Sequence record: OQ955832.1
DNA: 57,756 nucleotides
Reading direction: 5' to 3' (one strand)
Origin: Escherichia phage vB_EcoS_PJ16
Part shown: positions 1 through 57,756 of the stretch, one piece after another
How positions within the stretch are numbered: the first letter of the stretch is position 1
How the letters are laid out: every line of letters begins with the position of its first letter
Notes under the pieces: generated by a model
What the model was told of the DNA's origin: nothing
Databases searched by the model: none
The model's input: the letters and a program-made list of their open reading frames with translations, nothing else
Program-made: the position numbers and the translations under genes

Positions 1-206
1 TATCTTTTTATAGATAACATAGAAAACATAGATATAAAGAAGAAGTAGTATAGAAAGATAGAGATAGTACATATAGTGTATTAGCTGTAAATAGAGCTAA
101 AATAAAAGTCTGGGGGATACCTATTGTAATCTATGTTTTTATGCAAGTCTTTGAAATCATTGTGATTATGTGTTACGTATTTATGTATGTGATCGAAAAT
201 TAGTGC
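1..206. repeat. AT-rich non-coding repeat region (right half of hub A, continuing from the window end)
   Basis: No RBS-preceded ORF; short direct repeats (catagat, GCAYGTTGTG); positions 1-80 are homologous to 17749-17830. Confidence 0.6.
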
Positions 207-323
207 ATGTTGTGCACTAACTGTAAACTTAATACTAACATTGTATTAACTGTAAAACAGGGCGTGTGGACAACCCGTGGGTATCTGTGGGAAACTAATT
301 TAAAATTTATGGGAGACAAATTT

Positions 324-959
324 ATGAAAATTTCAGACCGGGCTAAAAGGGCTGCTCTGGAGTTAACAACCGATCAACTCCGTTTTGCTAACCTGTGGTT
401 AGATCGTGTCAATAACGGCTTCAGCAACGCTCAGTGCGTCTTACACGCTTATCCGGGACATAAAGACCCTGACGCAGCTAAAGTCACCGCACACCGCCTC
501 CTGTCGAATACGAAGGTGTTGAACTATCTGGACGCGATGGGAAGTCATGCGCTTGAATCTGTCGGGGAATCGTTAACGAGTCGTGTCGAGTGGTGGAAGC
601 GCGCGGCAAGCACGGCTGAAGAATTACTGGAACCGTACTGTCAGCGCGTCATCGTCCCTGGTGAAGACGATACAGAAGCGAAACACCTGTGGGTGAACAG
701 TACCGACGATATCCCCAGCCATCTGCAACAGTACGTAGTTTGCTACAAACGTTACATGCTGGGTGGATACATTCTGGTGACACGTGAACTGTTCGACCCG
801 AAAACTCGTGCAAAAGCGTCTGAACAACTGGATAAGATCACCGGGAACAGTATCGACCGTGTGGAATTGTCTGGCGTGGTTGGTAACGTGGTTCAGAGTG
901 TCCCTGAAGGTGCAACCATCGACGACATTGCGCAACTGTACCAGAAGGCGCTCAAATAA
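324..959 (+). CDS. Terminase small subunit (putative)
   Basis: Track ORF 207-959 trimmed to ATG 324 (GGGAGA 7 nt upstream); N-terminal ELTTDQLRFANLWL resembles TerS DNA-binding segment; terminator follows. Confidence 0.5.
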   Translation: MKISDRAKRAALELTTDQLRFANLWLDRVNNGFSNAQCVLHAYPGHKDPDAAKVTAHRLLSNTKVLNYLDAMGSHALESVGESLTSRVEWWKRAASTAEELLEPYCQRVIVPGEDDTEAKHLWVNSTDDIPSHLQQYVVCYKRYMLGGYILVTRELFDPKTRAKASEQLDKITGNSIDRVELSGVVGNVVQSVPEGATIDDIAQLYQKALK

Positions 960-1050
960 CGCCGGAAACCGTTTGCTTTTTCGATAAACAGGGTGGGGTG
1001 GTGCAAGTGTACTGGTGAAGGTGTTAAGTTCGTCAGAGAGCGTTTTAGAA

Positions 1051-1077
1051 AGCCCGGTTAATTCCGGGCTTTTTTTA
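1051..1077 (+). terminator. Rho-independent terminator
   Basis: Stem agcccgg/ccgggct, loop ttaatt, then T7 run. Confidence 0.7.
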
Positions 1078-1311
1078 GTAGAATGTTTTAGGTGCGGGAA
1101 GATTTGTATTAATGAAACTTTTCGCGTCATCAAGAGTTCTAAAGAAGCCATAATCTTTGTGATTCATTGTCACGTTGTATGGGTAATCACAGTTAAAACT
1201 TAAAGTCATAAAATAGATCCTGCCAATTTCTTTACCATTCTCAAAAATCGCAAGGTCTTTCGTAAGCAGTGAACCTGTTCCTAAAGCATATGCTGGTTCA
1301 AAAGTTTTCAT
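1075..1311 (-). CDS. Hypothetical protein (78 aa)
   Basis: Track ORF; start overlaps stop of upstream small ORF in ATGA arrangement. Confidence 0.4.
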   Translation of the reverse strand: MKTFEPAYALGTGSLLTKDLAIFENGKEIGRIYFMTLSFNCDYPYNVTMNHKDYGFFRTLDDAKSFINTNLPAPKTFY

Positions 1312-1460
1312 TTGAATTCATACTCCACAATACCAAATTCGTTAATAATTTGTGCTTTATAAAAACAACCTTTCGATGCCAGTTTATAGGCTTGTTCCAT
1401 AGTCATTTCACGATATTCAGCCATTGAATTTTCTGTTTCTAATATCATCAGTGTAACCAT
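1308..1460 (-). CDS. Hypothetical small protein (50 aa)
   Basis: Not in track; ATG with GAGGA RBS about 8 nt upstream; stop overlaps next start (ATGA). Confidence 0.35.
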   Translation of the reverse strand: MVTLMILETENSMAEYREMTMEQAYKLASKGCFYKAQIINEFGIVEYEFK

Positions 1461-1493
1461 TTTCCGGTTCCTCACAATTCGTTGTCTATGTGA

Positions 1494-1540
1494 GTAATTT
1501 ACACTTCCCTGTGTAATCCGTCAAGAATTATTTTAAATTT
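1494..1540 (-). promoter_or_regulatory. sigma70-type promoter with UP element (conserved family)
   Basis: Minus strand: UP AT-tract, -35 TTGACG (1519-1524), 17-bp spacer, -10 TAAATT (1496-1501). Confidence 0.65.
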
Positions 1541-1860
1541 TGTTTCAGTAACTTGTACGTTTCAGGACATTTACCGGATCCGCGTTCACGTTCATAAGCG
1601 GCACTAATAACGTCCCAGTTTTCAATCACACCTTTAAACGCCGGACACTTTTCAGCAATCAATGGAAAACTGTTTCTGATTTCCGGTACAGCTTCAACCA
1701 GGAACCAGCAACGGCGAAAATCGGAAACGTCAAGGGGTGCTCTAAACTCCCAGTCGTAACCCATTTCATTACCCGTGTGAATACAGACCATCGTTTTAGA
1801 ACTTAGTCCGGTTTCACCAGAACATAACCACTGAATAATACGTTCCTGTTCTGTTTTCAT
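1528..1860 (-). CDS. Hypothetical protein (110 aa)
   Basis: Track ORF; ATGA-coupled to upstream gene. Confidence 0.5.
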   Translation of the reverse strand: MKTEQERIIQWLCSGETGLSSKTMVCIHTGNEMGYDWEFRAPLDVSDFRRCWFLVEAVPEIRNSFPLIAEKCPAFKGVIENWDVISAAYERERGSGKCPETYKLLKQNLK

Positions 1861-2024
1861 TTCGTATCACCTATCATGAGCAAACAATCTGGTGTGTTAA
1901 TCCAGAAACGATCACCAACATCCGGGGAAGCATCCCAGGGCATCTTTTCAGTTACTTCCAGTTCAAGATCACCACGGGTATTTTCAGCGATAATTTTTAC
2001 AGGTACACCGTCATAGGTACTCAT
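1857..2024 (-). CDS. Hypothetical small protein (55 aa)
   Basis: Not in track; ATG overlaps RdgC stop (ATGA) and its stop overlaps next start. Confidence 0.4.
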
Positions 2025-2935
2025 CGTTTTGCCTCCCCGCCGAGTGCCACCACAAGTTGTTTAATCAGCGCCTGAAGTTCACCTGTCATTAGTACAAAAT
2101 CAGCGTCAAATCGTGCCAGAACATCTTCAAGGTCAATATCGTCATTCTGTCCGATCAGTCCATCACAGAACTTCACACGGTTTAATGTCATGCTGTCAGT
2201 TAGCGTAAACGTTACCCGCTGCTGCCAGTCCAGAGCCAGCTTTGTAACGACTTTCCCTGCTTCAATATGTGTGGCTATTTCATCACTGGTTAAATCCTGT
2301 TTTTTAACGCGTGCAACACCGCCGTCAGTCAGGATTGCTTTCAGTTCAGCAGCGTCACCCATTGTAAAACCTGTTGGCGCGTTTCCTGAACGTACCCACT
2401 CCGTTGTTGTCAGTTCAACAGGGTTTTCAGTTGTCAGTGGGACTACAGGCAGACTACCCAGGGATTTACGCAACAGCGCTAACGCATCTTCAGCCCGTTT
2501 AGCACTGGACGCATCAACCACGATTAACCCGTTAGTGATGTCGATCCATAACTGTGTACGACTGTTTTTAACGAACACCCGTGGTAACAGACTGTGTAAC
2601 ACTTCGTCTTTCAGCGCGTCTTTCTCTGTTTTCTTCAGTTTACGCGCCTGTTCAGCTTCCAGTTTGGCGATTCGCGCGTTCAGATGTTGTTTAATGACCG
2701 GGCCAGGAATAATCTTTTCCTGTTTCTGAATAGTCAGCAGATATTGCCCATTAGCCTGGTGAACCAGTGTATGATGTTGTTCAGTTGCCGGAATCCATCC
2801 AGTACGCGCCATATCCTGTGAACCGCACGGATTGAATTGAAACGCACACAGGCTGTCTTCCAGCGTTGGTAAATGGGCCATTAATTGCATCGGGTTAGTC
2901 AGGCGATAAATGATTGCGTTTTTAAAGAAGTTCAT
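2021..2935 (-). CDS. rdgC: Recombination-associated protein RdgC
   Basis: 304 aa; N-terminus FKNxxxYRL and long blocks ([53 protein letters not shown]) match enterobacterial RdgC as recalled. Confidence 0.85.
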
Positions 2936-3129
2936 AGTTCAATGTCCTGTGGTTTGATAGTAACTTTTCCGTCAAGAACAACAGTGTTTACACCACTTAG
3001 TTTTTGTTCTTCGTATAAATCAAGTTCAACATTAATTCCGACGATTGAGGCTTCGTGTATCGTGCTGTTTAACTGTTTAATAAGATCTAAAATTCTACGC
3101 TGATAATCTTGTGCTTCTGTTAGTTTCAT
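2932..3129 (-). CDS. Hypothetical protein (65 aa)
   Basis: Track ORF; ATGA-coupled chain. Confidence 0.5.
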
Positions 3130-3323
3130 ACACCACCTTCATTTTTAATATAGTCAGCAACTAAATCTTTGACTTCTACAATTTTAACAGCACCATTATA
3201 ATCAACCTCAATATGACAGTGACCATAACGCGCCGCTGTTAACCTGGCGTCGTTCAGTATTTTTAAATCTTTCAATACTTGTTCAATTGCTTGTTGTTTA
3301 ATTACAGATTCGTGCACAGTCAT
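3126..3323 (-). CDS. Hypothetical protein (65 aa)
   Basis: Track ORF; ATGA-coupled chain. Confidence 0.5.
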   Translation of the reverse strand: MTVHESVIKQQAIEQVLKDLKILNDARLTAARYGHCHIEVDYNGAVKIVEVKDLVADYIKNEGGV

Positions 3324-3475
3324 TTCCTGTTCCTTCTTTTCTTCGCCTCGCGTCGGGCTTTTGCAATACCTGTTTTACGATGTGGTTGTTTACGGTCAGT
3401 AATAAGTCGTTGTGGTGGAATACCCCACAATGTGTTAGTGGAACTTAACAGTTTAATCGCGTAATCAAGAATCAT
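3320..3475 (-). CDS. Hypothetical small basic protein (51 aa)
   Basis: Not in track; ATG overlaps upstream stop; Lys/Arg-rich C-terminus. Confidence 0.4.
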   Translation of the reverse strand: MILDYAIKLLSSTNTLWGIPPQRLITDRKQPHRKTGIAKARREAKKRRNRK

Positions 3476-3765
3476 ACGTTCACCACTTTTAAATCAGGTG
3501 TCAGGCTACGATGGTCATGATGACCGTTCATCGTAAACGAGAAAGTGTAATCGCACTGCTCACCGTCGAACGTGAAGGGGATTTGAAACCCTGTATCGTC
3601 AGTGATGCGAACTTTAACCGGGTATTCAGCTTGCGGATCGACTGCTACAACAGTGCCGAACGGTTGAGATTTGCGACGTGCGAGAATTTCTAACAGTCGT
3701 GGACTGGTGATTTCTACGTGTTGACCAGTTTTAAACATGGTGATAACTCCAGTTGTTTTACACAA
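3472..3765 (-). CDS. Hypothetical protein (97 aa)
   Basis: Track ORF; first gene downstream of promoter at 3794. Confidence 0.5.
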   Translation of the reverse strand: MCKTTGVITMFKTGQHVEITSPRLLEILARRKSQPFGTVVAVDPQAEYPVKVRITDDTGFQIPFTFDGEQCDYTFSFTMNGHHDHRSLTPDLKVVNV

Positions 3766-3768
3766 ACT

Positions 3769-3815
3769 GAAGTCTATCTGATAATGTGTAAACCGTCAAG
3801 AATTATTTTAAACTG
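3769..3815 (-). promoter_or_regulatory. sigma70-type promoter with UP element (conserved family)
   Basis: -35 TTGACG (3794-3799), 17-bp spacer, -10 TAGACT (3771-3776), AT-rich UP element. Confidence 0.55.
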
Positions 3816-3980
3816 TCCATCACTGTCTGCAGCGTAACAAATACCGTGACTGTAGATTGTCGCAGTTCGTGTAATGCGTTGATAGTCTGAGCATTGGTTA
3901 CGAACACGCAGGTCATACCCGGACTGTATGATTAGCCAGGTTGCAATGATGGCGAGTAATTTTAAAACGTATCTGAACAT
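3774..3980 (-). CDS. Hypothetical small membrane/secreted protein
   Basis: Track ORF 3774-3989 trimmed to ATG with AGGAG RBS; hydrophobic N-terminus; 3' end overlaps promoter. Confidence 0.4.
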   Translation of the reverse strand: MFRYVLKLLAIIATWLIIQSGYDLRVRNQCSDYQRITRTATIYSHGICYAADSDGQFKIILDGLHIIR

Positions 3981-4051
3981 GTTCCACACTCCTGTTTGAT
4001 AGTTTCAGGGTAGTGTGGAACTGGCGAAGATGGTATAGGATTTACGATAAT

Positions 4052-4441
4052 TTAACAGGGGTTTCGACTGGCATAAAACTTTGTACCGACTGGCATACGT
4101 TCCATGTTGAGTTTTCCACGTAGGTGTTTGTATGTTTCACCGGGAGAACGTAGTTCTGCTTCACACGGTCTTTCAACAATTTCACCCACGGGATCACCTA
4201 ACGCGCCTTTCCATCCTTCCCACATTGCAGTCATAGTGATAAACCAGACACTACCTAAACTGGCTTTCTTGTTCTCCCAGAACCAGTCTATGAACTCTAT
4301 CGACATTCCGTGCTGTTTTGCAATTTCATAACGGTCATCCACTTTTTTAACCCTCCACCCATATTTAGCACGATTCATAGCAGTCCGTTCATCATTCGTT
4401 GTGAACAGTACACGCCCGGATTTATGACAAATGTTCCACAT
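4052..4441 (-). CDS. Hypothetical protein
   Basis: Track ORF 4052-4474 (alternative GTG start); trimmed to first ATG; no recognisable motif. Confidence 0.4.
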   Translation of the reverse strand: MWNICHKSGRVLFTTNDERTAMNRAKYGWRVKKVDDRYEIAKQHGMSIEFIDWFWENKKASLGSVWFITMTAMWEGWKGALGDPVGEIVERPCEAELRSPGETYKHLRGKLNMERMPVGTKFYASRNPC

Positions 4442-4741
4442 TATAACTACCGCCTGAATAGTGATGTTTACCACACAACGATCTACTTACACGTTTCACA
4501 CTTGGCCCCTTCAGCCTTGTCTATTCCACACTGCAAATATTCATTTTCTTTTTGTTCTAATGTTTTTCCACGACACAAACCAACAGTGGTACTTTCTGGT
4601 GTCATTTTATATTTCTGATAGTTTGCTTCCAGTTGTCGAACACGGTGATAGTGTGCCGGATACATTGTGCGTAACATGTGGATTTCACCACCTGTCACCC
4701 GTGGTAAACTGTATAGAACAGTTACAAACGGACCGATAACC

Positions 4742-6505
4742 ATGAATAAGTTTACTGGAAATATTCATAATTACCCGCGCTGGCGTGATGCCTACGCAAA
4801 TGACGAACGTATCTGGCGAAAAGGTCAGCCACGACCAGATTACAAACAGTGTTACATTGACCGCATCAACCTGTTAAACCGTATGCGCACGGATCGGGCA
4901 ATTGTCCCGGTATTGAAAAAGTATTACGAAACAAACCCGGTAGCATTCATTCTCGACTGGGCGTTTACTTATGACCCGCGTAACGTCGGTACTGAGTACC
5001 CGCCTAACATGCCTTTCTGCCTTTTCGAACGTCAGATTGACATGGTTCAGTTTGTTTATGAAGCGCTTGAAGACAAAGAGAAAGGGCTTTGGGAAAAATC
5101 GCGAGACTATGGTGCGACCTGGGTAGCCTGTGGTTTGTCCGTGTGGGCGTGGCTGTATCGTCCCGGTTCTTCAGTTGGCTGGGGATCACGTAAAGAGCAG
5201 CTTGTTGATAAACTGGGCGACCCGGATAGTATTTTTGAAAAGATTCGCCAGATTATCCGCGCATTACCACCGGAATTACGTCCTGTTGGTCTGCGTGAAA
5301 AAGACCATCTGGTTTACATGAAATGTATCAACCCTGAAAACGGTGCAACAATTACTGGTGAAGCTGGCGATAACATCGGTCGTGGTGGTCGTAAATCTGT
5401 TTACTTTCTCGATGAAGCGGCACACGTAGATCGTCCTGAACTGATCGAAGCGTCGTTGTCAGCTAACACCAACGTCCGTATTGACATCAGTTCAGTTAAT
5501 GGCGTTGGTAACGTTTTTTATCGTAACCGTAAAGCGGGTCTGGAATGGGAACCGGGTAAGAAATTACCCCGTGGTAAATTGCGTGTCATGGTTCTGGACT
5601 GGCGTGATCACCCGGCTAAAGACGACGAATGGTATAAACGAGAAAAACAATCGTTCGCTGAAAAAGGTTTACAGCATATTTTTGCACAGGAAGTTGACCG
5701 CGATTATGCCGCTGCTGTTCAGGGTGTACTGATTAAAGCTGAATGGGTACGCGCTGCTTTTGACGCGTTCCGTGACACAGAATGGCGCAAAGCTAATGGA
5801 CTACTTACACCAACAGGTCAACGTATCGCCGGACAGGATGCCGCAGACGGTGGTGAAGACGCAAGCGCACTGGTAATTGCTCACGGTGTATTCCTGACAC
5901 ATCTGCAACTTGACCACAGGGGCGCTGAACTGGCTGCACCAGGAATGTTGACGATGGCTAATATGCTGGGTGTTGATGAATACTGGTACGAAGTTAACGG
6001 TGTTGGTACAGGCGTTAAAGTAGCGGCAAATGACCGAAAAGATACTTTACGCTTCCGTGTGCGTCCGTGGTTACCGAATGGAAAAGTTGTGGATCCGGGC
6101 GGTGATATTATCGGTGGTACGAAACCAGGTGACAAAGACCGTAAATCAAACAAAGATTATTTCTCAAATTATAAAGCACAGGCATCGTGGGCGTTACGCT
6201 TGCGTTGTCAGCGAATTTATAAATGGTATGTGGAAGGTCAACCACAGGATCCAGACGAAATCATTCTGATTGATCCATCACTGGAAAATGCACAACGGTT
6301 AGAAGCTGAGTTAAGCCAGCCAACGTATACCAGTAACGGTGCCGGGAAGATTGTGATCGACAAGAAACCAAACGGTAGTAAGTCACCAAACTTTTTCGAT
6401 GCTGCGGTTATTGCACTATCACCAAAACGTACCGAATTCGTTGAAGAACCGTTTACTGGCGGTGTGAATCCTGTTGGTACTCCTGAATACGGTGACATTT
6501 TTTAA
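4742..6505 (+). CDS. Terminase large subunit
   Basis: Track ORF 4667-6505, likely start ATG 4742; size and ATPase/nuclease-like organisation (DEAAH-like FLDEAAH) typical of TerL. Confidence 0.8.
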   Translation: MNKFTGNIHNYPRWRDAYANDERIWRKGQPRPDYKQCYIDRINLLNRMRTDRAIVPVLKKYYETNPVAFILDWAFTYDPRNVGTEYPPNMPFCLFERQIDMVQFVYEALEDKEKGLWEKSRDYGATWVACGLSVWAWLYRPGSSVGWGSRKEQLVDKLGDPDSIFEKIRQIIRALPPELRPVGLREKDHLVYMKCINPENGATITGEAGDNIGRGGRKSVYFLDEAAHVDRPELIEASLSANTNVRIDISSVNGVGNVFYRNRKAGLEWEPGKKLPRGKLRVMVLDWRDHPAKDDEWYKREKQSFAEKGLQHIFAQEVDRDYAAAVQGVLIKAEWVRAAFDAFRDTEWRKANGLLTPTGQRIAGQDAADGGEDASALVIAHGVFLTHLQLDHRGAELAAPGMLTMANMLGVDEYWYEVNGVGTGVKVAANDRKDTLRFRVRPWLPNGKVVDPGGDIIGGTKPGDKDRKSNKDYFSNYKAQASWALRLRCQRIYKWYVEGQPQDPDEIILIDPSLENAQRLEAELSQPTYTSNGAGKIVIDKKPNGSKSPNFFDAAVIALSPKRTEFVEEPFTGGVNPVGTPEYGDIF

Positions 6506-6511
6506 ACAGTG

Positions 6512-6545
6512 TGGCGGGATTATTCCCGCCCGTTTTCTTTTTAAT
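6512..6545 (+). terminator. Rho-independent terminator
   Basis: Stem ggcggga/cccgcc followed by T-rich tract. Confidence 0.65.
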
Positions 6546-6576
6546 TCTTGACAAATTACATTATAAATGTTTGTAA
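6535..6576 (+). promoter_or_regulatory. sigma70-type promoter (conserved family, -10 uncertain)
   Basis: TAATTCTTGACAAATTACA matches family consensus; -35 TTGACA 6548-6553; -10 position ambiguous. Confidence 0.45.
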
Positions 6577-6666
6577 ATTATCTGTTAGATTAATGTAACA
6601 CGTCTATACTCCTGCAGGTAACCAATCGGTTACAGTTAATTAACATTCTCTCACAGGAGTTTCAAC

Positions 6667-7365
6667 ATGTCTGACATGACTTTAGTTCCCACTGGCGGTT
6701 TCGGCGGTGAAGCTGGCGCGGCTGCACTTGGTGGTGGTATCGGCGGTCTTATCGGTTCCTGGTTCGGTAATGGCTGGGGTGGTGCCGGTGGTTGGGGTGG
6801 TCGTGGTATTGGTGCTGCTGAAGGTGTTGTTGTTCAGAACTCTCTGGATACTAACGCTATTCTTCAGGCTATTAATGCGGCGTCACTGGCTAACATTCAG
6901 GGTCAGAATGGTACTAACCTGACTGTTGAACGCTCAGCAGCTTCTACCTATAACGGTCTGACCCAACAAAACACACAAAACCTGCTGGCAAACGTTCAAG
7001 GTTTTGCAGGTCTGAACACTCAGATTCAGCAGGGTACTAACACGGTGACCAATGCGATCTGTGCGTCTGAAACTGCTGCACTGACTCGTTCTTTCCAGGC
7101 ACAGTTAGCGGCTGAGAAGTGTTGCTGTGAAACCAACCTGAATATCGAACGTCAGGCAGAAGCAACTCGTGCACTGATCCGTGATCAGTTCGCACAGTCT
7201 CAGGCTGTTCTGATTTGTGACCTGAAATCTCAGATTCAAACCCGTGACTTCCAGTTGTCTCAATTGTCACAAACGTCTCAGTTGGCGTGCAAAATTAACC
7301 AGGTCGATCAGCTTATTAACTTCAAGCTGCCTACTCCGCAAACTCCACCGACTGGCTGCTGCTAA
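6667..7365 (+). CDS. Glycine-rich protein with Cys clusters (unknown function)
   Basis: 232 aa; N-terminal GGxGG/GxxxG-rich tract, Q/N-rich middle, CCC and C-terminal GCC; good RBS AGGAG. Confidence 0.6.
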   Translation: MSDMTLVPTGGFGGEAGAAALGGGIGGLIGSWFGNGWGGAGGWGGRGIGAAEGVVVQNSLDTNAILQAINAASLANIQGQNGTNLTVERSAASTYNGLTQQNTQNLLANVQGFAGLNTQIQQGTNTVTNAICASETAALTRSFQAQLAAEKCCCETNLNIERQAEATRALIRDQFAQSQAVLICDLKSQIQTRDFQLSQLSQTSQLACKINQVDQLINFKLPTPQTPPTGCC

Positions 7366-7415
7366 TTGGTCAACTAAGCGCCTCTGTACGGGGCGCTTTA
7401 ACAGGAGATAAGAGT

Positions 7416-7775
7416 ATGCATTACAAACCGTATTACGTTATCAAAAAAGACGATGATGACGATGAAGAGGAAGATATAGAAATTCATCACCATCATCATT
7501 ATCACCACGGGCATCACCCGGACACGATGGGAGTATTTCATCATGATAGCTATGCTGGCGAACATGGTTCAGTTATGGCCCATGTTAAAGCACGTATGGA
7601 TAACCCTCCTTCGACTTGGGCGTCGTACCACGATAAGCCCGGCGGGATGATGTCCATTGTTGAAATGGAATATCGCGAACTGATGGAAGAAAAAACCGAA
7701 GGTTCGACGTCTGGTATTAAAAAAGAGCTAACGGATCTGGCTGCAGCCTGTATCCATGCACTTAAAAAGATGTAA
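7416..7775 (+). CDS. Acidic/His-rich protein (unknown function)
   Basis: 119 aa; DDDDDEEED followed by HHHHHYHHGHH; helical E-rich C-terminus. Confidence 0.6.
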   Translation: MHYKPYYVIKKDDDDDEEEDIEIHHHHHYHHGHHPDTMGVFHHDSYAGEHGSVMAHVKARMDNPPSTWASYHDKPGGMMSIVEMEYRELMEEKTEGSTSGIKKELTDLAAACIHALKKM

Positions 7776-7791
7776 CTAACAGGAAACCGAC

Positions 7792-8295
7792 ATGCAGAAT
7801 ATTAACGCAGGTATGGGTGTCACCCAGTTTAACGGTATGAAACCGCGAAGCACTATTAACATTGGTGGTGTGGAGTGGTCATTACGTCGGGATGCCACTG
7901 ACTCAACAACAATGTTTCCTCACCCGAAGGTAAGCTGGCTTAACGCTGGTTGTGAACCGATGGGTGATGGTCGTTTTCATTACTGTTGGATTTTGGGTGT
8001 AATTCCCCCGACACCGGGGACAATCGAACGACCTGTTAATGTGATGTATGTTGGTTTCCATCAATTTAAAATTAATATCGCACCTAATTCAATTAGTCAG
8101 GCTGATTTAGACAGGATGCATGTTTATGTCAGCGATACTTCTCATTTTGCTGGTGAATTTGTCAGTAAGTTTTTAGGTACAGAACCTGAACCTGTGGAAA
8201 CTCGTGAAAATATCAGCCCGTGGCCCCCGATGAATGATCCTCGTGAGCAACCAAAAGTAGCCAAAAATAAGGTAAACGAAGATGACGAAGAATGA
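7792..8295 (+). CDS. Hypothetical protein (167 aa)
   Basis: Track ORF with RBS. Confidence 0.55.
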   Translation: MQNINAGMGVTQFNGMKPRSTINIGGVEWSLRRDATDSTTMFPHPKVSWLNAGCEPMGDGRFHYCWILGVIPPTPGTIERPVNVMYVGFHQFKINIAPNSISQADLDRMHVYVSDTSHFAGEFVSKFLGTEPEPVETRENISPWPPMNDPREQPKVAKNKVNEDDEE

Positions 8296-8536
8296 AGGGG
8301 TAGACAAAGTAGTCGAAAGTCTGGGGTTACGCGCACACGTAATCGTAGACGAAGGTCACAGTCAAGAAGCGATCATGAAGTCGGCATTTAACGATTTTAA
8401 AGCGTTGGGTTCAATGAGTGGGATCATGGCAGTGATGACTACCGGGAAATTGAGCCAGCAACAGTTAGATCTGGCGCAACGTATCGCTGTGAAAGTAATT
8501 GCAGTTTTAGGTCTTAAAGAGTCAGAAAAAGCGTAA
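8282..8536 (+). CDS. Hypothetical protein (84 aa)
   Basis: Track ORF overlapping upstream gene end. Confidence 0.45.
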   Translation: MTKNEGVDKVVESLGLRAHVIVDEGHSQEAIMKSAFNDFKALGSMSGIMAVMTTGKLSQQQLDLAQRIAVKVIAVLGLKESEKA

Positions 8537-8549
8537 AAAGGGGGTTACT

Positions 8550-8714
8550 ATGTGTTGTAGAACATCGTGTTGTCTGGGAAGTCCTGCTACGCAATTTGGT
8601 CTTCTTCAGTCACAGATTGCACATACTCAGGCCGTTTTCAGAGGGTTTACCAGTCCGTTCATAGTACCATTACAGTTTTCCGCGTTCACGTTTAGACCTT
8701 TTGTATTTTACTGA
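8550..8714 (+). CDS. Cys-rich small peptide (54 aa, putative)
   Basis: Not in track; ATG 5 nt after AAGGGGG; begins MCCRTSCC; terminator follows. Confidence 0.3.
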   Translation: MCCRTSCCLGSPATQFGLLQSQIAHTQAVFRGFTSPFIVPLQFSAFTFRPFVFY

Positions 8715-8722
8715 TTGACTTT

Positions 8723-8748
8723 GCCCCGGAACTGTCCGGGGCTTTTTT
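8723..8748 (+). terminator. Rho-independent terminator
   Basis: Stem gccccgga/tccggggc then T6. Confidence 0.7.
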
Positions 8749-9023
8749 CAACGTCTGAAAGATGAAAGAACAGCGAGACTAACAGAACCTAAACCGAATA
8801 TGACGGCGTATGTTAGCTGATGTTGAAGTTTCACAAAACCGTAATAATCACTTTGTAATTCCACGATGTCAAAAGCAATTGAAAAACTGGTTACCAGCAA
8901 CATGATTGAAAGAACACGAATCAGAGCAACTGCTAACCCTATCACCCCTTGTTCTTTTTTCTCAGTTGTAATAACGACAACAATCATTAACAGAAGTGAA
9001 AAAGCAATGTACATATATTCCAT
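8748..9023 (-). CDS. Hypothetical membrane protein (91 aa)
   Basis: Track ORF; two hydrophobic helices. Confidence 0.5.
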   Translation of the reverse strand: MEYMYIAFSLLLMIVVVITTEKKEQGVIGLAVALIRVLSIMLLVTSFSIAFDIVELQSDYYGFVKLQHQLTYAVIFGLGSVSLAVLSSFRR

Positions 9024-9162
9024 AATGATTAGTCCCGATAAACTTCAGCACACCCGTAAATTTTACCAGGGTTGTAAGCCTGACACTGTTCGAACGTCAT
9101 GATACATTCTGTCACAGGTTCAATAGCCACACCATGCAGAACAAGCACTAGTACATAACCAA

Positions 9163-9492
9163 TTAACATTTTCTTAGAGTCTCCCGCCAGTTCAGCCCGT
9201 GTAGGTTTACTTTACATACAAGAATAAACGGAATATCAGGATCATACCACGAGCTACCGCTAATGTATGGGTCGTGTTCCCACGCGTAAACTTCACCATC
9301 AGCATCAGTAGTAATAACTGTATAGTTTTCTGGTATAGTTACTGACAATCCAAAATACATTACAGTTTTATAAAGATTCATTTTAACCAGTGTCATTTTA
9401 CAATCTGGTGCTTCTTCGTGGATATCCCACGATTTACCACAATGCGAACAATGATATTCATCATTACAGCGAATAGCGTTTACATGATTCAT
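9163..9492 (-). CDS. Hypothetical Cys-rich protein (109 aa)
   Basis: Track ORF; CxxC and HC pairs near N-terminus. Confidence 0.5.
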   Translation of the reverse strand: MNHVNAIRCNDEYHCSHCGKSWDIHEEAPDCKMTLVKMNLYKTVMYFGLSVTIPENYTVITTDADGEVYAWEHDPYISGSSWYDPDIPFILVCKVNLHGLNWRETLRKC

Positions 9493-9509
9493 GATTATTC
9501 TCCTGTTAT

Positions 9510-9710
9510 TCAGTTGACTAAGTAATAAATGTTATCACGGGCCAATTCATCAGCGTCTTCCTGACATTCGATTAAGGTGTTATCGTTACGCCATTCTTTA
9601 GCACATTCACGCGCTTGTTTACGACGTTTTTTCTTACTGTTACGAAGGTCTAAAAATATTTTTAATTCTTTATCATAAGCTCTTACCATACGTTTCATTG
9701 TACTTTTCAT
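9510..9710 (-). CDS. Hypothetical basic protein (66 aa)
   Basis: Track ORF. Confidence 0.45.
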   Translation of the reverse strand: MKSTMKRMVRAYDKELKIFLDLRNSKKKRRKQARECAKEWRNDNTLIECQEDADELARDNIYYLVN

Positions 9711-9713
9711 AAT

Positions 9714-9860
9714 TCAAAACCCCTTACTTTTAGCAATTTGTTGTGCACGTTTTTTAGTGTGACCAGCAGCAATTAAGCGTTTAATTTCGGCTTTACGGCG
9801 TACAAAGTGATCACTGCGTGAATTTTCAACCCACGACTGACTAATGTTTCTTGGATTCAT
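9714..9860 (-). CDS. Hypothetical small protein (48 aa), paralog of 10425-10625 C-terminus
   Basis: Not in track; shares about 35-nt repeat encoding KRLIAAGHTKKR; ATGA-coupled. Confidence 0.4.
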   Translation of the reverse strand: MNPRNISQSWVENSRSDHFVRRKAEIKRLIAAGHTKKRAQQIAKSKGF

Positions 9861-10195
9861 AATTCTATAGCCTTTGTCAGATATGAATGTTTCAGAACTT
9901 CACAAATTGTGTCATAATATTCAAATGTAACAGCAATAGTGTCAGCCGTTCGCTGATAGAAAAGAAAACCCTGATCATCCAATTGTTCAAGTATTTCAAT
10001 TTCTTCACTTGAACAATTACCGGAAATTATTTTCCCACCATTCAATACACAGTGAAGAATGAAAGGTAATAAACGTAACTCATGTTTGGTTAACTCGCGT
10101 TTAGTTTTAAACTGATATAATTGTTTCAGTTCATCGGTAACCATTCCACGGTGTTCTGGTTTTACTGGTATTAACATGTTCATCACTCCTTTCAT
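9857..10195 (-). CDS. Hypothetical protein (112 aa)
   Basis: Track ORF. Confidence 0.5.
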   Translation of the reverse strand: MKGVMNMLIPVKPEHRGMVTDELKQLYQFKTKRELTKHELRLLPFILHCVLNGGKIISGNCSSEEIEILEQLDDQGFLFYQRTADTIAVTFEYYDTICEVLKHSYLTKAIEL

Positions 10196-10424
10196 TTATA
10201 ATAAAGTTCTTTTTCAAGCCTGATGATTTGTTCTTTCAACCACGAAAGTTCTAAAAGAGTTTGTTTACCCCACGCCATCACTTCGGCATACCGTTTACAC
10301 TCATAACTGTGTTTTTTACGCTCGTAACAAGTAAGATGTCGCTGATGGCATGTGCTATTTAAAAGGTGAAACCTTATATTTACACTAACGCTGTTTTCAA
10401 TTAAATCATCATTTATGCAATCGT

Positions 10425-10625
10425 TTACATTGCGCCAGTCTTGTCGCGTTTTTTAGTGTGACCAGCAGCAATTAAGCGTTTTTCTACTTGGTCATTATAA
10501 GTTTTTAAAAGTTCGTCGCGCATTACTCGACATGTTTCACACGGGCATTTCATAACAGGTTCAGTACAAGCATTAGGATCTAATGACGCAATACCAAAAC
10601 CACTACCGTTGCCGTACATACTCAC
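10425..10625 (-). CDS. Hypothetical Cys-containing protein (66 aa)
   Basis: Track ORF; CPCETC motif; first gene after promoter at 10673. Confidence 0.45.
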   Translation of the reverse strand: MSMYGNGSGFGIASLDPNACTEPVMKCPCETCRVMRDELLKTYNDQVEKRLIAAGHTKKRDKTGAM

Positions 10626-10647
10626 TACTCCTGTTCAGTTGATGGTG

Positions 10648-10695
10648 AAAGCATAACTGCGTATCTGTAATCAGTCAAGAATTATTTTAACACCG
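10648..10695 (-). promoter_or_regulatory. sigma70-type promoter with UP element (conserved family)
   Basis: -35 TTGACT (10673-10678), -10 TATGCT-like, UP AATTATTTTAA. Confidence 0.5.
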
Positions 10696-10712
10696 TGCAA
10701 AAAAACCATCAC

Positions 10713-10721
10713 TGATATAAC
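10713..10721 (+). promoter_or_regulatory. Extended -10 element TGATATAAC (putative late promoter)
   Basis: TGnTATAAY without recognisable -35, about 40 nt upstream of portal start. Confidence 0.35.
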
Positions 10722-10760
10722 ATACGTTAAGAACCGTAAACCGTATGGAGCCTGTAGAAC

Positions 10761-12116
10761 ATGGCTGACCAACAATTCGAACAACTAGCCGTTGCCGGGT
10801 ACAGTCGAACAGGCAACCAGGTAAACGACGATTTTCTTCCTAAACTGAATGGTAAACAAGGCCGTCGTATTCTTCGTCAGATGGCTGAGAACGACGAAAC
10901 GATCGGTGGTGTACTGTTTGCTATGAGTAGCGTTTATCGTTCTGTACAGTGGATTTTTGACCCGTCTGACAAAGATGATCCAGAAGCTATCCGTTATTCA
11001 GAATGGTTACAGGATGCTATTGAAAATAAAATGGGTGATCCGCGTGGTGCACTCCCGGATGATACCTGGTCCGCGTTCGTTCAGACATGGACAGACGTTG
11101 ATGTATTCGGCTGGGGTTGGTATGACATCTGGGTCAAAGATCTTGATGACGGTACAGTGGGTATTGCCCGTCTGGTTCCTGTAGCACCTGAAACGCTTGC
11201 TGGCTGGGATATTGAAGAACCGACAGGTTATGTTCGTGGTATTTATCAATGTTCACCTAATCAGGGTACAACGACGTTAATCACACGTGACCGTTCGCTT
11301 CATTTGATTTCAAGTCCGAATAAAGGTAACCCGGAAGGTTTATCACTGCTGCGCACAGCTTATCGCCCGTGGTACTACAAAAAAGTGAATATGGAAATCG
11401 AATCCATACTTGCCGAACGTGGTACAGGGTTCCCGGTAATTACTGTCAACGCAGATATTAAGAAAGCGGCTAATGATCCTAATGTTCCTGAACAACAGCG
11501 TCAGGCAGCACAGGCGATGATTGATGACTATGAAAACATCGTCGCTAATATCAAACGCAATGAACAATCAGGACTGGTGATTTATTCTAAACCGTATATC
11601 ACGGGTTATGATAACGAAACAGGTGTTACTACGTACGGTGGTGAACAACAGGTGAAACTGGAATTCGTTACACCTAACCAGACCAGTTCTGTGGATATTG
11701 ACCGGACGATTAAACGCCTGGATACCAGTATTGCCCGTGCGTTACTGGCTGATTTTTTATTTTTTGGCAGTTCGGGTAATACAAGTAATGGTGCTAACCT
11801 GGGTAATCGTACTGAACTGTGGATCCGCGCAATGCAATCACGTATTGACAGCATTGTAGAATGTGTTAATCGTCAGTTGATACCGCAGTTATGGTCATTA
11901 AACGCATTTCCTGATGAATACCGCCCGTCGATTCGCGCCGGGTCGATCAGTAAAGACAGTATCGAGACGTTGACCACTGCACTTGCACGACTTGCACAAG
12001 CTGGTGCGCCTGTATTCCCGGATCCAGACCTTCAGGAATACGTGTATAAAGAGGCTGGTCTACCTATTACGGGGATTGATAAAGCCGGGGACGGATTACC
12101 GTCTATTGACGACTGA
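10761..12116 (+). CDS. Portal protein (putative)
   Basis: 451 aa; position and size between terminase and head morphogenesis gene; no motif confirmed. Confidence 0.5.
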   Translation: MADQQFEQLAVAGYSRTGNQVNDDFLPKLNGKQGRRILRQMAENDETIGGVLFAMSSVYRSVQWIFDPSDKDDPEAIRYSEWLQDAIENKMGDPRGALPDDTWSAFVQTWTDVDVFGWGWYDIWVKDLDDGTVGIARLVPVAPETLAGWDIEEPTGYVRGIYQCSPNQGTTTLITRDRSLHLISSPNKGNPEGLSLLRTAYRPWYYKKVNMEIESILAERGTGFPVITVNADIKKAANDPNVPEQQRQAAQAMIDDYENIVANIKRNEQSGLVIYSKPYITGYDNETGVTTYGGEQQVKLEFVTPNQTSSVDIDRTIKRLDTSIARALLADFLFFGSSGNTSNGANLGNRTELWIRAMQSRIDSIVECVNRQLIPQLWSLNAFPDEYRPSIRAGSISKDSIETLTTALARLAQAGAPVFPDPDLQEYVYKEAGLPITGIDKAGDGLPSIDD

Positions 12117-12119
12117 ATG

Positions 12120-12150
12120 AAAAAGGGACCGTTACTGGTCCCTTAATTTT
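12120..12150. terminator. Bidirectional rho-independent terminator
   Basis: Stem agggacc/ggtccct flanked by A-run and T-run between convergent genes. Confidence 0.65.
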
Positions 12151-12481
12151 ACTTAGTTTCAGGCTGCACGATTGACAGTAACTTACTCGCTTCATCAACC
12201 GCAGTCTGAATACGAGTCTGTAACGGATAACTGTTGTTGATCGCACGTTCCAGCGTTTTATCAAGCAGTTGCAGTTTGACTTCATCATCGCCAGTGAACG
12301 CGTACATGTCAGCGACAACTTCCTTAAACTGTGATGCTTGCTCAACAATAGTCGTGGTTACAATGTATTTCCAGACTTTGTTAAGTAGTTTAAATTTCAC
12401 TTCGTTGTCAGCAACTGCATCAACCAGAATTTCAGCAGCAGTCTTGTCATATTTAACAAGCTCAAGAATTTCAAAACGCAT
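12149..12481 (-). CDS. Hypothetical protein (110 aa)
   Basis: Track ORF. Confidence 0.5.
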   Translation of the reverse strand: MRFEILELVKYDKTAAEILVDAVADNEVKFKLLNKVWKYIVTTTIVEQASQFKEVVADMYAFTGDDEVKLQLLDKTLERAINNSYPLQTRIQTAVDEASKLLSIVQPETK

Positions 12482-12496
12482 TTAAGTCTTCTCCTG

Positions 12497-12841
12497 TCAG
12501 TTAACATACTTCGCGATCAGTTTATCACAATCCTCGCGACAGGTAGCATACTTAAACAGGTCACTGGCTGCTTCTGCGCGGTAGTCAGTATCAATGGTGT
12601 AATGTTCATTAACATAATTATAGGCTGCAAGGTAATTGCTGAACATCCCCGTGGTTACCACTTTCGGTTGTTCCCTTACGACCTTACCGTTAAACAGATG
12701 TGCGATTAGCAGAATCAGACCACCGATCACAGGACTTGTGAGAAATGCGATAAAGAACCATACACCAGGGTTACGACCTGTTTGTTTGGCAACACCCGCG
12801 ACAACCAGAGAGAAAAGAATCCATAAAATAGCGAATAACAT
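12497..12841 (-). CDS. Hypothetical membrane protein (114 aa)
   Basis: Track ORF; two N-terminal TM helices; strong RBS AGGAGG. Confidence 0.5.
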   Translation of the reverse strand: MLFAILWILFSLVVAGVAKQTGRNPGVWFFIAFLTSPVIGGLILLIAHLFNGKVVREQPKVVTTGMFSNYLAAYNYVNEHYTIDTDYRAEAASDLFKYATCREDCDKLIAKYVN

Positions 12842-12869
12842 GATTGTGTCCTCCTTTGTTTTGATGTTT

Positions 12870-12916
12870 GTAGGTTACACATCCTTGTGCAATCCGTCAA
12901 GAATTATTTTAGATTA
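12870..12916 (-). promoter_or_regulatory. sigma70-type promoter with UP element (conserved family)
   Basis: -35 TTGACG (12895-12900), 17-bp spacer, -10 TAACCT; leader nearly identical to promoter at 27470. Confidence 0.55.
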
Positions 12917-13152
12917 TCATAGACAGGCGGTAAACCCATTGCGGCCTGTACAGACCGTTTTTCGTATTCCTCCCGAAGTTTCTGAAGCTGTTCAATACCG
13001 ATGTCACAACCACGCATTATATCAGCGCACAGGTCGTTGTAGGTCGCTTCAGATTGTTTGCTGTGTGGGTAATCAACACAGGATGGATCTGCAATAATGA
13101 CTTTCGGCAGATACGCGACAGTATCGCCCATTGCGTTTTTAAATATCGTCAT
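12904..13152 (-). CDS. Hypothetical protein (82 aa)
   Basis: Track ORF. Confidence 0.45.
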   Translation of the reverse strand: MTIFKNAMGDTVAYLPKVIIADPSCVDYPHSKQSEATYNDLCADIMRGCDIGIEQLQKLREEYEKRSVQAAMGLPPVYDNLK

Positions 13153-13478
13153 AAGTACGATCCCACAATTGCAGCACAGTTGACGATCGCTAAACGCGTT
13201 GCTTTTTCACGGTCTTCTCCGTGGCTAACTGGTTGCTTATAACTAACGCCAGTATCAGGGTTATTAACCGTCACTTCGTTGTCACGAACATCCAGATCCA
13301 TGTACATGTTAACCATCAGACTGAAAGCATCCTCATTACGTGTAAGAGGGTTCCACAGGCGACCATTACCTATATCAATACCTTCGTTTATGTAACGTTC
13401 GTCGTACGCGATGTAATATTTACCCTGGATTTCAGCAGCCCGTGCTGCGTTGACTAATAAATCACGATTGTTCATCAT
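13149..13478 (-). CDS. Hypothetical protein (109 aa)
   Basis: Track ORF, ATGA-coupled. Confidence 0.45.
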   Translation of the reverse strand: MMNNRDLLVNAARAAEIQGKYYIAYDERYINEGIDIGNGRLWNPLTRNEDAFSLMVNMYMDLDVRDNEVTVNNPDTGVSYKQPVSHGEDREKATRLAIVNCAAIVGSYL

Positions 13479-13978
13479 ACCCGTCCTGTTGATCCAAACC
13501 CGCCATTACGCTGACTATCAACATCTGGTAATTCTTCCACTTCAACCAGGTTAACAGGTTCGACACGTTCAACCATAAGCTGACAAACGCGTTCACCGTC
13601 TGCGATGGTCTGTAATTTCTGCCCGTGGTTAGTCAGCGTAACGTAGTATTCTTCTTTGTAATCACGATCACCGATACCCACACAGTTGATCAGTGACAAA
13701 CCGTGTTTAAGACTCATGCCGGAACGTGGATAGAATTTAATGCAATATCCGCTATCAACTGACATTTTCAAACCAGTGGGGATCATAGCGCGGTCGCCGG
13801 GCCATAATGCGATTGTTCCTGCAACAACCGGACGTTCCACTTTAGCGCCTGATTCTGTGAATATAGTTACCGATTCTTCCCACAGGCAAGCACGAACGTC
13901 TAACCCGGCGCTGTCCGGTGTTGCACGTGTCGGAAGTTCAGCGCGGGGTGTTAGTTTTTTGATATACAGGTTAGTCAT
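13475..13978 (-). CDS. dut: dUTP diphosphatase (dUTPase)
   Basis: All five dUTPase motifs: SAGLD, PRSG, GIGDRDYK, GERVCQL, RNGGFGSTGR. Confidence 0.85.
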   Translation of the reverse strand: MTNLYIKKLTPRAELPTRATPDSAGLDVRACLWEESVTIFTESGAKVERPVVAGTIALWPGDRAMIPTGLKMSVDSGYCIKFYPRSGMSLKHGLSLINCVGIGDRDYKEEYYVTLTNHGQKLQTIADGERVCQLMVERVEPVNLVEVEELPDVDSQRNGGFGSTGRV

Positions 13979-14010
13979 TGTTTGATTCCTCAGTGTGTTT
14001 CGTTCGTGAC

Positions 14011-14058
14011 AAATGTTAGTGTTACTGCTTGCAATGTGTCAAGAATTATTTTAAACTT
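14011..14058 (-). promoter_or_regulatory. sigma70-type promoter with UP element (conserved family)
   Basis: -35 TTGACA (14037-14042), 18-bp spacer, -10 TAACAT (14013-14018). Confidence 0.55.
14029..14057 (+). promoter_or_regulatory. Putative divergent plus-strand promoter overlapping the minus-strand element
   Basis: TTGCAA-17 bp-TAAACT on plus strand; same arrangement recurs at 44612. Confidence 0.35.
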
Positions 14059-14085
14059 CTGTCAACGTTAACCAATGAGGAATAA

Positions 14086-14745
14086 ATGATGCGTAACTTT
14101 AACTGGAGTGAAGCACCTAACTGGGCTACATGTGTTGTTAAACCGAAAATTAAAGAACTCAGTGATGATTATCACTGGTCAGAAGAACCCTGTGCATCTG
14201 CACGCGTGATGAGAATTGAAACAGGTATTGGATTTACAATGAACTGTGAAAATTTCTGGGAAATCGTTGAAAAACGCCCTGTAGGTTCACCACGGGATGT
14301 AACGGTTACTCGTGTTAACGACGACCAGTTAGTCAAATATGGTTATACTATTCATACCAATGATAAAATAGCAAAATATGAACAACCATCAACAGTAACC
14401 CGTGCGTCTAGACCAACACCACCGTCAAATTGTCGGTGTACATTCACCCCTGTTCAACAACCATCAACAGCGTCTGACTTGCTGAAACAGGCTGAACAGC
14501 TACTGACAGAACGTGGTAAGCAGTACGACACGTCTGGTCAGGAACGTTCGTCAGCTAAAATCGTTGCTGCGTTTAACGCAATTACCGGGCGCGACTTAAC
14601 ACCGGGTGAAGGGTGGTTGTTTCTGATGTTGTTAAAAGCGGTTCGTTTCTATTCCAATACTGAAACACCACATCGTGACAGTCTGGAAGACCTGATCAGC
14701 TATGCTGCATTACATGCAGAGGAATATCTTAACGATGAACGGTGA
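14086..14745 (+). CDS. Hypothetical protein (219 aa)
   Basis: Track ORF; Cys-containing N-terminal half, helical C-terminal half. Confidence 0.5.
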   Translation: MMRNFNWSEAPNWATCVVKPKIKELSDDYHWSEEPCASARVMRIETGIGFTMNCENFWEIVEKRPVGSPRDVTVTRVNDDQLVKYGYTIHTNDKIAKYEQPSTVTRASRPTPPSNCRCTFTPVQQPSTASDLLKQAEQLLTERGKQYDTSGQERSSAKIVAAFNAITGRDLTPGEGWLFLMLLKAVRFYSNTETPHRDSLEDLISYAALHAEEYLNDER

Positions 14746-14917
14746 ACAAGCATTCGACCTTCTGGTTAAATACGACATTATTGTTATTCACTGTGACCGT
14801 GAACAAATCGTTTTCACAGACGATCTTCGTTATGAAGAACCTTATGACGGTGATAAACGGTCTGCCACGATTCGGTTAATCGAACGTGTGGCACGTGACA
14901 GAGGGGAACTATTATAA
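14735..14917 (+). CDS. Hypothetical protein (60 aa)
   Basis: Track ORF 14702-14917 trimmed to ATG 14735. Confidence 0.4.
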   Translation: MNGEQAFDLLVKYDIIVIHCDREQIVFTDDLRYEEPYDGDKRSATIRLIERVARDRGELL

Positions 14918-15111
14918 TGGTTCAAACTATTTCTGAATTACTACCCACCGTTTATGGCAACGTGACAGAACTTGCCAGGCGGATTGGGTGTAACAAAGCG
15001 ACAGTTTATAAATATATGGATGACACCAACGGTGAATTTCACGCAGTGGTGAATGGTAAGTTGATGGTCAGACCCGGTTTTAAAGGACGTTATAATCGTG
15101 ACAAAAGATGA
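14917..15111 (+). CDS. Hypothetical protein (64 aa)
   Basis: Track ORF. Confidence 0.4.
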   Translation: MVQTISELLPTVYGNVTELARRIGCNKATVYKYMDDTNGEFHAVVNGKLMVRPGFKGRYNRDKR

Positions 15112-15245
15112 AAAATTATTACGTGAACTTGAAATAGACTACGAACGAGCACAAAAAGCGTTACAGTTTCTGGAAGAACAGATCCGCGAAGTTAAGAATC
15201 GCATTCAGGGAACTGAAAAACGTAATCTTCCACGCCCGTAACACG

Positions 15246-15254
15246 TGATATAAT
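15246..15254 (+). promoter_or_regulatory. Extended -10 element TGATATAAT (putative late promoter)
   Basis: TGnTATAAT with no clear -35, immediately upstream of hairpin and head gene. Confidence 0.4.
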
Positions 15255-15256
15255 CG

Positions 15257-15283
15257 GCCTCAGTGTGTTAACTGAGGCTTTTT
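15257..15283 (+). terminator. Hairpin plus T5 (terminator and/or RBS-sequestering leader)
   Basis: Stem gcctcag/ctgaggc; right arm contains the GAGG SD of the 15284 gene. Confidence 0.5.
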
Positions 15284-16243
15284 ATGGCTACTAAAGACCC
15301 ATACCCGGATATTTCAGACAAGTATGACGCTCGCATTCGCGAAGCACTTGACGTTGTGTGGGAAAACGTGCGTCGTAGTGAGTCGTTAGCCAACCTGGAA
15401 TACATCATTGAAACTCAGGGTATTGCCGGATTACTCCCCATTCTTGAAACACTCCCTGATGAACTTAGTGCACAGTTGCGCCCGGTTATTGAAGATGCGA
15501 TCGCCGAATCAGGTCGTGTAGTCGTTCAGGTTTTACCGAAAGCGGCTGTAACAGGTCCGGTTGTGTTTAGTCTGGTCACCCCACAGGTCAGCACATATAT
15601 CAACAACTATGTCGGACAACTGATCCGTGAAGTCAGTGACGAAACAGTCAAAGCTGTTCAGATTGCTGTTAACCAGGGTGTGGTAACCGGACGAAATCCG
15701 CGTCAGATAGCCCGTGATTTTCGATCGTCAATAGGGTTAACCACACGGCAGGAAATGACGGTTCAACGTCTGCGATCAGCACTGGAAAAAGGTGAAGCAG
15801 GTTATGTGAACAGTCTGACCACTGTTACAGACAGTGGGAAGAACGCTGTAAGTGCCGGGAAACTATCACAGGCGAAGATTGACCAGATAATCGAACAGAC
15901 ACGCTTGCGTTACGTAAAACAGCGTACAGAGACAATAGCGCGTACTGAATCACTTCGTGCTGTATCAGTTGGTCAGGATCAGGCAATACGTCAGGGACAG
16001 ATTACCGGGGCTATTAGTAATGAATTGCTGAAGCGCTGGTTATACAGAAAGGATGGTCGGACACGTGATGCGCATATTTCCACGGGTGAAACGAATGGCT
16101 GGATACCAATGAACAGACCGTTTTCAACGCCGTTAGGACCACTTATGTTTCCTCGTGATCCTAACGGTAGTGCAGCGAATGTGATTAATTGCCGTTGCCG
16201 GGTACAGTACAGTTTGCCGGAAGATATAGGTTCGTTGGGTTAA
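15284..16243 (+). CDS. Head morphogenesis protein (Mu F / SPP1 gp7-like, putative)
   Basis: 319 aa; position after portal; C-terminal region resembles minor head protein family. Confidence 0.55.
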   Translation: MATKDPYPDISDKYDARIREALDVVWENVRRSESLANLEYIIETQGIAGLLPILETLPDELSAQLRPVIEDAIAESGRVVVQVLPKAAVTGPVVFSLVTPQVSTYINNYVGQLIREVSDETVKAVQIAVNQGVVTGRNPRQIARDFRSSIGLTTRQEMTVQRLRSALEKGEAGYVNSLTTVTDSGKNAVSAGKLSQAKIDQIIEQTRLRYVKQRTETIARTESLRAVSVGQDQAIRQGQITGAISNELLKRWLYRKDGRTRDAHISTGETNGWIPMNRPFSTPLGPLMFPRDPNGSAANVINCRCRVQYSLPEDIGSLG

Positions 16244-16470
16244 TCAGGTTCACGCCAGTCAAGAGGTCGCACATCACATAACAGACGAACATTATCTTCA
16301 AATTTTATGTTTATCCTGTGATGTGCAGTATCATTTTCATAAACAGAAGGCCATATTTCATAACCCTGAACAGTTCGTGCCACCCACTTGTTAATGCTTG
16401 CCAGATGGATCAACACTTCACAACCAACTGGAGGGAGGTTTTTACCATCCCAAATCTGTTTCATTCCCAT
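16240..16470 (-). CDS. Hypothetical protein (76 aa)
   Basis: Track ORF. Confidence 0.45.
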   Translation of the reverse strand: MGMKQIWDGKNLPPVGCEVLIHLASINKWVARTVQGYEIWPSVYENDTAHHRINIKFEDNVRLLCDVRPLDWREPD

Positions 16471-16679
16471 TATTTGCGCAACTCCTGTTTAACTGCATTT
16501 TCAATATCATCTAATGCTTTAATCTCGTGATCCCAGTACAAACGGTCATCGGTTCCTTCTACTATATCTGGTGGGTTTGCGTGTTCACGAGCGATTTTCA
16601 AAGCATCACGCCAGTTTTCAATATGAGTACTGATCATATCAGCGAGATTTGAATGACCTTTGTAATCTACGTTTTTCAT
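16470..16679 (-). CDS. Hypothetical protein (69 aa)
   Basis: Track ORF 16470-16859 trimmed to internal ATG with AAGGA RBS. Confidence 0.4.
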   Translation of the reverse strand: MKNVDYKGHSNLADMISTHIENWRDALKIAREHANPPDIVEGTDDRLYWDHEIKALDDIENAVKQELRK

Positions 16680-16926
16680 TATTTTCAGAATCCTTAATTT
16701 CTTGTAAAAGTTTGAAACCGTAATCGCCCATTTTTCGATCAAACCACGGTTTCTGTGTTTTAGCATAGGTATATGCTTTTTTGCCGTATACGTAGTGTGC
16801 GCCATAACTACCGAACTGACATTTCGGACAACCAACACCCGTGTTAAAAATCCATTCACAGGAGGCGCACACTCTTAGTTTAGCTGTCATAGTGGTTACT
16901 CCTGTTTCTCCCCGCAGAACGGACAA
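16639..16926 (-). CDS. Hypothetical zinc-ribbon protein (95 aa)
   Basis: Track ORF; CxxC...CxxC pairs. Confidence 0.45.
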   Translation of the reverse strand: MSVLRGETGVTTMTAKLRVCASCEWIFNTGVGCPKCQFGSYGAHYVYGKKAYTYAKTQKPWFDRKMGDYGFKLLQEIKDSENNEKRRLQRSFKSR

Positions 16927-17171
16927 TAAGACATTTTGATGTTGGTTTCCAGGCGTGTGAAGTTCTTCGCCAATTCACCGTTTTTCTTTTTAGCACGGTA
17001 TGCAAGACGATATTTCAACATAACGTGAATTTTACCAGACGTCAGACCGAAACACTGATTATCCCAGCCAACTTTATCAAACAGGTTAGTGCTGACTTCC
17101 GAACCTACTGGTACTTTTTCCATCAGACGTTTTTGAAGTTCGTCACCAACTTTTTTCATACAGTCACACAT
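16896..17171 (-). CDS. Hypothetical Cys-containing protein (92 aa)
   Basis: Track ORF 16896-17180 trimmed to ATG; CDC and CPFC motifs. Confidence 0.45.
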   Translation of the reverse strand: MCDCMKKVGDELQKRLMEKVPVGSEVSTNLFDKVGWDNQCFGLTSGKIHVMLKYRLAYRAKKKNGELAKNFTRLETNIKMSYCPFCGEKQE

Positions 17172-17545
17172 TACGCGCACCTCGATAGTCGTCTTAATTT
17201 AACGATCAACCTTGTGACTTTACTCCAGTCAGATTCAGTAAAGTCGTCCACATCTTTAGCCCATAACTCATTAACATGTCGTGGGTTATATGGTTCTTTC
17301 TTAACTGGCTATTTCCGTTTCTTTTTACCCATAGGTTATAACCCAAGTAAAAGTTTAAGCGCACATTTACGAGCATCGTTGACCATTTTTAATAATTCTT
17401 GTGTATCAATGGTGCGATCAGCGTGTTTAATCAGTTCATTCATACTATTAACCTCTTACTATTCCTACGACCACAGGTGCTGCGAAAATCATGAAAGCCA
17501 GTATGTAGTAAATCATCGCATGTCTCCTTTTTCTTCCTGTTAACC

Positions 17546-17592
17546 ACAGGGTAGTTGTGTCGGTGTAATTTGTCAAGAATTATTTTAAAGAT
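17546..17592 (-). promoter_or_regulatory. sigma70-type promoter with UP element (conserved family), left arm of divergent pair
   Basis: -35 TTGACA (17571-17576), 17-bp spacer, TACCCT; inverted copy of promoter at 17898. Confidence 0.55.
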
Positions 17593-17880
17593 ACAGCTAA
17601 TACAGAACGTGTACTAACTGCACATATTTCTACATAGGTTTCATGATTTTGAGTTGCAGCTAATACAGAACGTGTATTAGTAGATCATAGATTCATAGAT
17701 TTCGTCATGTTTATTTTTTAACCAACCTCTCTCTATCTTATTCTTTTTATTATCTTTTTATAATAAAAAGATAATAAACATAATAAACATAGATAAATAG
17801 AAGAGTAGTATAAGTAGTATAAGTTGCTGCAAGTAGGAGAGGTTTAAAAGGTATAGGGAGTCGCATACTTCCCATGAATC
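17581..17880. repeat. AT-rich non-coding repeat hub B
   Basis: No ORFs; direct repeats cagctaatacagaacgtgta x2, catagat repeats; homologous to window-end/start region. Confidence 0.65.
17746..17778. repeat. Perfect palindrome (16-bp arms, 1-nt centre)
   Basis: tttttattatctttttat a ataaaaagataataaaa read directly; core TTATCT...AGATAA also present at window junction. Confidence 0.8.
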
Positions 17881-17928
17881 TATACGTAAAATAATTCTTG
17901 ACGGATTACACCGACACAAATACCCTGT
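17880..17928 (+). promoter_or_regulatory. sigma70-type promoter with UP element (conserved family), right arm of divergent pair
   Basis: TAAAATAATTCTTGACGGATTACACC; -35 17898-17903, TACCCT at 17921-17926. Confidence 0.55.
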
Positions 17929-17956
17929 GGTTAAGAAAACAAGAAGGGTTGAATGT

Positions 17957-18304
17957 ATGAATCCGAACATCAGAGTTGCTACAGACGAATTCATTCGTCG
18001 CGCCCGTAAAGTTCACGGTGATCGTTACGACTACTCATTCAGCATTGTTGAAGATAGTTCCAGCACAGTGGTTATTATTGACTGTGAAACTAACACAGTG
18101 TTTTTCCAGGTTGTCGCTGAACATCTGGACGGTGTTGAACCAGTAACGACTGCTGTTGAACCAGTAACGACTGCTGTTGAATCGATCAAGAATCTTTCTG
18201 AGACATTCGGTAACGTTGCAAACAGCGTGTATCACCAGTGCAATTATTCATCTGAAATGTTAGAATTTAGTCATGTTGAAACAATACGAGGACAATCCCC
18301 GTGA
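17957..18304 (+). CDS. Hypothetical protein with degenerate zinc-ribbon-like N-domain and VEPVTTA repeat
   Basis: Track ORF 17927-18304 trimmed to ATG 17957; DEFIRRARKVHGDRYDYS matches N-domain of 26624-27235 protein but lacks Cys ligands. Confidence 0.45.
   Translation: MNPNIRVATDEFIRRARKVHGDRYDYSFSIVEDSSSTVVIIDCETNTVFFQVVAEHLDGVEPVTTAVEPVTTAVESIKNLSETFGNVANSVYHQCNYSSEMLEFSHVETIRGQSP
18134..18175 (+). repeat. 21-bp tandem repeat x2 (in-frame, VEPVTTA)
   Basis: gttgaaccagtaacgactgct repeated exactly. Confidence 0.8.
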
Positions 18305-18711
18305 TTAACGTAAAAGTTAATAAGGTTGACAACTCACTACGTATGGTATTCGGTTGGGGTAGTATCTGTAAAAAACGTAATCAGGAGACAGGTCAGTTAG
18401 AAATTTACACAGACACGGACAACGAGCAATTTCCCGAGGATGTCACTCTGAAAGCATGGCTGGACTTTATGAATTCTGACCAGCGCATCATGGACAATAT
18501 GCACAATGAACAACCTGTTGGGAAAGTTGTGTTTGCGTTCCCGATGACTGAAGACATTGCGGCAAGTTTTGGGCTGGTTGATAAACTGGATCAGACAGGC
18601 GTCATTGTTGGTACGTTGATAACTGATGACGAAGTTTTGAAAAAGTTTCAGACTGGTGAATATACGGGATATAGTATCGGTGGAACTGCATATTATGAGG
18701 ATGTGGAATAA
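18301..18711 (+). CDS. Hypothetical protein (possible prohead protease)
   Basis: Track ORF with GTG start overlapping upstream stop; location before scaffold-like gene; no catalytic motif confirmed. Confidence 0.35.
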   Translation: MINVKVNKVDNSLRMVFGWGSICKKRNQETGQLEIYTDTDNEQFPEDVTLKAWLDFMNSDQRIMDNMHNEQPVGKVVFAFPMTEDIAASFGLVDKLDQTGVIVGTLITDDEVLKKFQTGEYTGYSIGGTAYYEDVE

Positions 18712-19970
18712 TGCGTACAGATGGTACTAATCATTTACGCCGCGCTAAATCGATGAAGATCGGTTTTCTGTCCGGCGTGACAAAACCTGCTCACGAGGGA
18801 GCAAATGCTCTTGTTCTTAAATCACATTCAGAACCGCCTGCCGTTGCTCTTTTAAAGTCAACATTCAGTGCAGCACTGGCTGAAAAAGAACTTGAACAGA
18901 AAGTTCGCGATTTCCTCTCTAATTCGTGGATGTTGAACGATGCGCTTTATGAAGCAGCAGAGGATATTGCAAAAGATGATTCTATTACCGATAAACAAGC
19001 AGCATTGCGTGACGCGGTAATAGAATATATTATAACGTTGCAACAGGCCGCTGGTATTTCGATGAATAAAGCGAAAGGTGGTAAAACTGAAGACGGTGAA
19101 GTTTTCCCGGCATCTGATTATGCATATGTACCAGATCCAGAAAAACCTTCAACCTGGAAACTTCGTTTAACAGCTACCCCTGGCGGTGAACCTGATGCGC
19201 GTATTGTAGGCGCTGCACTTGCTGCATTAGGTCCGGGTTATCGCGGTAACAAAGTTGAAATCCCTGACGCCGATTTAGCAGGTGTGAAAAACAAAGTCCG
19301 ATCCGCGTGGAAAAAATTACACCCGGACCAGGAAGTACCTCAAGTTTTAAAAACGGCAGAGGAAATCGAAATGTCCGAACTGGAAAAATACAAAGCCCTG
19401 GCTGAGATGAACGACGTCCATAAGGCGTATCATAATTCTCTGCCTGAATCTGATCAGGAAGCATTCCGTAAAATGGATGCGACTGCTCGCGATGCCCTCG
19501 TGACGATGGCTAAACAGGCTGATGAATCGTTTACCACGATTGCGGGTCAGGTTGTTCAGAAATCTGTAGCTGGTCCGATGTATGACGTTCTGAAATCTCA
19601 GGACGAACAACTTCGCAAAGCACAGACTGAAGCGGCACTAGCGAAAGCTAAAGAAACCGTGAACGCTGATTTCGCACATATTCCGGGTGAAATGGTACAG
19701 AAAACCCAGATGGTCATGACTCTTGAGCGTTTACCGGAAGCGGATCGTAACTTCCTGGTTGAAAAACTCAAACAGGCCGATGAACTCTGGAAAGCACGTA
19801 AAGAGCCAGCAGCGCCGAATGGCAGTGGTAAAGGTTCCAGTGCACTGGAAGACATGATCAACGAATGGCTGAAAGCAAATCCGGGTAAAACACGCACCCA
19901 GGCTATGCAGGCCGTTTCTGCAACTAAAAAAGGTCAGGAAGCAATCGAAGCGATGCGAGGTGACGAATAA
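18711..19970 (+). CDS. Capsid scaffolding protein (putative)
   Basis: 419 aa, helical and rich in A/E/K, immediately upstream of decoration-like and capsid genes. Confidence 0.45.
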   Translation: MRTDGTNHLRRAKSMKIGFLSGVTKPAHEGANALVLKSHSEPPAVALLKSTFSAALAEKELEQKVRDFLSNSWMLNDALYEAAEDIAKDDSITDKQAALRDAVIEYIITLQQAAGISMNKAKGGKTEDGEVFPASDYAYVPDPEKPSTWKLRLTATPGGEPDARIVGAALAALGPGYRGNKVEIPDADLAGVKNKVRSAWKKLHPDQEVPQVLKTAEEIEMSELEKYKALAEMNDVHKAYHNSLPESDQEAFRKMDATARDALVTMAKQADESFTTIAGQVVQKSVAGPMYDVLKSQDEQLRKAQTEAALAKAKETVNADFAHIPGEMVQKTQMVMTLERLPEADRNFLVEKLKQADELWKARKEPAAPNGSGKGSSALEDMINEWLKANPGKTRTQAMQAVSATKKGQEAIEAMRGDE

Positions 19971-20380
19971 TGGCTAAGAACAGCAAAATCTACTGGAACT
20001 ATGAGCGCCCGACCCGTGCCGTTGCATCCGTGGCTATTTCGGCAGGTGTTGGTCTTGTTCTGGATACCAGTTTAGGTGACACTAACCAATGTGTACCTAA
20101 ATACAAACTCCCAACGGCTGGCGGTCGTATTGACGGTGTGGCTGTTGATGATGTCGCAGCAGGTGTATTCTTTGATCTGGTGAATGAAAAAGAAAAATTC
20201 GTACCAGTAAAAGCCGCTGCAACGTTCGCCACAGGTGTTGAGCTTGCTGTTGGTGCTGACGGACGATTCCAGACCGCTACTGCTGAACAACTGGTTGTGG
20301 CTATTTCTCAAACTGGTGCCACTGCTGAAAACCAGGTAGTTACCGCATTACTTATTGCACCGTATTCTAAAGGAGCATAA
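19970..20380 (+). CDS. Head decoration-like protein (putative)
   Basis: 136 aa, Ala/Gly/Val-rich, directly upstream of major capsid gene. Confidence 0.35.
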   Translation: MAKNSKIYWNYERPTRAVASVAISAGVGLVLDTSLGDTNQCVPKYKLPTAGGRIDGVAVDDVAAGVFFDLVNEKEKFVPVKAAATFATGVELAVGADGRFQTATAEQLVVAISQTGATAENQVVTALLIAPYSKGA

Positions 20381-20383
20381 CCG

Positions 20384-21403
20384 ATGAGTTACAAACAGAA
20401 TTTTCGCGACGTTGGCGCACCAGATACATTCCTGTCTAACTTTTCTGTAAGTTACTGGCAGGATACATCACTGTTTGTTGGTACTCGTTATTTCCCGGTA
20501 GTTCCTGTTAATCAGGCTGCTGGTAAGTTTCTGACTTACCCGAAAGGTTATTTCGGTCGTCCGGTTAACTCCAAACGTGCCGAAGATGGTGTTGCTAACA
20601 CTATTGGTTACAAAACCAAAAACCAGGGTTACACCGTTGATGACGATGCGATCCGTATCTTCATTTCTGACAAAAAACGTGCAAACGTTCAGAACGGTCA
20701 GCAACTGGATATGGAAGCGTCTGCAGTAACCACAGATGCGTTACTGATCAATAAAGAAGTGGATTTTGCTGAAAAATTCCTGACCGCTGGTAAATGGGGT
20801 CTTGATTTCCAGGGTAAAGACACGTCTCCGTCCACGGGTCAATTCCTGAAATGGTCTAATGCGAATGCCGATCCGATTGGTGATATCCTGTCACGTCGTG
20901 TTGCGTTCTCTCTGGCATCCGGTGGTCGCCGCTGGAATAAAGCACTGATGACGCTGGACGTGTATGACGCACTGACCCGTAGCCCGGCTGTTATTGACCG
21001 CATTAACGGTGGTTCTACCACTCAGAATCCGGGGATCGTGACTAAACAGGCACTGGCTGCACTGCTGGAAGTTGACGAACTGGAAATCATGCAGTCCGTG
21101 GTTAACATGGCTGCTGATGGCGTTGAAGACGGTGACGGCAATCCGCTGTCAGACTTCCAGTTTGCTAAAACTGGTGTGCTGATGCTCAACTATGTCGAAC
21201 CGACTGTTGGTAATATGAAACCTGTTGCGGCTGCGGGCTTCGTGTGGAACGAGTTCATCGGTCTGGGTGTTAACAACGGTCCGTCTATCCGCACCTATCC
21301 GGGTGTTGAAGGTCGTCGTGGTAATTTCGTTGAAGCGGAATTTGCCATTGATGTTCAGATGGTTGCACCTGACCTGGGCGTTCTGTTCTACGACGCGGTT
21401 TAA
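20384..21403 (+). CDS. Major capsid protein (putative)
   Basis: 339 aa; strong RBS; position after scaffold; followed by terminator. Confidence 0.6.
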   Translation: MSYKQNFRDVGAPDTFLSNFSVSYWQDTSLFVGTRYFPVVPVNQAAGKFLTYPKGYFGRPVNSKRAEDGVANTIGYKTKNQGYTVDDDAIRIFISDKKRANVQNGQQLDMEASAVTTDALLINKEVDFAEKFLTAGKWGLDFQGKDTSPSTGQFLKWSNANADPIGDILSRRVAFSLASGGRRWNKALMTLDVYDALTRSPAVIDRINGGSTTQNPGIVTKQALAALLEVDELEIMQSVVNMAADGVEDGDGNPLSDFQFAKTGVLMLNYVEPTVGNMKPVAAAGFVWNEFIGLGVNNGPSIRTYPGVEGRRGNFVEAEFAIDVQMVAPDLGVLFYDAV

Positions 21404-21423
21404 TAACAACTGTGGTATTATTA

Positions 21424-21451
21424 AGGGGTGGCTTATGCTGCCCCTTTTTTT
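21424..21451 (+). terminator. Rho-independent terminator
   Basis: GC stem ggggtggc...gctgcccc then T7. Confidence 0.65.
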
Positions 21452-21466
21452 CATGAGGTTAAAATC

Positions 21467-21820
21467 ATGCGTAATTCATATGATCCGTCACTGAAATATG
21501 TTTTCACCCGTCCGATGCTGTGGAATGGTAAACAGATGTCCGCTGGCGATAAAGTATCAACATCAAAAGCTATCCCGGCTGTTTTAAATGCCCTTGTGCG
21601 TATGCGCCACATTGAACCAGCTACTGCGACCGTTGAAGAACCAGTGACTGTAGCAACCGAAGAATCGGTATCAACCACAGCTGCTGAAATCCGACGTGAC
21701 GCGCCAAAAACCTATAACGTTTATGTTATGGGTATGCCGATGAATTCAGAATCATTCAGCAGTAAAAGTGCCGCTGCTGAATGGTGTGAATCTCAAGGCT
21801 TGACATATAACTATTCTTGA
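21467..21820 (+). CDS. Hypothetical protein (117 aa)
   Basis: Track ORF 21428-21820 trimmed to ATG 21467 with GAGG RBS. Confidence 0.45.
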   Translation: MRNSYDPSLKYVFTRPMLWNGKQMSAGDKVSTSKAIPAVLNALVRMRHIEPATATVEEPVTVATEESVSTTAAEIRRDAPKTYNVYVMGMPMNSESFSSKSAAAEWCESQGLTYNYS

Positions 21821-22573
21821 CCTATTGTTAGTTGTAGATAGTTTTCGTGGCGACTTTGCGGACTTTTTAGAAACTGACCACAAAGATAAATGCAAACGAA
21901 GAACGTTTTCTGATGGCGGCGTAATAGCCTGTAAGTCAGCAAGGTCTTCCGATTCCTTGTAAATAAATTCGGCGCACTGGCCCGGTGTGATTAATAATGG
22001 GCACCCACGAATGAGAGTATTGTGATTGATCGTCGTTCTTGCGCGCAAAGTCTGCTCGAAGACAGTATTCTCATTCGTGGGTAACAACGGGCGTGTCGCC
22101 TTAGTAAATCCCTCAAGGGTGCAGCGAATAATCCGGTAATGTCGTTGCCGTAAGCCGCACGAAACGTGGCACACAACAGGTAAGAGCATTTGGTCAATGC
22201 GAAGTTATTCGCGCAGACGTAAGGCCTAATTGTCGGCAGTGCTCTTATCGTTGTGGTGAATTGCAGTTCTCAGAAACAACCAGAAGATAAGCGTCTGGCA
22301 CCACAACACAAACACTCGCTGATAAGGAGGTGATCCTTATCTTGCTGGCGGGAAAGCCGCAAATCGTGGGTAAAGCATGTTGTGAAACATCCTGAACTGC
22401 GTGTCGTTTTACATAACTGGTTATTCACGTGTCACGCATAGGGGTATGTTGGGACGTCAGGTGTGGATGACCAGTTATGTAAAACCCTCATTATCACCCA
22501 GAGCCATTTGCCGTCTGTTTAAGACGGCTTTTTTCGTGCTAATATAACGAAAACATTTCTCACAGGTGATCAC
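21821..22573. other. ORF-free structured intergenic region (about 750 bp)
   Basis: All plus frames closed; minus ORFs lack RBS; long hairpins, palindromes and a terminator at its 3' end. Confidence 0.6.
22510..22534 (+). terminator. Rho-independent terminator
   Basis: Stem gccgtct/agacggc then T6. Confidence 0.7.
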
Positions 22574-22984
22574 ATGGCTATTACAGTTGAAGGTATTCGT
22601 TATTTGATCAGTGTCCCTGATGTTACTGATGAACAAATTCAGTGGTACATTGACAACGGTTATACAAATCCTCTCAGTATTTGCGTTGCTCTCTGTGATT
22701 ATATGGCGTCTATCGCCAGCAACGATACTGATATTAAAGTAGGTCCGATCTCACTCAGCAGTAGTCAGTCAGCAGACGCCTGGAATAAACTTAAAAAAGA
22801 TTTTATTTTACGTATTAATACTGGCGCTGATTCAGGTGGTGGTTTGTTAGGTAGTTTTATGGGTGTTGGTGGAGCTACATTAACTGGCGCTGGTATGCAA
22901 CCTGCTATTCAACGTGGTCAGTTCGACAACCCACCTGTAACACTTGAAAGCGGTGGTCGTGCACTTAACGAGGGTGAACGGTGA
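22574..22984 (+). CDS. Head-tail connector protein (putative)
   Basis: 136 aa; first gene of tail-proximal block. Confidence 0.4.
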   Translation: MAITVEGIRYLISVPDVTDEQIQWYIDNGYTNPLSICVALCDYMASIASNDTDIKVGPISLSSSQSADAWNKLKKDFILRINTGADSGGGLLGSFMGVGGATLTGAGMQPAIQRGQFDNPPVTLESGGRALNEGER

Positions 22985-23358
22985 TGGCAGACAAACGTCA
23001 AAGTGTCCTGAAAGGTGTTACTCGTGCACTTGCTGAAGTAGGTGAGGATTTGACGGTAAAACGTGTGACAACAGTTCCCAACCCGTCTAATCCTACATTA
23101 CCGGGTACAACCGTTACTGAATCACACACCTGTCGTGGTTATATTTACCCATTAGAAAAATGGGATCCGACTACTATGACCAGGATAACTACGACGATGG
23201 TAATTATGGATAGTCAGAGTTTTGAACCACGATTCGTTCCCGATCGGGGGGATGTTGTGGTTGATGAACGTGGTAAAGAATATCGCCTTCTTGATCGTCA
23301 AAACCCACGATTGTTAGGTGATGATATGGCGTTTATTCACCCTGTTGGAGCTGCCTGA
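22981..23358 (+). CDS. Head-tail joining protein (putative)
   Basis: 125 aa, start overlapping upstream stop. Confidence 0.4.
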   Translation: MMADKRQSVLKGVTRALAEVGEDLTVKRVTTVPNPSNPTLPGTTVTESHTCRGYIYPLEKWDPTTMTRITTTMVIMDSQSFEPRFVPDRGDVVVDERGKEYRLLDRQNPRLLGDDMAFIHPVGAA

Positions 23359-23359
23359 T

Positions 23360-23791
23360 ATGGCTAAGGCTAACGTTAACGATATAAACCGGATAACAGG
23401 TGTCTTTAAAGACATTAAAGCTGACTTGCGAGATTTTACCGATCGTGAAGTCATCCGGTATGTCCTGACGTTACGTAATATTCTTGTCAGTGAACCACCT
23501 GACGGTACACCTGTGGATACAGGCTGGGCAAGTAACAACTGGTGGTTCGATCAGGGGCAACCCGCTAATAGTCCTGATACACCAACAGGTAATGTTGAAG
23601 CCAGTAAAGCACGTATCGAACAGGATACGGTCACTATCAGCAGTATTAAAGTTAATGGTCAGGAACTGCATATTACTAACAACGTTCCTTACATTGGGGT
23701 TCTCAATGGTGGTAGCAGTACACAGACACCTTCCGGGTTTGTCGAACGTGCTATATTAAAAGCCGGAATAATGGTGAGGTTTAATCAGTGA
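23360..23791 (+). CDS. Neck/tail completion protein (putative)
   Basis: Track ORF 23318-23791 trimmed to ATG 23360 (GGAG RBS). Confidence 0.4.
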   Translation: MAKANVNDINRITGVFKDIKADLRDFTDREVIRYVLTLRNILVSEPPDGTPVDTGWASNNWWFDQGQPANSPDTPTGNVEASKARIEQDTVTISSIKVNGQELHITNNVPYIGVLNGGSSTQTPSGFVERAILKAGIMVRFNQ

Positions 23792-24213
23792 TGACACTCT
23801 CAGATGTTTCAGGAATTGTTTATAATCGCGTTCTGGCGAATCTTCCCGTGGAAATTACACCTGACCGATTTACAATCGCTTCTGGTCAACTCCCTGATGA
23901 CACTACAGAAAAACCAGGTTTGATTCTGACACACAATCCCGGCCCGCGGACAATAACCACGCTGGGTGGGGAAGGTGTTTGTCGTCGTCGTTTAAGAACA
24001 GGAAACGTTTTTTTACAGGTACGCACACCTGCTCAGTATGGTATGGACACTTTGAGTATTGATATTGCGGATCGGCTTGCAAAATTATTTGAAGGTGTCT
24101 GGCAGGACCGCCCGTTAATTTACACGAGTGTTGATATTCGTCATCAGGGTCGTGATAACGCGTGGTTTTTAACGAACGTCGTACTTAGTTACGAATACGA
24201 AGAAATATATTAA
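23788..24213 (+). CDS. Tail terminator-like protein (putative)
   Basis: 141 aa, immediately upstream of major tail protein. Confidence 0.4.
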   Translation: MMTLSDVSGIVYNRVLANLPVEITPDRFTIASGQLPDDTTEKPGLILTHNPGPRTITTLGGEGVCRRRLRTGNVFLQVRTPAQYGMDTLSIDIADRLAKLFEGVWQDRPLIYTSVDIRHQGRDNAWFLTNVVLSYEYEEIY

Positions 24214-24249
24214 ACTACGAATGATTGCAATCAAACGAGGCTTAGAACA

Positions 24250-25707
24250 ATGGCTGAATCAATTTTTAAATGTTCGCAAACACCTGCGGCTGACGTAAAC
24301 GCAACACGACTCAGTGTGGCAAAAGTCTGTGAACCTGTTTCTGGTACACCCTGGACGGTTCAACAACCGAATGAAATCAGTTCTTACAGTGCTGATATTA
24401 CAAAGACTCAGCGTACACCGATCAGTACGGACCGATCTGCACGTAAAGGCACAGTAACTAACGTTGAAGTTGCACCGGGTTTTCAGACAGACCTGACACT
24501 TGATACGTTCCGCTACTGGGGTGACGGATTCCTTTACAGTAAATGGGTCGGTGCTGGTGCAATTGATATTGACGTTACCAGTGTTGGCGGTGACGCTTAT
24601 AACGTTACTACTCTTGATGCGGCATTACCTGAAGGTTCTCTTGTTTATGCGACAGGTTTTACACTGGCTGCAAACAACGGTTTGAAAACTGTAGGCGCTG
24701 ATAGTACCACTACAGCTATCAACGTGTCAGGGCTTACTGCCGAAGCGTCACCGCCTGCTGAAGCTCGTTTGTATCTCGTGGGCTATGCAGCAACGTCTGG
24801 TGATATCGCTGTTAACAGTAATGGTCAGTTGACGTCTACCACCCTGGATTTTTCCACACTGGGTTTAGTACCTGGTCAGTATATTTATATTGACGGTCTA
24901 ACACAGTCGGTTACCAGTAAAATGGCCCGCGTGACTATGGTTGGTGATCATGTTCTGACTCTCGCTAACAGTGAATTCACCACTGAAGAAGGTACGGGTA
25001 AAACTGTACGTTTATTTGTTTCCAGTTTTGTTCGAAACGTTCCTGTTGACTCTGCAGAGTTCGTTAAAACTGAATACACAATGGAAGCACGTTACAACAC
25101 GACACCTGTCATTTATGAATATGCGCGTGCTGTAGCTGCAAATCAGATGACGATCAACGCGCCGTTGACTGAAAAAATGACAATGGATCTGACGTTTGTC
25201 GCACAAGACTTGTCAGCACCGTCAGAAACCGCGTTACCGGGTTCCGGGTATATTGAATTCGTGGCTAACGAAGCGTACAACACCGTAACGAACCTGAACC
25301 GTGTACGACTGACCGGGATTGATGATAGTGGACTCAGTACGTTCCTGAAAGACGTTACTGTCTCCGTGAATAACAACGTGTCAGGTGAAAACGTGCTGGG
25401 CGTGATGGGTGCTGCGTTTACCAACATCGGTAACCTGGAAATCACGATGGAAACTGAAACGGTGATGACGGATGGTGCTGTATTGGCTGCGATCCGTAAC
25501 AACGCGACCGTTAACTTCGAACTTGCTGGGGTAAACGGTGATGGTGCAATCGTGGTTAACATTCCTGCGATGACACTGGGCGACGGTTCTAAGAACCTGG
25601 CAACTGGCGAAAAAGTGAAAGTTACTGTCAGTGGTAATGCTCACGAAGAAGAATCGATCGGCTTTATGATTGGTTTCAGCTTGTTCCCGTACTTGCCTAC
25701 AGCATGA
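24250..25707 (+). CDS. Major tail (tube) protein (putative)
   Basis: 485 aa, Thr/Val/Gly-rich; position before chaperone pair and tape measure; terminator follows. Confidence 0.55.
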   Translation: MAESIFKCSQTPAADVNATRLSVAKVCEPVSGTPWTVQQPNEISSYSADITKTQRTPISTDRSARKGTVTNVEVAPGFQTDLTLDTFRYWGDGFLYSKWVGAGAIDIDVTSVGGDAYNVTTLDAALPEGSLVYATGFTLAANNGLKTVGADSTTTAINVSGLTAEASPPAEARLYLVGYAATSGDIAVNSNGQLTSTTLDFSTLGLVPGQYIYIDGLTQSVTSKMARVTMVGDHVLTLANSEFTTEEGTGKTVRLFVSSFVRNVPVDSAEFVKTEYTMEARYNTTPVIYEYARAVAANQMTINAPLTEKMTMDLTFVAQDLSAPSETALPGSGYIEFVANEAYNTVTNLNRVRLTGIDDSGLSTFLKDVTVSVNNNVSGENVLGVMGAAFTNIGNLEITMETETVMTDGAVLAAIRNNATVNFELAGVNGDGAIVVNIPAMTLGDGSKNLATGEKVKVTVSGNAHEEESIGFMIGFSLFPYLPTA

Positions 25708-25727
25708 CATGGTGGATGGTAGTGATT

Positions 25728-25751
25728 GCCCGGTTAACGCCGGGCTTTTTT
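25728..25751 (+). terminator. Rho-independent terminator
   Basis: Stem gcccgg/ccgggc then T6. Confidence 0.7.
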
Positions 25752-25812
25752 GTTGCGTAATTTGTACAGAACTATTATTATCTAATCGTCTAATACATAA
25801 AAGGTAAAAACC

Positions 25813-26235
25813 ATGTCAAAGTTTGACCATCTGAAAAAAGCACTTTCCCCATTAGTGCTGAAGTCTTCTGCTGAACTGATTTTAAATGAAAATTTCAGTA
25901 TCACTGTGTTGAACCTGAACACCGCTAATCAGGTATATAACGTAACAGTCGCGGACTATGTAAAACAAAACGGTGTGTTGTCTGAAAACTTCTTTGAAAA
26001 ACTGTGGAATCAGGAATATACACCAGAAGGTGTTAAGTTCGTGGCTAACGTTCTTATGCTGGACTGGAAACTGATTGGTGAAGATGACAAACCGGAACCA
26101 TTCAGTGTTGAAGAAGCTATTGAACTGTTAAGTGATGAACGTTTTGGTCAGGTGATCTACAGTCGTGTTATTCAGTTCGCAATTAATTCCGCATTCTTCA
26201 AGGACGAATGGGAAAAACAGATTGAAAAAAACTGA
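25813..26235 (+). CDS. Tail assembly chaperone (G-like)
   Basis: 140 aa, acidic; ends with slippery heptamer A_AAA_AAC just before stop. Confidence 0.6.
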   Translation: MSKFDHLKKALSPLVLKSSAELILNENFSITVLNLNTANQVYNVTVADYVKQNGVLSENFFEKLWNQEYTPEGVKFVANVLMLDWKLIGEDDKPEPFSVEEAIELLSDERFGQVIYSRVIQFAINSAFFKDEWEKQIEKN

Positions 26236-26531
26236 TCGACTTCCTCTTGTGGAACGATAAGACAGACGGGGACGACCTGGACTGGGTTACACAAGGGGCG
26301 GCTGCACGTGGTATATCTGTTCCGGTTGTTGTACAGAAACGACCTAGATTGCGACCTGATGCTATATTTTTTTGGAATGCTTACGTGGATCTGATGGAAG
26401 CTGATTGGGTTGCTTGTGAGCGATATGCACGGGTGTATAACGTTGATGTACAATTCCTATGGAAATTATTGGTAGCGTTGCGGTCTGCACGTGTTGTCGA
26501 GATGAAGAAAAATAAACACAAGCCCGGTTAG
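26226..26531 (+). CDS. Tail assembly chaperone -1 frameshift extension (GT-like)
   Basis: -1 frame opens at 26226 within the heptamer and runs to 26531; track ORF 26247-26531 is the same frame. Confidence 0.5.
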   Translation, partial: KKLIDFLLWNDKTDGDDLDWVTQGAAARGISVPVVVQKRPRLRPDAIFFWNAYVDLMEADWVACERYARVYNVDVQFLWKLLVALRSARVVEMKKNKHKPG

Positions 26532-26544
26532 TTCCGGGCTTTTT
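26519..26544. terminator. Bidirectional rho-independent terminator
   Basis: Stem agcccgg/ccgggct with U-rich tracts on both strands between convergent genes. Confidence 0.65.
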
Positions 26545-26623
26545 CATTTATGTAGTCGAGGATTGCAGGAGAGTATTTAAACCACTCTGTAGCACCGTCA
26601 AAACCTTTAAGACGCGCGTTAAG

Positions 26624-27235
26624 TTAATGATAGACCTTGTGTACCTCTTGTTCCAGTTTATACGCGTCGGCGCCTTGTGGGAACGGATACGACACGAGTT
26701 TAACCACGGGGTGTGGAGTTCGTCGTTGTAGTTGTCGTAGTCGCTGTTTTAAGTCGTTTGTAATACCAACTTTAAGCAGAGTAGGACACTGTTTATCGTC
26801 AGTTAACACGTAGAGCGTTCCGTGTTCTGACGGGTTAAAACCTGTTTCAGCGCACTGGGGGCAACCTTGTTTCATTGAAGTGTGATTGTTCGGAGTCTGT
26901 TCAAACACACCGTGTTCTGAACAAATGATTTTCACAGGAGTACACCGATTAACATACTCCACCAACGAATAGTCGTAACGGTCCCCGTGAACTTCACGGG
27001 CGCGTGTAATAAACTCTTCTGTGGTTAAACGTTGTTGCTTAACTGCACATTGGGGACAACCTCTCCCGCGAACATGATTATTAGGAATCTGTTCAAACAC
27101 ACCATGTTCAGGACAGGTGATCTTCACAGGAGTACACCAATTCACATACACCACTAGCGAGTAATCGTATTTGTGCCCATGAACTTCACGGGCACGTGTG
27201 ATAAATTCTTCTGTGGTTAAACGTTTCCTACTCAT
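26624..27235 (-). CDS. T5orf172 (GIY-YIG-like) domain protein with duplicated zinc-ribbon domains
   Basis: Two tandem copies of EEFITRAREVHG-YDYS...GCPQCA; C-terminal GTLYVLTDD...KVGIT...EQEVH resembles T5orf172 domain. Confidence 0.55.
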   Translation of the reverse strand: MSRKRLTTEEFITRAREVHGHKYDYSLVVYVNWCTPVKITCPEHGVFEQIPNNHVRGRGCPQCAVKQQRLTTEEFITRAREVHGDRYDYSLVEYVNRCTPVKIICSEHGVFEQTPNNHTSMKQGCPQCAETGFNPSEHGTLYVLTDDKQCPTLLKVGITNDLKQRLRQLQRRTPHPVVKLVSYPFPQGADAYKLEQEVHKVYH

Positions 27236-27236
27236 C

Positions 27237-27416
27237 TTATTTGTCGCTTTTTAACACAGCCCAGATTAACGCACCTAACCAACCGACGAATGTCCAACCC
27301 GCAAAGATGTTAAGTAAAATAATTGCTGTTTGTTGTTTATGTTTAATGTTAATCGCGATGAGTGCTGGGATCAGATATACAGCAGCGATTAAGAAAAGAA
27401 TGATGAAAGTAGCCAT
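27237..27416 (-). CDS. Small membrane protein, superinfection-immunity-like (59 aa)
   Basis: Not in track; strong RBS GGAGGG; NIFAGWTFVGWLGALIWAV resembles Imm-type motif. Confidence 0.45.
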   Translation of the reverse strand: MATFIILFLIAAVYLIPALIAINIKHKQQTAIILLNIFAGWTFVGWLGALIWAVLKSDK

Positions 27417-27444
27417 TTTGTAACCCTCCGTTGTTTTGTTGATT

Positions 27445-27492
27445 GTAGGTTACACGTCTTTGTGTAATCCGTCAAGAATTATTTTAAACGTT
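27445..27492 (-). promoter_or_regulatory. sigma70-type promoter with UP element (conserved family)
   Basis: -35 TTGACG (27470-27475), 17-bp spacer, TAACCT; leader paralogous to 12895 promoter. Confidence 0.55.
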
Positions 27493-27550
27493 TGTCGCTT
27501 TTTAGACCCGTGTTAAACTGTGTACATGCTTCGTGAAAAGGTTAACCACA

Positions 27551-30118
27551 ATGGCACAGTATCCGATTGATATAAAAATAGACACTGGTAACGCTGACAG
27601 AAATCTTAACAGTCTTAATAACCAGTTAGACCAAACAGCTAATTCTGCAAAATCTGCTGCACAAGCGGCAAACACTTTATCAAAAAGTGAACAGCAAGCT
27701 GCAAAATCTGCACAAGTAATGGCGTCAAATACTGGTAACGCTACATCATCTTTAAAGACGATGGCATCTGGCGTAAATCTTGCAACAAACGCCGTTCGTG
27801 GTTTTATGGCAATAGGTGCGGTGTCTTCTGCTATTGAGTTAGGAAAAGCGTTTATTGTTGCGGGTGATGCAGCTAATCAACTCGAAGCTCGTATTGCAAG
27901 ATTGACCGGGAGTACATCATCAGCCAAACAAACATTTCAAACACTCGCGGATATTGCCTCTAAAACAGGTGGTGGTCTTGCTGATACTGAACGTTTATGG
28001 GAAACCTTATCATCATCATTAAAGGATAGCGGTGCAACAAACGATCAGATATTACGATTAACTGAAACACTTCAAAAAATAGGTCGTGTTGGTGGTTCAT
28101 CTGCTGAAGAAATGTCTAACGCATTACGTCAGTTTGGTCAGTCAATTTCATCTGGTGTAGTTCGTGCAGAAGAATTTAACAGCATTGTTGAACAGATGCC
28201 AGAACTGGCAAGACAGATGGCTGCTGGTTTAGGTATTTCAATGGGTGAGTTACGTCAGCAAATGCTGAATGGTGAACTTACAGCGGAACAAGCATTGAAC
28301 GCTATCATTCGTCAAACGCAAAATGTTGATGAAGAATTTAGCAAATTGCCACGGTCTTTAGATCAGGCCACAAATTCGTTATCTGTATCGTTAGCCACGT
28401 TTGTTGCAAGCATGAATGATGTGACTGGAGCATCAAATCTTGCTGTAGACGCTATTGATACACTTACAGGTTTCATCAATAAATTAGGCGATGATTCAAC
28501 AACAACTGCTGATAAATTGTGGTCAATAGCTGGCGTAATATCTAAGTTACAACCTGGTGCTATCGGAGCATCCCTTGCCGATCTGGTCTGGTCAAATGAT
28601 GATGTAAATAATGCAAAAGCGTACAATGACCAGGTTGATAGATTTGTTAAAGCATCTGCTGCTGGATACGAACAAGCTAAAAAAAACCGTGATGCTACAA
28701 AACCTATTTCTATAAAAGGGACAAATGCATCAGACGCGGAAGCACAAAAACAGATTAAAAACCTAAAAGAACAGATCACTTACACCCAGGCGCTTGCTGA
28801 CGGTAACTATGAACTGGCAGCAAGTCAGAAACTGGGTAACAAAGCAACAAAGGAACAGATTGCAGACTACGCCGCGTTGTTGAAACAACAGGCAGAATAT
28901 AAAGAAAATCAAAAAAACCAGAAGAAATCAGCGAGTGCTGAAGCATCTGCTGCTAAACGTGCACAGAAAGAACTGGAACGTAATCAGGCTGCTAACCAGA
29001 AATACCTGAAAACGCTTCAGGATAAAATCAATGCTGGTAATTATGATGTTCAGTTAGCCCGCGAACAGGTTCAGATTGCTTTAACACAGGGATCGTCTGT
29101 TGAGCAACTTACAGCAACGTATCAGAAAGAATATCAGGTACGTCAACAGTTAACGCTGGCATCACAACAGGCAGAAGCACAGTCACGACTGAATAAAGAC
29201 GCGACTGATGCTGAACGTGCTGCCGTTGATGCGCATGTGGCTGCGTTGCAACGTCAACAGCAGATAGCACAGTTAAGCGCAGATGTAAAACAAGTTGACA
29301 TTGATGTGAAAGCACAGTTGAACCCGTATCAATCACAAATTGATCAGGTTAATCAACAGGAAGCAACACGTCTTAGTATTACCCAAGCTGCCCGTGAACA
29401 AGATTTAATCAACGAGCAACAATACCAGGATATGAAAACGCAGATTCAACAGGCTGGTGAACAAGCCCGTACGAATCTTGCAAATGCTAACTACAGCTTG
29501 TTGCTACAATCCAGTGCTGATTTTTTGGGTCAAATGGCTGCTGGTCTGGCACAATCTAAAGGTGAGCAATCAAACGCGTATAAAGCGATGTTTGCACTGT
29601 CTAAAGCCTTTAGTATTGCACAGGCAAGCATTAACCTGTGGACAGCAGTTAGCCAGGCTATGGCGTTGCCGTTCCCGGCGAATATTCCATTCATTGCACA
29701 GGCTTTAGCATACGGAACAAGCGTGTTAGGTAATATTCAGTCTGTGGCTGCAACAGGTTTTGCAACGGGTGGTTATGTTAAAGGACCGGGTACAGGTCAG
29801 AGTGACAGTATAAACGCACGTTTGAGTAATGGTGAATTTGTCAGCACCAAACAGGCTACCAGTCGTTATCGTAGCACTCTGGAAGCAATGAATCGTGGGA
29901 CATACACCCCCGGGTCTGAAGGTGGTTCATCACCTAATATTCAGGTTCATAACTACGGTGGTGAACGTGTTCAGGTGAAACAAGGATTAACACGGGATGA
30001 TGTAGTGCTTATCATAGGTGAAGAATTCCCACGACAATCAGCGGCACAATGGAATGACCCGTACAGTCAGACGAATAAAGCATTCAGGTCTAACTATGAT
30101 GCGAACAGGAAAATATAA
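27551..30118 (+). CDS. Tail tape measure protein
   Basis: Track ORF 27533-30118; 856-861 aa, helical, Q/A-rich; position after chaperone pair. Confidence 0.8.
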   Translation: MAQYPIDIKIDTGNADRNLNSLNNQLDQTANSAKSAAQAANTLSKSEQQAAKSAQVMASNTGNATSSLKTMASGVNLATNAVRGFMAIGAVSSAIELGKAFIVAGDAANQLEARIARLTGSTSSAKQTFQTLADIASKTGGGLADTERLWETLSSSLKDSGATNDQILRLTETLQKIGRVGGSSAEEMSNALRQFGQSISSGVVRAEEFNSIVEQMPELARQMAAGLGISMGELRQQMLNGELTAEQALNAIIRQTQNVDEEFSKLPRSLDQATNSLSVSLATFVASMNDVTGASNLAVDAIDTLTGFINKLGDDSTTTADKLWSIAGVISKLQPGAIGASLADLVWSNDDVNNAKAYNDQVDRFVKASAAGYEQAKKNRDATKPISIKGTNASDAEAQKQIKNLKEQITYTQALADGNYELAASQKLGNKATKEQIADYAALLKQQAEYKENQKNQKKSASAEASAAKRAQKELERNQAANQKYLKTLQDKINAGNYDVQLAREQVQIALTQGSSVEQLTATYQKEYQVRQQLTLASQQAEAQSRLNKDATDAERAAVDAHVAALQRQQQIAQLSADVKQVDIDVKAQLNPYQSQIDQVNQQEATRLSITQAAREQDLINEQQYQDMKTQIQQAGEQARTNLANANYSLLLQSSADFLGQMAAGLAQSKGEQSNAYKAMFALSKAFSIAQASINLWTAVSQAMALPFPANIPFIAQALAYGTSVLGNIQSVAATGFATGGYVKGPGTGQSDSINARLSNGEFVSTKQATSRYRSTLEAMNRGTYTPGSEGGSSPNIQVHNYGGERVQVKQGLTRDDVVLIIGEEFPRQSAAQWNDPYSQTNKAFRSNYDANRKI

Positions 30119-30621
30119 TGAGCAATACAGATGATTTACCACGGCTTGAGTACGGCGCGAAAATGGTGTTACCTGAGCGTGATAATTACAGTTACAGTCC
30201 ACCGTGGGGCGTAACTAAATCTGATATTTCCGGTACGTTATCACGGTTGGGTCGTAGTGCCTTTGGTGGTCCTGCTCAGGTATCGTGTACAATTCAGTTA
30301 TATAGTCCTGCGATGCTTCAGTGGTGGGACGATTTTTATAATCTGGAAATCGCTGAAGGTAGTAAGCGGTTTGTGATGCAACTGTTTGTGAACGGTTTGA
30401 TTCAGGAACACGTTGTTCAGATTGTCAGTAACCCGTCATCCTCTGTTGTAGGATGGAAAGGATCTGTCGATCTACAGTTGCAAGCTGTTCCTGTAATCGA
30501 CCGTTGCGCAATGGCATCACGATTGTTAATCACTAAATGCCAGGGTGATTACGCTGCTTGTTACCTTAAAGAAATTATTGATACTGGCCTACTCTTAAAT
30601 AACGCGTGGACACCAGAATGA
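30118..30621 (+). CDS. Minor tail protein (M-like, putative)
   Basis: Position directly after tape measure. Confidence 0.4.
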   Translation: MSNTDDLPRLEYGAKMVLPERDNYSYSPPWGVTKSDISGTLSRLGRSAFGGPAQVSCTIQLYSPAMLQWWDDFYNLEIAEGSKRFVMQLFVNGLIQEHVVQIVSNPSSSVVGWKGSVDLQLQAVPVIDRCAMASRLLITKCQGDYAACYLKEIIDTGLLLNNAWTPE

Positions 30622-31124
30622 AAGACGAACTGCGTGAATTATTAACGGTCGCGACAACAGGTAAAGGTGTTGTTGACGGTGTGAAACTGAATCATAGTTC
30701 ATGGCCCAATCCGCTATACATCACCAGTGTTTATCCGGGATTTATCGCGGTGCATGAAGACGGTAAGGAATATGAGTACGAGTATGTTCCGATGTCCGTC
30801 AAGAAGGCGAATAAACAAAACGATTTATCACAGGATTATTCATTCACTATTCAGGATTTGAATGAAGTTGTTGGTGTGTATCTGGACTTAATTCCTCTTG
30901 ACAGTAATGAAAAACCATCTGTTGAGTTGCGAACGTTTGTTTACCGTGAAGATGGTTCCATGTCTGATATTCAGGATGGACCATATCTTCTGGAATCTGG
31001 CGATATTACTACTGAACCACAGGGTTGTACGTTTACAGCGTCACCACCTATTACAAACTTTGCCGGGACAGGTGAACTATATACGTTTGAACGTTTTCCC
31101 ACTCTACTGGCGTATGCAACATGA
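30606..31124 (+). CDS. Minor tail protein (L-like, putative)
   Basis: Position in lambda-like tip module. Confidence 0.4.
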   Translation: MDTRMKDELRELLTVATTGKGVVDGVKLNHSSWPNPLYITSVYPGFIAVHEDGKEYEYEYVPMSVKKANKQNDLSQDYSFTIQDLNEVVGVYLDLIPLDSNEKPSVELRTFVYREDGSMSDIQDGPYLLESGDITTEPQGCTFTASPPITNFAGTGELYTFERFPTLLAYAT

Positions 31125-31480
31125 TCGGTGATCGCTATGATATTGACAAATGGAATTGTACACACGAGGTTAGTCAGTGGTATCAGGTCCACAACTACCC
31201 ACACGTATTGAAAACTGTTTCAGGTGATGAATGGGATATTGCGTTTGTCAGATGGATGCGAAAACGTTTTTCATCAATTACCACACCGGAACAAGGCGCG
31301 CTTGTACTGATGAAGAACAGATATTCAGGCGGTTTTCACGTTGGTGTGTGGGATTGTGGAATGGTTCATCATTGTTATCAGCCACCTGGTGATTCACCAG
31401 GACAGACAATCAGATCACCTTTAAGTATAATCAAGACAGCACATAAAGAAATCACGTTCTGGAGAATGAAAAGTGTCTAA
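31121..31480 (+). CDS. Tail assembly protein with NlpC/P60-like features (K-like, putative)
   Basis: 119 aa; conserved Cys and His (NCTHEV, VHH) in a K-like position. Confidence 0.4.
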   Translation: MIGDRYDIDKWNCTHEVSQWYQVHNYPHVLKTVSGDEWDIAFVRWMRKRFSSITTPEQGALVLMKNRYSGGFHVGVWDCGMVHHCYQPPGDSPGQTIRSPLSIIKTAHKEITFWRMKSV

Positions 31481-34001
31481 AGTCATCTATCACACTAATC
31501 CTGTTGAACACGCTGATAACGTTGACTTTGGTGAATGGATGCTGAAACGCTGGCCCGTGGGTACTGTTCGCCCGCGTGGGTTACTGATTTATAAAAACGA
31601 CGAAAACATTACCCAGAAATGGGTCACTGACCCCAGCGTATTAACTGATCCTGATGCTGTTTATCACATTTATGAATTACCAAAAGGTGGGGTGATTAGT
31701 GCAATAACGAAAGTTATTAGCACAATTCTAAACCCCATTTTAAAATTGTTCATGCCGAATACCAGTGCGTCGGCTAATCTTAAGAACTCACGTTCAGCGT
31801 CGTCTAACAACGCGCTTCAGGGGCGTACCAACGCTTCACGACCGGGTGAACGTATTTCTGATATCCGTGGTCGTGTACTGGCATATCCTGATCTGTTAAT
31901 GGACTACCGAATCTTTATTGACCGAACAGAATATGAAGTTCAGTTCCTGTGTCTGGGCGCTGGTGAATACGAAGTCGAAGACGTTCGTGACGGTATTACA
32001 CCTGCGGTAAATATAAGTGGTGAAAAATTAGACTTTTATAAAAAAGGTAATGCACCAGGGTATGGTTCTCCATATATGAATATCGGTGGTGCAATTGATA
32101 TTAACACTTTTCCGATCATGGTTGCTAAGTCATCGAACGAAGCAGACGGATCTGAAGTTAAGCCACCAAACTATGCTGATATTAGTAAAGCAAGTTTTAA
32201 AATTTACAGCACAGGTGAAATTGATACTACGATTTCCAGCGATGATAACACTACTATTGACTGGTCGGAACGTGCACCAATCGGTAGTAAAATACGTTTA
32301 TCGCAATTTTACAGTTTTACACCTAATACTTTACCGTTAAACACGTATGTACGTAATGACCTGTCCGGTGATTACGATGTTATTTATGCAGGTGAGAATA
32401 CGTTAATCATTGATACTAATGGTCGTGATGGTTGGGATGCTCTGTCTGAAAGTGGTCAGGCTGCGTATACACAGGCTTACTTGCGAAATGACGGTTACTG
32501 GGAATTTGAAACCACTGAAGGAAGTGGAAGTTTTTTATACAAATTTTCACCATCTCTTGACAGCACTATGCCGTATATTGTCGGACCTTATCTGATCGAT
32601 AGTGCGGATAAGCTGATGATCAACCTTTATGCACAGAATGGTGTGTATAAAACTGATGGTGATATTTATCCGTTTACCTGTGACTTCCAGGTAGTCTTGT
32701 CAGACCCGAACGGTGTAAAAGCGAATGTGACACACTCTATGTCTGTCAGTGGTCGCTATACAGAAGCTGTAGGCAGTTCATTAATTGTGGATAATCCTTT
32801 TGACGGTCCTGTCAATGTGTCTGTAAGACGACTGTCAAACACAGATAAAGATTTCGAAGGGTCTGTTGTTGACAACATCAAGTGGCGCGATTTATACGCT
32901 ATAACGAACGTTTCTCCGCGTTCCTATGGTGATGTGACATTGATTCATACAGTGACAAAAGCAACAAACGCGGCACTGAAACAAAAAGAACGTAAATTAA
33001 ACATGATTGCAACACGCGTGTATAACGATGTTGCAAGTAGTAATTTTGCAGATGTTGTAATGTCAATGCACACAGATCCTTTATTTGGTCGTCGCACATT
33101 GGACACTATTGATCGCGATGCTTTATATGCTGTTCAGGAACAACTTCTTGAATATTTTGGTGACCAACGAGCAATTGAAGTTGGCTATACGTTTGATAAT
33201 AACAGTACGACGTACGAAGAAGGATTGGACACTATCTGTAACACGGTGAATGTTAAACCGTATCAGATCGGTAGTGTATTGTATTTCTGGCCTGAATTAC
33301 CGCAAGACCAGTCTGCAATGCAGTTTGGTCATGCGTTTAAAATTCCTGACAGTGATAAACGCACACGTTCTTTTGCACCACCTAAAGAATATACTGGTGT
33401 TCAGGTTAAATATTTCGACCACGATGAAAAATCATATTTATATGTTACTAAAGGCGAAGAAACAAACCTTAATAAAATAGACCTTGTTGCATGTCAGTCG
33501 CGATACCTTGCAAACATCCGTGCTAATCGTGAGATGAATAAATTACGTTACCAGCGTATTACTCACGAGTGCACAGCACTTAGTATCGGGTTACAGGCTA
33601 CCCCGGGTATGCGTGTGGATATGATTGACAATACCCGTATGAAACAACACGAAGGTGTTGTTGTCGATGTTGACGGTTTAACACTTATTCTCAGCGATCC
33701 TGTTACATTCACCACGGGTAATACATACAGCATAACGTTAACACACCGACTGGGAACACTTGAAAACATTCCTGTAACTGCCGGGGATGATGAATTTTCA
33801 GTGGTAATGGCTTATCAACCATCTGAAGAAATTTACACGGGGTGGTTGCGTGACCGTACCGCATACGTGATCCGTACTGATGATGAAAGAAGTAAATTAG
33901 CAATGCTTGTTCAGAACATGGAACCGTCAGGAAGGGATAATAACTATCAGGTAGGTTTAACGTGCATCAATTACGATGCACGTTATTATCAGGATGATTA
34001 A
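31473..34001 (+). CDS. Tail tip / host specificity protein (I/J-like)
   Basis: 842 aa; last gene of tail module. Confidence 0.55.
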   Translation: MSKVIYHTNPVEHADNVDFGEWMLKRWPVGTVRPRGLLIYKNDENITQKWVTDPSVLTDPDAVYHIYELPKGGVISAITKVISTILNPILKLFMPNTSASANLKNSRSASSNNALQGRTNASRPGERISDIRGRVLAYPDLLMDYRIFIDRTEYEVQFLCLGAGEYEVEDVRDGITPAVNISGEKLDFYKKGNAPGYGSPYMNIGGAIDINTFPIMVAKSSNEADGSEVKPPNYADISKASFKIYSTGEIDTTISSDDNTTIDWSERAPIGSKIRLSQFYSFTPNTLPLNTYVRNDLSGDYDVIYAGENTLIIDTNGRDGWDALSESGQAAYTQAYLRNDGYWEFETTEGSGSFLYKFSPSLDSTMPYIVGPYLIDSADKLMINLYAQNGVYKTDGDIYPFTCDFQVVLSDPNGVKANVTHSMSVSGRYTEAVGSSLIVDNPFDGPVNVSVRRLSNTDKDFEGSVVDNIKWRDLYAITNVSPRSYGDVTLIHTVTKATNAALKQKERKLNMIATRVYNDVASSNFADVVMSMHTDPLFGRRTLDTIDRDALYAVQEQLLEYFGDQRAIEVGYTFDNNSTTYEEGLDTICNTVNVKPYQIGSVLYFWPELPQDQSAMQFGHAFKIPDSDKRTRSFAPPKEYTGVQVKYFDHDEKSYLYVTKGEETNLNKIDLVACQSRYLANIRANREMNKLRYQRITHECTALSIGLQATPGMRVDMIDNTRMKQHEGVVVDVDGLTLILSDPVTFTTGNTYSITLTHRLGTLENIPVTAGDDEFSVVMAYQPSEEIYTGWLRDRTAYVIRTDDERSKLAMLVQNMEPSGRDNNYQVGLTCINYDARYYQDD

Positions 34002-36037
34002 ATCAATCCATAAATGGCATTGTGTATTACGACACCCCCAACAACAGAGGAAACATTGAAATTAATTTCAGCTTTGTAAGCTCCTGGTGGAACACAATCT
34101 ACCAAAGCATAAAAATTGAACGTGCCTCCTGCTGAGATGTTATATCCCATGGAGTCCGCGACAGCATTTCCTTGTTGGTCAAGGAACCTAAGTGACGCCA
34201 GGGTGGTTGTTGTATTTTTAGCCCAAAAACCAAGCTGAAAATAACGACCTGGCTCACAATCAATGATTGTTTGGGTGAAATTAGCTGCTGCGTCAGATGA
34301 TGGTACAGATAAAACAAAAGAAGTTGAAAACATTAAATCATTAGGAACATCGTTTGTTGTAGTAGCAGTGACAACTCCTGTTCCAGTTTGCGAGAGTGTC
34401 CAGTTAGATATGTTTAAAAACTGTCCTGAGCCATTACTGATGCTATTAATATAAGGGCTTACAATGCTCCCTAAATTCCAGTTACTTGTGATAAATCCTG
34501 CCCGTGGATAGCACCCTCTGGACATTACTTTTTTGCTCGCGCCACCTATCAACTGTCTTGTGGGAAATCCGGTAGCAATCGTTGTATTCCCATAGAGGGG
34601 TAACGAGCAATTATTTAGGCTAACAACCCCATCGCCGTTGCTAACAATAGGTACACTGGTATACCCGTCTGGGAGTAGTATCGTCGAATTACTGACGGTT
34701 AATCGTGAACTGCCATCCACAGTAAACCCAACGAAACTCTGACCAGGTTGGTACTCAATGTTACCGTTTGTGAAAACCACTGTTGCGTTATCTGATAACG
34801 CAACAGTAGGGTCAAAATATCCTGATTTTTTACCTGCCGGTAGAGAGCAGCTATCGAATATAAATTGACCATTAACAAACGTGAAAGGTCCACCGTTGTC
34901 AACCATCCAGCAGTGATTAAATTTTATAACCTCACCGGAATTCGCTGGTGAATTGAAAATAGCAGAATTTGTAAAACTTCTGGACAACGCGCATTTATCA
35001 AAAAGAATACGATATGCATTATCAAGAAACTCAATTCCGGCAGTTGAGATAAACCCACTATTAGATATTCTTAACTCTGATACTACACCACTGGTAGAGC
35101 CACCGATAGCCAATTTCCTGGAACCTTTTCCGACGAATGACACACCACTCATCAAAGCAGTTGCGTTAACTGCATCTCTGTTAATGTAATCCGCGCCTGT
35201 ATTAATAATGGTTAGGTAGTAGTCACCGGTTACAGATGCAGTTTCTGTTAAAGTACATTTATTTTTTCCAATAAGTGCGCCTTTTGCTATGTCGAAAATA
35301 ATCGGTGTTGTTATCTCACCAGAAACAGGAACCACACAGTCAAATCCGGCAGCGTTTATTTTGTTGATGAATACCGCCAAATCTTCGGTTCCAGTATAAC
35401 CAGCATCATACACGTCCACGGTGCCGTTGAAGAATTTTCTTTTCCATACCACACCGTTTCCGGGGAAGGTAACAATATTGTCTACAGTAGTAGTCGCGCT
35501 AACAGCTACCATAATACCACCACCAAAATTAAACCCGCTCACATACGAATCAAGAATTATGGAATCACCAATTGATCCTGATATCGATGATAACTCAGAA
35601 ACTGATGATACAGTCCCTATATAAGACAAACCATTTGATTTGTTTAAATCAGAACGTAACATTAAATCCGTCTGATTAACCCAGTGTGTAGCATCAATAC
35701 CACCCGTAGTTGCAGGTGTTGAACCAGGTGGAACAATTTTAGGCAACATACCCATCCACTGGTAATAATTACCTTCTGATTCATATAGTAGTGTTTCCCA
35801 ACGATGGTTAATAGTACTACCGCCTTCAAACGAACCGTCTGCAGGTTTAAAACCAACTGAACTAAAAAAACCATCCAGTGTTTTGTTAGTAACTGATTCG
35901 CCACGGATTGTATCGGTTGCTTCCAGTGCAGGTTTACCGGTAGCGTCACGACTTTTTGCAACGTGTTCAATATGTAAAATCGCTTGTTTGCCTGTTTTCA
36001 AATCATCAGCACTGATATAATCGTTACAGTTAGCCAT
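33998..36037 (-). CDS. Tailspike / receptor-binding protein with beta-helix-like repeats
   Basis: Track ORF 33998-36064 trimmed to ATG 36037 (GGAG RBS); Gly/Ser/Thr/Asn-rich repetitive beta-strand pattern. Confidence 0.6.
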   Translation of the reverse strand: MANCNDYISADDLKTGKQAILHIEHVAKSRDATGKPALEATDTIRGESVTNKTLDGFFSSVGFKPADGSFEGGSTINHRWETLLYESEGNYYQWMGMLPKIVPPGSTPATTGGIDATHWVNQTDLMLRSDLNKSNGLSYIGTVSSVSELSSISGSIGDSIILDSYVSGFNFGGGIMVAVSATTTVDNIVTFPGNGVVWKRKFFNGTVDVYDAGYTGTEDLAVFINKINAAGFDCVVPVSGEITTPIIFDIAKGALIGKNKCTLTETASVTGDYYLTIINTGADYINRDAVNATALMSGVSFVGKGSRKLAIGGSTSGVVSELRISNSGFISTAGIEFLDNAYRILFDKCALSRSFTNSAIFNSPANSGEVIKFNHCWMVDNGGPFTFVNGQFIFDSCSLPAGKKSGYFDPTVALSDNATVVFTNGNIEYQPGQSFVGFTVDGSSRLTVSNSTILLPDGYTSVPIVSNGDGVVSLNNCSLPLYGNTTIATGFPTRQLIGGASKKVMSRGCYPRAGFITSNWNLGSIVSPYINSISNGSGQFLNISNWTLSQTGTGVVTATTTNDVPNDLMFSTSFVLSVPSSDAAANFTQTIIDCEPGRYFQLGFWAKNTTTTLASLRFLDQQGNAVADSMGYNISAGGTFNFYALVDCVPPGAYKAEINFNVSSVVGGVVIHNAIYGLI
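36013..36021 (+). promoter_or_regulatory. Extended -10 element TGATATAAT (putative late promoter for lysis cassette)
   Basis: Third copy of TGATATAAY motif, 43 nt upstream of 36064 ATG, embedded in tailspike 5' end. Confidence 0.35.
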
Positions 36038-36063
36038 CTTTAAGTCTCCAGGAGTGTAGAACA

Positions 36064-36387
36064 ATGTCTGATAACCCAGTGTTGAGGTATTGGCCTATAA
36101 TAGCATTTGTTGCCACGGGGTTGGTAGGTTACGGGGTAACTCAAAACCAAATCAATTCTAATGAAAAAGATATTGCAGATGCAAAAACCTATGCGCATGA
36201 GGCGCTTAATCTGGCAAAGCGAGTGGAATCCCGAGTGGATGTCCACGACATCAAAATCGAATATCAGGCAACACAGAACGCTGAAATCCTCACCAGTGTT
36301 AAAGAGCTAACACAGTCAACAAATGACCTGAAAGTTGTTATTGAAGGTTTGAAAGCGGAACAACGTAAAACCGGGAGTAAGCAATGA
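36064..36387 (+). CDS. Membrane protein with N-terminal TM helix and coiled coil (lysis-associated, putative)
   Basis: 107 aa; AGGAG RBS; first gene of lysis cassette. Confidence 0.5.
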   Translation: MSDNPVLRYWPIIAFVATGLVGYGVTQNQINSNEKDIADAKTYAHEALNLAKRVESRVDVHDIKIEYQATQNAEILTSVKELTQSTNDLKVVIEGLKAEQRKTGSKQ

Positions 36388-36773
36388 GTAACTTTAAATT
36401 CAGTCAGAGAAGTGAAAATAATCTGAAAGGGGTTAACCCGGATCTTGTGAAAATCGTGCGTCGGGCACTTCAGTTATCACCCGTTGATTTCGGTATCACA
36501 GAAGGTTTACGAACTGTTGAACGACAACGACAACTGGTTGCTGCAGGTAAAAGTCAGACGATGAACAGTCGCCATATTTCAGGCCATGCCGTGGATGTAT
36601 TCGCATATCCTACACCTGCTGGGTCGTGGGAATGGAAATACTATGAACAAATTGCCACTGCATTTAAACAGGCTGCAAAAGAACTGAACATCCCTGTTGA
36701 ATGGGGTGGTGACTGGAAAACCCTGAAAGATGGTCCACACTTCCAGTTACCACATGCAAAATATCCGGCGTGA
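36384..36773 (+). CDS. Endolysin, peptidase M15 family
   Basis: SRHISGHAVDV and DGPHFQL zinc-binding motifs. Confidence 0.8.
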   Translation: MSNFKFSQRSENNLKGVNPDLVKIVRRALQLSPVDFGITEGLRTVERQRQLVAAGKSQTMNSRHISGHAVDVFAYPTPAGSWEWKYYEQIATAFKQAAKELNIPVEWGGDWKTLKDGPHFQLPHAKYPA

Positions 36774-36783
36774 GATAACTGTC

Positions 36784-37014
36784 ATGGACAAGTTCAGCAT
36801 ATTACGTAACACAACCGGGGGGATTTCTTTAAGCCGCGCACAAGCGGCTTTAGGCTTCCTCGTGGTAACAGGCATTCTGATTTACCAGGCCGTGGATCGT
36901 ACACTTGATGATACAGTGCTGTTAACCTATTTCGGTTTCTGTATAGGTCAGTATGTTGGTGCTAAAAAAATCGCTGTAGATAAACAACGAGGTACGCCAA
37001 ATGACAACCCGTAG
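36784..37014 (+). CDS. Holin (putative, two TM helices)
   Basis: Track ORF 36730-37014 trimmed to ATG 36784; two hydrophobic helices. Confidence 0.45.
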   Translation: MDKFSILRNTTGGISLSRAQAALGFLVVTGILIYQAVDRTLDDTVLLTYFGFCIGQYVGAKKIAVDKQRGTPNDNP

Positions 37015-37399
37015 TGTGTTAATCACCGTTGTTGCAACCGTTCTTGTGTTAAGCATAGGTGCGTATACGTGTTACCACGCTGGGTATAAAGCACGGGTAA
37101 ATGAAGAACATCAGGAACGTTTAGACGATGCACAACGGGAACAACAACGGTTAAAGGCACAACAGGAACTGGCAGATGATGTACTTCGTGGTTTAGCTGA
37201 CTGGTCGCAGAATACTAAAATCGTGGAAATACGACATGAAAAGACTAATACTGTTTTTCGTAACGAGTGTCTTACTTCTGAATATCAACGCTTGTACAAC
37301 GAACGAGTTACCGAAGCAGAAGCCCGTTTATCAGGCCGCATTAGTTCAGAAGTGTCAGACCGAAAACCTTCCACGGCTGAACGGTCTGACAGGAAGTGA
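37001..37399 (+). CDS. i-spanin (Rz-like)
   Basis: N-terminal TM helix then charged coiled coil. Confidence 0.55.
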   Translation: MTTRSVLITVVATVLVLSIGAYTCYHAGYKARVNEEHQERLDDAQREQQRLKAQQELADDVLRGLADWSQNTKIVEIRHEKTNTVFRNECLTSEYQRLYNERVTEAEARLSGRISSEVSDRKPSTAERSDRK

Positions 37400-37484
37400 T
37401 TCAACAGATGTTAATGACCAGTGGTTAGATATTTATTTCAAATGTGCAACTATTCACAACGCATTAGTAGACAGTCTTCAGTAA
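37236..37484 (+). CDS. o-spanin (Rz1-like lipoprotein)
   Basis: Out-of-frame overlap with i-spanin; signal peptide with lipobox-like INAC. Confidence 0.5.
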   Translation: MKRLILFFVTSVLLLNINACTTNELPKQKPVYQAALVQKCQTENLPRLNGLTGSDSTDVNDQWLDIYFKCATIHNALVDSLQ

Positions 37485-37697
37485 ATCTTCAACCGATACT
37501 TCAATCCACGATGCGGGAACCGGATATTCAGTCCGGTACATGAACAAGGATGTTCCTATCAACCCGTGTGGATCTGTTTTAATCCCTCGCATGTTCAACA
37601 ATGGAAAAAACTGTTCGCGTGTTTGTGGCAACCGTGCAAAGCGTCCTGTCGGGCGTTTAGCAGGATCCATAGGGTTGAATTCAACGATTGTGGACAT
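37464..37697 (-). CDS. Hypothetical protein (77 aa)
   Basis: Track ORF; last gene of leftward replication operon. Confidence 0.4.
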   Translation of the reverse strand: MSTIVEFNPMDPAKRPTGRFARLPQTREQFFPLLNMRGIKTDPHGLIGTSLFMYRTEYPVPASWIEVSVEDLLKTVY

Positions 37698-37703
37698 AGT
37701 GAG

Positions 37704-38144
37704 TTACTCCAGTGAATAGATTGTAATTTCGCAATCAATGTTGTTCAATTTTTCATAAATCAAAGGTCTGACTACTGACCATGATAAACCACCATTTGAA
37801 CAACCTAATCGTGGTAATGAAACTGAACGTATTTTAAAGTGTCTGATGACTTTTATAAGATCGTCCAAACCATATTCAATCCATTGTAATTGTGAAGGAT
37901 TACACCAATGCTCTTTAGTTGGAAAATTAATAATTATCTGATTGTTTTCAGATGTGACAAACATTTTTCCAACTTTTACATGGTGTTGTTCACACGCTTT
38001 TCGGTACTGTTTAAAATTGTCAGGAAAGGTTCTTTTAAACGCTAAAGCAATACCTTTACCCATTACACCAACGCAATTCACCGTGTTTACTAGAGCATGT
38101 GAATTGCTTTTAAGAAGGTCCCCCGTGACTTCTATTACTGACAT
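37704..38144 (-). CDS. Macrodomain protein, TARG1/DarG-like
   Basis: GDLLxxNSHALVNTVNCVGVMGKGIALAFK and PRLGCSNGGLSW resemble TARG1-type macrodomain signature. Confidence 0.7.
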   Translation of the reverse strand: MSVIEVTGDLLKSNSHALVNTVNCVGVMGKGIALAFKRTFPDNFKQYRKACEQHHVKVGKMFVTSENNQIIINFPTKEHWCNPSQLQWIEYGLDDLIKVIRHFKIRSVSLPRLGCSNGGLSWSVVRPLIYEKLNNIDCEITIYSLE

Positions 38145-38649
38145 AACAATAACTCCTGTACGCTTGTCGTTTTATTTTCTGATAGTCGGAAACTTTTACA
38201 GATCTCGTTTTACATTCACCGATACGATATGGGTCGAAAACAAACATCACCTGTGAACGGTCATTTCCTCCTGCTGGTAACCTGGTGTCAGGATCTACAA
38301 ACGCTATACGACCTTTAAACACCCATAGTTCCGAACAATGTGTCAGTGCTTTGTGAAACCAGTCTGCAGACGTCATAGCGTTCACGAGTAATAACGAACC
38401 AGTTCCTTGATGAACAGTGGTTATTATTTTATTAACCCATGGAGACGGATCGCTGTATGGTGGATTACACCAGACGAACCCACCACCATTACTTTGAACA
38501 ATCGAATTCCAGTCTTTATTCAGACTATCAGTGATAAACAACGAACATTTAGCGTTAGAACCATCGGTACACACATCAAGAACAAGTGGGAATTCACGAG
38601 AAACGTTATCAATAAAATCCCACGGTGTTTCCCAGTTGTCTTTAGCCAT
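38110..38649 (-). CDS. DNA N6-adenine methyltransferase (phage Dam type)
   Basis: Track ORF 38110-38766 trimmed to ATG 38649 (GGAGAG RBS); WETPWDF, VLDVCTD, NPPY motifs. Confidence 0.7.
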   Translation of the reverse strand: MAKDNWETPWDFIDNVSREFPLVLDVCTDGSNAKCSLFITDSLNKDWNSIVQSNGGGFVWCNPPYSDPSPWVNKIITTVHQGTGSLLLVNAMTSADWFHKALTHCSELWVFKGRIAFVDPDTRLPAGGNDRSQVMFVFDPYRIGECKTRSVKVSDYQKIKRQAYRSYCYVSNRSHGGPS

Positions 38650-38995
38650 GTTCCGGTACGCTCTCCACGCTGTAATAAACGGGGATACCCAGACGTTCAG
38701 CTTCTGCAATTTCCGCAATAGTCCCGGACGAACGACGATAATCAGGAAGCACCAGAACAGCGTCACAGCGGCGCATAATTTCTAACGTGCCTGACAGGTA
38801 GTATTCAGGTTGTATATTGCGTAAACCTCCGTCAAAGTCCCACAATTCGGTGTTCTTGTGAGGGATAACAGGGAACCACCCCGGACGTTGTAAAGCAAGT
38901 CGTTTACCTGCCTGTTCAGCGCGTGACACGTTACGGGATGTTTTAAGCGCACAGTCAGCACGATAAGGCCCGGCAATGTAACAGAGTTTAATCAT
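38642..38995 (-). CDS. Nucleoside 2-deoxyribosyltransferase-like protein
   Basis: Track ORF 38642-39085 trimmed to ATG 38995; IAGPY start and DAVLVLPDYRRSSGTIAEIAEAERLGIPV resemble the fold signature. Confidence 0.5.
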   Translation of the reverse strand: MIKLCYIAGPYRADCALKTSRNVSRAEQAGKRLALQRPGWFPVIPHKNTELWDFDGGLRNIQPEYYLSGTLEIMRRCDAVLVLPDYRRSSGTIAEIAEAERLGIPVYYSVESVPEHG

Positions 38996-39219
38996 GGTTG
39001 TTTTCCTGCATCTGTATAATGAGCTATGATTTCTTCCAAACAATTTATTGTGAAGAGAAATTTTAAACCAACCCGACATTCCCAAATATGTTCTCTCAGA
39101 TCTCTTGGGTCGGTGTACCCTCCGACAATAATAAAATTTTTAATCTCTTGTTTATATTTATCGGGAACGAAGTTGAAAAAGTCACGTTTAGTCTTAATTT
39201 CCCGACTGAATCTACTCAT
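38992..39219 (-). CDS. Hypothetical protein (75 aa)
   Basis: Track ORF, ATGA-coupled. Confidence 0.4.
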   Translation of the reverse strand: MSRFSREIKTKRDFFNFVPDKYKQEIKNFIIVGGYTDPRDLREHIWECRVGLKFLFTINCLEEIIAHYTDAGKQP

Positions 39220-39748
39220 GACGATTCATTCCTTCTAACATATCCCAGATAAGCGCAACACGACGCGGGTCAGTGCTGATAGTGTGTAAAGTTTCACATC
39301 CGTAATGCCATCCCCAGCGAACGGATAATTCTGACAGCAGATAACCACGGGAGTTAGCCAGTTCAGCCAGTTCACCAGGTTTGAACGTTGTTGTGTTAGG
39401 TTCTGTAAGAACACGAGTACCACAGATAGCGTCACTGATGCGCCACGGTTTCATCAGGTCATCAACTTTGTACCAGTTACTGATACTGATTTCAGACGTT
39501 CCCCAGCGTGCAGCCAGTTTCAGACGTTCCTGACGGGCCGGGAACATTGGCATTTGTGGTAAACGCAGTTGGGTCTGTTCTGCAGGTTCGAACATGTCAT
39601 CGTCTGTTAAACGAAATTCACCACGGTCATCAATATAAAAACCACGGGAACGACCATCACGGGTGAACCCGTCAACACGGTTGTAAATTTTACCGGGAGT
39701 AAAGACACCAATCGGTGAACCAGCTACAAATTTGTGTGAAGTATGCAT
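39212..39748 (-). CDS. Hypothetical protein (178 aa)
   Basis: Track ORF. Confidence 0.5.
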   Translation of the reverse strand: MHTSHKFVAGSPIGVFTPGKIYNRVDGFTRDGRSRGFYIDDRGEFRLTDDDMFEPAEQTQLRLPQMPMFPARQERLKLAARWGTSEISISNWYKVDDLMKPWRISDAICGTRVLTEPNTTTFKPGELAELANSRGYLLSELSVRWGWHYGCETLHTISTDPRRVALIWDMLEGMNRHE

Positions 39749-39787
39749 TGTTATCGCCTCAATAAGTTTTAAATAATTCTATACGGT

Positions 39788-41644
39788 TTACCGAAGTGGT
39801 GCAACGAGTTTTTCAGCTTCTTTGATGTAAAAATCATAATTGAGTGTTGCCCGGTTAAAACGTTTCATGTCGTTACATTCCGTGGTCAACCAACCTTTAC
39901 ACACGGACATGCGGCGTTCAGGCGCGTCAGGGTTCAGTTTCAGTGATTTTGCCAGCGGTGGCATGACTTTTGTCAACGGTGCACCATCTGTACTGACGTA
40001 ATAACGGGTAATGTTCTGAACCTGTTTATCACCCCATAATAACTTGCTGTTACGCGGTACTTTCGTCACCAACATAAAATCGTGAATGTCTTCGTGTGAT
40101 GTTATAAAATCACGAATGTCTTTATTGTGTACCAGTGCTGCTTCAGCCGCTTTTGCGACAACCTGCATACTGTGGTTTTGATGCCAACCAAGGTCAACAC
40201 TGTGGCAATAAGCACCTTTACGTTTAACTTTCTTACCACCTTCATAAACAGCGATGTAGTTATTTACATCGCGGATAAACATCACGTCATAAATCGCTTC
40301 TTCAAGCTGGAGTCTGGTTAATTTTTCCCACGCGTGACGAACCTGTTCTACTTGTCCGATAAATACTCGTGGTACGTAAACAGTAAGACCATCTGTGTTA
40401 GCCTGAATCATGGATAAACCAGGGATTTTCAGAAGTTCTTCAGCCAACATGCACAAAAGTAACTGTCCATTAATCGTAATAGCCATTGTATAAGCAGGAT
40501 CGTAGAATGGACTGTATACGTTATTACTGTCACCATACACACCGTTTAATGCCAGTTTTAACATTGCATTTTCTGGTGTACCTTTCGGGTAACTGGAACG
40601 CATGTCATAAACATTTTTATAAATGGTGCAAAATTGTTTTCCCAAATGTGCAGGGTAAAGTTCATTACTAATCGCAAGGTTTGGATAAAAACTGGCAACA
40701 TCCAAATCGATGATCACATAATTTTCAGTGGACCTTATAGTTTGAGATTCAATAGACCCGTGGATACCACCCGTACCAAAATCAAACGAGAACCCGTTAA
40801 TATCTGCGCTTAAATCAGTAAACACACCTTTTGTTTCAGTGATGACCTGTTGACGTAACCAGTTAAGAACACGATTAAATTCAGGCTGTTCAAAACGGAC
40901 ATAAGGGAAAATCACGCTGTTCAATGCGATTGATAGTCTGTGCGTCTGTCGTGGTTTTCTGCTACCCGGTTCGAAACATTGAATACCTGATTTTTCAAGT
41001 TCCATAATGAAATAGTCTTTACCGATTTTCGTGTCATTATGGTTCATGAAATTACGACCGTATTTAGCAGAAAGTTCACGACGAAAATCTATCAGCTTTT
41101 TACTGTGTTTATAAAACATCAAAGTCGCTTTCAAATCGTGTATCAGATATTGACGAAGCGTATCAATTTGAGAATTGGTTAAATAAGTCCCTGGTGTAAA
41201 CGGGAGGTCTTCAATGTTTTCCATTCTCATATTGAATTCAAGTGTTTTCAGACTTGTTCGTTTTGCCTGATTGTCGAAATGATGAATTTTATACAAATCA
41301 AGCTGGGGAACTATCCAGTCTTTTTCCCACACCATATGAGCAAAACGATTTTCATCACCAGCGTTAATTATCGAATCACCTTTTTTGTAAATGTCTGCGT
41401 TGGTGATATACATGATGTTGTTCAAAATAGAATGCTGAACAGGATAGTCGTAACCCAGATTGTTATAACCAACTTCTTCAGCACGATGTTCACGCAAATA
41501 TTCTGTGAACAGGTAAAAAGCCTGACGATCGTCGCGACGATGTGAAATCTCAAAAATATAAGGTGTTTCAGTTAATGCGTGAATAGCACCGAACAGGAAA
41601 ACATTAGGATAGTTTTCAATATCGTGAACGTAAGCATCTGACAT
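39788..41644 (-). CDS. DNA polymerase, family B-like (compact)
   Basis: 618 aa; motif A DLDVASFYPNL, motif B KLALNGVYG, motif C-like ANTDGL, exo I-like HDIEN. Confidence 0.75.
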   Translation of the reverse strand: MSDAYVHDIENYPNVFLFGAIHALTETPYIFEISHRRDDRQAFYLFTEYLREHRAEEVGYNNLGYDYPVQHSILNNIMYITNADIYKKGDSIINAGDENRFAHMVWEKDWIVPQLDLYKIHHFDNQAKRTSLKTLEFNMRMENIEDLPFTPGTYLTNSQIDTLRQYLIHDLKATLMFYKHSKKLIDFRRELSAKYGRNFMNHNDTKIGKDYFIMELEKSGIQCFEPGSRKPRQTHRLSIALNSVIFPYVRFEQPEFNRVLNWLRQQVITETKGVFTDLSADINGFSFDFGTGGIHGSIESQTIRSTENYVIIDLDVASFYPNLAISNELYPAHLGKQFCTIYKNVYDMRSSYPKGTPENAMLKLALNGVYGDSNNVYSPFYDPAYTMAITINGQLLLCMLAEELLKIPGLSMIQANTDGLTVYVPRVFIGQVEQVRHAWEKLTRLQLEEAIYDVMFIRDVNNYIAVYEGGKKVKRKGAYCHSVDLGWHQNHSMQVVAKAAEAALVHNKDIRDFITSHEDIHDFMLVTKVPRNSKLLWGDKQVQNITRYYVSTDGAPLTKVMPPLAKSLKLNPDAPERRMSVCKGWLTTECNDMKRFNRATLNYDFYIKEAEKLVAPLR

Positions 41645-41724
41645 AATAAAATCCTGATAAGTAAATGGGGCGCTATGGCCCCATGTCTGTTTAAAGCGGT
41701 ATGTCGTCCCAGTTCCAGTAACTA

Positions 41725-42588
41725 TCAGTAACCGTTACCGTTGAGAAAATTAGGGGCCGGGGTGGTCATTACCATATAACCGTTAGCGATCAGTTGTTCA
41801 TCGTTCCAACCTTGCGCAATAAACTGTTCGTAAGTTGCACCACCTGCTTTTTCAGTCATTACCTTCACAGGCGCTGCTACAGGTGCTGCCGCTGGTGTAG
41901 GCGCTGCTACAGGTGCTGCCGCTGGTATAGGCGCTGCTACAGGTGCTGCCGCTGGTGTAGGCGCTGCTACAGGTGCTGCCGCTGGTGTTACGCCGATCGG
42001 ACGTGCACCTTCAGGCATTGCAGGTGCAGCACCGAACACAGAGGCCGGAGCCGGACCGGAAATGATTTCTTCACCTGCATAAAGCAATTGCGCCATTTCC
42101 ATATTGATATACACACCAGCCTGATTACCTGTACGACCGTTTGCAACAGATGACCCGCTGATACGGTAGTAATACCCTTTTTTCGCCAGATTTTTATCAA
42201 TAACTGGCTGGTACGCTGCGTTATAAACAGGACACGCGTCAATAGCCACGTTGCGTGAGAAACCAATAACCCAGTGACCAGCATAACCCGTTTTACTCGC
42301 ATGTTTCGGATCGTCACCGTTAATAATTTTCCATGCGAAAGTTGGTTGTTGTGGTTCGCCGTTCACATAGTGTGAGTTAGCCGCTCGCATGATCGCCTGG
42401 AATACCGTACCCAGTTCACCTTGTTCTTCCCACCAGTTCGCCGCTGTTTTAGGAAACGCCAGACCAACCCACCAGTTATGTTTTTCAGGTGCTAACGGTT
42501 TATTTTCGTGGTCATGAGTGTTGATGTCGAAAAAAGAACCGCCAACCAGACGACCAACCGGAGTTACAAAAGATTCTTTCTGTGCCAT
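41725..42588 (-). CDS. ssDNA-binding-like protein (DUF2815-like, putative) with Pro/Ala repeat linker
   Basis: N-terminal VTPVGRLVGGSFF pattern; four PTPAAAPVAA repeats; sits between nuclease and polymerase. Confidence 0.4.
   Translation of the reverse strand: MAQKESFVTPVGRLVGGSFFDINTHDHENKPLAPEKHNWWVGLAFPKTAANWWEEQGELGTVFQAIMRAANSHYVNGEPQQPTFAWKIINGDDPKHASKTGYAGHWVIGFSRNVAIDACPVYNAAYQPVIDKNLAKKGYYYRISGSSVANGRTGNQAGVYINMEMAQLLYAGEEIISGPAPASVFGAAPAMPEGARPIGVTPAAAPVAAPTPAAAPVAAPIPAAAPVAAPTPAAAPVAAPVKVMTEKAGGATYEQFIAQGWNDEQLIANGYMVMTTPAPNFLNGNGY
41871..41990 (-). repeat. 30-bp tandem repeat x4 (in-frame, Pro/Ala-rich)
   Basis: gcgctgctacaggtgctgccgctggtgtag repeated with 1-2 substitutions. Confidence 0.85.
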
Positions 42589-42603
42589 GTTATTAACCTT
42601 CTT

Positions 42604-43749
42604 TTAAAGTGGACGTGCGCCAGTCGGCATCGTCACGGGTTTATTAAAAACAGATTCTGCCAGTGTGCTGTGACCTTTACGCGGGTCACTGTCAGGTACT
42701 AAAACTGGCTGACCTTCTGGTTTTGTAGTACACATGTCAACAAGTGCCGGGGGCAGTGATTTTTCCAGTGTTGACAACGGTTTTAATTTACGTTCGTACA
42801 ATGTTTCAGGGTTTACACCAAACATGGGTGCAGCACCGATCAGTTTTCCTTCGTCCGTAAGCTGACGTCGGGTTTGCTTTGTTGCGAGTTTAAAACCCGG
42901 TAAAGCCTTACCCATGCGAACAAAATGTAACCCCTGAGTATGTAACGCTGTTTTTGCTTCAGAAGAACGCGTATACAGTTCTTCAAGAAGTGCCAGACGA
43001 CGCGCTACTTCTTCTGGCGTAAGTGATGCTGGTGCATCAAGAACAGTAGCCAATTCTAAAACCCTCTCATACATCGCCGGACACATACCACGCGCCGGAC
43101 AGTAATGACAATGACTACCAACATTTAACGGTGCGTCTGGTTTATGTGCTTCGTTAAACCCGTGTTTAAATCGTTCAACCCAGTCCATCAATGTCACCCG
43201 GTTAAACTCCCATCGTCTTACAGGTCCGAGTGGGTGATAAGCCCGTGGCTGAACGATTGTGAACACAACACGCTTAACAGTATCAATACAACGTTGATCC
43301 AGTGCGTAATAGATCCCCTGTGAGTTATCAACTGCTTCAACTGCAACATGACCGTATTTATAATCCCATACGTAAAGCGTATCAGTATTAAAGTCATACC
43401 AGCGATAATCACAGGTTCCGTACTGACCGGGTAACAACCAGTCAATGTGAATGCGAACTTCTGAAAACAGCGGATCGAGTTTCGCACCAACTGAAAGAAC
43501 ATCTGCTATAAAGTCATCCGCGTAAATGTGCATGTCTTCAGTAACCTGAACACCGTTAGGAGCAAGACACGGCATTAATGGCGGTTTACCTTTAATCTTC
43601 TGTTCTAACACCCAGTGCCCGGCTGTACCTTCTTCAGCACTGGGTGACGATGGTTCTACATAGTCAATCCGCTGTGACAGTTGAACGCTACCCGGACAAG
43701 CTAACCAACGTTTTGATCCACTGGCACTAAAGGTAGCGTGACTTGTCAT
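42604..43749 (-). CDS. PD-(D/E)XK nuclease, DUF2800 (Cas4-like) family
   Basis: N-terminus HATFSASGSKRWLACPGS and C-terminal Cys cluster CHYCPARGMC. Confidence 0.65.
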   Translation of the reverse strand: MTSHATFSASGSKRWLACPGSVQLSQRIDYVEPSSPSAEEGTAGHWVLEQKIKGKPPLMPCLAPNGVQVTEDMHIYADDFIADVLSVGAKLDPLFSEVRIHIDWLLPGQYGTCDYRWYDFNTDTLYVWDYKYGHVAVEAVDNSQGIYYALDQRCIDTVKRVVFTIVQPRAYHPLGPVRRWEFNRVTLMDWVERFKHGFNEAHKPDAPLNVGSHCHYCPARGMCPAMYERVLELATVLDAPASLTPEEVARRLALLEELYTRSSEAKTALHTQGLHFVRMGKALPGFKLATKQTRRQLTDEGKLIGAAPMFGVNPETLYERKLKPLSTLEKSLPPALVDMCTTKPEGQPVLVPDSDPRKGHSTLAESVFNKPVTMPTGARPL

Positions 43750-44501
43750 CAGAATGCCCCACCCATTTGTTTAACAGACTCAGCCTGACCGACAATATTT
43801 TCAGCATCAGCAGGGGCAGCGTTGATACGTTCAATCAGTTCGATGATAGATTTCAGTTTCACCGGGTCATCAATTTGCATCACGTTCTGAGTTTCATACA
43901 GTCCCATGATTCGCTGACTTAACGGCGCAGCACGGTCACCCGTAATTTGTCCAAACATCTGCATCAGTGCTGACTGAAGAACCTGGGTGTTATAAACTTT
44001 AGCCGGATCCGTGGTTACAGGTTGCTCAGCAGGCGCGACTGGTGCTGCTGGTGCTGCTGGTACAACTGGAGCTACCGGAGCGGCAGGAACCGCTGGAGCA
44101 GGATCAACAGGTGCTACATAACCCGGTGCAAGTTCTGCAGGTCCAGTATAACGCCCTGCTTCAACTGCTTCAGCGATAAGTTCACGTTTAACACCGTCAA
44201 CAAACGCTTCATCCAGTTTTTTCTTCTGACGCCACAGACCGTCACCTTTGTTCAGGGATTTACTGTCAGTGTGGATACGCGGATCATGACGCAAACCCCA
44301 TTTGTCGAACTCTTCAGTGCTGGTTTCGTTATCGTCAACATCTTCAGTTGGTGCAGATACAACAGGTAGTGATTCAGCAACGACAGAAACGATTTCTTCT
44401 TTCGTAATCGGTGAGACACTTTTACCAGCAATCGCCGCTGCCAGATTGTTGATCGCAGTTTCCAGACCCGGAGCAGTTACAAGTAATTTAACTTCGAACA
44501 T
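43749..44501 (-). CDS. Hypothetical protein with Pro/Ala-rich linker (250 aa)
   Basis: Track ORF; first gene after promoters 44557/44620. Confidence 0.5.
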   Translation of the reverse strand: MFEVKLLVTAPGLETAINNLAAAIAGKSVSPITKEEIVSVVAESLPVVSAPTEDVDDNETSTEEFDKWGLRHDPRIHTDSKSLNKGDGLWRQKKKLDEAFVDGVKRELIAEAVEAGRYTGPAELAPGYVAPVDPAPAVPAAPVAPVVPAAPAAPVAPAEQPVTTDPAKVYNTQVLQSALMQMFGQITGDRAAPLSQRIMGLYETQNVMQIDDPVKLKSIIELIERINAAPADAENIVGQAESVKQMGGAF

Positions 44502-44531
44502 TACATTTTCCTCTTGTTGTTTGGTTGTCGC

Positions 44532-44578
44532 TAACTTTAAAAGGTGTTGTGTAATCTGTCAAGAATTATTTTACACTC
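44532..44578 (-). promoter_or_regulatory. sigma70-type promoter with UP element (conserved family)
   Basis: -35 TTGACA (44557-44562), 17-bp spacer, -10 TAAAGT (44534-44539). Confidence 0.6.
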
Positions 44579-44593
44579 ACCTTTCGTTGATGC

Positions 44594-44641
44594 AGATGTT
44601 AGAGGAATAAGTTGCAATGCGTCAAGAACTATTTTAAACTT
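44594..44641 (-). promoter_or_regulatory. sigma70-type promoter with UP element (conserved family), tandem second copy
   Basis: -35 TTGACG (44620-44625), 18-bp spacer, -10 TAACAT. Confidence 0.55.
44612..44640 (+). promoter_or_regulatory. Putative divergent plus-strand promoter
   Basis: TTGCAA-17 bp-TAAACT; 37 nt upstream of helicase GTG start. Confidence 0.4.
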
Positions 44642-44676
44642 TTTTCACGATTCGATATTAGCTGAAGGAAAGATAC

Positions 44677-47355
44677 GTGAGTCAACAACCACTTCGTTAT
44701 TACCAACAAGATGCAGTTAACAACGTGCGCCAGGCATGGTCGAACGGTGCTAATGACGTGATTCTTGTGCTTCCCACTGGCTGTCATGCTAAAGACAGTG
44801 AAATTCTTATGTACAACGGTGATGTTATAAAAGTACAGGATGTTTTACCTGGTGATTTATTGATGGGTCGTGATTCATTACCACGAACCGTGTTAGCGTT
44901 AGCTCGTGGCAGAGAAGAAATGTTTGAAATCATCCCAGTCAAAGGGTCACCTTTCCGTGTAAATAAAAATCACATATTACATTTGATACATACTGAATCA
45001 AAAGAAGAAATAGACATTTCTGTAAGTGATTACTTACAGAAATCAAATTATTTCAAACATTGCCACAAGTTGCTTCGTACGGGGGTTGATTTCGAATATC
45101 GCGAACCACCGACTTTAGACCCGTGGTTTGCCGGGATTATGATCGGTGATGGTAGTTACAAATCAGGTACACCACGTCTGACAAATGCAGACTCAAGTAT
45201 TTTAGAAAAGGCTACTTTTTACGCAAACCTTTTTGGATGTGTCTGCAAAGATGTAAAAGGTAACAACTGTGTTACACGTTATTTCGGTTATCCCGGGTCA
45301 TCGCGTTCGGTTAGTAACCCGTTGAGCGATGCGATGAAATCTGATGGATTGTGGGGGAAAATCGCACATGAAAAATCAATACCTGATGTGTATAAAAAAG
45401 GAAGCAGAAACACACGTTTAAACGTTCTGGCAGGATTAATTGATAGCGACGGATATATTTCACATAAGGGCGTTGATTTTGTGTCCAAATCACAGCAGTT
45501 AGCCGCTGATTTAGTGTTCGTTGCAAGAAGCCTGGGGAAAGCCGCGTATTACAAAGCCTGTGTTAAATCATGTCAAACGGGTAATGCAAACATTTACTAC
45601 AGAGTGAGTATTAGTGGCGATTTAAGCGATGTACCATTCGTTAGAAAACATGGTGATTTAACGAGAAAGCAGAAGAAAAATCATTTAGTAACGGGCTTTT
45701 CTGTTCGGTCTGTTGGTGAAGATAATTTTTATGGTTTTATGGTTAACGGTGACAATCTTTATCTTACGTCAGACTTCATCATCCATCATAACAGTGGTAA
45801 AACACGTACTATGGCTGAACTACTAAAATCCGACGGTGTAAAAGTCATCCAGGCACACCGCAAAGAACTAGTTAGTCAAATCGCAATGGCTGTTGCTCGC
45901 CAGGGGTTAGCACACAGATTTATAGCGCAAAAAGATACTGTTAAGTTTGCAACTAATCAGCAGATGAAAACGCTTGGTTACAGTACCTATTCCCCCGGTG
46001 CTGACATCGTTATTACCAGTTCACAAACGTTAAGAACAAAACAGTACGAACGATGGTACAACGACGTGTCTCTTGTATTCAGCGACGAAGCGCATCACCT
46101 GGTGCGTGGCACACAGTGGGGAGACTGCCGGGAAAAATTCCCTAACGCTAAAGGTCTGGGTGTTACAGCCACACCGATCCGTGCTGACGGTAAAGGCCTG
46201 GGTCGTCATGCATCAGGTTACGCAGATCAGATGATCATTGGTCCGTCAATGCGTGAATTAATCAGTCAACAACACCTGGCTGATTATCGTCTGATCATGG
46301 CTGAAACAGACCTGGAATTAACCGCAGAAATGATTTCTCATACGACGGGTGATTACAAACCATCTGCGTTAAAAAAAGCGATGGAAGATTCAAACATTGT
46401 TGGTGATACCGTTAGTACGTGGAAAACGTATGCAGATGGTTTACTCACTGTTGTGTTTACGTGTGATGTGGATTCTGCTGAAGCACTTGCAAAAGAATTT
46501 CGCGATGCTGGCATTCCTGCAGAGGCGATCAGTTCACGAAACAGTAATCAGGAACGAGCGGATATTCTGGAACGTTTTGAACGACGTAAAACACTCGTGC
46601 TATGTAACAACGATTTATTCGGTGAAGGATACGACTGTCCGGCAATGGAATGTGCAGTAATGGATCGCCCCACAGAATCTTACTCTTTGTTTGTACAACA
46701 AATGGGTCGACCATTGCGTTTCAAACCCGGTAAAAAAGCACTGATTATTGATAAAGTCGGTAATGTTCGTCGATTTCTGGCCCGTGGTTTTCCACTTCCT
46801 GATCAGCATTACAACTGGTCTTTAGATGACCGTGACCGTCGTTCATCTAACAGCAGTGGGAACAGTAATACAACATGTACAAACAAGGGTGATCCTGATA
46901 ATGGTATTCCACCGTGTCTGAAGCCTTATCCGTCTGGTCTTCCGTGCTGCCCGTATTGTGGTCATGTTCCTGAAAAAGCCGAACGCTCAGGCCCGGATCG
47001 TGTAGAAGGTAATTTACGTGAACTGACACCTGAAGAACTGGAAGAATTACGCCGGGCAGTGGTGATAATCGACCGTGACCCTGTTGCAGTAAAAGAACAA
47101 ATGTTAAACGCGGGTGCACCCCCTGTTGCAGCTTACAGTGCAATGAAAAACATTCAGGCAATGAACGATGCACAGCGTAAGTTACGCAGCATGATCACCA
47201 CATGGGCAGGTATTCAGCGTGATAAAGGTATACCCGTTGATGACGCTTACAAGATGTTTTACAGGGTGTTTGGTGTTGATGTACTTAGTGCACAGGGCTT
47301 ACGTACTCGTGAAGCTAATGAACTCGCCGCAAGGGTTGCAAGTTCATTAATCTGA
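44677..47355 (+). CDS. SF2 DEAH-type DNA helicase, intein-containing precursor
   Basis: GTG start with AAGGA RBS; Walker A split as LPTG / SGKT by intein; DEAHH, TATP, QQMGRPLR motifs; C-terminal CxxC zinc ribbon. Confidence 0.85.
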   Translation: MSQQPLRYYQQDAVNNVRQAWSNGANDVILVLPTGCHAKDSEILMYNGDVIKVQDVLPGDLLMGRDSLPRTVLALARGREEMFEIIPVKGSPFRVNKNHILHLIHTESKEEIDISVSDYLQKSNYFKHCHKLLRTGVDFEYREPPTLDPWFAGIMIGDGSYKSGTPRLTNADSSILEKATFYANLFGCVCKDVKGNNCVTRYFGYPGSSRSVSNPLSDAMKSDGLWGKIAHEKSIPDVYKKGSRNTRLNVLAGLIDSDGYISHKGVDFVSKSQQLAADLVFVARSLGKAAYYKACVKSCQTGNANIYYRVSISGDLSDVPFVRKHGDLTRKQKKNHLVTGFSVRSVGEDNFYGFMVNGDNLYLTSDFIIHHNSGKTRTMAELLKSDGVKVIQAHRKELVSQIAMAVARQGLAHRFIAQKDTVKFATNQQMKTLGYSTYSPGADIVITSSQTLRTKQYERWYNDVSLVFSDEAHHLVRGTQWGDCREKFPNAKGLGVTATPIRADGKGLGRHASGYADQMIIGPSMRELISQQHLADYRLIMAETDLELTAEMISHTTGDYKPSALKKAMEDSNIVGDTVSTWKTYADGLLTVVFTCDVDSAEALAKEFRDAGIPAEAISSRNSNQERADILERFERRKTLVLCNNDLFGEGYDCPAMECAVMDRPTESYSLFVQQMGRPLRFKPGKKALIIDKVGNVRRFLARGFPLPDQHYNWSLDDRDRRSSNSSGNSNTTCTNKGDPDNGIPPCLKPYPSGLPCCPYCGHVPEKAERSGPDRVEGNLRELTPEELEELRRAVVIIDRDPVAVKEQMLNAGAPPVAAYSAMKNIQAMNDAQRKLRSMITTWAGIQRDKGIPVDDAYKMFYRVFGVDVLSAQGLRTREANELAARVASSLI
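44782..45792 (+). mobile_element. Intein with double-LAGLIDADG homing endonuclease in helicase P-loop
   Basis: Begins with Cys after LPTG, ends HN before Ser; LAGLIDSDG and FAGIMIGDG motifs; 337 codons in frame. Confidence 0.8.
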
Positions 47356-47396
47356 TGGTAATCTGCATAGAAATATTTTAAACGTAAGGAACTGTA

Positions 47397-47888
47397 ATGA
47401 CAACGCTTGAACAATGGGCGATTCGTCACGGTATTAGTCAGATGGCGTTGTACGAGTTATACGCTCTTTATCAGCCTGACGGAACACCACACGAAGACGG
47501 TGTAAGTGAAAGCGCTACCAGTAAAGAGTGTGAACTGATTGCAGCACGTGCCGGGCAACGTATCTGGCGTAATAACTCAGGTGCTCTGAAAAACGAAAAA
47601 GGAATGATGGTTCGTTATGGTCTTGGTAACACCAGTGCGAAAATCAACGCTGTTATGAAGTCAAGCGACTACATCGGCATTAAAACCAAAATCGTTACAC
47701 CGGATATGATCGGTTCGAAAGTGGGCGTCTTTATTGCTGCCGAAATGAAACGCCCTGACTGGTACATGACCCCGAGTGACAGACATGCACAAGCACAGGC
47801 CACTTTCGGTGCGATTGTTGAAAACGCAGGTGGTGAATTTCGTTTCATCACTCATCCTTCACAATTTGAAAAATGGATTAAACAATGA
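47397..47888 (+). CDS. VRR-NUC domain nuclease
   Basis: RNNSG, D-Y-IG, E-K and QAQ elements in order. Confidence 0.6.
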   Translation: MTTLEQWAIRHGISQMALYELYALYQPDGTPHEDGVSESATSKECELIAARAGQRIWRNNSGALKNEKGMMVRYGLGNTSAKINAVMKSSDYIGIKTKIVTPDMIGSKVGVFIAAEMKRPDWYMTPSDRHAQAQATFGAIVENAGGEFRFITHPSQFEKWIKQ

Positions 47889-48160
47889 ATAAAAAATCTT
47901 TAATCGCAACAATTGTAAGTCCTGAATACAAACAAAAACGTGAATCAATAACGTCTGAAATTGTTTCTGAATTTGATGACGTTAAAAAAACAAACCAACG
48001 CGTATCACGTCTGCAAAAACTGATTGATAACCACGGTATTGAAGCTGTTGCTAAACGTCTGAACGTTACTGAAATTCATGTTAAACGTAATCTGCTTACC
48101 GGGCGATCTGCTATCAACCTGGTCAAACTGATGGCTGCTGAACGTCAGTTCGGAGCGTAA
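47885..48160 (+). CDS. Hypothetical protein (91 aa)
   Basis: Track ORF. Confidence 0.45.
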   Translation: MNKKSLIATIVSPEYKQKRESITSEIVSEFDDVKKTNQRVSRLQKLIDNHGIEAVAKRLNVTEIHVKRNLLTGRSAINLVKLMAAERQFGA

Positions 48161-48163
48161 ATT

Positions 48164-50518
48164 ATGAAAGGGTTACTGAACCGTAAACAGTGGGTCATGT
48201 GGCGGCTTGAGACAGTCGCCGATCGTCCAAAACCAACAAAAGTACCATATAGCCCGGTACACGGTTATAAAGCCAGTACCACTAACCCTAACGACTGGTC
48301 TGACTATCACACCGCGTTAGGTATGGCGCAAATGTACGGTATGTCCGGCGTTGGTTTTGTATTCACAGAAAATGACCCTTATTTCTTTATCGATGTTGAT
48401 AACTGTCTGGTAGATCAGGCAACAGCTACGTGGTCACCTCTGGCGCATGAATTCGTAAACCGTTTCCCAAATGCTTACACTGAAGTAAGTCAGTCAGGAA
48501 CAGGTTTACATATCATCTGTGCTTATACCAGCATGCCGGAAGGTTTTAACAGTCTGAACGACCAGAAAACCGGGTTGGAAATGTACTGGCGTGATCGTTT
48601 CGTCGCGATGACGCTCACGGGGAATGGTGATGTTGATATTGATTATACCCAGGGCATTCATGATTCTATTGCCCGGTATGGTCGTATCCGTTCAGACCGT
48701 TCCGCACGCTGGACAACAGCACCCTGTGATGACTGGTCAGGTCCGACAGACGACGATGAACTGATTAAAATGGCGTTAAATTCGTCCAGTGCTGCTTCAG
48801 TATTTGGCAATAAAGCGTCATTTGCGGATCTGTGGAATGCAAACGTTGAACGCCTGTCTGTGTCATATCCCAGCGACCAGGGAAAAGACTACAATGCATC
48901 TGCCGCTGATGCTGCCCTGTGTTCACACCTTGCATTCTGGACTGGGAAAGATTGCGAACGCATTGAACGGTTGTTTAACCGTTCCGGGCTGGTTCGTGGT
49001 AAATGGACAGATCGTCAGGATTACCGTGAAAACACAATTCTGGGCGCTGTGGAACGTTGTGATACTGTGTATCGTAGTCAACCGACACTGACACCAGAAC
49101 TGATGAAAGCAGTCACACCAGCGCCTACCATCGTTCCTAACGGTGGAACACCTGCGTACATGAGTGTGAAACCCGGTGAAGGTGCATATGGTTCAAACCA
49201 CACAGTTAACGCATCCACTTTCGTTAATAACTATTATCCGAACAACACATTGATTTTCGTCCAGCAACAGCCGTACCGGTTTAACGGTCGTGTATGGGAA
49301 CGTGTGAGTGAAGATGAACTGAAACATCAGATATCTATGGCAATGCTCGCCAGCGAACCAAAAGCTGACGTGATTAATGGTACGTACAAGGTATTGTCGT
49401 ATTTATTCACACGGGCTGATCGTGAGCTTGGAACATGGCCCGGCGTTGATGTGTCACACTACATTGTATGTCAGAATGGGATACTGGATGTACACACGGG
49501 TAAATGTGATGCACACAACCCGGATTTCTTTACAACCAGTATTTTACCGTATAGCTACGATCCGTTTGCCCGTGCACCAGCGTTTGAACAGTTTCTTAAT
49601 ACAACTCTGGAAGGTGATCAGGAACGTATCGCACTGTTGCAGGAATGGCTGGGTTACATGCTTGTCAACTCGTATGACTATCAGAAAGCGATGCTGTTGA
49701 TTGGTGCACCACGTTCCGGTAAAGGTACGATTGGTCGCATCATTCAGGCACTGGTAGGTGATGAAGCGTATGCAGGGATCACACTAGAGGGTTTAGCCAG
49801 TGATGCGGTACTTGAAACTGTGCTGGATAAATCTGTGCTGTTTATTGGTGATGCTCACAGTGTGTCCGGGCCTGATCGCAACCGAATTCTGGACCGTTTC
49901 AAATCTATTACAGGTTGTGATGCGATTCCGGTTAATCGTAAGTATAAAGGTGCATGGAACGGTCGTTTACCTGGACGTATGACACTGGCTGCTAACAACA
50001 TACCGGCATTTGCTGATGATTCAGGTGCAATGGCTAACCGTTTACTGATCCTACCATTCAACATTTCGTTCCTGGGTCGTGAAGATACCACTCTGGAAGC
50101 ACGACTGATGAAAGAACTACCTGGGATCTGTAACTGGGCGATTGAAGGTTTACAACGGTTACGTGCAAACGGACGGTTTACTGAACCAAAAGCAAGTCTG
50201 GAAGAACGTCAGGAAATTATGGACCAACAATCACCACTTAGAAGTTTTATCAGAGATTGTTGCGAATTGGTATCTGATGGTGAGGTGCACACTGAAGAAC
50301 TCTATGGTCGTTATCGTCTCTGGAAAACACAGGAAGGTGGTCCAGCAATGACTAAAACTGCATTTAGTCGGGCGTTTAAATCCACCCTTCGTGGTAAAGT
50401 GAAAAAAGACGTTGTTAATATAAATAACGTTCGACTAAACGGTTTCAGGGGTATTCGTCTTCTCCCTTTTCAGTCAACAGCTAATATAGTGCCTTTCCCA
50501 CCTGCGAGTAATGGTTAG
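48164..50518 (+). CDS. Primase-polymerase / P4-D5-type helicase
   Basis: 784 aa; N-terminal prim-pol-like region (FIDVD), C-terminal Walker A GAPRSGKGT. Confidence 0.75.
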   Translation: MKGLLNRKQWVMWRLETVADRPKPTKVPYSPVHGYKASTTNPNDWSDYHTALGMAQMYGMSGVGFVFTENDPYFFIDVDNCLVDQATATWSPLAHEFVNRFPNAYTEVSQSGTGLHIICAYTSMPEGFNSLNDQKTGLEMYWRDRFVAMTLTGNGDVDIDYTQGIHDSIARYGRIRSDRSARWTTAPCDDWSGPTDDDELIKMALNSSSAASVFGNKASFADLWNANVERLSVSYPSDQGKDYNASAADAALCSHLAFWTGKDCERIERLFNRSGLVRGKWTDRQDYRENTILGAVERCDTVYRSQPTLTPELMKAVTPAPTIVPNGGTPAYMSVKPGEGAYGSNHTVNASTFVNNYYPNNTLIFVQQQPYRFNGRVWERVSEDELKHQISMAMLASEPKADVINGTYKVLSYLFTRADRELGTWPGVDVSHYIVCQNGILDVHTGKCDAHNPDFFTTSILPYSYDPFARAPAFEQFLNTTLEGDQERIALLQEWLGYMLVNSYDYQKAMLLIGAPRSGKGTIGRIIQALVGDEAYAGITLEGLASDAVLETVLDKSVLFIGDAHSVSGPDRNRILDRFKSITGCDAIPVNRKYKGAWNGRLPGRMTLAANNIPAFADDSGAMANRLLILPFNISFLGREDTTLEARLMKELPGICNWAIEGLQRLRANGRFTEPKASLEERQEIMDQQSPLRSFIRDCCELVSDGEVHTEELYGRYRLWKTQEGGPAMTKTAFSRAFKSTLRGKVKKDVVNINNVRLNGFRGIRLLPFQSTANIVPFPPASNG

Positions 50519-50529
50519 TCGTTGCACAA

Positions 50530-50577
50530 GGACGTGTAAAATAATTCTTGACGAATTACAGATATGTGCGCTATAGT
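50530..50577 (+). promoter_or_regulatory. sigma70-type promoter with UP element (conserved family)
   Basis: TAAAATAATTCTTGACGAATTACA; -35 50548-50553, -10 TATAGT 50572-50577. Confidence 0.55.
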
Positions 50578-50608
50578 CTGTACATCAAGTGAACAAGGAG
50601 TGATTGTT

Positions 50609-50821
50609 ATGAAACCACGCTACCGATTAATGAGACTTTCACAGTGTCCTAACGGAACACGGTTTTATTTTTATCGTCTGAAGCAACTATTACCTTTCAC
50701 GTTAATTGCTAACAGCTTCAAGAAACACGAAAGTATTTATCACGAGGGTCATGATTTTAATATAACCGCGCGAAAATACAGAACGTCTATTTATAAACTT
50801 GTGTGGGCTAAGGTGAACTAA
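50609..50821 (+). CDS. Hypothetical protein (70 aa)
   Basis: Track ORF 50564-50821 trimmed to ATG 50609 (AAGGAG RBS), downstream of predicted TSS. Confidence 0.4.
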   Translation: MKPRYRLMRLSQCPNGTRFYFYRLKQLLPFTLIANSFKKHESIYHEGHDFNITARKYRTSIYKLVWAKVN

Positions 50822-50822
50822 A

Positions 50823-51020
50823 ATGAAAAACATATTTGACCGTTTAATTACTGCTATTATTTTCCTTGTATCCATAACACTCGCTTCTTGTATTGTCGGA
50901 CTAATGACCCGTGGTAATCATGCGGAAACACCGTGGTGGTTTCTGGCGGGTCTTGGATTATTAGCGGCTGCTGCATCAATTGGCGCGTGTATGTGGGGAG
51001 TGAAAAACGATCATGACTGA
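50823..51020 (+). CDS. Small membrane protein (65 aa)
   Basis: Two hydrophobic helices. Confidence 0.45.
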   Translation: MKNIFDRLITAIIFLVSITLASCIVGLMTRGNHAETPWWFLAGLGLLAAAASIGACMWGVKNDHD

Positions 51021-51228
51021 GTTCGGTGCTGTAATCAAAAAAGAAGACCGTTATGCACATATTGATACCCGGATTACCTGGGTTGATATCAGTGAAGCTA
51101 CTCTGTTCAGTTCAACTTACATGGCTGGTGTTGCACTTAAAGCACTTCGTGATCAAGGTTTCAATTGCAGAAAAGTAACAATCGCGCCTGTTAAAATCAC
51201 ACGAATTGTCGAGGAGACAGAAGGATGA
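51013..51228 (+). CDS. Hypothetical protein (71 aa)
   Basis: Track ORF. Confidence 0.4.
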   Translation: MTEFGAVIKKEDRYAHIDTRITWVDISEATLFSSTYMAGVALKALRDQGFNCRKVTIAPVKITRIVEETEG

Positions 51229-51905
51229 AAGTCGTCTGGTCGTTATTCGATGGTTCCGGGATTATGGGTTTACCGTGGGCTAAGGCTGGCTATCAGGTTT
51301 ATTGCTTTAATGCTGATTCCGGTAATCACGGGGAATATTTTATTAAAGCTGATCACCCCAATCTTCATTACGTTAATCAATGGATTGATCCACAGTTTGC
51401 AATTAAGCAGGAAATACTGGGAACACCTTTACCGTCAATTATTTTTGGTTTTCCGGATTGCACCCTGTTTGCTCAAAGCGGTTCGCAACATAACCGGGAT
51501 GACGCTGAACTACAGTATGCACTGGCAAACGCAAAACTGATCCGGGAACTCGGAGAACGTTATAACGTACCCTGGATGGTGGAAAACCCTGTCGGTGCTT
51601 TATCGCGTCCTGAAATGATGGGGACACCTGACGCTTATTTTCATCCGTGGGAATATGGCGGTTATATGACAACAGATGATAAACCTTTTCACCCTAAAAT
51701 GCCGATGTTTGACGGATACACGAAGAAAACATGTCTGTGGTTCGGTAACGGTTTCAGAATGCCTGAAAAACGTCCCGGACCGATTAATATTGGTTTCTTC
51801 TGGGGCTGGAAATATCTGGGTGGTAAATCTGAAACAACTAAACAGTTACGTTCATTAACCCCGCGTGGCTTTGCTCGCGCTGTATTTGAGGCTAATAAAC
51901 AATGA
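51225..51905 (+). CDS. C5-cytosine methyltransferase-like protein (short, atypical)
   Basis: Motif I-like LFDGSG, motif IV-like GFPDC, motif VI-like ENPVG; only 226 aa, no obvious target-recognition domain. Confidence 0.5.
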   Translation: MKVVWSLFDGSGIMGLPWAKAGYQVYCFNADSGNHGEYFIKADHPNLHYVNQWIDPQFAIKQEILGTPLPSIIFGFPDCTLFAQSGSQHNRDDAELQYALANAKLIRELGERYNVPWMVENPVGALSRPEMMGTPDAYFHPWEYGGYMTTDDKPFHPKMPMFDGYTKKTCLWFGNGFRMPEKRPGPINIGFFWGWKYLGGKSETTKQLRSLTPRGFARAVFEANKQ

Positions 51906-52297
51906 TAATAGTCGTTACAGGCGGTCGTGACTTCAACGACAGAACAGCGGTATTTTCAGCATTAGGGTTACTTCACAAACAATTCCCGGTTACCGAACTG
52001 ATTGAAGGCGGTGCATCAGGTGTTGATAACCTGTGTAAGCAATGGGCGCAATTACACGGTATTCCTGTACGTAGTTGCCCGGCAGCATGGGACGATCTGA
52101 CTGTACCAGGTGCGGTTGTAAAACAGGGTAAGCATGGGCCTTATAACGCTGTTGCAGGTCATCAACGTAATCAGGCAATGTTAGAGGGTGAACCACGCCC
52201 TACATACGGTGTTGTGTTCCCCGGTGGGCGTGGTACTGCCGACATGCATCGTCGTATGTTGAAAGCTGGTTTAACTGTGTGGGTTCCATATCCTTAA
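51902..52297 (+). CDS. SLOG/LOG-like Rossmann-fold protein (DUF2493-like)
   Basis: VVTGGRDF, GGASGVD and PGGRGTADM motifs. Confidence 0.5.
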   Translation: MIIVVTGGRDFNDRTAVFSALGLLHKQFPVTELIEGGASGVDNLCKQWAQLHGIPVRSCPAAWDDLTVPGAVVKQGKHGPYNAVAGHQRNQAMLEGEPRPTYGVVFPGGRGTADMHRRMLKAGLTVWVPYP

Positions 52298-52334
52298 AAT
52301 AATTCTTGACAGATTACCAACCTCCCCCGATAAT
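52290..52334 (+). promoter_or_regulatory. sigma70-type promoter with UP element (conserved family)
   Basis: TAAAATAATTCTTGACAGATTACC; -35 52306-52311, 17-bp spacer, -10 GATAAT 52329-52334. Confidence 0.6.
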
Positions 52335-52357
52335 TAGCCTCAGTTAACACACATGAG
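52335..52357 (+). promoter_or_regulatory. 5' leader hairpin overlapping SD (inverted version of hairpin at 15257)
   Basis: Stem gcctcag/gaggc; right arm contains GAGG SD of the 52369 gene. Confidence 0.45.
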
Positions 52358-52368
52358 GCTAAACACAA

Positions 52369-53136
52369 ATGGCTAACATTAACTCCCTTCGCAAGCTGTC
52401 TGATACCGATAAAACCAACGTAAAACGTGGTAATGCGTATCGTATTGATCCGCGTATTATCAAGATTCGTCCAGGACATAACCCACGCGGTGTGTTTACC
52501 GACAACTACTGGGAAACTGAAGCAGCACTGGCACACATTGAAAACTTTCGTCAGGCTTATACTAACGGCGATTTCGTTCCACCCATCGTGGTACAGGTTG
52601 TTGACGGTGTTCCGTATGTCCAGGATGGTGAGCATCGTTTACGTGGTGTATTGGCAGCTATTGACGCCGGGACGCCGATTCTGACAGTAGACGTTGTTGA
52701 ATCGTCCGGTGACGAACTACAACAGACCCTGACACTGTTAAAAGGTAATGAAGGTAAACCGTGGTCCCCTGTTGAACGTGCTGTTATTTACGGTCGTTTC
52801 CGTTCATATGGCATGAGTGTTGAGCAGATCGCTACACAGGTCGGTAAAACCGTTCAGCACGTTTACGAACAACTGAATATTCTTGATATGCCGCTGGAAC
52901 TTAAACGTCGTATTCAGAACGGCGAAATCAGCGCGTCAGCAGCCATTCGCCAGTTTAAAGCAGGTGATAAAGAACCAGTAGTAACGCGTCGTCCGCCTGC
53001 TAAACTGGTACGGTCTGCAGTGGAAGCAATCCGTGGTGAATGGTCTGTAACCCGTTCGGAAGGTGGTAAAGTCCTGGTTGAACTTACCGCTGAACAGTTT
53101 GAAGCGTTAAAAGCACTGAAGGAGCACCAGTTATGA
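52369..53136 (+). CDS. ParB-like nuclease domain protein
   Basis: KIRPGHNPRG and DGEHRLRGVLAA resemble ParB/sulfiredoxin N-domain motifs. Confidence 0.65.
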   Translation: MANINSLRKLSDTDKTNVKRGNAYRIDPRIIKIRPGHNPRGVFTDNYWETEAALAHIENFRQAYTNGDFVPPIVVQVVDGVPYVQDGEHRLRGVLAAIDAGTPILTVDVVESSGDELQQTLTLLKGNEGKPWSPVERAVIYGRFRSYGMSVEQIATQVGKTVQHVYEQLNILDMPLELKRRIQNGEISASAAIRQFKAGDKEPVVTRRPPAKLVRSAVEAIRGEWSVTRSEGGKVLVELTAEQFEALKALKEHQL

Positions 53137-53312
53137 AAAACCGTAAAGCAAAGATTCTGTTAGTTCGTAGAAACGCTCCTGGCGTCTGGCAGTGGGTGAG
53201 ACTCAGCAACCGACGGATGGGGTTGATGAAATATTACGGGATGATGGATTGCAGTTTTTGCAAAAAAACCCAGCGCGGCGCAAAACCGCTGGAAAAACCA
53301 CTTTCGCATTAA
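53133..53312 (+). CDS. Hypothetical small basic protein, tandem paralog 1 (59 aa)
   Basis: Not in track; ATGA-coupled to ParB-like gene; NRKAKILLVRR...WVRLSNRRM shared with next gene. Confidence 0.35.
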   Translation: MKNRKAKILLVRRNAPGVWQWVRLSNRRMGLMKYYGMMDCSFCKKTQRGAKPLEKPLSH

Positions 53313-53323
53313 AGGAGAGTGAT

Positions 53324-53521
53324 ATGGCAACCAACAATCGTAAAGCCAAGATGCTTATTTCCCGTGTATACAGCCGTTGCTATCCCAGCCAGTGGTTGAG
53401 AGTTAGCAATCGCCGTATGGTGTTGTACTTATATTCTGGAATTGCCAGAGATGGAATCAAAGATAAGCGTAGCGCGGCGCAAAACCGCTGGAAAAACCAC
53501 TTGCGTACTAAAGGAGAGTGA
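53324..53521 (+). CDS. Hypothetical small basic protein, tandem paralog 2 (65 aa)
   Basis: Track ORF 53192-53521 trimmed to ATG 53324 after AGGAGAG RBS. Confidence 0.4.
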   Translation: MATNNRKAKMLISRVYSRCYPSQWLRVSNRRMVLYLYSGIARDGIKDKRSAAQNRWKNHLRTKGE

Positions 53522-53522
53522 T

Positions 53523-53786
53523 ATGGCAACTTTAACAAAAAAAGAACGGGCATGGTTGAATGAATTACAGGACGTTCTTGATCGCTGCCCATCACCGAAA
53601 AAAATTGGTTTTTACACCATTGGCGATAAAAGCATTTACCTGTATGACCTACGCCGCATGGATGAAATCATGGAGGCTCTTGATAATCGTTCGTCGGTGG
53701 ATTGGTGTGTTGCTGTCCATGATATGAATGCCGGATTTGATGAAAAGATTTTGTTCCCCTCATCAGTTGAAAGCACTGCGGGTTAA
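53523..53786 (+). CDS. Hypothetical protein (87 aa)
   Basis: Track ORF 53442-53786 trimmed to ATG 53523 after repeated RBS element. Confidence 0.45.
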   Translation: MATLTKKERAWLNELQDVLDRCPSPKKIGFYTIGDKSIYLYDLRRMDEIMEALDNRSSVDWCVAVHDMNAGFDEKILFPSSVESTAG

Positions 53787-53796
53787 GGAGTAACAC

Positions 53797-54465
53797 ATGA
53801 CCACTATTACCAAAGAGCGACTGCTGACAATCAGGCAATGGCGCGAAACATACGGACCTGGTAGCAATGTTGTACTGCCAGCAGAAGAAGCGGAAGAACT
53901 GGCACGAATTGCTCTGGCATCGCTGGAAGCAGAACCAGTTGCTTATATTTTCAAACATCCGGCCGGGAAATTATTCTGGGCTTTAACGGATGAAAGCAAT
54001 AAAGAGCAACCGGACGTTATTCCTGTTTATGCTGACTCACCTGCGCCGGTTGTGCCGGATGAAATAGACGTAAACGATGTACCAAGGGCGGTGACATATT
54101 TCAAGACACACAGAGATTGTTACGCAGATGGCTGGAACGCCTGCCGCGCCGCCATGCTTCAGTCCGGAAACTTTCGGGAAAACAAGAATTCGTCAACCAA
54201 TAATTTTCGGGAAATCGCGGAAACGTCAACCAACTATCCGGTAATTCCTAGTGAGGTGTTGTCCGCAATCCTGAAGGTTGCCAAGATTCGTGCCGATTTC
54301 GATGATTTTGACGGTGACAGGCGAGGTATCGGTGATTGTCTGGATGAGGCTGAGCAAGAGCTTATCGTTACCATTAACAAATATGCCAGTCAGTTAGCAG
54401 CAGAACCGATAGCGACTAATGAAAATCGTTGGGTTGCCAAACTAACCGGGAGTAAAAAGAAATGA
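53797..54465 (+). CDS. Hypothetical protein (222 aa)
   Basis: Track ORF. Confidence 0.5.
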   Translation: MTTITKERLLTIRQWRETYGPGSNVVLPAEEAEELARIALASLEAEPVAYIFKHPAGKLFWALTDESNKEQPDVIPVYADSPAPVVPDEIDVNDVPRAVTYFKTHRDCYADGWNACRAAMLQSGNFRENKNSSTNNFREIAETSTNYPVIPSEVLSAILKVAKIRADFDDFDGDRRGIGDCLDEAEQELIVTINKYASQLAAEPIATNENRWVAKLTGSKKK

Positions 54466-54632
54466 CTAAAATCTACATTACAAAATATGCATTAACAACT
54501 GGTGTTTTCAGTGTAGATGCTAAAATAAAATCAGATGGTACAAGTGCAACTTTCTACGACAAAAGAAACATACGACAGTTTGTTTATGGTAAAGATTTTT
54601 GGTTGACACCGGAAGAGGCTTTTATTGATTGA
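54462..54632 (+). CDS. Hypothetical small protein (56 aa)
   Basis: Not in track; ATGA-coupled. Confidence 0.35.
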   Translation: MTKIYITKYALTTGVFSVDAKIKSDGTSATFYDKRNIRQFVYGKDFWLTPEEAFID

Positions 54633-54721
54633 GAGCGTCGTCGAATAAACAAATTAAAATCTCTGGAGAAACAGAAACAAAAAATCGAAAGTTTAAACTT
54701 TCAAATTATTAAGGAACATTT

Positions 54722-54946
54722 ATGACTATCCGACTGATGAATCCAACCGTTGCCCGTGATATTAAACCGGGTGACAAGATTGAAGTATTTAACGAATGGT
54801 ACTGGGTACGTTATATCAATTACCACGGGGCAACACTTACGCTTCGCTTACAACCGGAAGATGAACCGCTATCACCATTTTTCGAAAACGACCGCGTTGT
54901 GGTGACAGTACCAGAAGATCTAATGATTGATGTCGAGGTGCGTTAA
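54722..54946 (+). CDS. Hypothetical protein (74 aa)
   Basis: Track ORF with AAGGA RBS. Confidence 0.45.
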   Translation: MTIRLMNPTVARDIKPGDKIEVFNEWYWVRYINYHGATLTLRLQPEDEPLSPFFENDRVVVTVPEDLMIDVEVR

Positions 54947-55270
54947 ATGACTGTATATGAAATGGAAGGTTTTCTTCGTGGTAAATGTGTTCCGGGTGAT
55001 CTGAAAGTTAACGAAACAAACGCTGAATATCTTGTCCGTAAGTTCGGTGAACTTGAAAATAAATGTGCGGCGCTGGCTGAGGAGAATGTTCGACTTAAGT
55101 CAGGTATAGCTGGCCTGATACATCTCGGTATTCGATACGCAGATGTTGATGTAATGAAAATTGCTGGAGATGCACAGCTTTCTACCCCATGCACTGATGA
55201 CATCATAAACAGCATTATCCAAAAAGAAACCAGTGATAAACGTGCACAAGCACAAAATGTTCCCTCGTAA
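54947..55270 (+). CDS. Hypothetical protein (107 aa)
   Basis: Track ORF. Confidence 0.45.
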   Translation: MTVYEMEGFLRGKCVPGDLKVNETNAEYLVRKFGELENKCAALAEENVRLKSGIAGLIHLGIRYADVDVMKIAGDAQLSTPCTDDIINSIIQKETSDKRAQAQNVPS

Positions 55271-55499
55271 CGGTTTGAAGTGGTCCGCACGAGATCTGGC
55301 GTTATTAAAAATTAATGCAGGAAAGATCAGTGCGGATGAAATAGCGTATTACCTTCGCCGGGACGTTGAAGCGGTACACATTAAAGCGTCACGTCTCGGT
55401 ATATCACTGGTAACCAATAAATGTAAACGTGGTCATGCGCGAGTTTACAAAAAAGGTAGATGGCGCTGTCCTGAGTGTAGAAAATTAAAAGGGTATTAA
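55257..55499 (+). CDS. Hypothetical zinc-finger protein
   Basis: Track ORF 55233-55499 trimmed to ATG; C-terminal CKRGH...CPEC. Confidence 0.4.
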   Translation: MFPRNGLKWSARDLALLKINAGKISADEIAYYLRRDVEAVHIKASRLGISLVTNKCKRGHARVYKKGRWRCPECRKLKGY

Positions 55500-55501
55500 A
55501 T

Positions 55502-56071
55502 ATGACACCTGAACAATTCGCAACAGCAGCACACGGTGATCAACTTCGTAAGTATACCAACGACCCATATGTGAACCACTGCCGGAACGTTGCTGAACTG
55601 GTTAAACGCTATGGTGGTACGCCGGATATGGTTACCGCTGCCTGGCTGCATGACGTCGTTGAAGATACGCCCGTGACCGTGGGTGATGTGTGTTCGCAGT
55701 TCGGTGAGACTGTGGCACGTTATGTTGATCAGCTTACTGATGTGAGTCGTCCACACCACGGCAACCGTGTTAAGCGTAAAGCACGGGACATCGACCATTT
55801 ATCACGGGCTGAACCTGTGGTGAAAACTATAAAACTGTGTGATCTGCTGGATAACACATCTTCAATTGACCGACACGATCCGAAGTTTGCTGTAACATAC
55901 CTGGCTGAAAAACAACTCATGCTTGCTCACCTGTCAGACGCCAGTAATCAGGAGTTATACGCGCTTGTTGAGCGTGAATTGTTTAAAGCCAAATACAAAC
56001 TAACGAACGTCCAGTTAACCGCGTTTGACAAACACTACGACGCACTGGTTAAAGCGATGGGGGAGTTGTGA
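55502..56071 (+). CDS. HD-domain phosphohydrolase, SpoT/RelA-hydrolase-like
   Basis: AAHGDQLRK, H-x3-VA and AAWLHDVVEDT match the (p)ppGpp-hydrolase HD signature. Confidence 0.65.
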   Translation: MTPEQFATAAHGDQLRKYTNDPYVNHCRNVAELVKRYGGTPDMVTAAWLHDVVEDTPVTVGDVCSQFGETVARYVDQLTDVSRPHHGNRVKRKARDIDHLSRAEPVVKTIKLCDLLDNTSSIDRHDPKFAVTYLAEKQLMLAHLSDASNQELYALVERELFKAKYKLTNVQLTAFDKHYDALVKAMGEL

Positions 56072-56295
56072 TTATGATTGCAGATCAACTACTGTGTAAA
56101 CTACGCGCGGACCTGATTAATAAAAAGTTTTGTCGTGATATAAACAAACCACTGGCATTTGTAAAAGTGCTCAACGTCTACAGAGCAGGTCGTGGTTTTA
56201 AGGTCATGTTCAGATACGGTGATGACGGTCCTGTCGTATATTGTGGTTACACCAATTTTTTGAAACGTTACCCGGAGGAACTAACACATGAATAA
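56068..56295 (+). CDS. Hypothetical protein (75 aa)
   Basis: Track ORF. Confidence 0.45.
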   Translation: MIMIADQLLCKLRADLINKKFCRDINKPLAFVKVLNVYRAGRGFKVMFRYGDDGPVVYCGYTNFLKRYPEELTHE

Positions 56296-56542
56296 AGCAT
56301 CACCTGTAGAAATACGCAAATGTCTTGAAATGGCAAACAGTCTTGCACATGCAGGGATTAGATTTGTCCCTGTACCGGTAACCAGTGATGATGAATTTAA
56401 TTCGCTGGTTTCTCATTCTTACGGGATACTGGACAAAATAGCAGACGATTGTGATACGACTAACCGCCAGTTCGAAAGCCTCAGCAACCACAAACATCAC
56501 TTCATCAACGGCACTTGCGTAGAGTGCCTGAAAAGTGAATAA
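56288..56542 (+). CDS. Hypothetical protein (84 aa)
   Basis: Track ORF; terminator follows. Confidence 0.45.
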   Translation: MNKASPVEIRKCLEMANSLAHAGIRFVPVPVTSDDEFNSLVSHSYGILDKIADDCDTTNRQFESLSNHKHHFINGTCVECLKSE

Positions 56543-56565
56543 CTACCCGTTCATATTAATTATCA

Positions 56566-56590
56566 GTGCGCTCTATGTGGCGCACGTTTT
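56566..56590 (+). terminator. Rho-independent terminator
   Basis: Stem gtgcgc/gcgcac then GTTTT. Confidence 0.55.
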
Positions 56591-56640
56591 CTATGAGGTG
56601 TACCGATGACTATAAGACGTGTTGTGTGTGCAGAAACTGA

Positions 56641-56672
56641 CTAAAAAGCGGGGCTAATTACCCCGCTATCTT
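56641..56672. terminator. Bidirectional terminator hairpin
   Basis: Stem agcgggg/ccccgct; T-run on minus strand side after the 56672-57475 gene. Confidence 0.6.
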
Positions 56673-57475
56673 TATTGACCCATCATATCTTTATACATCA
56701 TCAAAACAACATCATCCGGCATATTATCTACATCGCAATGCGGGTTATGTGATAACGCATACAGTCTGATTTTCTCCTTCAAATCGCTGACATCGACTAC
56801 AGGTGCTTCCACTCGTGTTACAGGTGCTTCCACTCGTGATACAGATGCTTCCACTCGTGCTACAGGTGGTTCCACTCGTGCTACAGGTGGTTCCACTCGT
56901 GCTACAGGTGGTTCACAAACCATCACGTTAAACGGTGTTCCGGTGCCTTCGTATTTTTCAAGCAAATCGACCATTACGTTTACACATTCCGGGATCCAGC
57001 CCCGGCGCAAACCATTCTGAATCCAACTGTCAGTAATTGTGTGTTCGTTTAAATTCCTGCGTAACACGTATCTTGCACATTCAAAATTACCGCACATCGC
57101 CTCAAACCGTGTCCACACGTCGTGACCGTGAACAGCTTCCAGGATCTGTGAATCAACGTATCTGACACGTTGCCAGTAGTTATTAGCAAAACGCCTGTGT
57201 GGTAATTTCTGACGCAGTTCGGTAACCGGTATTGTGTGTTTAAGAACAATGTTTTCGTCAGAATGTTGTACTGTCAAGGGTGACAGTGTGAAGTCAGTAA
57301 TCTCTTCAAGAATAATACTGATCGTTTCATATTTAGGATGAAACCTACCGCTTAACCATTGATTGTAACGACCAACAGTTACCTTAACACCTCGACGATT
57401 AAGGTATTCAACAGCATTTTGTACCCCGCCTTTTAAATCTATCAATTCGTCTAAAAGGTTCTTTTTCATTATCAC
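56672..57475 (-). CDS. Hypothetical protein with VEPPVAR heptad tandem repeats (267 aa)
   Basis: Strong RBS AGGAGGGG; 21-bp in-frame repeats near C-terminus. Confidence 0.55.
   Translation of the reverse strand: MIMKKNLLDELIDLKGGVQNAVEYLNRRGVKVTVGRYNQWLSGRFHPKYETISIILEEITDFTLSPLTVQHSDENIVLKHTIPVTELRQKLPHRRFANNYWQRVRYVDSQILEAVHGHDVWTRFEAMCGNFECARYVLRRNLNEHTITDSWIQNGLRRGWIPECVNVMVDLLEKYEGTGTPFNVMVCEPPVARVEPPVARVEPPVARVEASVSRVEAPVTRVEAPVVDVSDLKEKIRLYALSHNPHCDVDNMPDDVVLMMYKDMMGQ
56799..56916 (-). repeat. 21-bp tandem repeat, about 5.5 copies (in-frame)
   Basis: acaggtgcttccactcgtgtt and variants, read directly. Confidence 0.85.
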
Positions 57476-57756
57476 CCCTCCTTATTCAACCACGGGTAAA
57501 GCATAACTCGTGTTGGCAGCTAGTGCAAGATGTGCTTTATATGTTAGTGTATTTACACCTAATGCATGTTGTGCTTTAGCAGCTAGTGCAAGATGCACGT
57601 TGTGTATTAGCTGTTAGTGCACGTTGTGTATCTATGTTGGTACAGCTAATGCACGTTGTGAATTATATAGTGCATATAGTGCATTAAAGTTATACTTAAC
57701 ATAGATTTCGTCATGTTTATTTTTTGATCAACCCCTCATTATCTTTTTATAGATAA
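57476..57756. repeat. AT-rich non-coding repeat region (left half of hub A)
   Basis: Direct repeats GCACGTTGTG x3 plus variants, agctagtgcaagatg x2; 57700-57756 homologous to 17690-17760. Confidence 0.65.
57498..57530 (-). promoter_or_regulatory. Putative sigma70 promoter for 56672-57475 gene
   Basis: Minus strand TTGCAC-17 bp-TATGCT followed by leader ACCCGTGGTT similar to hub B promoters. Confidence 0.4.

What the first reader, a model, noticed from the sequence alone, without database searches (positions are those of the whole stretch)
6548..8748. Promoter-to-terminator cassette encoding Gly-rich, His-rich and Cys-rich proteins between terminase and portal
A self-contained unit has its own conserved promoter (6548) and terminator (8723-8748). 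It encodes a 232-aa protein with a GGxGG-rich N-terminus and CCC / C-terminal GCC motifs, a 119-aa protein with a DDDDDEEED then HHHHHYHHGHH tract, two unknowns, and a possible 54-aa peptide starting MCCRTSCC. The compositional bias suggests metal binding, membrane insertion or acylation. The placement inside the packaging/head region is atypical.
Basis: seen in the sequence. Interest (0 to 1): 0.6.

Follow-up and report, generated by a model that had tools for sequence, protein, structure and literature searches.

The report
Mobile phage accessory cassette, membrane protein
The region is a real, self-contained five-gene accessory cassette that moves between many unrelated virulent enterobacterial phages and is often lost in laboratory strains; its first gene encodes what looks like an abundant membrane-anchored helical protein of a large, uncharacterised phage family, and what the cassette does is still unknown.

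Summary
Window 6548-8748 is an insulated transcription unit in a Sashavirus/9NA-like siphophage, and all five ORFs look real. It is not a quirk of this genome. The same ordered set, gp232 / gp119 / gp167 / gp84 (often plus orf54), recurs in six unrelated groups of virulent enterobacterial phages, at a different genome position in each.

- **gp232:** N-terminal glycine zipper (a true hydrophobic helix in Clostridia prophage homologues), about 160 residues of 11-residue helical repeats, an invariant CCC, and a Pro-rich Cys-ended tail. Its codon adaptation is second only to the major capsid protein.
- **gp119:** a marginally supported MazG-like (all-alpha NTP pyrophosphatase) core. The His tract is a lineage-specific add-on.
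- **gp167:** a confidently modelled domain with no known fold relative.
- **orf54:** under purifying selection.

The cassette is repeatedly deleted or broken (9NA, SHIN8, Bas24, and probably Seurat; only remnants in a T5-like phage), so it is dispensable in culture.

Best reading: a non-structural accessory operon acting at the cytoplasmic membrane, possibly for exclusion of competing phages or envelope protection. The function is inferred, not shown. Membrane association is supported. Metal binding is untested. I saw no acylation signal.

The parts
6513..6530 (+). Intrinsic terminator of the upstream terminase (TerL) gene. It insulates the cassette on its 5' side.
   Evidence: 7-bp stem, 6 GC pairs, T-rich tail; fold -14.7 kcal/mol; annotated as a terminator in AVIO78A.
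6542..6579 (+). Cassette promoter. It is a perfect copy of the phage-wide UP/-35 motif TAATTCTTGACAAATTAC, with -35 TTGACA at 6548-6553. The -10 element is ambiguous: TGTAAA at 6572-6577 (18-nt spacer) or TAAATT at 6574-6579 (20-nt spacer).
   Evidence: Conserved in AVIO78A, Bas82, Sasha, Solent and 9NA. Annotated as a promoter in AVIO78A.
6618..6633 (+). Perfect 16-nt palindrome GTAACCAATCGGTTAC in the roughly 90-nt leader. It could be an RNA hairpin or an operator; its role is unknown.
   Evidence: Only exact copy in the window. The stem is kept in relatives while the loop changes, and Solent and 9NA differ at one stem position, which would give a G-U pair in RNA.
6655..6659 (+). Shine-Dalgarno sequence AGGAG, 7 nt upstream of the gp232 ATG.
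   Evidence: Read from the sequence. Conserved in all relatives.
6667..7365 (+). gp232. It has a conserved N-terminal peptide (MSDMTLxP) and a glycine-zipper, Gly/Trp-rich segment (about residues 10-50). Hendecad-repeat helix follows (about 60-220), with the QGFAGLN motif, an invariant CCC152-154 and C184. The tail is Pro-rich and ends in GCC.
7374..7400 (+). GC-rich hairpin followed by TTTAA, directly after gp232. It is probably a partial terminator or attenuator that would favour gp232 over the downstream genes.
   Evidence: Fold -17.0 kcal/mol. Annotated as a rho-independent terminator in AVIO78A and Sasha.
7416..7775 (+). gp119. The N-terminal part holds a variable acidic run and His tract. 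Residues about 49-119 form the conserved MazG-like core: PPxTW, E85xxE88, a 15-residue gap, then E104xxD107.
   Evidence: Homologues are annotated 'putative pyrophosphatase' in two BASEL phages.
7792..8295 (+). gp167. A beta-sheet plus helix domain (residues about 20-130) with invariant H44, C65, H90, D105 and H110, nearly invariant C54, and an acidic disordered tail. No known fold relative.
8282..8536 (+). gp84. A small protein of unknown function whose start overlaps the end of gp167 by 14 nt. It is the fourth conserved member of the module.
   Evidence: weak profile link to the fourth gene of distant cassettes.
8550..8714 (+). orf54. A real small gene with a conserved N-terminus, MC[CG]xxxCCLGSPATQxGxLQxQ, and an aromatic-rich C-terminus ending FVFY.
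   Evidence: 16 synonymous versus 4 non-synonymous codon changes, with homologues in yong3 and SeppeHuegi. Annotated as a gene in 9NA, Solent and Bas82.
8723..8748 (+). Intrinsic terminator that ends the cassette.
   Evidence: 8-bp stem, 7 GC pairs, T6; -18.4 kcal/mol.
8748..9023 (-). Convergent 91-aa membrane protein, annotated with 3 TMDs in Sasha and Solent. It belongs to the neighbouring minus-strand unit but travels with the cassette in Seuratvirus phages as well.

Best explanation
The region is a horizontally mobile, non-essential accessory operon (a 'moron'-type cassette) of virulent enterobacterial phages. It is not part of the virion.

It is transcribed from one copy of the phage's own sigma-70-type promoter family and ends at an intrinsic terminator. 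A hairpin after the first gene probably attenuates read-through, so that gp232 is made in large amounts.

My reading of each product:
- **gp232** is anchored in the cytoplasmic membrane by its N-terminal glycine-zipper segment. It presents about 160 residues of 11-residue-repeat amphipathic helix, held together or metal-loaded through its invariant cysteines. The acidic N-tail and the Arg after the anchor suggest an N-out, C-in topology.
- **gp119** is a small MazG-type nucleotide pyrophosphohydrolase.
- **gp167, gp84 and orf54** are novel partners that co-travel with the first two.

The mechanism I commit to is that the module alters the membrane and the nucleotide state of the infected cell to protect the infection under natural conditions. 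The most likely specific role is exclusion of competing (superinfecting) phages, or buffering of envelope damage.

What is shown: the anatomy, mobility, co-distribution, dispensability and codon signal. What is inferred: membrane localisation, enzyme activity and, above all, the biological role.
For: **Cassette anatomy.**

**Same ordered genes in unrelated lineages, at different genome positions.**
- Sashavirus: after TerL.
- Seuratvirus yong3 and SeppeHuegi: after the lateral tail fibre.
- Segzyvirus: after the capsid gene.
- Drexlerviridae damhaus: after a tail-fibre gene, between the primase and SSB genes.
- Yersinia YenM_22: a stand-alone plus-strand unit among minus-strand genes.
- IMG/VR contigs: gp232 homologue, then gp119 homologue (E 1e-8 to 1e-19), then a protein of about 175 aa, then one of about 77 aa.

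**Nearly identical distribution in the phage collection.** 178, 139 and 114 records for gp232, gp167 and gp119, with matching organism counts. The excess for gp232 is mainly Salmonella records, and the T5-like phage I examined holds only remnants.

**Recurrent loss.**
- 9NA has a roughly 1.06-kb deletion.
- Bas24 has an amber codon at Q80.
- SHIN8 has a deletion that fuses the tail-fibre gene to the end of gp232.
- Seurat appears to be missing most of gp167: only residues 114-167 match.
- The T5-like phage rokbiter holds only remnants.

**gp232 membrane anchor.**
- G22, G26 and G30 are invariant and G34 nearly invariant.
- Clostridia prophage homologues have a true hydrophobic helix there, for example WWAIIIFALIFGW.

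**Abundance signal.** The fraction of optimal codons is 0.727, second only to the major capsid protein at 0.742. The gene has a strong Shine-Dalgarno sequence and is followed by a hairpin.

**Helical repeats.** Hydrophobic periodicity is 3.6-3.67 residues, and sequence autocorrelation peaks at 11, 22, 33 and 44.

**MazG-like core of gp119.**, plus the independent annotation.

**Not needed for lysis.** Holin, endolysin, Rz and a candidate Rz1 lipoprotein ORF lie elsewhere in the window.

**No match to known structural proteins.**
Against: - No experiment or paper that I could reach addresses any of these proteins. The key 9NA-group paper was not available.
- Codon adaptation as high as the capsid protein's, and the frequent position just after tail-fibre genes, would also fit a virion component.
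- The enterobacterial anchor is only weakly hydrophobic (19-residue Kyte-Doolittle mean 1.14, below the usual cut-off of about 1.6 for a transmembrane helix). No Pfam glycine-zipper family was matched.
- The gp232 structure model has low confidence (pLDDT 57.6).
- The MazG assignment is statistically marginal (PDB E = 0.012 without the His tract; Pfam matches below threshold). The ExxD aspartate is His in distant homologues.
- The -10 element of the promoter is atypical.
- Nothing points directly to superinfection exclusion. No anti-phage defence family was matched.
Confidence: 0.35

Rival explanations
1. gp232 is a dispensable virion fibre or decoration protein. In this reading it is a cysteine-clamped, hendecad coiled-coil shaft with a Gly-rich tip, and gp167 and gp84 act as its assembly chaperones, comparable to accessory side fibres that laboratory phages readily lose.
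For: - Codon adaptation equals that of the capsid protein.
- The gene lies directly after lateral tail-fibre genes in Seuratvirus, Drexlerviridae, T5-like phages and a gut contig.
- The number of helical repeats varies between homologues.
- There is a weak PHROG match to a 'virion structural protein' family (E = 4.6e-4).
- Loss in laboratory strains is typical of accessory fibres.
Against: - Clostridia homologues carry a genuine hydrophobic membrane helix.
- In YenM_22 the cassette sits among early-type genes with no fibre gene nearby. Here it is insulated between TerL and portal.
- A MazG-like enzyme travels with it.
- The SHIN8 'tail fiber' annotation is a deletion fusion, not evidence of function.
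- No similarity to any known fibre, chaperone or decoration fold was found.
Confidence: 0.18
2. gp232 is a membrane-permeabilising effector: a glycine-zipper pore, or a fusogen-like or bacteriocin-like protein. Made late, it would tune lysis, collapse the membrane potential, or be released at lysis. The partner proteins would act as modulators or immunity factors.
For: - The glycine-zipper motif.
- The nearest, non-significant, PDB profile matches are the influenza B HA2 fusion peptide plus helix and the glycine-zipper lipoprotein SlyB (E about 0.1-0.6).
- High expression signal.
- Adjacent small conserved partner proteins.
Against: - The lysis set (holin, endolysin, Rz, candidate Rz1) is encoded elsewhere.
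- Homologues occur in prophages of Clostridia such as Lachnospiraceae and Oscillospiraceae. To my knowledge these hosts have no outer membrane to fuse with.
- The repeats are hendecads, not fusion-protein heptads.
- The PDB matches are not significant.
- No toxin or immunity family was matched.
Confidence: 0.12
3. The cassette handles metal or redox chemistry. His-rich gp119, Cys-rich gp232 and orf54, and the Cys/His residues of gp167 would bind or traffic Zn, Ni, Cu or Fe-S.
For: - Composition.
- CCC is invariant or nearly so, including in Clostridia homologues.
- C207 and the C-terminal CC are lost together in one clade.
- The ExxD aspartate of gp119 is replaced by His in distant homologues.
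- gp167 has invariant H44, C65, H90 and H110.
Against: - The His tract is missing from about half of the aligned gp119 homologues.
- No metal-binding family was matched above noise (ZrgA E = 3.7).
- The covarying cysteines fit disulfides equally well.
- No transporter or known metallochaperone is present in the cassette.
Confidence: 0.1
4. The genes are functionally unrelated small accessory genes that stay together only because they share one transcription unit and move as a block.
For: - Clostridia homologues of gp232 lack gp119 and gp167 partners.
- A gut contig has the gp232 and gp167 homologues adjacent, without a gp119 homologue.
- Partial deletions leave the remaining genes intact.
Against: - Gene order is kept down to about 35-50% protein identity across six or more phage lineages and in metagenomic contigs.
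- The distributions in the phage collection are almost the same.
Confidence: 0.12

Closest known systems
Phage 'morons': promoter-gene-terminator inserts between essential late genes, as first described in lambdoid phages (from my own knowledge)
   Same: It has its own promoter and terminator. It is inserted between conserved packaging and head genes. It is dispensable and sits at different places in different genomes.
   Different: It is a conserved five-gene operon rather than a single gene. It is carried by virulent phages and is absent from 5,426 complete E. coli genomes. Its promoter is a copy of the phage's own general promoter family.
MazG / all-alpha NTP pyrophosphohydrolase superfamily. 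The closest solved relative is Archaeoglobus AF_0060, PDB 2p06; its placement in that superfamily is from my memory.
   Same: gp119 has E85xxE88, a 15-residue gap, then E104xxD107, in two predicted helices. 2p06 is the top PDB profile hit both with and without the His tract (E = 4.4e-4 and 0.012). Weak Pfam MazG and PRA-PH matches occur in 4-6 of 21 homologues. BASEL annotators call the homologues 'putative pyrophosphatase'.
   Different: The core is only about 70 residues. All matches fall below curated thresholds. The Asp is replaced by His in distant homologues. This lineage adds an acidic run and a His tract.
Glycine-zipper membrane segments (GxxxGxxxG), as in SlyB/PCP-type lipoproteins, VacA and CdzC/D-type toxins (from my own knowledge)
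   Same: The G22xxxG26xxxG30xxxG34 register is conserved. The gp232 profile cross-matched the glycine-zipper repeats of a multihaem cytochrome and, weakly, SlyB.
   Different: No Pfam glycine-zipper family was matched. The segment is followed by a long hendecad helix and a Cys cluster, an architecture I do not know from described glycine-zipper proteins.
i-spanin Rz: an N-terminal transmembrane helix plus a periplasmic coiled coil with intermolecular disulfides (from my own knowledge)
   Same: N-terminal anchor, long helical region, conserved cysteines, and a Pro-rich end.
   Different: The phage already encodes an Rz-like protein and an overlapping candidate Rz1 lipoprotein ORF in its lysis cassette. 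No lipoprotein partner lies next to gp232. Homologues occur in Clostridia prophages, whose hosts, to my knowledge, have no outer membrane.
11-residue-repeat amphipathic helices such as apolipoproteins, perilipins and alpha-synuclein, and right-handed hendecad coiled coils (from my own knowledge)
   Same: Clear 11/22/33/44 sequence autocorrelation and 3.67-residue hydrophobic periodicity over about 160 residues.
   Different: The polar face is uncharged (Gln, Asn, Thr, Ser) rather than Lys/Glu. There is no sequence homology. The oligomeric state and any lipid binding are unknown.

Membership tests
Moron-type accessory cassette | Own promoter upstream of the insert | tested here: inconclusive
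   The UP/-35 motif is a perfect copy of the phage promoter family, and AVIO78A annotates a promoter here. However, the -10 element is off-consensus or at a 20-nt spacing, and the generic scan did not list the site.
Moron-type accessory cassette | Own intrinsic terminator downstream | tested here: met
   8723-8742 plus T6; -18.4 kcal/mol.
Moron-type accessory cassette | Dispensable, and variably present or positioned among related genomes | tested here: met
   Deleted or broken in 9NA, SHIN8 and Bas24, and probably Seurat. Found at different loci in Seuratvirus, Segzyvirus, Drexlerviridae and YenM phages.
MazG / all-alpha NTP pyrophosphohydrolase (gp119) | ExxE, 12-28 residues, ExxD metal-binding motif | tested here: met
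   E85xxE88, a 15-residue gap, then E104xxD107. E85, E88 and E104 are invariant and D107 nearly so among close homologues. D becomes H in three distant homologues.
MazG / all-alpha NTP pyrophosphohydrolase (gp119) | Significant profile match to the family | tested here: inconclusive
   Pfam MazG best E = 0.0018 and PRA-PH 0.0066, in 4-6 of 21 members and below curated thresholds. PDB 2p06 E = 4.4e-4 with the His tract, partly driven by the His tag of the deposited chain, and 0.012 without it.
MazG / all-alpha NTP pyrophosphohydrolase (gp119) | Four-helix-bundle dimer fold and nucleotide pyrophosphatase activity | not tested
Activity needs biochemistry.
Glycine-zipper membrane protein (gp232) | (G/A/S)xxxGxxxG register in a hydrophobic segment | tested here: met
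   G22, G26 and G30 invariant and G34 nearly invariant.
Glycine-zipper membrane protein (gp232) | Match to curated glycine-zipper families, or hydrophobicity of transmembrane grade | tested here: inconclusive
   No Pfam glycine-zipper match at E up to 1. The 19-residue Kyte-Doolittle maximum is 1.14. Clostridia homologues do have a clear hydrophobic helix at the same place.
i-spanin / spanin system | Adjacent or embedded outer-membrane lipoprotein partner, located in the lysis cassette | tested here: not met
   No lipoprotein ORF lies in or next to gp232. An Rz-like protein and an overlapping candidate Rz1 lipoprotein ORF are at 37001-37484, next to holin and endolysin. Homologues occur in Clostridia prophages.
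Class I viral fusion protein (HA2-like) | N-terminal fusion peptide followed by heptad-repeat coiled coil; significant similarity | tested here: not met
   HA2 is the top PDB profile match but at E about 0.1. Periodicity is 11 residues, not 7.
Ordinary virion structural protein (head fibre, decoration, tail fibre) | Homology to a known structural family, or presence in the virion | tested here: inconclusive
   The only link is a weak partial PHROG match (phrog_15175, E = 4.6e-4). There was no Pfam, NCBIfam or PDB match. Virion proteomics could not be checked.
His-rich metallochaperone tail (HypB/SlyD/UreE-like) | His-rich tract conserved across orthologues | tested here: not met
   The tract is present here, but runs of five or more His are found in only about half of the 21 aligned homologues. 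Only 15 of 114 phage records cover 80% or more of gp119, so its N-terminal part is not generally conserved.
Bacterial lipoprotein / acylated protein | N-terminal signal peptide with a lipobox [LVI][ASTVI][GAS]C | tested here: not met
   By inspection of the translations, neither gp232 nor orf54 shows such a signal. The cysteines of gp232 are internal or C-terminal. No prediction tool was run.
Known anti-phage defence or counter-defence protein families | Match to a PADLOC model | tested here: not met
   Only noise-level matches (E at least 0.011) for gp84 and the neighbouring 91-aa protein.

The most novel reading that the evidence does not exclude
gp232 would found a previously unrecognised, ancient family of phage membrane proteins. 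Its architecture is a fusion-peptide-like or glycine-zipper anchor, hendecad amphipathic repeats, an invariant CCC and a Cys-rich tail. The family is shared by virulent enterobacterial phages and by Clostridia prophages.

In enterobacterial phages it would work with a MazG-like enzyme and two novel proteins as a four-component system. That system would remodel or shield the cytoplasmic membrane of the infected cell, either to exclude rival phages or to neutralise membrane-targeting abortive-infection defences.
Probability: 0.15. Interest if true: 0.75.

Novelty: new variant of a known kind. Interest (0 to 1): 0.5.

Why it matters
The cassette is present in well over a hundred sequenced phages of E. 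coli, Salmonella, Shigella, Yersinia, Klebsiella and Edwardsiella. These include therapy and biocontrol candidates and BASEL reference phages. Every one of its genes that I saw annotated is 'hypothetical', apart from two 'putative pyrophosphatase' calls.

Its first gene carries the codon signature of one of the most strongly expressed proteins of the phage. Even so, several studied or laboratory-isolated phages (9NA, SHIN8, Bas24, probably Seurat) have lost or broken it. That would help explain why its role has never been noticed in standard laboratory assays.

Natural variants already exist that could serve as comparisons: Bas82 intact, Bas24 with an amber codon, and 9NA with a deletion. The function is therefore directly testable.

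If the module acts in phage-phage competition or envelope protection, it would matter for the design of phage cocktails and for understanding accessory gene flow among virulent phages.

Tried and rejected
**Family, sequence and fold searches that gave no function**
- Pfam, NCBIfam, PADLOC and PDB sequence searches with the single proteins gave nothing usable. PHROGs gave only families of unknown function.
- The gp232 model was too poor (pLDDT 57.6, one long helix) to justify a fold search.
- Rfam found no RNA family in 6300-10900, so the orf54 region is not a known sRNA.

**Hypotheses rejected**
- gp232 as a spanin: rejected.
- The 'tail fiber protein' label on a gp232-like piece in SHIN8 is a deletion fusion.
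- The 208-217-aa protein downstream of the Clostridia homologues is not related to gp119 (hhalign negative).
- I considered a MerR-type regulated promoter, because of the 20-nt spacing and a small dyad in the spacer. I dropped the idea because such AT-rich dyads are easily chance, and the dyad is not conserved in Solent or 9NA.

**Searches that failed or were blocked**
A single distant protein worked.
- The cassette DNA has no match in complete E. coli genomes.
- Literature searches found nothing on these proteins. The J Virol 2019 paper on 9NA-like phages is not held.

Full report
**Context.** The window is a 9NA-like siphophage of the Sashavirus/Nonanavirus group. The region is 99% identical to Sashavirus BDX09P1, 98% to Escherichia phage KarinMuster (Bas82) and 97% to AVIO78A. 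It is about 86% identical to Salmonella phages Sasha, Sergei and Solent. In every annotated relative the genes of this region are 'hypothetical protein'.

**Checking the observation.** The ORFs are exactly as described: gp232 6667-7365, gp119 7416-7775, gp167 7792-8295, gp84 8282-8536 and orf54 8550-8714.

The TTGACA at 6548 lies inside a perfect copy (6542-6559) of an 18-nt motif, TAATTCTTGACRRRTTRC.
- Twelve sites in the window match this motif with 0-1 mismatch.
- At up to 3 mismatches there are 17 sites against 2.35 expected by chance, and none of 100 shuffles reached 17.
- The copies sit in front of transcription units on both strands, so 'conserved promoter' is correct.

There is one caveat about the -10 element.
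- The other copies carry a TAnnnT hexamer at about 17 nt.
- This copy has TTGTAA at 17 nt, TGTAAA at 18 nt and TAAATT only at 20 nt.
- The generic sigma-70 scan did not list it.
- The AVIO78A depositors do annotate a promoter here.

The terminator at 8723-8742 plus T6 is clear (-18.4 kcal/mol). TerL has its own terminator at 6513-6530, so the unit is insulated on both sides. A -17 kcal/mol hairpin directly after gp232 is annotated as a terminator in AVIO78A and Sasha. It probably attenuates read-through into the downstream genes.

orf54 is a real gene.
- Against Sasha, 9NA and Solent it shows 16 synonymous and 4 non-synonymous codon differences.
- Two Seuratvirus phages (yong3, SeppeHuegi) encode a protein with the same N-terminus, MC[CG]xxxCCLGSPATQxGxLQxQ.
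- No Rfam family matches the region.

**The cassette is a conserved, mobile module.** The same genes in the same order occur in unrelated phages, at different genome positions.
- After the lateral tail fibre in Seuratvirus yong3 and SeppeHuegi.
- After the major capsid gene in Segz_1.
- After a tail-fibre gene, between the primase and SSB genes, in the Drexlerviridae phage damhaus.
- As a stand-alone plus-strand unit among minus-strand genes in Yersinia phage vB_YenM_22.

HMM scans of 90 or more fetched loci confirmed the order gp232, gp119, gp167, gp84 (often orf54) wherever the close family occurs. In metagenomic viral contigs that are only about 35-50% identical, the order is kept as well:
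- a gp232 homologue;
- a gp119 homologue (E 1e-8 to 1e-19);
- a protein of about 175 aa, weakly related to gp167 (hhalign E 3e-3);
- a protein of about 77 aa, weakly related to gp84 (hhalign E 3.5e-3).

In a gut phage contig the gp232 homologue is followed directly by a gp167 homologue (hhalign probability 94%).

In the phage collection the three larger proteins hit 178, 139 and 114 records. The organism breakdowns almost coincide. The excess for gp232 is mainly Salmonella records, and in the T5-like phage I examined (rokbiter) only remnants of the gene are left. The cassette DNA has no match in 5,426 complete E. coli genomes. Among the enterobacterial records I found, it is therefore carried by phage genomes rather than by host chromosomes.

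**The cassette is dispensable and often lost.**
- **9NA** carries a deletion of about 1.06 kb (window ~6803-7863). It leaves the promoter and a 62-aa gp12 (the first 45 residues of gp232 fused out of frame), plus a truncated gp167, which is annotated as gp13.
- **SeppeHuegi (Bas24)** has an in-frame amber codon at the position of Q80.
- **SHIN8** has a deletion that fuses the start of the lateral tail fibre to the last 72 residues of gp232. This explains its 'tail fiber protein' label.
- **Seurat** keeps only the end of gp167: residues 114-167 match.
- **The T5-like phage rokbiter** holds a truncated, frameshifted copy.
- **A database protein (P0161)** matches both the gp232 profile and the C-terminal part of gp167, and may be another deletion fusion.

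This is the pattern of an accessory function that pays off in nature but not in laboratory culture.

**gp232.** An HMMER profile search of 1.84 billion cluster representatives found 128 relatives, 47 of them at E of 1e-10 or better, mostly 200-290 aa long. The shared features are:
- a short acidic N-terminal peptide (MxDMxLxP);
- a Gly-rich segment with a glycine-zipper register: G22, G26 and G30 invariant and G34 nearly invariant among close relatives;
- a Gly/Trp/Arg linker;
- a variable number of repeats carrying QGF(A/S)GLN;
- an invariant or nearly invariant CCC;
- a conserved helix (ATRxLI...LCDxK...L..Q...SQxAQT);
- a Pro/Thr-rich tail that usually ends in GCC or GCCGC.

C207 and the C-terminal CC are lost together in one clade. 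That suggests they form one disulfide or one metal site.

A more distant branch (phrog_16490) occurs in genomes of Lachnospiraceae, Oscillospiraceae, Ruminococcus and Eubacterium. The neighbouring integrase, holin and tail-fibre-like genes suggest these copies lie in prophages. This branch keeps the QGFNG motif, the CCC, the AGTRAILDYLC helix, a Pro-rich linker and a Cys-rich end such as GCGCNTGCGC. In place of the glycine zipper it has an unmistakable hydrophobic helix, for example WWAIIIFALIFGW. This is the best evidence that the N-terminal segment is a membrane anchor. On its own the enterobacterial version is only weakly hydrophobic (Kyte-Doolittle 1.14 over 19 residues).

AlphaFold gave a low-confidence model (pLDDT 57.6) with one long helix over residues 62-220; confidence is higher (76-85) around residues 160-210.
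- The family-averaged hydrophobicity has a period of 3.6-3.67 residues, not 3.5.
- Sequence autocorrelation peaks at offsets 11, 22, 33 and 44.
- The helix is therefore built of hendecads. To my knowledge this is typical either of membrane-surface amphipathic helices or of right-handed coiled coils.

The fraction of E. coli optimal codons in gp232 is 0.727. That is second in the window only to the major capsid protein (0.742) and well above the other cassette genes, at 0.36-0.53. With the strong AGGAG site and the downstream hairpin, this points to an abundant product.

The best PDB profile matches are not significant. They are nonetheless suggestive of the type: the influenza B HA2 fusion peptide plus helix (E about 0.1) and the glycine-zipper lipoprotein SlyB.

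**gp119.** Only the C-terminal 70 or so residues are conserved (PPxTW...IVEMEYxELM...KELTDLAAAC).
- The acidic run and the His tract are missing from about half of the aligned homologues.
- Only 15 of 114 phage records cover 80% or more of the protein, so its N-terminal part is not generally conserved.
- The core carries E85xxE88, a 15-residue gap, then E104xxD107. As I know it, this is the MazG signature.
- A family profile hits PDB 2p06 (AF_0060) as top match, with the His tract (E = 4.4e-4, partly driven by the His tag of the deposited chain) and without it (E = 0.012).
- Four to six of 21 members give sub-threshold Pfam MazG or PRA-PH matches.
- BASEL annotators independently call the homologues 'putative pyrophosphatase'.
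- In three distant homologues the Asp is His.

I therefore file gp119 as 'MazG-like, marginal support', not as a proven member of the family.

**gp167, gp84 and orf54.**
- **gp84:** it has no informative match.
- **orf54:** it has a Cys-rich N-terminus and an aromatic-rich end (FVFY or FVFW).

**What it is not.** Lysis functions are encoded elsewhere in the window: holin at 36064, endolysin at 36384, an Rz-like protein at 37001 and an overlapping candidate Rz1 lipoprotein ORF at 37236. gp232 homologues also occur in Clostridia prophages, whose hosts, to my knowledge, have no outer membrane. For both reasons gp232 is not a spanin. No defence or counter-defence model matched. I could not see a lipobox or signal peptide that would support acylation; this was judged by eye.

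**Most likely mechanism.**
- **Shown:** an insulated, mobile, co-inherited, dispensable operon whose first gene bears the marks of high expression.
- **Inferred with moderate confidence (about 0.6-0.7):** gp232 is anchored in the cytoplasmic membrane by its N-terminal segment.
- **Inferred with lower confidence:** the acidic N-tail and the conserved Arg after the anchor suggest an N-out, C-in topology. In that case the hendecad helix and the cysteines lie on the cytoplasmic face.
- **Inferred (about 0.6):** gp119 is a nucleotide pyrophosphohydrolase.
- **Speculative (about 0.2-0.25 for the specific role):** the module protects the infected cell in natural settings, for example by excluding competing phages or by stabilising the membrane against envelope-directed damage.

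The main rival is that gp232 is a dispensable virion fibre or decoration (about 0.18). That reading fits the codon signal and the frequent position after tail-fibre genes. It fits poorly with the hydrophobic anchor in distant homologues, with the enzyme partner, and with the stand-alone location in YenM phages. Other rivals are a pore or fusogen-like effector, a metal or redox module, and mere hitch-hiking of unrelated genes.

**Novelty and verdict.** No paper I could reach describes any of these proteins. The 2019 J Virol paper on 9NA-like phages, which reports virion proteins, was not available. The cassette belongs to a known kind, phage accessory or 'moron' units. It is an unusual variant: a conserved multi-gene operon in virulent phages, led by a large uncharacterised membrane-protein family with an unusual architecture. 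Interest is moderate. It is not a surprise to a specialist, but it is a well-defined, widespread and immediately testable unknown.

Noticed in passing
window 1513-1530, 3788-3805, 10667-10684, 12889-12906, 14031-14048, 17565-17582, 17892-17909, 27464-27481, 44551-44568, 44614-44631, 50542-50559, 52300-52317: A phage-wide promoter family (tTAAAATAATTC TTGACR rATTACA, about 11 nt, then TAnnnT) drives units on both strands. It includes the divergent pair at 17565(-) and 17892(+), just upstream of the block that holds the head genes. The whole genome appears to use one promoter type.
   Followed up: partly
window 9748-9782 and 10447-10481: A 35-nt exact direct repeat lies inside two small minus-strand ORFs (9714-9860 and 10425-10625). 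Both encode the motif RLIAAGHTKKR, so this is a duplicated peptide module in the neighbouring minus-strand unit.
   Followed up: no
window 60-88, 17593-17621, 17656-17684, 50477-50505: Repeated 29-33-nt elements (ACAGCTAATACAGAACGTGTAYTA). Those at 17593 and 17656 lie between the divergent promoters at 17565 and 17892. They could be operators or iterons.
   Followed up: no
window 41839-42016 and 56801-56900: Tandem 12-, 18- and 21-nt repeat arrays inside minus-strand ORFs (41725-42588 and 56672-57475), which would encode low-complexity peptide repeats.
   Followed up: no
window 53272-53331 and 53471-53530: A 60-nt repeat at 95% identity, ending in a ribosome-binding site and an ATG. Two neighbouring small genes therefore share the same leader and start, which looks like a local duplication.
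   Followed up: no
window 26883-27033 and 27075-27225: A 151-nt direct repeat at 84% identity within the minus-strand ORF 26624-27235.
   Followed up: no
L003 3122-4672 (Salmonella phage Sasha): Sasha has an extra 516-aa minus-strand gene between TerL and the cassette. RefSeq lists a 'homing endonuclease' in this region. This boundary is therefore an insertion hotspot.
   Followed up: no
L023-L092 and L095-L123 (Clostridia phage and prophage loci), e.g. L035 5067-8293: In Clostridia prophages the gp232-like gene sits in a different conserved block. The block holds a protein of about 160 aa rich in Gln, Pro and Tyr; small proteins of about 79 and 73 aa; a protein of 125-145 aa, some copies of which start with a Cys-rich N-terminus (MxCKNVCKLCD...); a protein of about 210 aa; and an ImmA/IrrE-like peptidase. 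It lies near the serine recombinase or after the holin. No member has a known function.
   Followed up: partly
window 8550-8714 (orf54): The C-terminus ends in alternating aromatic residues (FTFRPFVFY; FVFW in Sasha and 9NA). This resembles the C-terminal signature of outer-membrane beta-barrel proteins, but there is no signal peptide. The resemblance is from memory only.
   Followed up: no
window 36064-37484: A lysis cassette: holin (36064), endolysin (36384), a 94-aa ORF (36730-37014) whose product looks membrane-associated, an Rz-like i-spanin (37001) and an overlapping candidate Rz1 lipoprotein ORF (37236).
   Followed up: partly

What the first reader, a model, noticed from the sequence alone, without database searches (positions are those of the whole stretch)
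10713..10721. Second promoter class: -35-less extended -10 TGATATAAY upstream of late gene blocks
TGATATAA(T/C) occurs just upstream of the portal gene (10713), the head morphogenesis gene (15246) and the lysis cassette (36013, inside the tailspike 5' end). The absence of a -35 element suggests activator-dependent late transcription. No obvious sigma or activator gene was recognised, so the factor may be among the unknown early proteins.
Basis: partly seen in the sequence, partly recalled or inferred. Interest (0 to 1): 0.5.

Follow-up and report, generated by a model that had tools for sequence, protein, structure and literature searches.

The report
Extended -10 late promoters, 9NA-like phage
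Three copies of TGATATAAT/C in front of the portal, head-assembly and lysis genes of this 9NA-like phage are conserved promoter-like signals of a well-known type that host RNA polymerase can use without a -35 box or a helper protein, and they belong to a larger set of such signals in front of most late genes.

Summary
The window is a 9NA-like (Sashavirus/Nonanavirus) siphophage. TGATATAAY occurs 6 times against about 1 expected. They are kept at the same places in 9NA, Sasha, AVIO78A, Carvaje and IMG/VR relatives. Two of the other three hits are not conserved in homologous DNA, and the third could not be judged. The motif is a textbook extended -10 element (TGnTATAAT). TG and the key hexamer positions are fixed while the "n" and weak hexamer positions drift. 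Inside the tailspike coding sequence, its three synonymous positions are invariant while neighbouring codons vary. No -35 and no shared upstream motif is present.

In total, 8 of 11 late units carry a TGnTAnnnT element 27-60 nt upstream of the start codon. These include TerL, the head operon, the connector/tail operon, tape measure and tailspike.

The inference that a missing -35 implies an activator is not supported. Extended -10 promoters are the classic -35-independent class. The early genes use a different, very uniform UP-plus-35 promoter (12 copies). This two-class layout resembles Thermus phage P23-45. No regulator was identified. The finding is an ordinary new member of a known kind.

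The parts
10713..10721 (+). TGATATAAC, candidate extended -10 promoter of the portal gene (ATG 10761). The predicted start of transcription is about 10728-10729. An alternative register is GTGCAA (10695-10700), 17 nt, TAACAT (10718-10723).
   Evidence: CTGATATAACATAYGTTAAGAA is conserved in 15 of 16 relatives, while the 12 nt upstream vary. L015 has TGTTAAACT at the same place.
15246..15254 (+). TGATATAAT, a perfect extended -10, 29 nt before the head-morphogenesis ATG (15284)
   Evidence: It is conserved in all relatives, with informative variants: TGGTATAAT in L006 (the n position is free) and TGATACAAT in the Carvaje group. The upstream flank is unrelated between clades.
15256..15283 (+). 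Terminator-like hairpin GGCCTCAGT/ACTGAGGCT plus a T run. It starts 2 nt after the -10, and its 3' arm contains the Shine-Dalgarno GAGG of the head-morphogenesis gene.
   Evidence: Listed as terminator-like. Read-through RNA folds at -20.4 kcal/mol (z = -4.1), while RNA starting at 15262 folds at only -4.2 kcal/mol. The stem is invariant and the loop variable across 9 sequences.
36013..36021 (+). TGATATAAT, a perfect extended -10, 42 nt before the holin ATG (36064). It is embedded in tailspike codons D-Y-I-S on the minus strand.
   Evidence: It is invariant in 13 sequences. The three synonymous positions of GAT-TAT-ATC never vary, although 17 of 24 neighbouring codons do.
36097..36105 (-). TGCTATTAT, candidate extended -10 promoter of the tailspike gene (ATG 36037, minus strand). 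It lies inside the holin coding sequence, face to face with the holin promoter.
   Evidence: Relatives have TGTTATAAT (Sasha) or TGTTATGAT (9NA, Carvaje, L018-L022) at the same position.
4702..4710 (+). TGGTAAACT, candidate extended -10 promoter of the large terminase gene (ATG 4742)
   Evidence: It is identical in all five full genomes, 30-31 nt from the ATG, while the upstream DNA differs.
18258..18266 (+). TGTTAGAAT, candidate extended -10 promoter of the protease/scaffold/major-capsid operon (start 18301)
   Evidence: 9NA, Sasha and Carvaje have TGATATTAT, TGATATCAT and TGATACTAT at the equivalent distance (32 nt) in otherwise unrelated upstream sequence.
21413..21446 (+). TGGTATTAT (21413-21421) directly followed by the terminator hairpin after the major capsid gene (21423-21446). 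This is a second promoter-terminator overlap, ahead of the plus-strand gene starting at 21467.
   Evidence: Relatives have TGATATCAT (Sasha), TGGTATCAT (AVIO78A) and TGGTAACAT (9NA). The TG is absent in Carvaje.
22537..22545 (+). TGCTAATAT, candidate extended -10 promoter of the connector/tail-tube operon (ATG 22574), just after terminator 22510-22528
   Evidence: 9NA has TGATAGAAT and Carvaje TGCTAAAAT, at the same 28-29 nt distance.
27511..27519 (+). TGTTAAACT, candidate extended -10 promoter of the tape-measure/tail-tip operon (ATG about 27551)
   Evidence: It is conserved in AVIO78A and Sasha. 9NA carries the same TGTTAAACT in front of its major tail gene, where a minus-strand gene interrupts the operon.
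10113..10121 (+). TGATATAAT inside a minus-strand ORF; probably a chance match
   Evidence: Homologous DNA in L012 and L013 reads AAGGTAAAATGC at this place.
13016..13024 (-). TGATATAAT inside minus-strand ORF 12904-13152; probably a chance match
   Evidence: It varies at synonymous positions in 11 of 12 homologous sequences.
10673..10689 (-). One of 12 copies of the other (early-type) promoter element, TAAAATAATTC-TTGAC. It points away from the portal gene, and its upstream part overlaps the upstream part of the portal promoter.

Best explanation
The three TGATATAAY sites are extended -10 promoters (TGnTATAAT) read by the host sigma-70 RNA polymerase. The TG dinucleotide and the near-consensus -10 hexamer supply the binding energy that a -35 box normally gives. 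Transcription of the portal gene, the head-morphogenesis gene and the lysis cassette can therefore start about 7 nt downstream (near 10728, 15261-15263 and 36028) without a -35 element and without a DNA-bound activator.

These sites are the closest-to-consensus members of a wider set of TGnTAnnnT promoters. That set sits 27-60 nt upstream of most late transcription units of 9NA-like phages. Each unit needs its own promoter because the late genes are broken up by terminators and by opposite-strand gene blocks.

At the head-morphogenesis gene, and again after the major capsid gene, the -10 lies 1-2 nt upstream of a terminator hairpin. Transcripts coming from upstream would stop there. Transcripts started at this promoter begin inside the 5' arm, cannot form the hairpin, and leave the ribosome-binding site free.

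Shown here: position, conservation, selection on the DNA, absence of a -35 and of any upstream motif, and enrichment at late units. Inferred: use by sigma-70 holoenzyme, the exact start sites, late timing, and the terminator bypass.
For: - Motif excess: 6 against 0.99 expected.
- The three sites are kept at orthologous positions across two to three genera, with portal protein identity down to 83%.
- Substitutions follow promoter logic. TG, T-12 and A-11 are fixed, and T-7 is fixed except at the portal site (C). The n varies (TGA/TGG at head-morphogenesis; TGC/TGT at tailspike; TGT/TGA at the head operon). Hexamer positions 3-5 drift.
- Inside the tailspike gene, the three synonymous positions covered by the motif are invariant, while 17 of 24 nearby codons vary. 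The hypergeometric probability is about 0.02.
- In L015 the portal site is replaced by a different extended -10 (TGTTAAACT) at the same place.
- 8 of 11 late-unit first genes have a TGn plus hexamer candidate (log-odds at least 4) at -80 to -15, against 12 of 86 other genes (Fisher p about 1e-4) and 4.3% of random windows.
- The best -35 matches are 3-4 of 6, as at random positions, and there is no shared upstream column.
- Hairpin energetics are given. The second promoter-terminator overlap is shown.
- Extended -10 promoters act without sigma region 4 or a -35 contact (PMC3950348).
Against: - There are no transcript data for any 9NA-like phage in the searchable literature, so start sites and timing are inferred.
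- The portal hexamer ends in C at -7 (TATAAC), normally a damaging position. It scores low (1.9), and GTGCAA-17-TAACAT is an alternative reading.
- The genome-wide count of generic TGNTATAAT is not above chance.
- The late-unit classification and the score threshold were chosen after looking at the data.
- The stem next to the head-morphogenesis site is invariant, so there is no compensatory change to prove the structure.
- ATATAAT upstream of a hairpin could partly be the A-tract of a terminator.
- TerS has only a weak TG-containing element and the tail-chaperone unit has no convincing one.
Confidence: 0.7

Rival explanations
1. These are activator-dependent late promoters. A phage early protein binds near or upstream of the -10, or replaces -35 recognition, and is required for transcription, as with Mu C, P2 Ogr, P1 Lpa or T4 MotA/AsiA.
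For: There is no -35. The genes served are virion and lysis genes. Dozens of small early proteins have no recognisable function. An 88-aa protein (55233-55499) looks, by eye only, like a helix-turn-helix plus zinc ribbon and has no Pfam match. A ParB-HTH protein is encoded at 52369-53136.
Against: Two of the three sites are perfect TGnTATAAT, which suffices for sigma-70 holoenzyme alone (PMC3950348). No motif is shared upstream of the -10 among 8 late candidates. At the head-morphogenesis site, the sequence more than about 7 nt upstream of TG is unrelated between clades while the element is kept. No activator, sigma or AsiA family was found. Known activator-dependent late promoters typically have a poor core element or a conserved activator box, and neither is seen here.
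Confidence: 0.12
2. These are the same extended -10 promoters, but timing is set by a negative switch. An unidentified small early protein displaces or masks sigma region 4, the beta-flap or the alpha C-terminal domain. This shuts the UP-plus-35-dependent early promoters and host promoters, and leaves RNA polymerase free for the -35-independent late promoters, as Thermus phage P23-45 gp39 and T4 AsiA do.
For: The phage has two sharply different promoter types. One is 12 near-identical TAAAATAATTC-TTGAC elements, mostly in front of minus-strand and replication blocks. The other is TGnTAnnnT elements in front of 8 of 11 late units. There is direct precedent for this layout and mechanism (PMC3950348). 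The early and portal promoters are back to back with overlapping upstream regions.
Against: No homologue of AsiA, gp39 or any RNA-polymerase-binding family was detected. Timing of these genes has not been measured. One early-type element (17887, plus strand) also points into the head operon. Gene dosage after replication, or simple promoter competition, could give late expression without any factor.
Confidence: 0.3
3. The sites are not promoters. The 9-mer recurs by chance, because of protein-coding constraint (lysis site), or as the A-rich tract of an intrinsic terminator (head-morphogenesis site).
For: Three of the six exact hits look like chance. Generic TGNTATAAT is not enriched genome-wide. 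The lysis site is inside a conserved tailspike N-terminus. ATATAAT pairs with the U run in the predicted read-through fold.
Against: Synonymous positions in the motif are frozen while their neighbours vary. TG is conserved although a terminator A-tract does not need it. The same architecture recurs at 8 late units with conserved spacing to the start codon. In L015 the element was replaced by a different extended -10.
Confidence: 0.08

Closest known systems
Extended -10 (TGn) sigma-70 promoters of E. coli and its phages (galP1 type; Mitchell et al. 2003, as cited in PMC3950348)
   Same: TG lies one base upstream of a near-consensus -10 hexamer. There is no recognisable -35. The n position is free and TG is fixed across relatives.
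   Different: Activity and start sites have not been measured here. The portal copy has C at -7. Two copies abut a terminator hairpin, so the predicted start lies inside the stem.
Thermus phage P23-45 middle/late promoters with gp39 (and T4 AsiA) as the specificity switch (PMC3950348)
   Same: The same two-class layout is seen: -10/-35-type promoters for one gene set and -35-less extended -10 promoters for later or structural genes, all read by the host polymerase.
   Different: No gp39- or AsiA-like protein was found. The host is an enterobacterium. The early class here also carries a fixed AT-rich UP-like tract and a conserved GATTACAC spacer. The switch itself is hypothetical.
Activator-dependent phage late promoters (Mu C at Plys/PI/PP/Pmom, PMC4461284 and PMC2582627; P2 Ogr and P1 Lpa from my own knowledge)
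   Same: A recognisable -10, no typical -35, and a position in front of late morphogenesis and lysis genes.
   Different: Those promoters carry a conserved activator-binding sequence around -22 to -55 and need the activator. Here no upstream motif is shared or conserved, and the core element is already consensus with TG.
T4 late promoters (TATAAATA, gp55/gp33/gp45; PMC2988020)
   Same: An AT-rich -10-only element with no -35.
   Different: The sequence is TGATATAAT/C, not TATAAATA. The TG is conserved. No gp55-like sigma was found.

Membership tests
Extended -10 sigma-70 promoter | TG at -15/-14, exactly one base upstream of the -10 hexamer | tested here: met
   All three sites have it. TG is invariant in orthologues while the intervening base varies.
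Extended -10 sigma-70 promoter | -10 hexamer close to TATAAT, with T-12, A-11 and T-7 | tested here: inconclusive
   15246 and 36013 are perfect TATAAT. 10713 is TATAAC, with C at -7 conserved in 15 of 16 genomes. An alternative register, TAACAT, restores T-7 but loses the TG spacing.
Extended -10 sigma-70 promoter | No functional -35 hexamer at 16-18 nt | tested here: met
   The best match is 3-4 of 6 at any 15-19 nt spacing, equal to the mode for 20,000 random positions. The -35 zone is not conserved at the head-morphogenesis site.
Extended -10 sigma-70 promoter | Open-complex formation and initiation by sigma-70 holoenzyme independent of sigma region 4, starting 6-8 nt after the hexamer | not testable with these tools
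   This needs in vitro transcription or 5'-end mapping. No transcript data were found.
Activator-dependent phage late promoter (Mu C, P2 Ogr, P1 Lpa, T4 MotA types) | A conserved activator-binding sequence upstream of or overlapping the -35 zone, shared by the late promoters | tested here: not met
   No column from -50 to -1 relative to TG is shared among the 8 candidates aligned (one of them was entered a few bases out of register). The upstream flank is unrelated between clades at the head-morphogenesis site.
Activator-dependent phage late promoter (Mu C, P2 Ogr, P1 Lpa, T4 MotA types) | A cognate activator gene in the phage | tested here: inconclusive
   Pfam and PHROGs scans of about 80 proteins found none. 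Many small proteins remain uncharacterised.
T4-type late promoter | TATAAATA at -10 and a gp55-like sigma | tested here: not met
   The sites read TGATATAAT/C. No sigma family was detected.
P23-45-like two-class promoter scheme | -10/-35-type promoters for early genes and extended -10 promoters for middle/late genes | tested here: met
   There are 12 TAAAATAATTC-TTGAC elements and TGnTAnnnT at 8 of 11 late units. The temporal classes are inferred from gene function only.
P23-45-like two-class promoter scheme | A phage protein that binds RNA polymerase (beta-flap or sigma region 4) and blocks -35-dependent initiation | not testable with these tools
   No homologue was found by profile search. 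A non-homologous analogue can only be found by pull-down or biochemistry.

The most novel reading that the evidence does not exclude
9NA-like enterobacterial siphophages run a P23-45/T4-AsiA-style programme. A very uniform UP-plus-35 promoter family drives early genes. A -35-independent extended -10 family drives every late unit. A still unidentified small early protein, with no sequence similarity to AsiA or gp39, disables sigma region 4, the beta-flap or alpha-CTD contacts to switch the host polymerase between the two. In addition, promoters placed so that transcription starts inside a terminator stem act as built-in insulators. They stop early read-through and let late transcripts pass.
Probability: 0.25. 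Interest if true: 0.55.

Novelty: new member of a known kind. Interest (0 to 1): 0.33.

Why it matters
The result gives a testable transcription map for an understudied phage group: 9NA, Sasha and the E. coli isolates AVIO78A, Bas82 and PDP46. It assigns about 12 early-type promoters and at least 8 extended -10 promoters to the late units. It corrects a common mis-inference that a missing -35 means an activator is needed. If the two-class layout reflects a real temporal switch, these phages should encode a new RNA-polymerase-binding protein that works on E. coli or Salmonella polymerase. Such a protein would be directly accessible to genetics and biochemistry. The promoter-inside-terminator arrangement is a compact design that could be reused in synthetic constructs. 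None of this changes current concepts, because the promoter type and the switching logic are already known.

Tried and rejected
- The generic TTGACA-N16-18-TATAAT scan of the whole window gave counts equal to shuffles, so it was not useful for either class.
- Genome-wide counts of TGNTATAAT and TGNTAWWMT are at most weakly enriched. I did not use count as the main argument.
- I looked for a shared upstream (activator) motif by aligning 8 late candidates on TG and found none. In that alignment the g22574 row was entered a few bases out of register.
- PHROGs on 20 early proteins returned only 'unknown function' families.
- Pfam on about 70 proteins found no sigma, anti-sigma, AsiA or late-activator family.
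- The 9NA-like genomics paper (Zeng et al. 2019) could not be read by DOI or PMC id. I cannot say whether these promoters were already noted there.
- The T5 gpT5.026 paper has no extended -10 link.
- The AVIO78A paper and record annotate only TTGACA/TATAAT-type promoters.
- Covariation in the head-morphogenesis hairpin cannot be tested, because the stem is invariant.
- The 5' leaders of the portal, holin and tailspike transcripts show no unusual structure.
- The 54810 site could only be compared with a 94%-identical genome.

Full report
**Identity of the window.** The sequence is a complete 9NA-like siphophage genome. It is about 96% identical over long stretches to Escherichia phages PDP46, AVIO78A and KarinMuster_Bas82, and to Sashavirus isolates. 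It is about 83% identical to Salmonella phage 9NA. Its first and last 17 bases are identical, as expected for a circularly closed assembly.

Gene order follows AVIO78A, 9NA, Sasha and Carvaje. Virion and lysis genes lie on the plus strand. They are repeatedly interrupted by terminators and by blocks of small minus-strand genes. The late genes therefore cannot be served by one promoter.

**Observation.** TGATATAAY occurs six times against 0.99 expected, and none of 100 shuffles reached six.

- 10713-10721 lies 39 nt before the portal ATG.
- 15246-15254 lies 29 nt before the head-morphogenesis ATG.
- 36013-36021 lies 42 nt before the holin ATG, inside codons 6-9 of the minus-strand tailspike gene, whose ATG is at 36037.

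10113 and 13016 lie in coding sequence and are not kept in homologous DNA of relatives. 54810 is antisense within a gene and could only be compared with a 94%-identical genome. I treat these three as probably chance matches.

**Conservation.** I compared full or near-full genomes of AVIO78A, 9NA, Carvaje (a different genus) and Sasha. I also used 19 IMG/VR loci retrieved with the portal and holin proteins, not with the motif itself.

- *Portal site.* CTGATATAACATAYGTTAAGAA is kept in 15 of 16 genomes, while the 12 nt just upstream differ between clades. In the most distant relative (L015) it is replaced by a different element of the same kind, TGTTAAACT, at the same place.
- *Head-morphogenesis site.* This is TGATATAAT in most genomes, TGGTATAAT in L006 and TGATACAAT in the Carvaje group. 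The DNA more than about 7 nt upstream belongs to unrelated genes in different clades.
- *Lysis site.* This is invariant in 13 sequences. It overlaps the tailspike codons GAT-TAT-ATC, whose three synonymous positions never change, although 17 of the 24 surrounding codons vary. The chance that three pre-specified codons are all among the 7 invariant ones is about 0.02. So there is selection on the DNA itself, not only on the protein.

**What the motif is.** TG-n-TATAAT is the consensus extended -10 promoter. The pattern of change in relatives is the one expected for such a promoter. TG, T-12 and A-11 are fixed, and T-7 is fixed except at the portal site. The n is free, and hexamer positions 3-5 drift.

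The best -35 match at spacings of 15-19 nt is 3-4 of 6, which is the commonest value at random positions. The description '-35-less extended -10' therefore holds.

There is one reservation. The portal hexamer is TATAAC, with a conserved C at the normally critical -7 position. A second register, GTGCAA (10695-10700), 17 nt, TAACAT (10718-10723), is also conserved. That would be a weak ordinary promoter. The two readings cannot be separated without mapping the start.

Alignment of the regions upstream of every late unit in five genomes shows a TGnTAnnnT element at a conserved distance from the start codon:

| Late unit | Element in the window | Variants in relatives |
|---|---|---|
| TerL | TGGTAAACT, 4702 | identical in all five genomes |
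| Protease/scaffold/capsid operon | TGTTAGAAT, 18258 | TGATATTAT, TGATATCAT, TGATACTAT in 9NA, Sasha, Carvaje |
| Gene after the capsid gene | TGGTATTAT, 21413 | TGATATCAT in Sasha |
| Connector/tail-tube operon | TGCTAATAT, 22537 | TGATAGAAT in 9NA, TGCTAAAAT in Carvaje |
| Tape-measure operon | TGTTAAACT, 27511 | same in AVIO78A and Sasha |
| Tailspike (minus strand) | TGCTATTAT, 36097-36105 | TGTTATAAT in Sasha, TGTTATGAT elsewhere |

Where 9NA has a minus-strand gene inserted before its major tail gene, a new TGTTAAACT appears in front of that gene.

I scored TGn plus the hexamer with a simple log-odds table, built from frequencies I recalled and used only as a ranking device. By this score, 8 of 11 late-unit first genes have a candidate of at least 4 in the -80 to -15 window. 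The comparison values are 12 of 86 other genes (Fisher p about 1e-4) and 4.3% of random windows. The unit list and threshold were set after looking at the data, so the p-values are indicative only. TerS has only a weak version (TGGGAAACT, 288-296), and the tail-chaperone unit has none.

**The other promoter class.** Twelve near-identical copies of TAAAATAATTC-TTGAC(G/A)-(G)ATTACA(C) occur against 0.18 expected. Each has an AT-rich UP-like tract, a consensus -35 and a -10 at 17-18 nt. Nine point into minus-strand blocks, including the DNA polymerase block. Three point rightwards (17887, 50537, 52295). The phage thus has two clearly different promoter designs.

**Mechanism.** The best-supported reading is that the TGATATAAY sites are ordinary sigma-70 extended -10 promoters. 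Recognition runs through sigma domains 2 and 3 and does not depend on sigma region 4 (PMC3950348).

Three results argue against a DNA-bound activator:
- No motif is shared upstream of TG.
- The upstream DNA at the head-morphogenesis site is unrelated between clades.
- The core elements are already consensus.

Pfam and PHROGs scans of about 80 proteins found no sigma factor, anti-sigma factor, AsiA or late activator. Small uncharacterised proteins abound, so this result is weak.

If late timing is actively controlled, the closest precedent is negative switching. P23-45 gp39 and T4 AsiA block -10/-35 promoters and spare extended -10 promoters, which drive the P23-45 middle and late genes. I give that about 0.3 here. 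Promoter competition, or gene dosage after replication, are simpler alternatives.

**Local anatomy worth recording.**

1. At the head-morphogenesis gene, the -10 ends at 15254 and a 9-bp hairpin with a T run starts at 15256. Its 3' arm holds the Shine-Dalgarno GAGG, and the ATG follows at 15284.
   - RNA reading through from upstream folds at -20.4 kcal/mol (z = -4.1).
   - RNA starting at the predicted start (about 15262) folds at only -4.2 kcal/mol.
   - So upstream transcripts should terminate or have the ribosome site sequestered, while transcripts from this promoter should not.
   - The same juxtaposition recurs after the major capsid gene (21413-21446), with the TG element kept in four of five genomes.
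   - This bypass is an inference. The stem is invariant, so no covariation test is possible.
2. The holin and tailspike promoters face each other. The predicted starts, at about 36028 (+) and about 36090 (-), give the two mRNAs roughly 60 nt of complementary 5' ends, covering both ribosome sites. I did not find unusual structure in either leader.

**Comparison and novelty.** The sites meet the sequence criteria for extended -10 promoters. They fail the criteria for activator-box late promoters (Mu C, P2 Ogr, P1 Lpa, T4 MotA) and for T4 late promoters.

I found no transcript mapping, and no mention of extended -10 promoters, for this phage group in the searchable literature. The main 9NA-like genomics paper could not be read, so prior description cannot be excluded.

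The finding is a new member of a known kind.

Noticed in passing
window 1520-1535, 3795-3810, 10674-10689, 12896-12911, 14038-14053, 17572-17587, 17887-17902, 27471-27486, 44558-44573, 44621-44636, 50537-50552, 52295-52310: There are twelve near-identical copies of TAAAATAATTC-TTGAC(G/A)-GATTACAC (0.18 expected). Each has an AT-rich UP-like tract, a consensus -35 and an unusually conserved spacer start. Nine point leftwards and three rightwards. This is probably the early promoter family. The conserved GATTACAC after the -35 is not explained by sigma-70 contacts.
   Followed up: partly
window 14028-14058 and 44611-44641: Read on the opposite strand, the same element gives TTGCAA, 17 nt, TAAACT. 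At 44611-44641 this lies about 30 nt before the helicase/primase block, which otherwise has no promoter. The element may therefore fire in both directions.
   Followed up: no
window 36013-36105: The holin (+) and tailspike (-) extended -10 elements face each other. The predicted starts would give the two mRNAs about 60 nt of complementary 5' ends, spanning both Shine-Dalgarno sites and both start codons.
   Followed up: partly
window 21413-21446: This is a second case of an extended -10 (TGGTATTAT) abutting a terminator hairpin, after the major capsid gene. It is conserved in AVIO78A, 9NA and Sasha. The plus-strand ORF starting at 21467 (117 aa) is probably the real gene here, rather than the minus-strand ORFs.
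   Followed up: partly
window 57699-57756 plus 1-55, and 17693-17812: An AT-rich non-coding module of about 120 nt (CATAGATTTCGTCATGTTTATTTTTT...AACATAGATA...GTAGTATA) is present twice at 78% identity: once upstream of TerS and once upstream of the head operon. Both copies are flanked by short repeats. Its function is unknown; it could be an origin, a packaging site or a promoter context.
   Followed up: partly
window 57521-57684; 77-256; 17584-17679: Iteron-like direct repeats are present: TAGTGCACGTTGTG-type (6 copies), TGTATTARCTGTAAA (3 copies), and CAGCTAATACAGAACGTGTA (2 copies, which also match the first set in inverted orientation).
   Followed up: no
window 1-17 and 57740-57756: The first and last 17 bases are identical (TATCTTTTTATAGATAA), suggesting an overlap left by circular assembly rather than true genome ends.
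   Followed up: no
window 37704-38144, 38110-38766, 27237-27416, 26624-27235: The minus-strand blocks encode a Macro-domain protein, a Dam-type methyltransferase, a superinfection-immunity (Imm) protein and a T5orf172/GIY-YIG-like protein.
   Followed up: no
window 52306-52334 and 52369-53136: The best consensus sigma-70 promoter in the window (TTGACA-17-GATAAT, 11 of 12) precedes a 255-aa protein with a ParB-type HTH domain. This protein is a possible DNA-binding regulator.
   Followed up: no
window 55233-55499: This 88-aa ORF has no Pfam match. By eye, its sequence (WSARDLALL...ISADEIAYYLRRDVEAVHIKASRLG, then CKRGH...CPEC) looks like a helix-turn-helix followed by a zinc ribbon. It is a candidate regulator, and this reading is untested.
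   Followed up: no
window 10747-10763 and 36050-36066: The portal and holin genes share a very similar translation-initiation region: GGAGCCTGTAGAACATG against GGAGTGTAGAACAATG.
   Followed up: no
window 10196-10424: This 229-nt stretch inside a minus-strand gene block has no ORF of 40 aa or more.
   Followed up: no

What the first reader, a model, noticed from the sequence alone, without database searches (positions are those of the whole stretch)
14029..14057. Back-to-back overlapping promoters sharing one AT-rich tract
At 14029 and again at 44612 a plus-strand TTGCAA-17 bp-TAAACT overlaps the minus-strand TTGACR/UP element, so one roughly 45-bp segment could fire in both directions (toward 14086 and toward the helicase at 44677).
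Basis: seen in the sequence. Interest (0 to 1): 0.4.

Follow-up and report, generated by a model that had tools for sequence, protein, structure and literature searches.

The report
Overlapping divergent promoters in 9NA-like phage
In a 9NA/Sasha-like phage genome, two copies of a 12-copy conserved promoter box differ from the usual sequence so that the opposite strand also reads as a promoter, exactly where a gene leaves in the other direction; this is a neat but ordinary kind of compact gene control.

Summary
The sequence is as described: TTGCAA-17 bp-TAAACT on the + strand at 14029-14057 and 44612-44640. Each overlaps a minus-strand TTGACR promoter and its A/T tract.

This is an UP-like tract plus a -35, followed by nnATTRCA and a variable -10. 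The window is a Nonanavirus/Sashavirus phage, and 9NA, Sasha and AVIO78A carry the same 16-mer.

Most copies read GTGTAA or CTGTAA where these two read TTGCAA.

I compared 144 distinct copies from related phages. A complete reverse promoter occurs in 21 of them, at three genomic positions. At all three, a gene starts 16-36 nt beyond the reverse -10. None of the 87 copies without a reverse gene comes close.

In both intergenic regions these sites are by far the best + strand sigma-70 candidates (9.8 bits against 5.2 and 6.4 for the next best). They score only 8 of 12, nobody has mapped start sites, and TTGCAA alone also occurs where no reverse gene exists.

Verdict: a real, probably functional pair of back-to-back overlapping divergent promoters, about 58 bp between predicted starts. 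It is a known kind of architecture, not the 18-bp symmetric "bidirectional promoter" class. Interest is modest.

The parts
14029..14034 (+). Predicted -35 (TTGCAA) of the rightward promoter, locus 1
   Evidence: Read. Conserved as TTGCAA in AVIO78A, Sasha and IMG/VR relatives, and as TTGTAA in 9NA.
14052..14057 (+). Predicted -10 (TAAACT) of the rightward promoter, locus 1. It lies inside the A/T tract of the leftward promoter. Predicted start about 14064.
   Evidence: The leader would include the Shine-Dalgarno GAGGAA at 14077-14082 ahead of the ATG at 14086 or 14089.
14037..14042 (-). -35 (TTGACA) of the leftward family promoter, locus 1
   Evidence: 10 of 12 matches. AVIO78A's GenBank record annotates the orthologous minus-strand promoter.
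14013..14018 (-). -10 (TAACAT, 18-bp spacer) of the leftward promoter. Predicted start about 14006.
   Evidence: The dUTPase gene starts at 13978 with its Shine-Dalgarno just upstream.
14038..14053 (-). Invariant family 16-mer TAAAATAATTCTTGAC (UP-like tract plus -35)
13475..13978 (-). dUTPase gene, first gene of the leftward operon
   Evidence: Pfam PF00692, E = 7e-19.
14086..14745 (+). DUF6378-domain gene, first gene of the rightward operon (then NinH and head morphogenesis)
   Evidence: Pfam PF19905; synteny with AVIO78A.
44612..44617 (+). Predicted -35 (TTGCAA) of the rightward promoter, locus 2
   Evidence: Identical in Sasha and AVIO78A.
44635..44640 (+). Predicted -10 (TAAACT) of the rightward promoter, locus 2. 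Predicted start about 44647.
   Evidence: Shine-Dalgarno AAGGA lies about 8 nt before the GTG at 44677.
44620..44625 (-). -35 (TTGACG) of the upstream leftward family promoter, locus 2
   Evidence: 9 of 12 matches.
44596..44601 (-). -10 (TAACAT, 18-bp spacer) of that promoter. Predicted start about 44589.
44534..44573 (-). Second, gene-proximal leftward family promoter: 16-mer 44558-44573, TTGACA, 17 bp, TAAAGT. Its reverse strand reads only GTGTAA-17-TACACT.
   Evidence: It is the top weight-matrix score in the window, 14.0 bits.
43749..44501 (-). First gene of the leftward replication operon (followed by exonuclease, SSB-like protein, DNA polymerase)
   Evidence: AVIO78A and Sasha annotation.
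44677..47355 (+). Helicase gene (intein-containing), first gene of the rightward replication operon
   Evidence: Pfam ResIII and Helicase_C, plus Hint and LAGLIDADG.
1520..1535 (-). Family 16-mer copy (tandem context; reverse strand GTGTAA-17-TAAATT)
3795..3810 (-). Family 16-mer copy (reverse strand GTGTAA-17-TAAACT; no reverse gene)
10674..10689 (-). Family 16-mer copy at the portal divergent region (reverse strand CTGTAA-17-TAACAC). The portal gene has its own TGaTATAAC further on.
12896..12911 (-). Family 16-mer copy (tandem context)
17572..17587 (-). Family 16-mer copy, left arm of a 48-nt inverted repeat
17887..17902 (+). Family 16-mer copy, right arm of the inverted repeat. It drives the head-gene operon.
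27471..27486 (-). Family 16-mer copy at the tape-measure divergent region. The reverse gene has its own TTGTCG-16-TGtTAAACT at 27492-27519.
50537..50552 (+). Family 16-mer copy (tandem context)
52295..52310 (+). Family 16-mer copy (tandem context)

Best explanation
**What it is.** The window is the genome of a virulent 9NA/Sasha-like siphophage. Its main promoters form a family that is probably read by host sigma-70 RNA polymerase. Each has an A/T tract at the position of a proximal UP element, fused to a -35: TAAAATAATTC-TTGAC. This is followed by nnATTRCA, then a -10 at a 17-18 bp spacing.

**What differs at the two sites.** In two divergent intergenic regions the usual GATTACAC after the -35 is replaced by CATTGCAA. 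Together with the AGTTTA at the distal end of the A/T tract, the complementary strand then reads TTGCAA-17-TAAACT. This second, weaker sigma-70 promoter drives the rightward operon. At locus 1 that operon is the DUF6378 gene, NinH and head morphogenesis. At locus 2 it is helicase and primase.

**Geometry.** The two -35 hexamers are 2 bp apart on opposite strands. The rightward -10 occupies the leftward promoter's UP-like tract. The predicted starts are about 58 bp apart.

**Consequence.** The polymerase footprints would overlap by roughly 50 bp, so the two promoters probably cannot be occupied at once and must compete.

**Shown versus inferred.** Shown here: the sequence anatomy, the family, its conservation, and the link between a complete reverse promoter and a closely adjacent reverse gene. 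Inferred: that either promoter fires, the start positions, the UP-element role, and the competition.
For: **The family is real and looks like a promoter family**
- It has 12 copies in the window, and 9NA, Sasha and AVIO78A share the same 16-mer.
- Every copy sits upstream of a gene in the right orientation, with a -10 at 17-18 bp.
- Family members take 12 of the top 20 weight-matrix scores in the window.
- AVIO78A's record annotates the minus-strand promoters at both loci.

**A rightward promoter is needed, and this is the only candidate**
- The genes upstream of 14086 and 44677 are on the other strand.
- The only + strand candidate above 6.4 bits in either intergenic region is the one in the finding (9.83 bits).
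- The predicted leaders, 21-30 nt long, contain the Shine-Dalgarno sequences.

**Comparative test**
- Of 144 distinct family copies, 21 score at least 9.4 bits on the reverse strand. The next best scores 7.1.
- All 21 lie at the dUTPase, helicase or Sasha gp06 loci, where a reverse gene starts 16-36 nt beyond the reverse -10.
- None of the 87 copies without a reverse gene reaches 8 bits.
- By locus cluster the script's table was 3/1/1/25, Fisher p about 0.004. The one cluster scored 'not close but high' is the Sasha-type helicase locus, whose Shine-Dalgarno my pattern missed. Counting it by hand as close gives 4/1/0/25 and p about 2e-4.

**Pattern across relatives**
- 9NA has a single copy at the helicase locus, positionally equivalent to the window's gene-distal-from-helicase copy. 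That copy carries TTGCAA-17-TATGAT.
- In the window, where a second copy lies next to the helicase, the displaced copy reads GTGTAA.
- The first base of the reverse -35 varies freely (G, C, A or T) among orthologues at other loci, but is always T at these loci.
Against: - The + strand hexamers match only 8 of 12 and fall below the scan threshold.
- TAAACT partly follows the family consensus and also occurs at non-divergent copies, for example 3794.
- TTGCAA alone occurs in tandem contexts. One example is the ParB locus in some IMG/VR relatives, where it is paired with TGAACT.
- The two sites share CATTGCAA and CTAACAT, so they may be paralogues rather than independent events.
- One IMG/VR lineage has a different layout at the dUTPase locus: GTGTAA-16-TATAAC, with TTGCAA-17-TAATCT placed 27 bp further away.
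- My weight matrix uses remembered consensus frequencies.
- The locus clusters and the 'close gene' criterion were defined after looking at the data.
- There are no start-site, RNA-seq or reporter data.
Confidence: 0.65

Rival explanations
1. Only the leftward family promoters work. The + strand TTGCAA and TAAACT are by-products of a repeated A/T-rich box and a sequence subfamily (CATTGCAA). The rightward operons are transcribed from something that does not resemble sigma-70 hexamers, for example a factor-dependent middle or late promoter, or by read-through.
For: - The + sites score 8 of 12 and are not called by the scan.
- TAAACT is close to the family consensus.
- TTGCAA occurs without a reverse gene at the ParB locus of relatives.
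- Other rightward structural genes use a distinct extended -10 type, TGnTAAACT or TGaTATAAC.
Against: - The combination of both hexamers is exclusive to copies with a closely adjacent reverse gene, with a clean score gap of 9.4 or more against 7.1 or less.
- No other + strand candidate exists in the 108-nt and 175-nt intergenic regions.
- Read-through would have to run antisense through a whole minus-strand cluster and past predicted bidirectional terminators.
- 9NA improves the reverse -10 to TATGAT.
Confidence: 0.22
2. The invariant box is primarily an operator for an unidentified phage or host DNA-binding protein that switches the whole family on or off. The CATTGCAA variant changes that protein's binding at two loci rather than creating a promoter.
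For: - Conservation extends beyond what sigma-70 RNA polymerase is known to read, notably ATTRCA in the spacer. The 16-mer is identical in phages that are only about 80% identical overall.
Against: - There is no clear dyad symmetry, by inspection only.
- The -10 elements and spacings fit sigma-70 at every copy.
- No candidate regulator was identified or searched for.
- This idea does not explain why a T-A-n-n-n-T hexamer accompanies TTGCAA only where a reverse gene is close.
- It is compatible with the best explanation rather than exclusive of it.
Confidence: 0.1
3. The match is pure chance: two weak hexamer pairs in A/T-rich intergenic DNA.
For: - A site scoring at least 9.83 bits occurs by chance in 2-4% of stretches of these lengths.
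- About two dozen intragenic sites in the window score as well.
Against: - The site is conserved at both loci across relatives whose flanking sequence diverges.
- The association with gene arrangement holds across 144 copies.
Confidence: 0.03

Closest known systems
Back-to-back (overlapping) divergent sigma-70 promoters of divergently transcribed operons, as classified by Beck and Warren 1988 (recalled from memory, not checked here)
   Same: Two genes leave one short intergenic region in opposite directions. The promoters lie on opposite strands with overlapping polymerase-binding regions. The upstream region of one is the core of the other.
   Different: - Here the arrangement is built by editing a multi-copy phage promoter box.
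- The -35 hexamers are only 2 bp apart.
- No regulator is known for this region.
- Function is untested.
Bidirectional promoters with a symmetric -10 element (Warman et al. 2021, as summarised in PMC10268837 and PMC12825309)
   Same: One short A/T-rich segment can engage RNA polymerase in either orientation, and one binding event would exclude the other.
   Different: - That class is defined by divergent starts 7-25 bp apart, mostly 18 bp, with -7T and -11A reciprocally paired in one shared -10.
- Here the two -10 hexamers are 33 bp apart and the predicted starts about 58 bp apart, so it is not a member.
Conserved strong early-promoter families of virulent coliphages with A-rich upstream regions, such as T5 and T7 A1-A3 (own knowledge)
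   Same: - Multi-copy promoters dependent on host RNA polymerase.
- A conserved A/T-rich upstream segment and a near-consensus -35.
   Different: - The 16-mer and the ATTRCA spacer block are specific to 9NA-like phages.
- I found no description of them in the searchable literature.
- The family also drives the head-gene operon at 17887, so it is not clearly 'early only'.
rrnB P1-type UP element (Estrem et al.; own knowledge)
   Same: An A/T tract (TAAAATAAT) lies immediately upstream of the -35, at about -46 to -38, the position of the proximal subsite.
   Different: Only a sequence resemblance was seen. Binding by the alpha C-terminal domain and stimulation were not tested. At the two loci the same bases would double as a -10 on the other strand.

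Membership tests
Sigma-70 (-35/-10) promoter, leftward copies | -35 hexamer close to TTGACA, 16-18 bp spacer, -10 with A at position 2 and T at position 6 | tested here: met
   TTGACA-18-TAACAT (10 of 12), TTGACG-18-TAACAT (9 of 12) and TTGACA-17-TAAAGT (10 of 12).
Sigma-70 (-35/-10) promoter, rightward (finding) sites | -35 hexamer close to TTGACA, 16-18 bp spacer, -10 with A at position 2 and T at position 6 | tested here: inconclusive
   TTGCAA-17-TAAACT scores 8 of 12. It keeps TTG and TAnnnT but falls below the scan's 9 of 12 threshold. On the weight matrix it scores 9.83 bits and ranks 37-38 in the window.
Sigma-70 (-35/-10) promoter, rightward (finding) sites | Placed so that the transcript carries the ribosome-binding site of a downstream gene on the same strand | tested here: met
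   Predicted starts are about 14064 and about 44647. The Shine-Dalgarno sequences lie at 14077-14082 and about 44664-44668. The start codons are at 14086/14089 and 44677.
Sigma-70 (-35/-10) promoter, both directions | A mapped transcription start, or promoter activity | not testable with these tools
   No transcriptome or start-site data for 9NA-like phages were found.
Symmetric bidirectional promoter (Warman et al. class) | Divergent starts 7-25 bp apart (mode 18 bp) sharing one near-symmetric -10 | tested here: not met
   The definition comes from PMC10268837. Here the -10 hexamers are 14013-14018 (-) and 14052-14057 (+), and the predicted starts are about 58 bp apart. The same holds at locus 2.
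Back-to-back overlapping divergent promoters | Divergent genes flank one intergenic region, with promoter elements on opposite strands whose polymerase-binding regions overlap | tested here: met
   The gene starts are 13978 (-) and 14086 (+), and 44501 (-) and 44677 (+). The -35 hexamers are 2 bp apart. This was met at the sequence level only.
UP element | A/T-rich -38 to -59 region that binds the alpha C-terminal domain and stimulates transcription | tested here: inconclusive
   TAAAATAAT is invariant directly upstream of the -35 in all 12 copies. Binding and stimulation cannot be tested here.
9NA-like phage promoter box (defined here) | TAAAATAATTCTTGAC followed by nnATTRCA, intergenic, with a -10 at 17-18 bp and a gene downstream | tested here: met
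   The locus 1 copy at 14038-14053 is exact. The locus 2 copy at 44621-44636 has one mismatch (A to G). Both have ATTGCA.

The most novel reading that the evidence does not exclude
The overlap may be a designed competition switch. The strong leftward family promoter and the weak rightward promoter cannot be occupied together. A family-wide shut-off of the box would then automatically release the rightward operons, setting their timing. The shut-off could come from an unidentified phage factor that reads the invariant 16-mer and the ATTRCA block. A variant of the same idea holds that the box is a so far undescribed phage operator shared by a dozen promoters.
Probability: 0.12. Interest if true: 0.5.

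Novelty: new member of a known kind. Interest (0 to 1): 0.3.

Why it matters
- **Testable promoter map.** It gives an understudied phage group (Nonanavirus/Sashavirus) a promoter map that can be tested. Existing GenBank annotation marks only the leftward promoters.
- **Small edits, new function.** Two or three base changes in a repeated promoter box can recruit the complementary strand as a second promoter where genome mosaicism places a divergent gene.
- **Practical use.** The box is a compact, probably strong, host-polymerase promoter cassette, with a natural two-way variant.
- **Limits.** It does not change any general concept of transcription.

Tried and rejected
**Dead ends and low-yield searches**
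- The consensus promoter scan finds the minus-strand promoters but not the + strand ones. I therefore built a weight matrix from remembered frequencies.
- The key 9NA-group genomics paper (Zeng et al. 2019, PMC6819911) is not held, so I cannot say whether it already describes the box.
- A full-text search for the motif string found nothing.
- The 9NA genome announcement and the AVIO78A, BASEL and PDP46 papers say nothing on these promoters.
A longer pattern worked.

**Methods that needed correction**
- My greedy gene caller misclassified several contexts; for example it called the portal locus 'tandem'. I replaced it with a Shine-Dalgarno plus start-codon search and inspection by eye. That search in turn missed the Sasha-type helicase start, which I corrected by hand.

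**Ideas considered and rejected**
- Structured RNA or tRNA in the region: no Rfam or ARAGORN hit.
- The Warman-type symmetric bidirectional promoter: the spacing does not fit.
- Alternative rightward -10 candidates, GATATT at 44653 and TAAATG at 14083: no -35, and the start would cut the ribosome-binding site.
- IHF-like or dyad-operator readings of the box: by eye only, not convincing.

Full report
**What the window is.** The region 13000-15500 is 95-97% identical to Sashavirus 536P12 and to Escherichia phages PDP46, AVIO78A and KarinMuster (Bas82). It is about 79-83% identical to Salmonella phages 9NA, SP069 and Sasha. The window is therefore a virulent 9NA-like siphophage genome, Nonanavirus/Sashavirus. 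In relatives, the rightward virion and replication genes are interrupted by leftward clusters of small genes. This creates many points where the coding strand switches.

**Checking the observation.** The + strand reads TTGCAA (14029-14034), 17 nt, TAAACT (14052-14057). It reads the same at 44612-44617 and 44635-44640. The scan tool finds the minus-strand partners: TTGACA-18-TAACAT at 14042-14013 (10 of 12) and TTGACG-18-TAACAT at 44625-44596 (9 of 12). It also finds a second leftward promoter, TTGACA-17-TAAAGT, at 44562-44534. It does not report the + strand sites, because they match 8 of 12 and its threshold is 9.

**What it belongs to.** The core sequence is repeated. TGTCAAGAATTATTTTAMACT has 10 matches at 3 or fewer mismatches, with 0 expected. 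The 16-mer TAAAATAATTCTTGAC has 11 exact copies and one copy with one mismatch. The positions of its first T and the promoter strand are:

| Position | Strand |
|---|---|
| 1535 | - |
| 3810 | - |
| 10689 | - |
| 12911 | - |
| 14053 | - |
| 17587 | - |
| 17887 | + |
| 27486 | - |
| 44573 | - |
| 44636 | - |
| 50537 | + |
| 52295 | + |

In promoter orientation each copy reads agTtTAAAATAATTC-TTGACr-nATTrCA. A sigma-70-like -10 follows at 17-18 bp: TAAATT, TAGACT, TATGCT, TAACCT, TAACAT, TACCCT, TAAAGT, TATAGT or GATAAT. A gene then starts downstream. I built a rough sigma-70 weight matrix from Hawley-McClure-type frequencies recalled from memory. Family members take 12 of the top 20 scores in the window. 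The same 16-mer occurs 11 times in 9NA, 9 times in the first 50 kb of Sasha, and 11 times in the first 50 kb of AVIO78A. It is under strong constraint in genomes that differ by about 20%. AVIO78A's record annotates the minus-strand promoters at both loci of the finding and nothing on the other strand. I found no description of the box in the searchable literature. The main comparative paper on this phage group is not held.

**What is special about the two sites.** After TTGAC, most copies read rGATTACAC. The opposite strand then shows GTGTAA, CTGTAA or GTGCAA where a reverse -35 would lie. Only the copies at 14053 and 44636 read CATTGCAA, which gives TTGCAA. Both lie in divergent intergenic regions:
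- dUTPase (start 13978, minus) against a DUF6378 gene (start 14086, plus);
- a replication gene (start 44501, minus) against the helicase (start 44677, plus).

The reverse -10, TAAACT, is the outer end of the A/T tract. It is partly a family feature: 6 of the 12 copies have T-A-n-n-n-T there, including the non-divergent copy at 3794.

**Is the reverse promoter more than chance?** Four lines of evidence bear on this.
1. *Within the window.* The two sites score 9.83 bits, rank 37-38 of 346,356 combinations. A random stretch holds such a site in 2.3% of cases at 108 nt and 4.1% at 175 nt. They are the only + strand candidates in their intergenic regions; the next best score 5.2 and 6.4 bits.
2. 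*Across relatives.* I collected family copies from the window, 9NA, Sasha, AVIO78A and IMG/VR contigs. This gave 144 distinct contexts. Reverse-strand scores split cleanly: 21 contexts score at least 9.4 bits and the next scores 7.1. All 21 lie at three genomic positions:
   - the dUTPase locus, TTGCAA or TTGTAA-17-TAAACT;
   - the helicase locus, TTGCAA-17-TAAACT in Sasha-type phages and TTGCAA-17-TATGAT in 9NA-type phages;
   - Sasha's gp06 homing-endonuclease locus, TTGCAA-16-TATAAT.

   In every case a reverse gene starts 16-36 nt after the reverse -10. None of the 87 contexts without a reverse gene reaches 8 bits.
3. *By locus cluster.* The script's two-by-two table was 3/1/1/25, with Fisher p about 0.004. 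The single 'not close but high' cluster is the Sasha-type helicase locus, whose ribosome-binding site my pattern missed. Corrected by hand, the table is 4/1/0/25 and p is about 2e-4. These figures are rough, because the criteria were set after seeing the data and the clusters are related.
4. *Positional pattern.* 9NA has one copy in the helicase intergenic region, and that copy carries the reverse promoter. The window and Sasha have two copies. Only the one next to the helicase carries the reverse promoter, while the displaced copy reads GTGTAA. The first base of the reverse -35 varies among orthologues at other loci, for example TTGCAA, CTGCAA and CTGTAA at the portal locus. It is T in all 21 complete cases.

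**Counter-evidence.**
- TTGCAA also occurs without a reverse gene. At the ParB locus of some IMG/VR relatives it is paired with TGAACT, which lacks the key A. CATTGCAA may therefore simply be a subfamily variant.
- The two sites in the window share CATTGCAA and CTAACAT and may be paralogues.
- One IMG/VR lineage has a different solution at the dUTPase locus: GTGTAA-16-TATAAC, with TTGCAA-17-TAATCT (7.7 bits) placed 27 bp further out. The need for a rightward promoter is met there, but not by this exact layout.

**Other divergent loci use a different layout.** Each of these genes has its own promoter-like elements just beyond the A/T tract:
- portal: TGaTATAAC, about 10722-10730;
- tape measure: TTGTCG-16-TGtTAAACT, 27492-27519;
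- tail chaperone in Sasha, AVIO78A and 9NA: TTGCGT-17-TACTAT or TATTAT.

In these cases the tract lies upstream of both -35 regions and could serve both as an UP-like element.

**Mechanism, inferred.**
- *Locus 1, leftward:* UP-like tract about 14043-14057, -35 at 14042-14037, -10 at 14018-14013, predicted start about 14006. The product is the dUTPase operon.
- *Locus 1, rightward:* -35 at 14029-14034, -10 at 14052-14057, predicted start about 14064, with a leader of 21-24 nt that contains GAGGAA.
- *Locus 2:* the same geometry, with starts at about 44589 and about 44647. A second leftward promoter lies downstream, with a start at about 44527.

With 58 bp between starts and -35 hexamers 2 bp apart, the two polymerases would need the same roughly 50 bp of DNA. 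This rests on established footprint sizes of about -55 to +20, which is my own knowledge. Mutually exclusive binding and competition are therefore likely, with the leftward promoter the stronger (11-12 bits plus the tract, against 9.8 bits). None of this was measured.

**Comparison with known systems.** This works like classical back-to-back overlapping divergent promoters. It is not a member of the symmetric bidirectional promoter class. That class requires divergent starts 7-25 bp apart, typically 18, sharing one -10. The family resembles the conserved, A/T-rich, host-polymerase promoters of other virulent coliphages (own knowledge), but its sequence is specific to this phage group.

**Verdict.** It is a new example of a known architecture. 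Interest is 0.3.

Noticed in passing
window 44677-47355 (+): The helicase ORF is 892 aa, against about 553 aa in AVIO78A, Sasha and 9NA. It carries an intein with a LAGLIDADG homing endonuclease inserted after 'LPTG' near residue 36. Pfam hits are Hom_end_hint at 36-116 and LAGLIDADG_3 at 247-314, and ResIII resumes at 373.
   Followed up: partly
window 17540-17934: A 48-nt inverted repeat (17540-17587 and 17887-17934, 94% complementary) consists of two outward-facing family promoters. They flank a 299-bp A/T-rich non-coding stretch. That stretch holds a 33-nt direct repeat (17584 and 17647) and a 24-nt near-palindrome (17738-17786). It is conserved in relatives and may be an origin or control region.
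   Followed up: partly
window 4702-4712, about 10722-10730, 27492-27519, 25753-25781: The rightward virion genes appear to use a second promoter style, an extended -10 or TTGCGT type. TerL has TGgTAAACT, portal has TGaTATAAC, tape measure has TTGTCG-16-TGtTAAACT, and the tail chaperone has TTGCGT-17-TATTAT. The motif TGTACAGAAC recurs near the TerL and chaperone starts in relatives. TAAACT is the -10 in four rightward promoters of the window.
   Followed up: partly
window 21806-21821 (+): TATAACTATTCTTGAC is a degenerate family copy with 3 mismatches. It lies next to a strong TTGACA-17-TATTGT match at 21800 (13.2 bits), downstream of the capsid genes. AVIO78A annotates a promoter at the equivalent place.
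   Followed up: no
L015/L016 (IMG/VR 3300014770_000007, 3300045988_047713) against window 13979-14085: The roughly 100-bp divergent control region is almost identical in phages whose flanking genes on both sides are different. The leftward gene is not a dUTPase, and the rightward gene has a different N-terminus. The promoter module therefore behaves as a conserved joint between mosaic segments.
   Followed up: partly
9NA NC_025443.1 43133-43378 (gp69): The annotated start of 9NA gp69 leaves only 12 bp to the divergent gp68 and places the family promoter box inside the coding sequence. The likely true start is the ATG at about 43229, preceded by GGAGA. This restores an intergenic region of about 108 bp.
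   Followed up: partly
window 33998-36064 (-) and 36064-36387 (+): The tail fibre gene and the holin gene diverge with essentially no intergenic space. Their promoters must therefore lie inside coding sequence. This was not examined.
   Followed up: no
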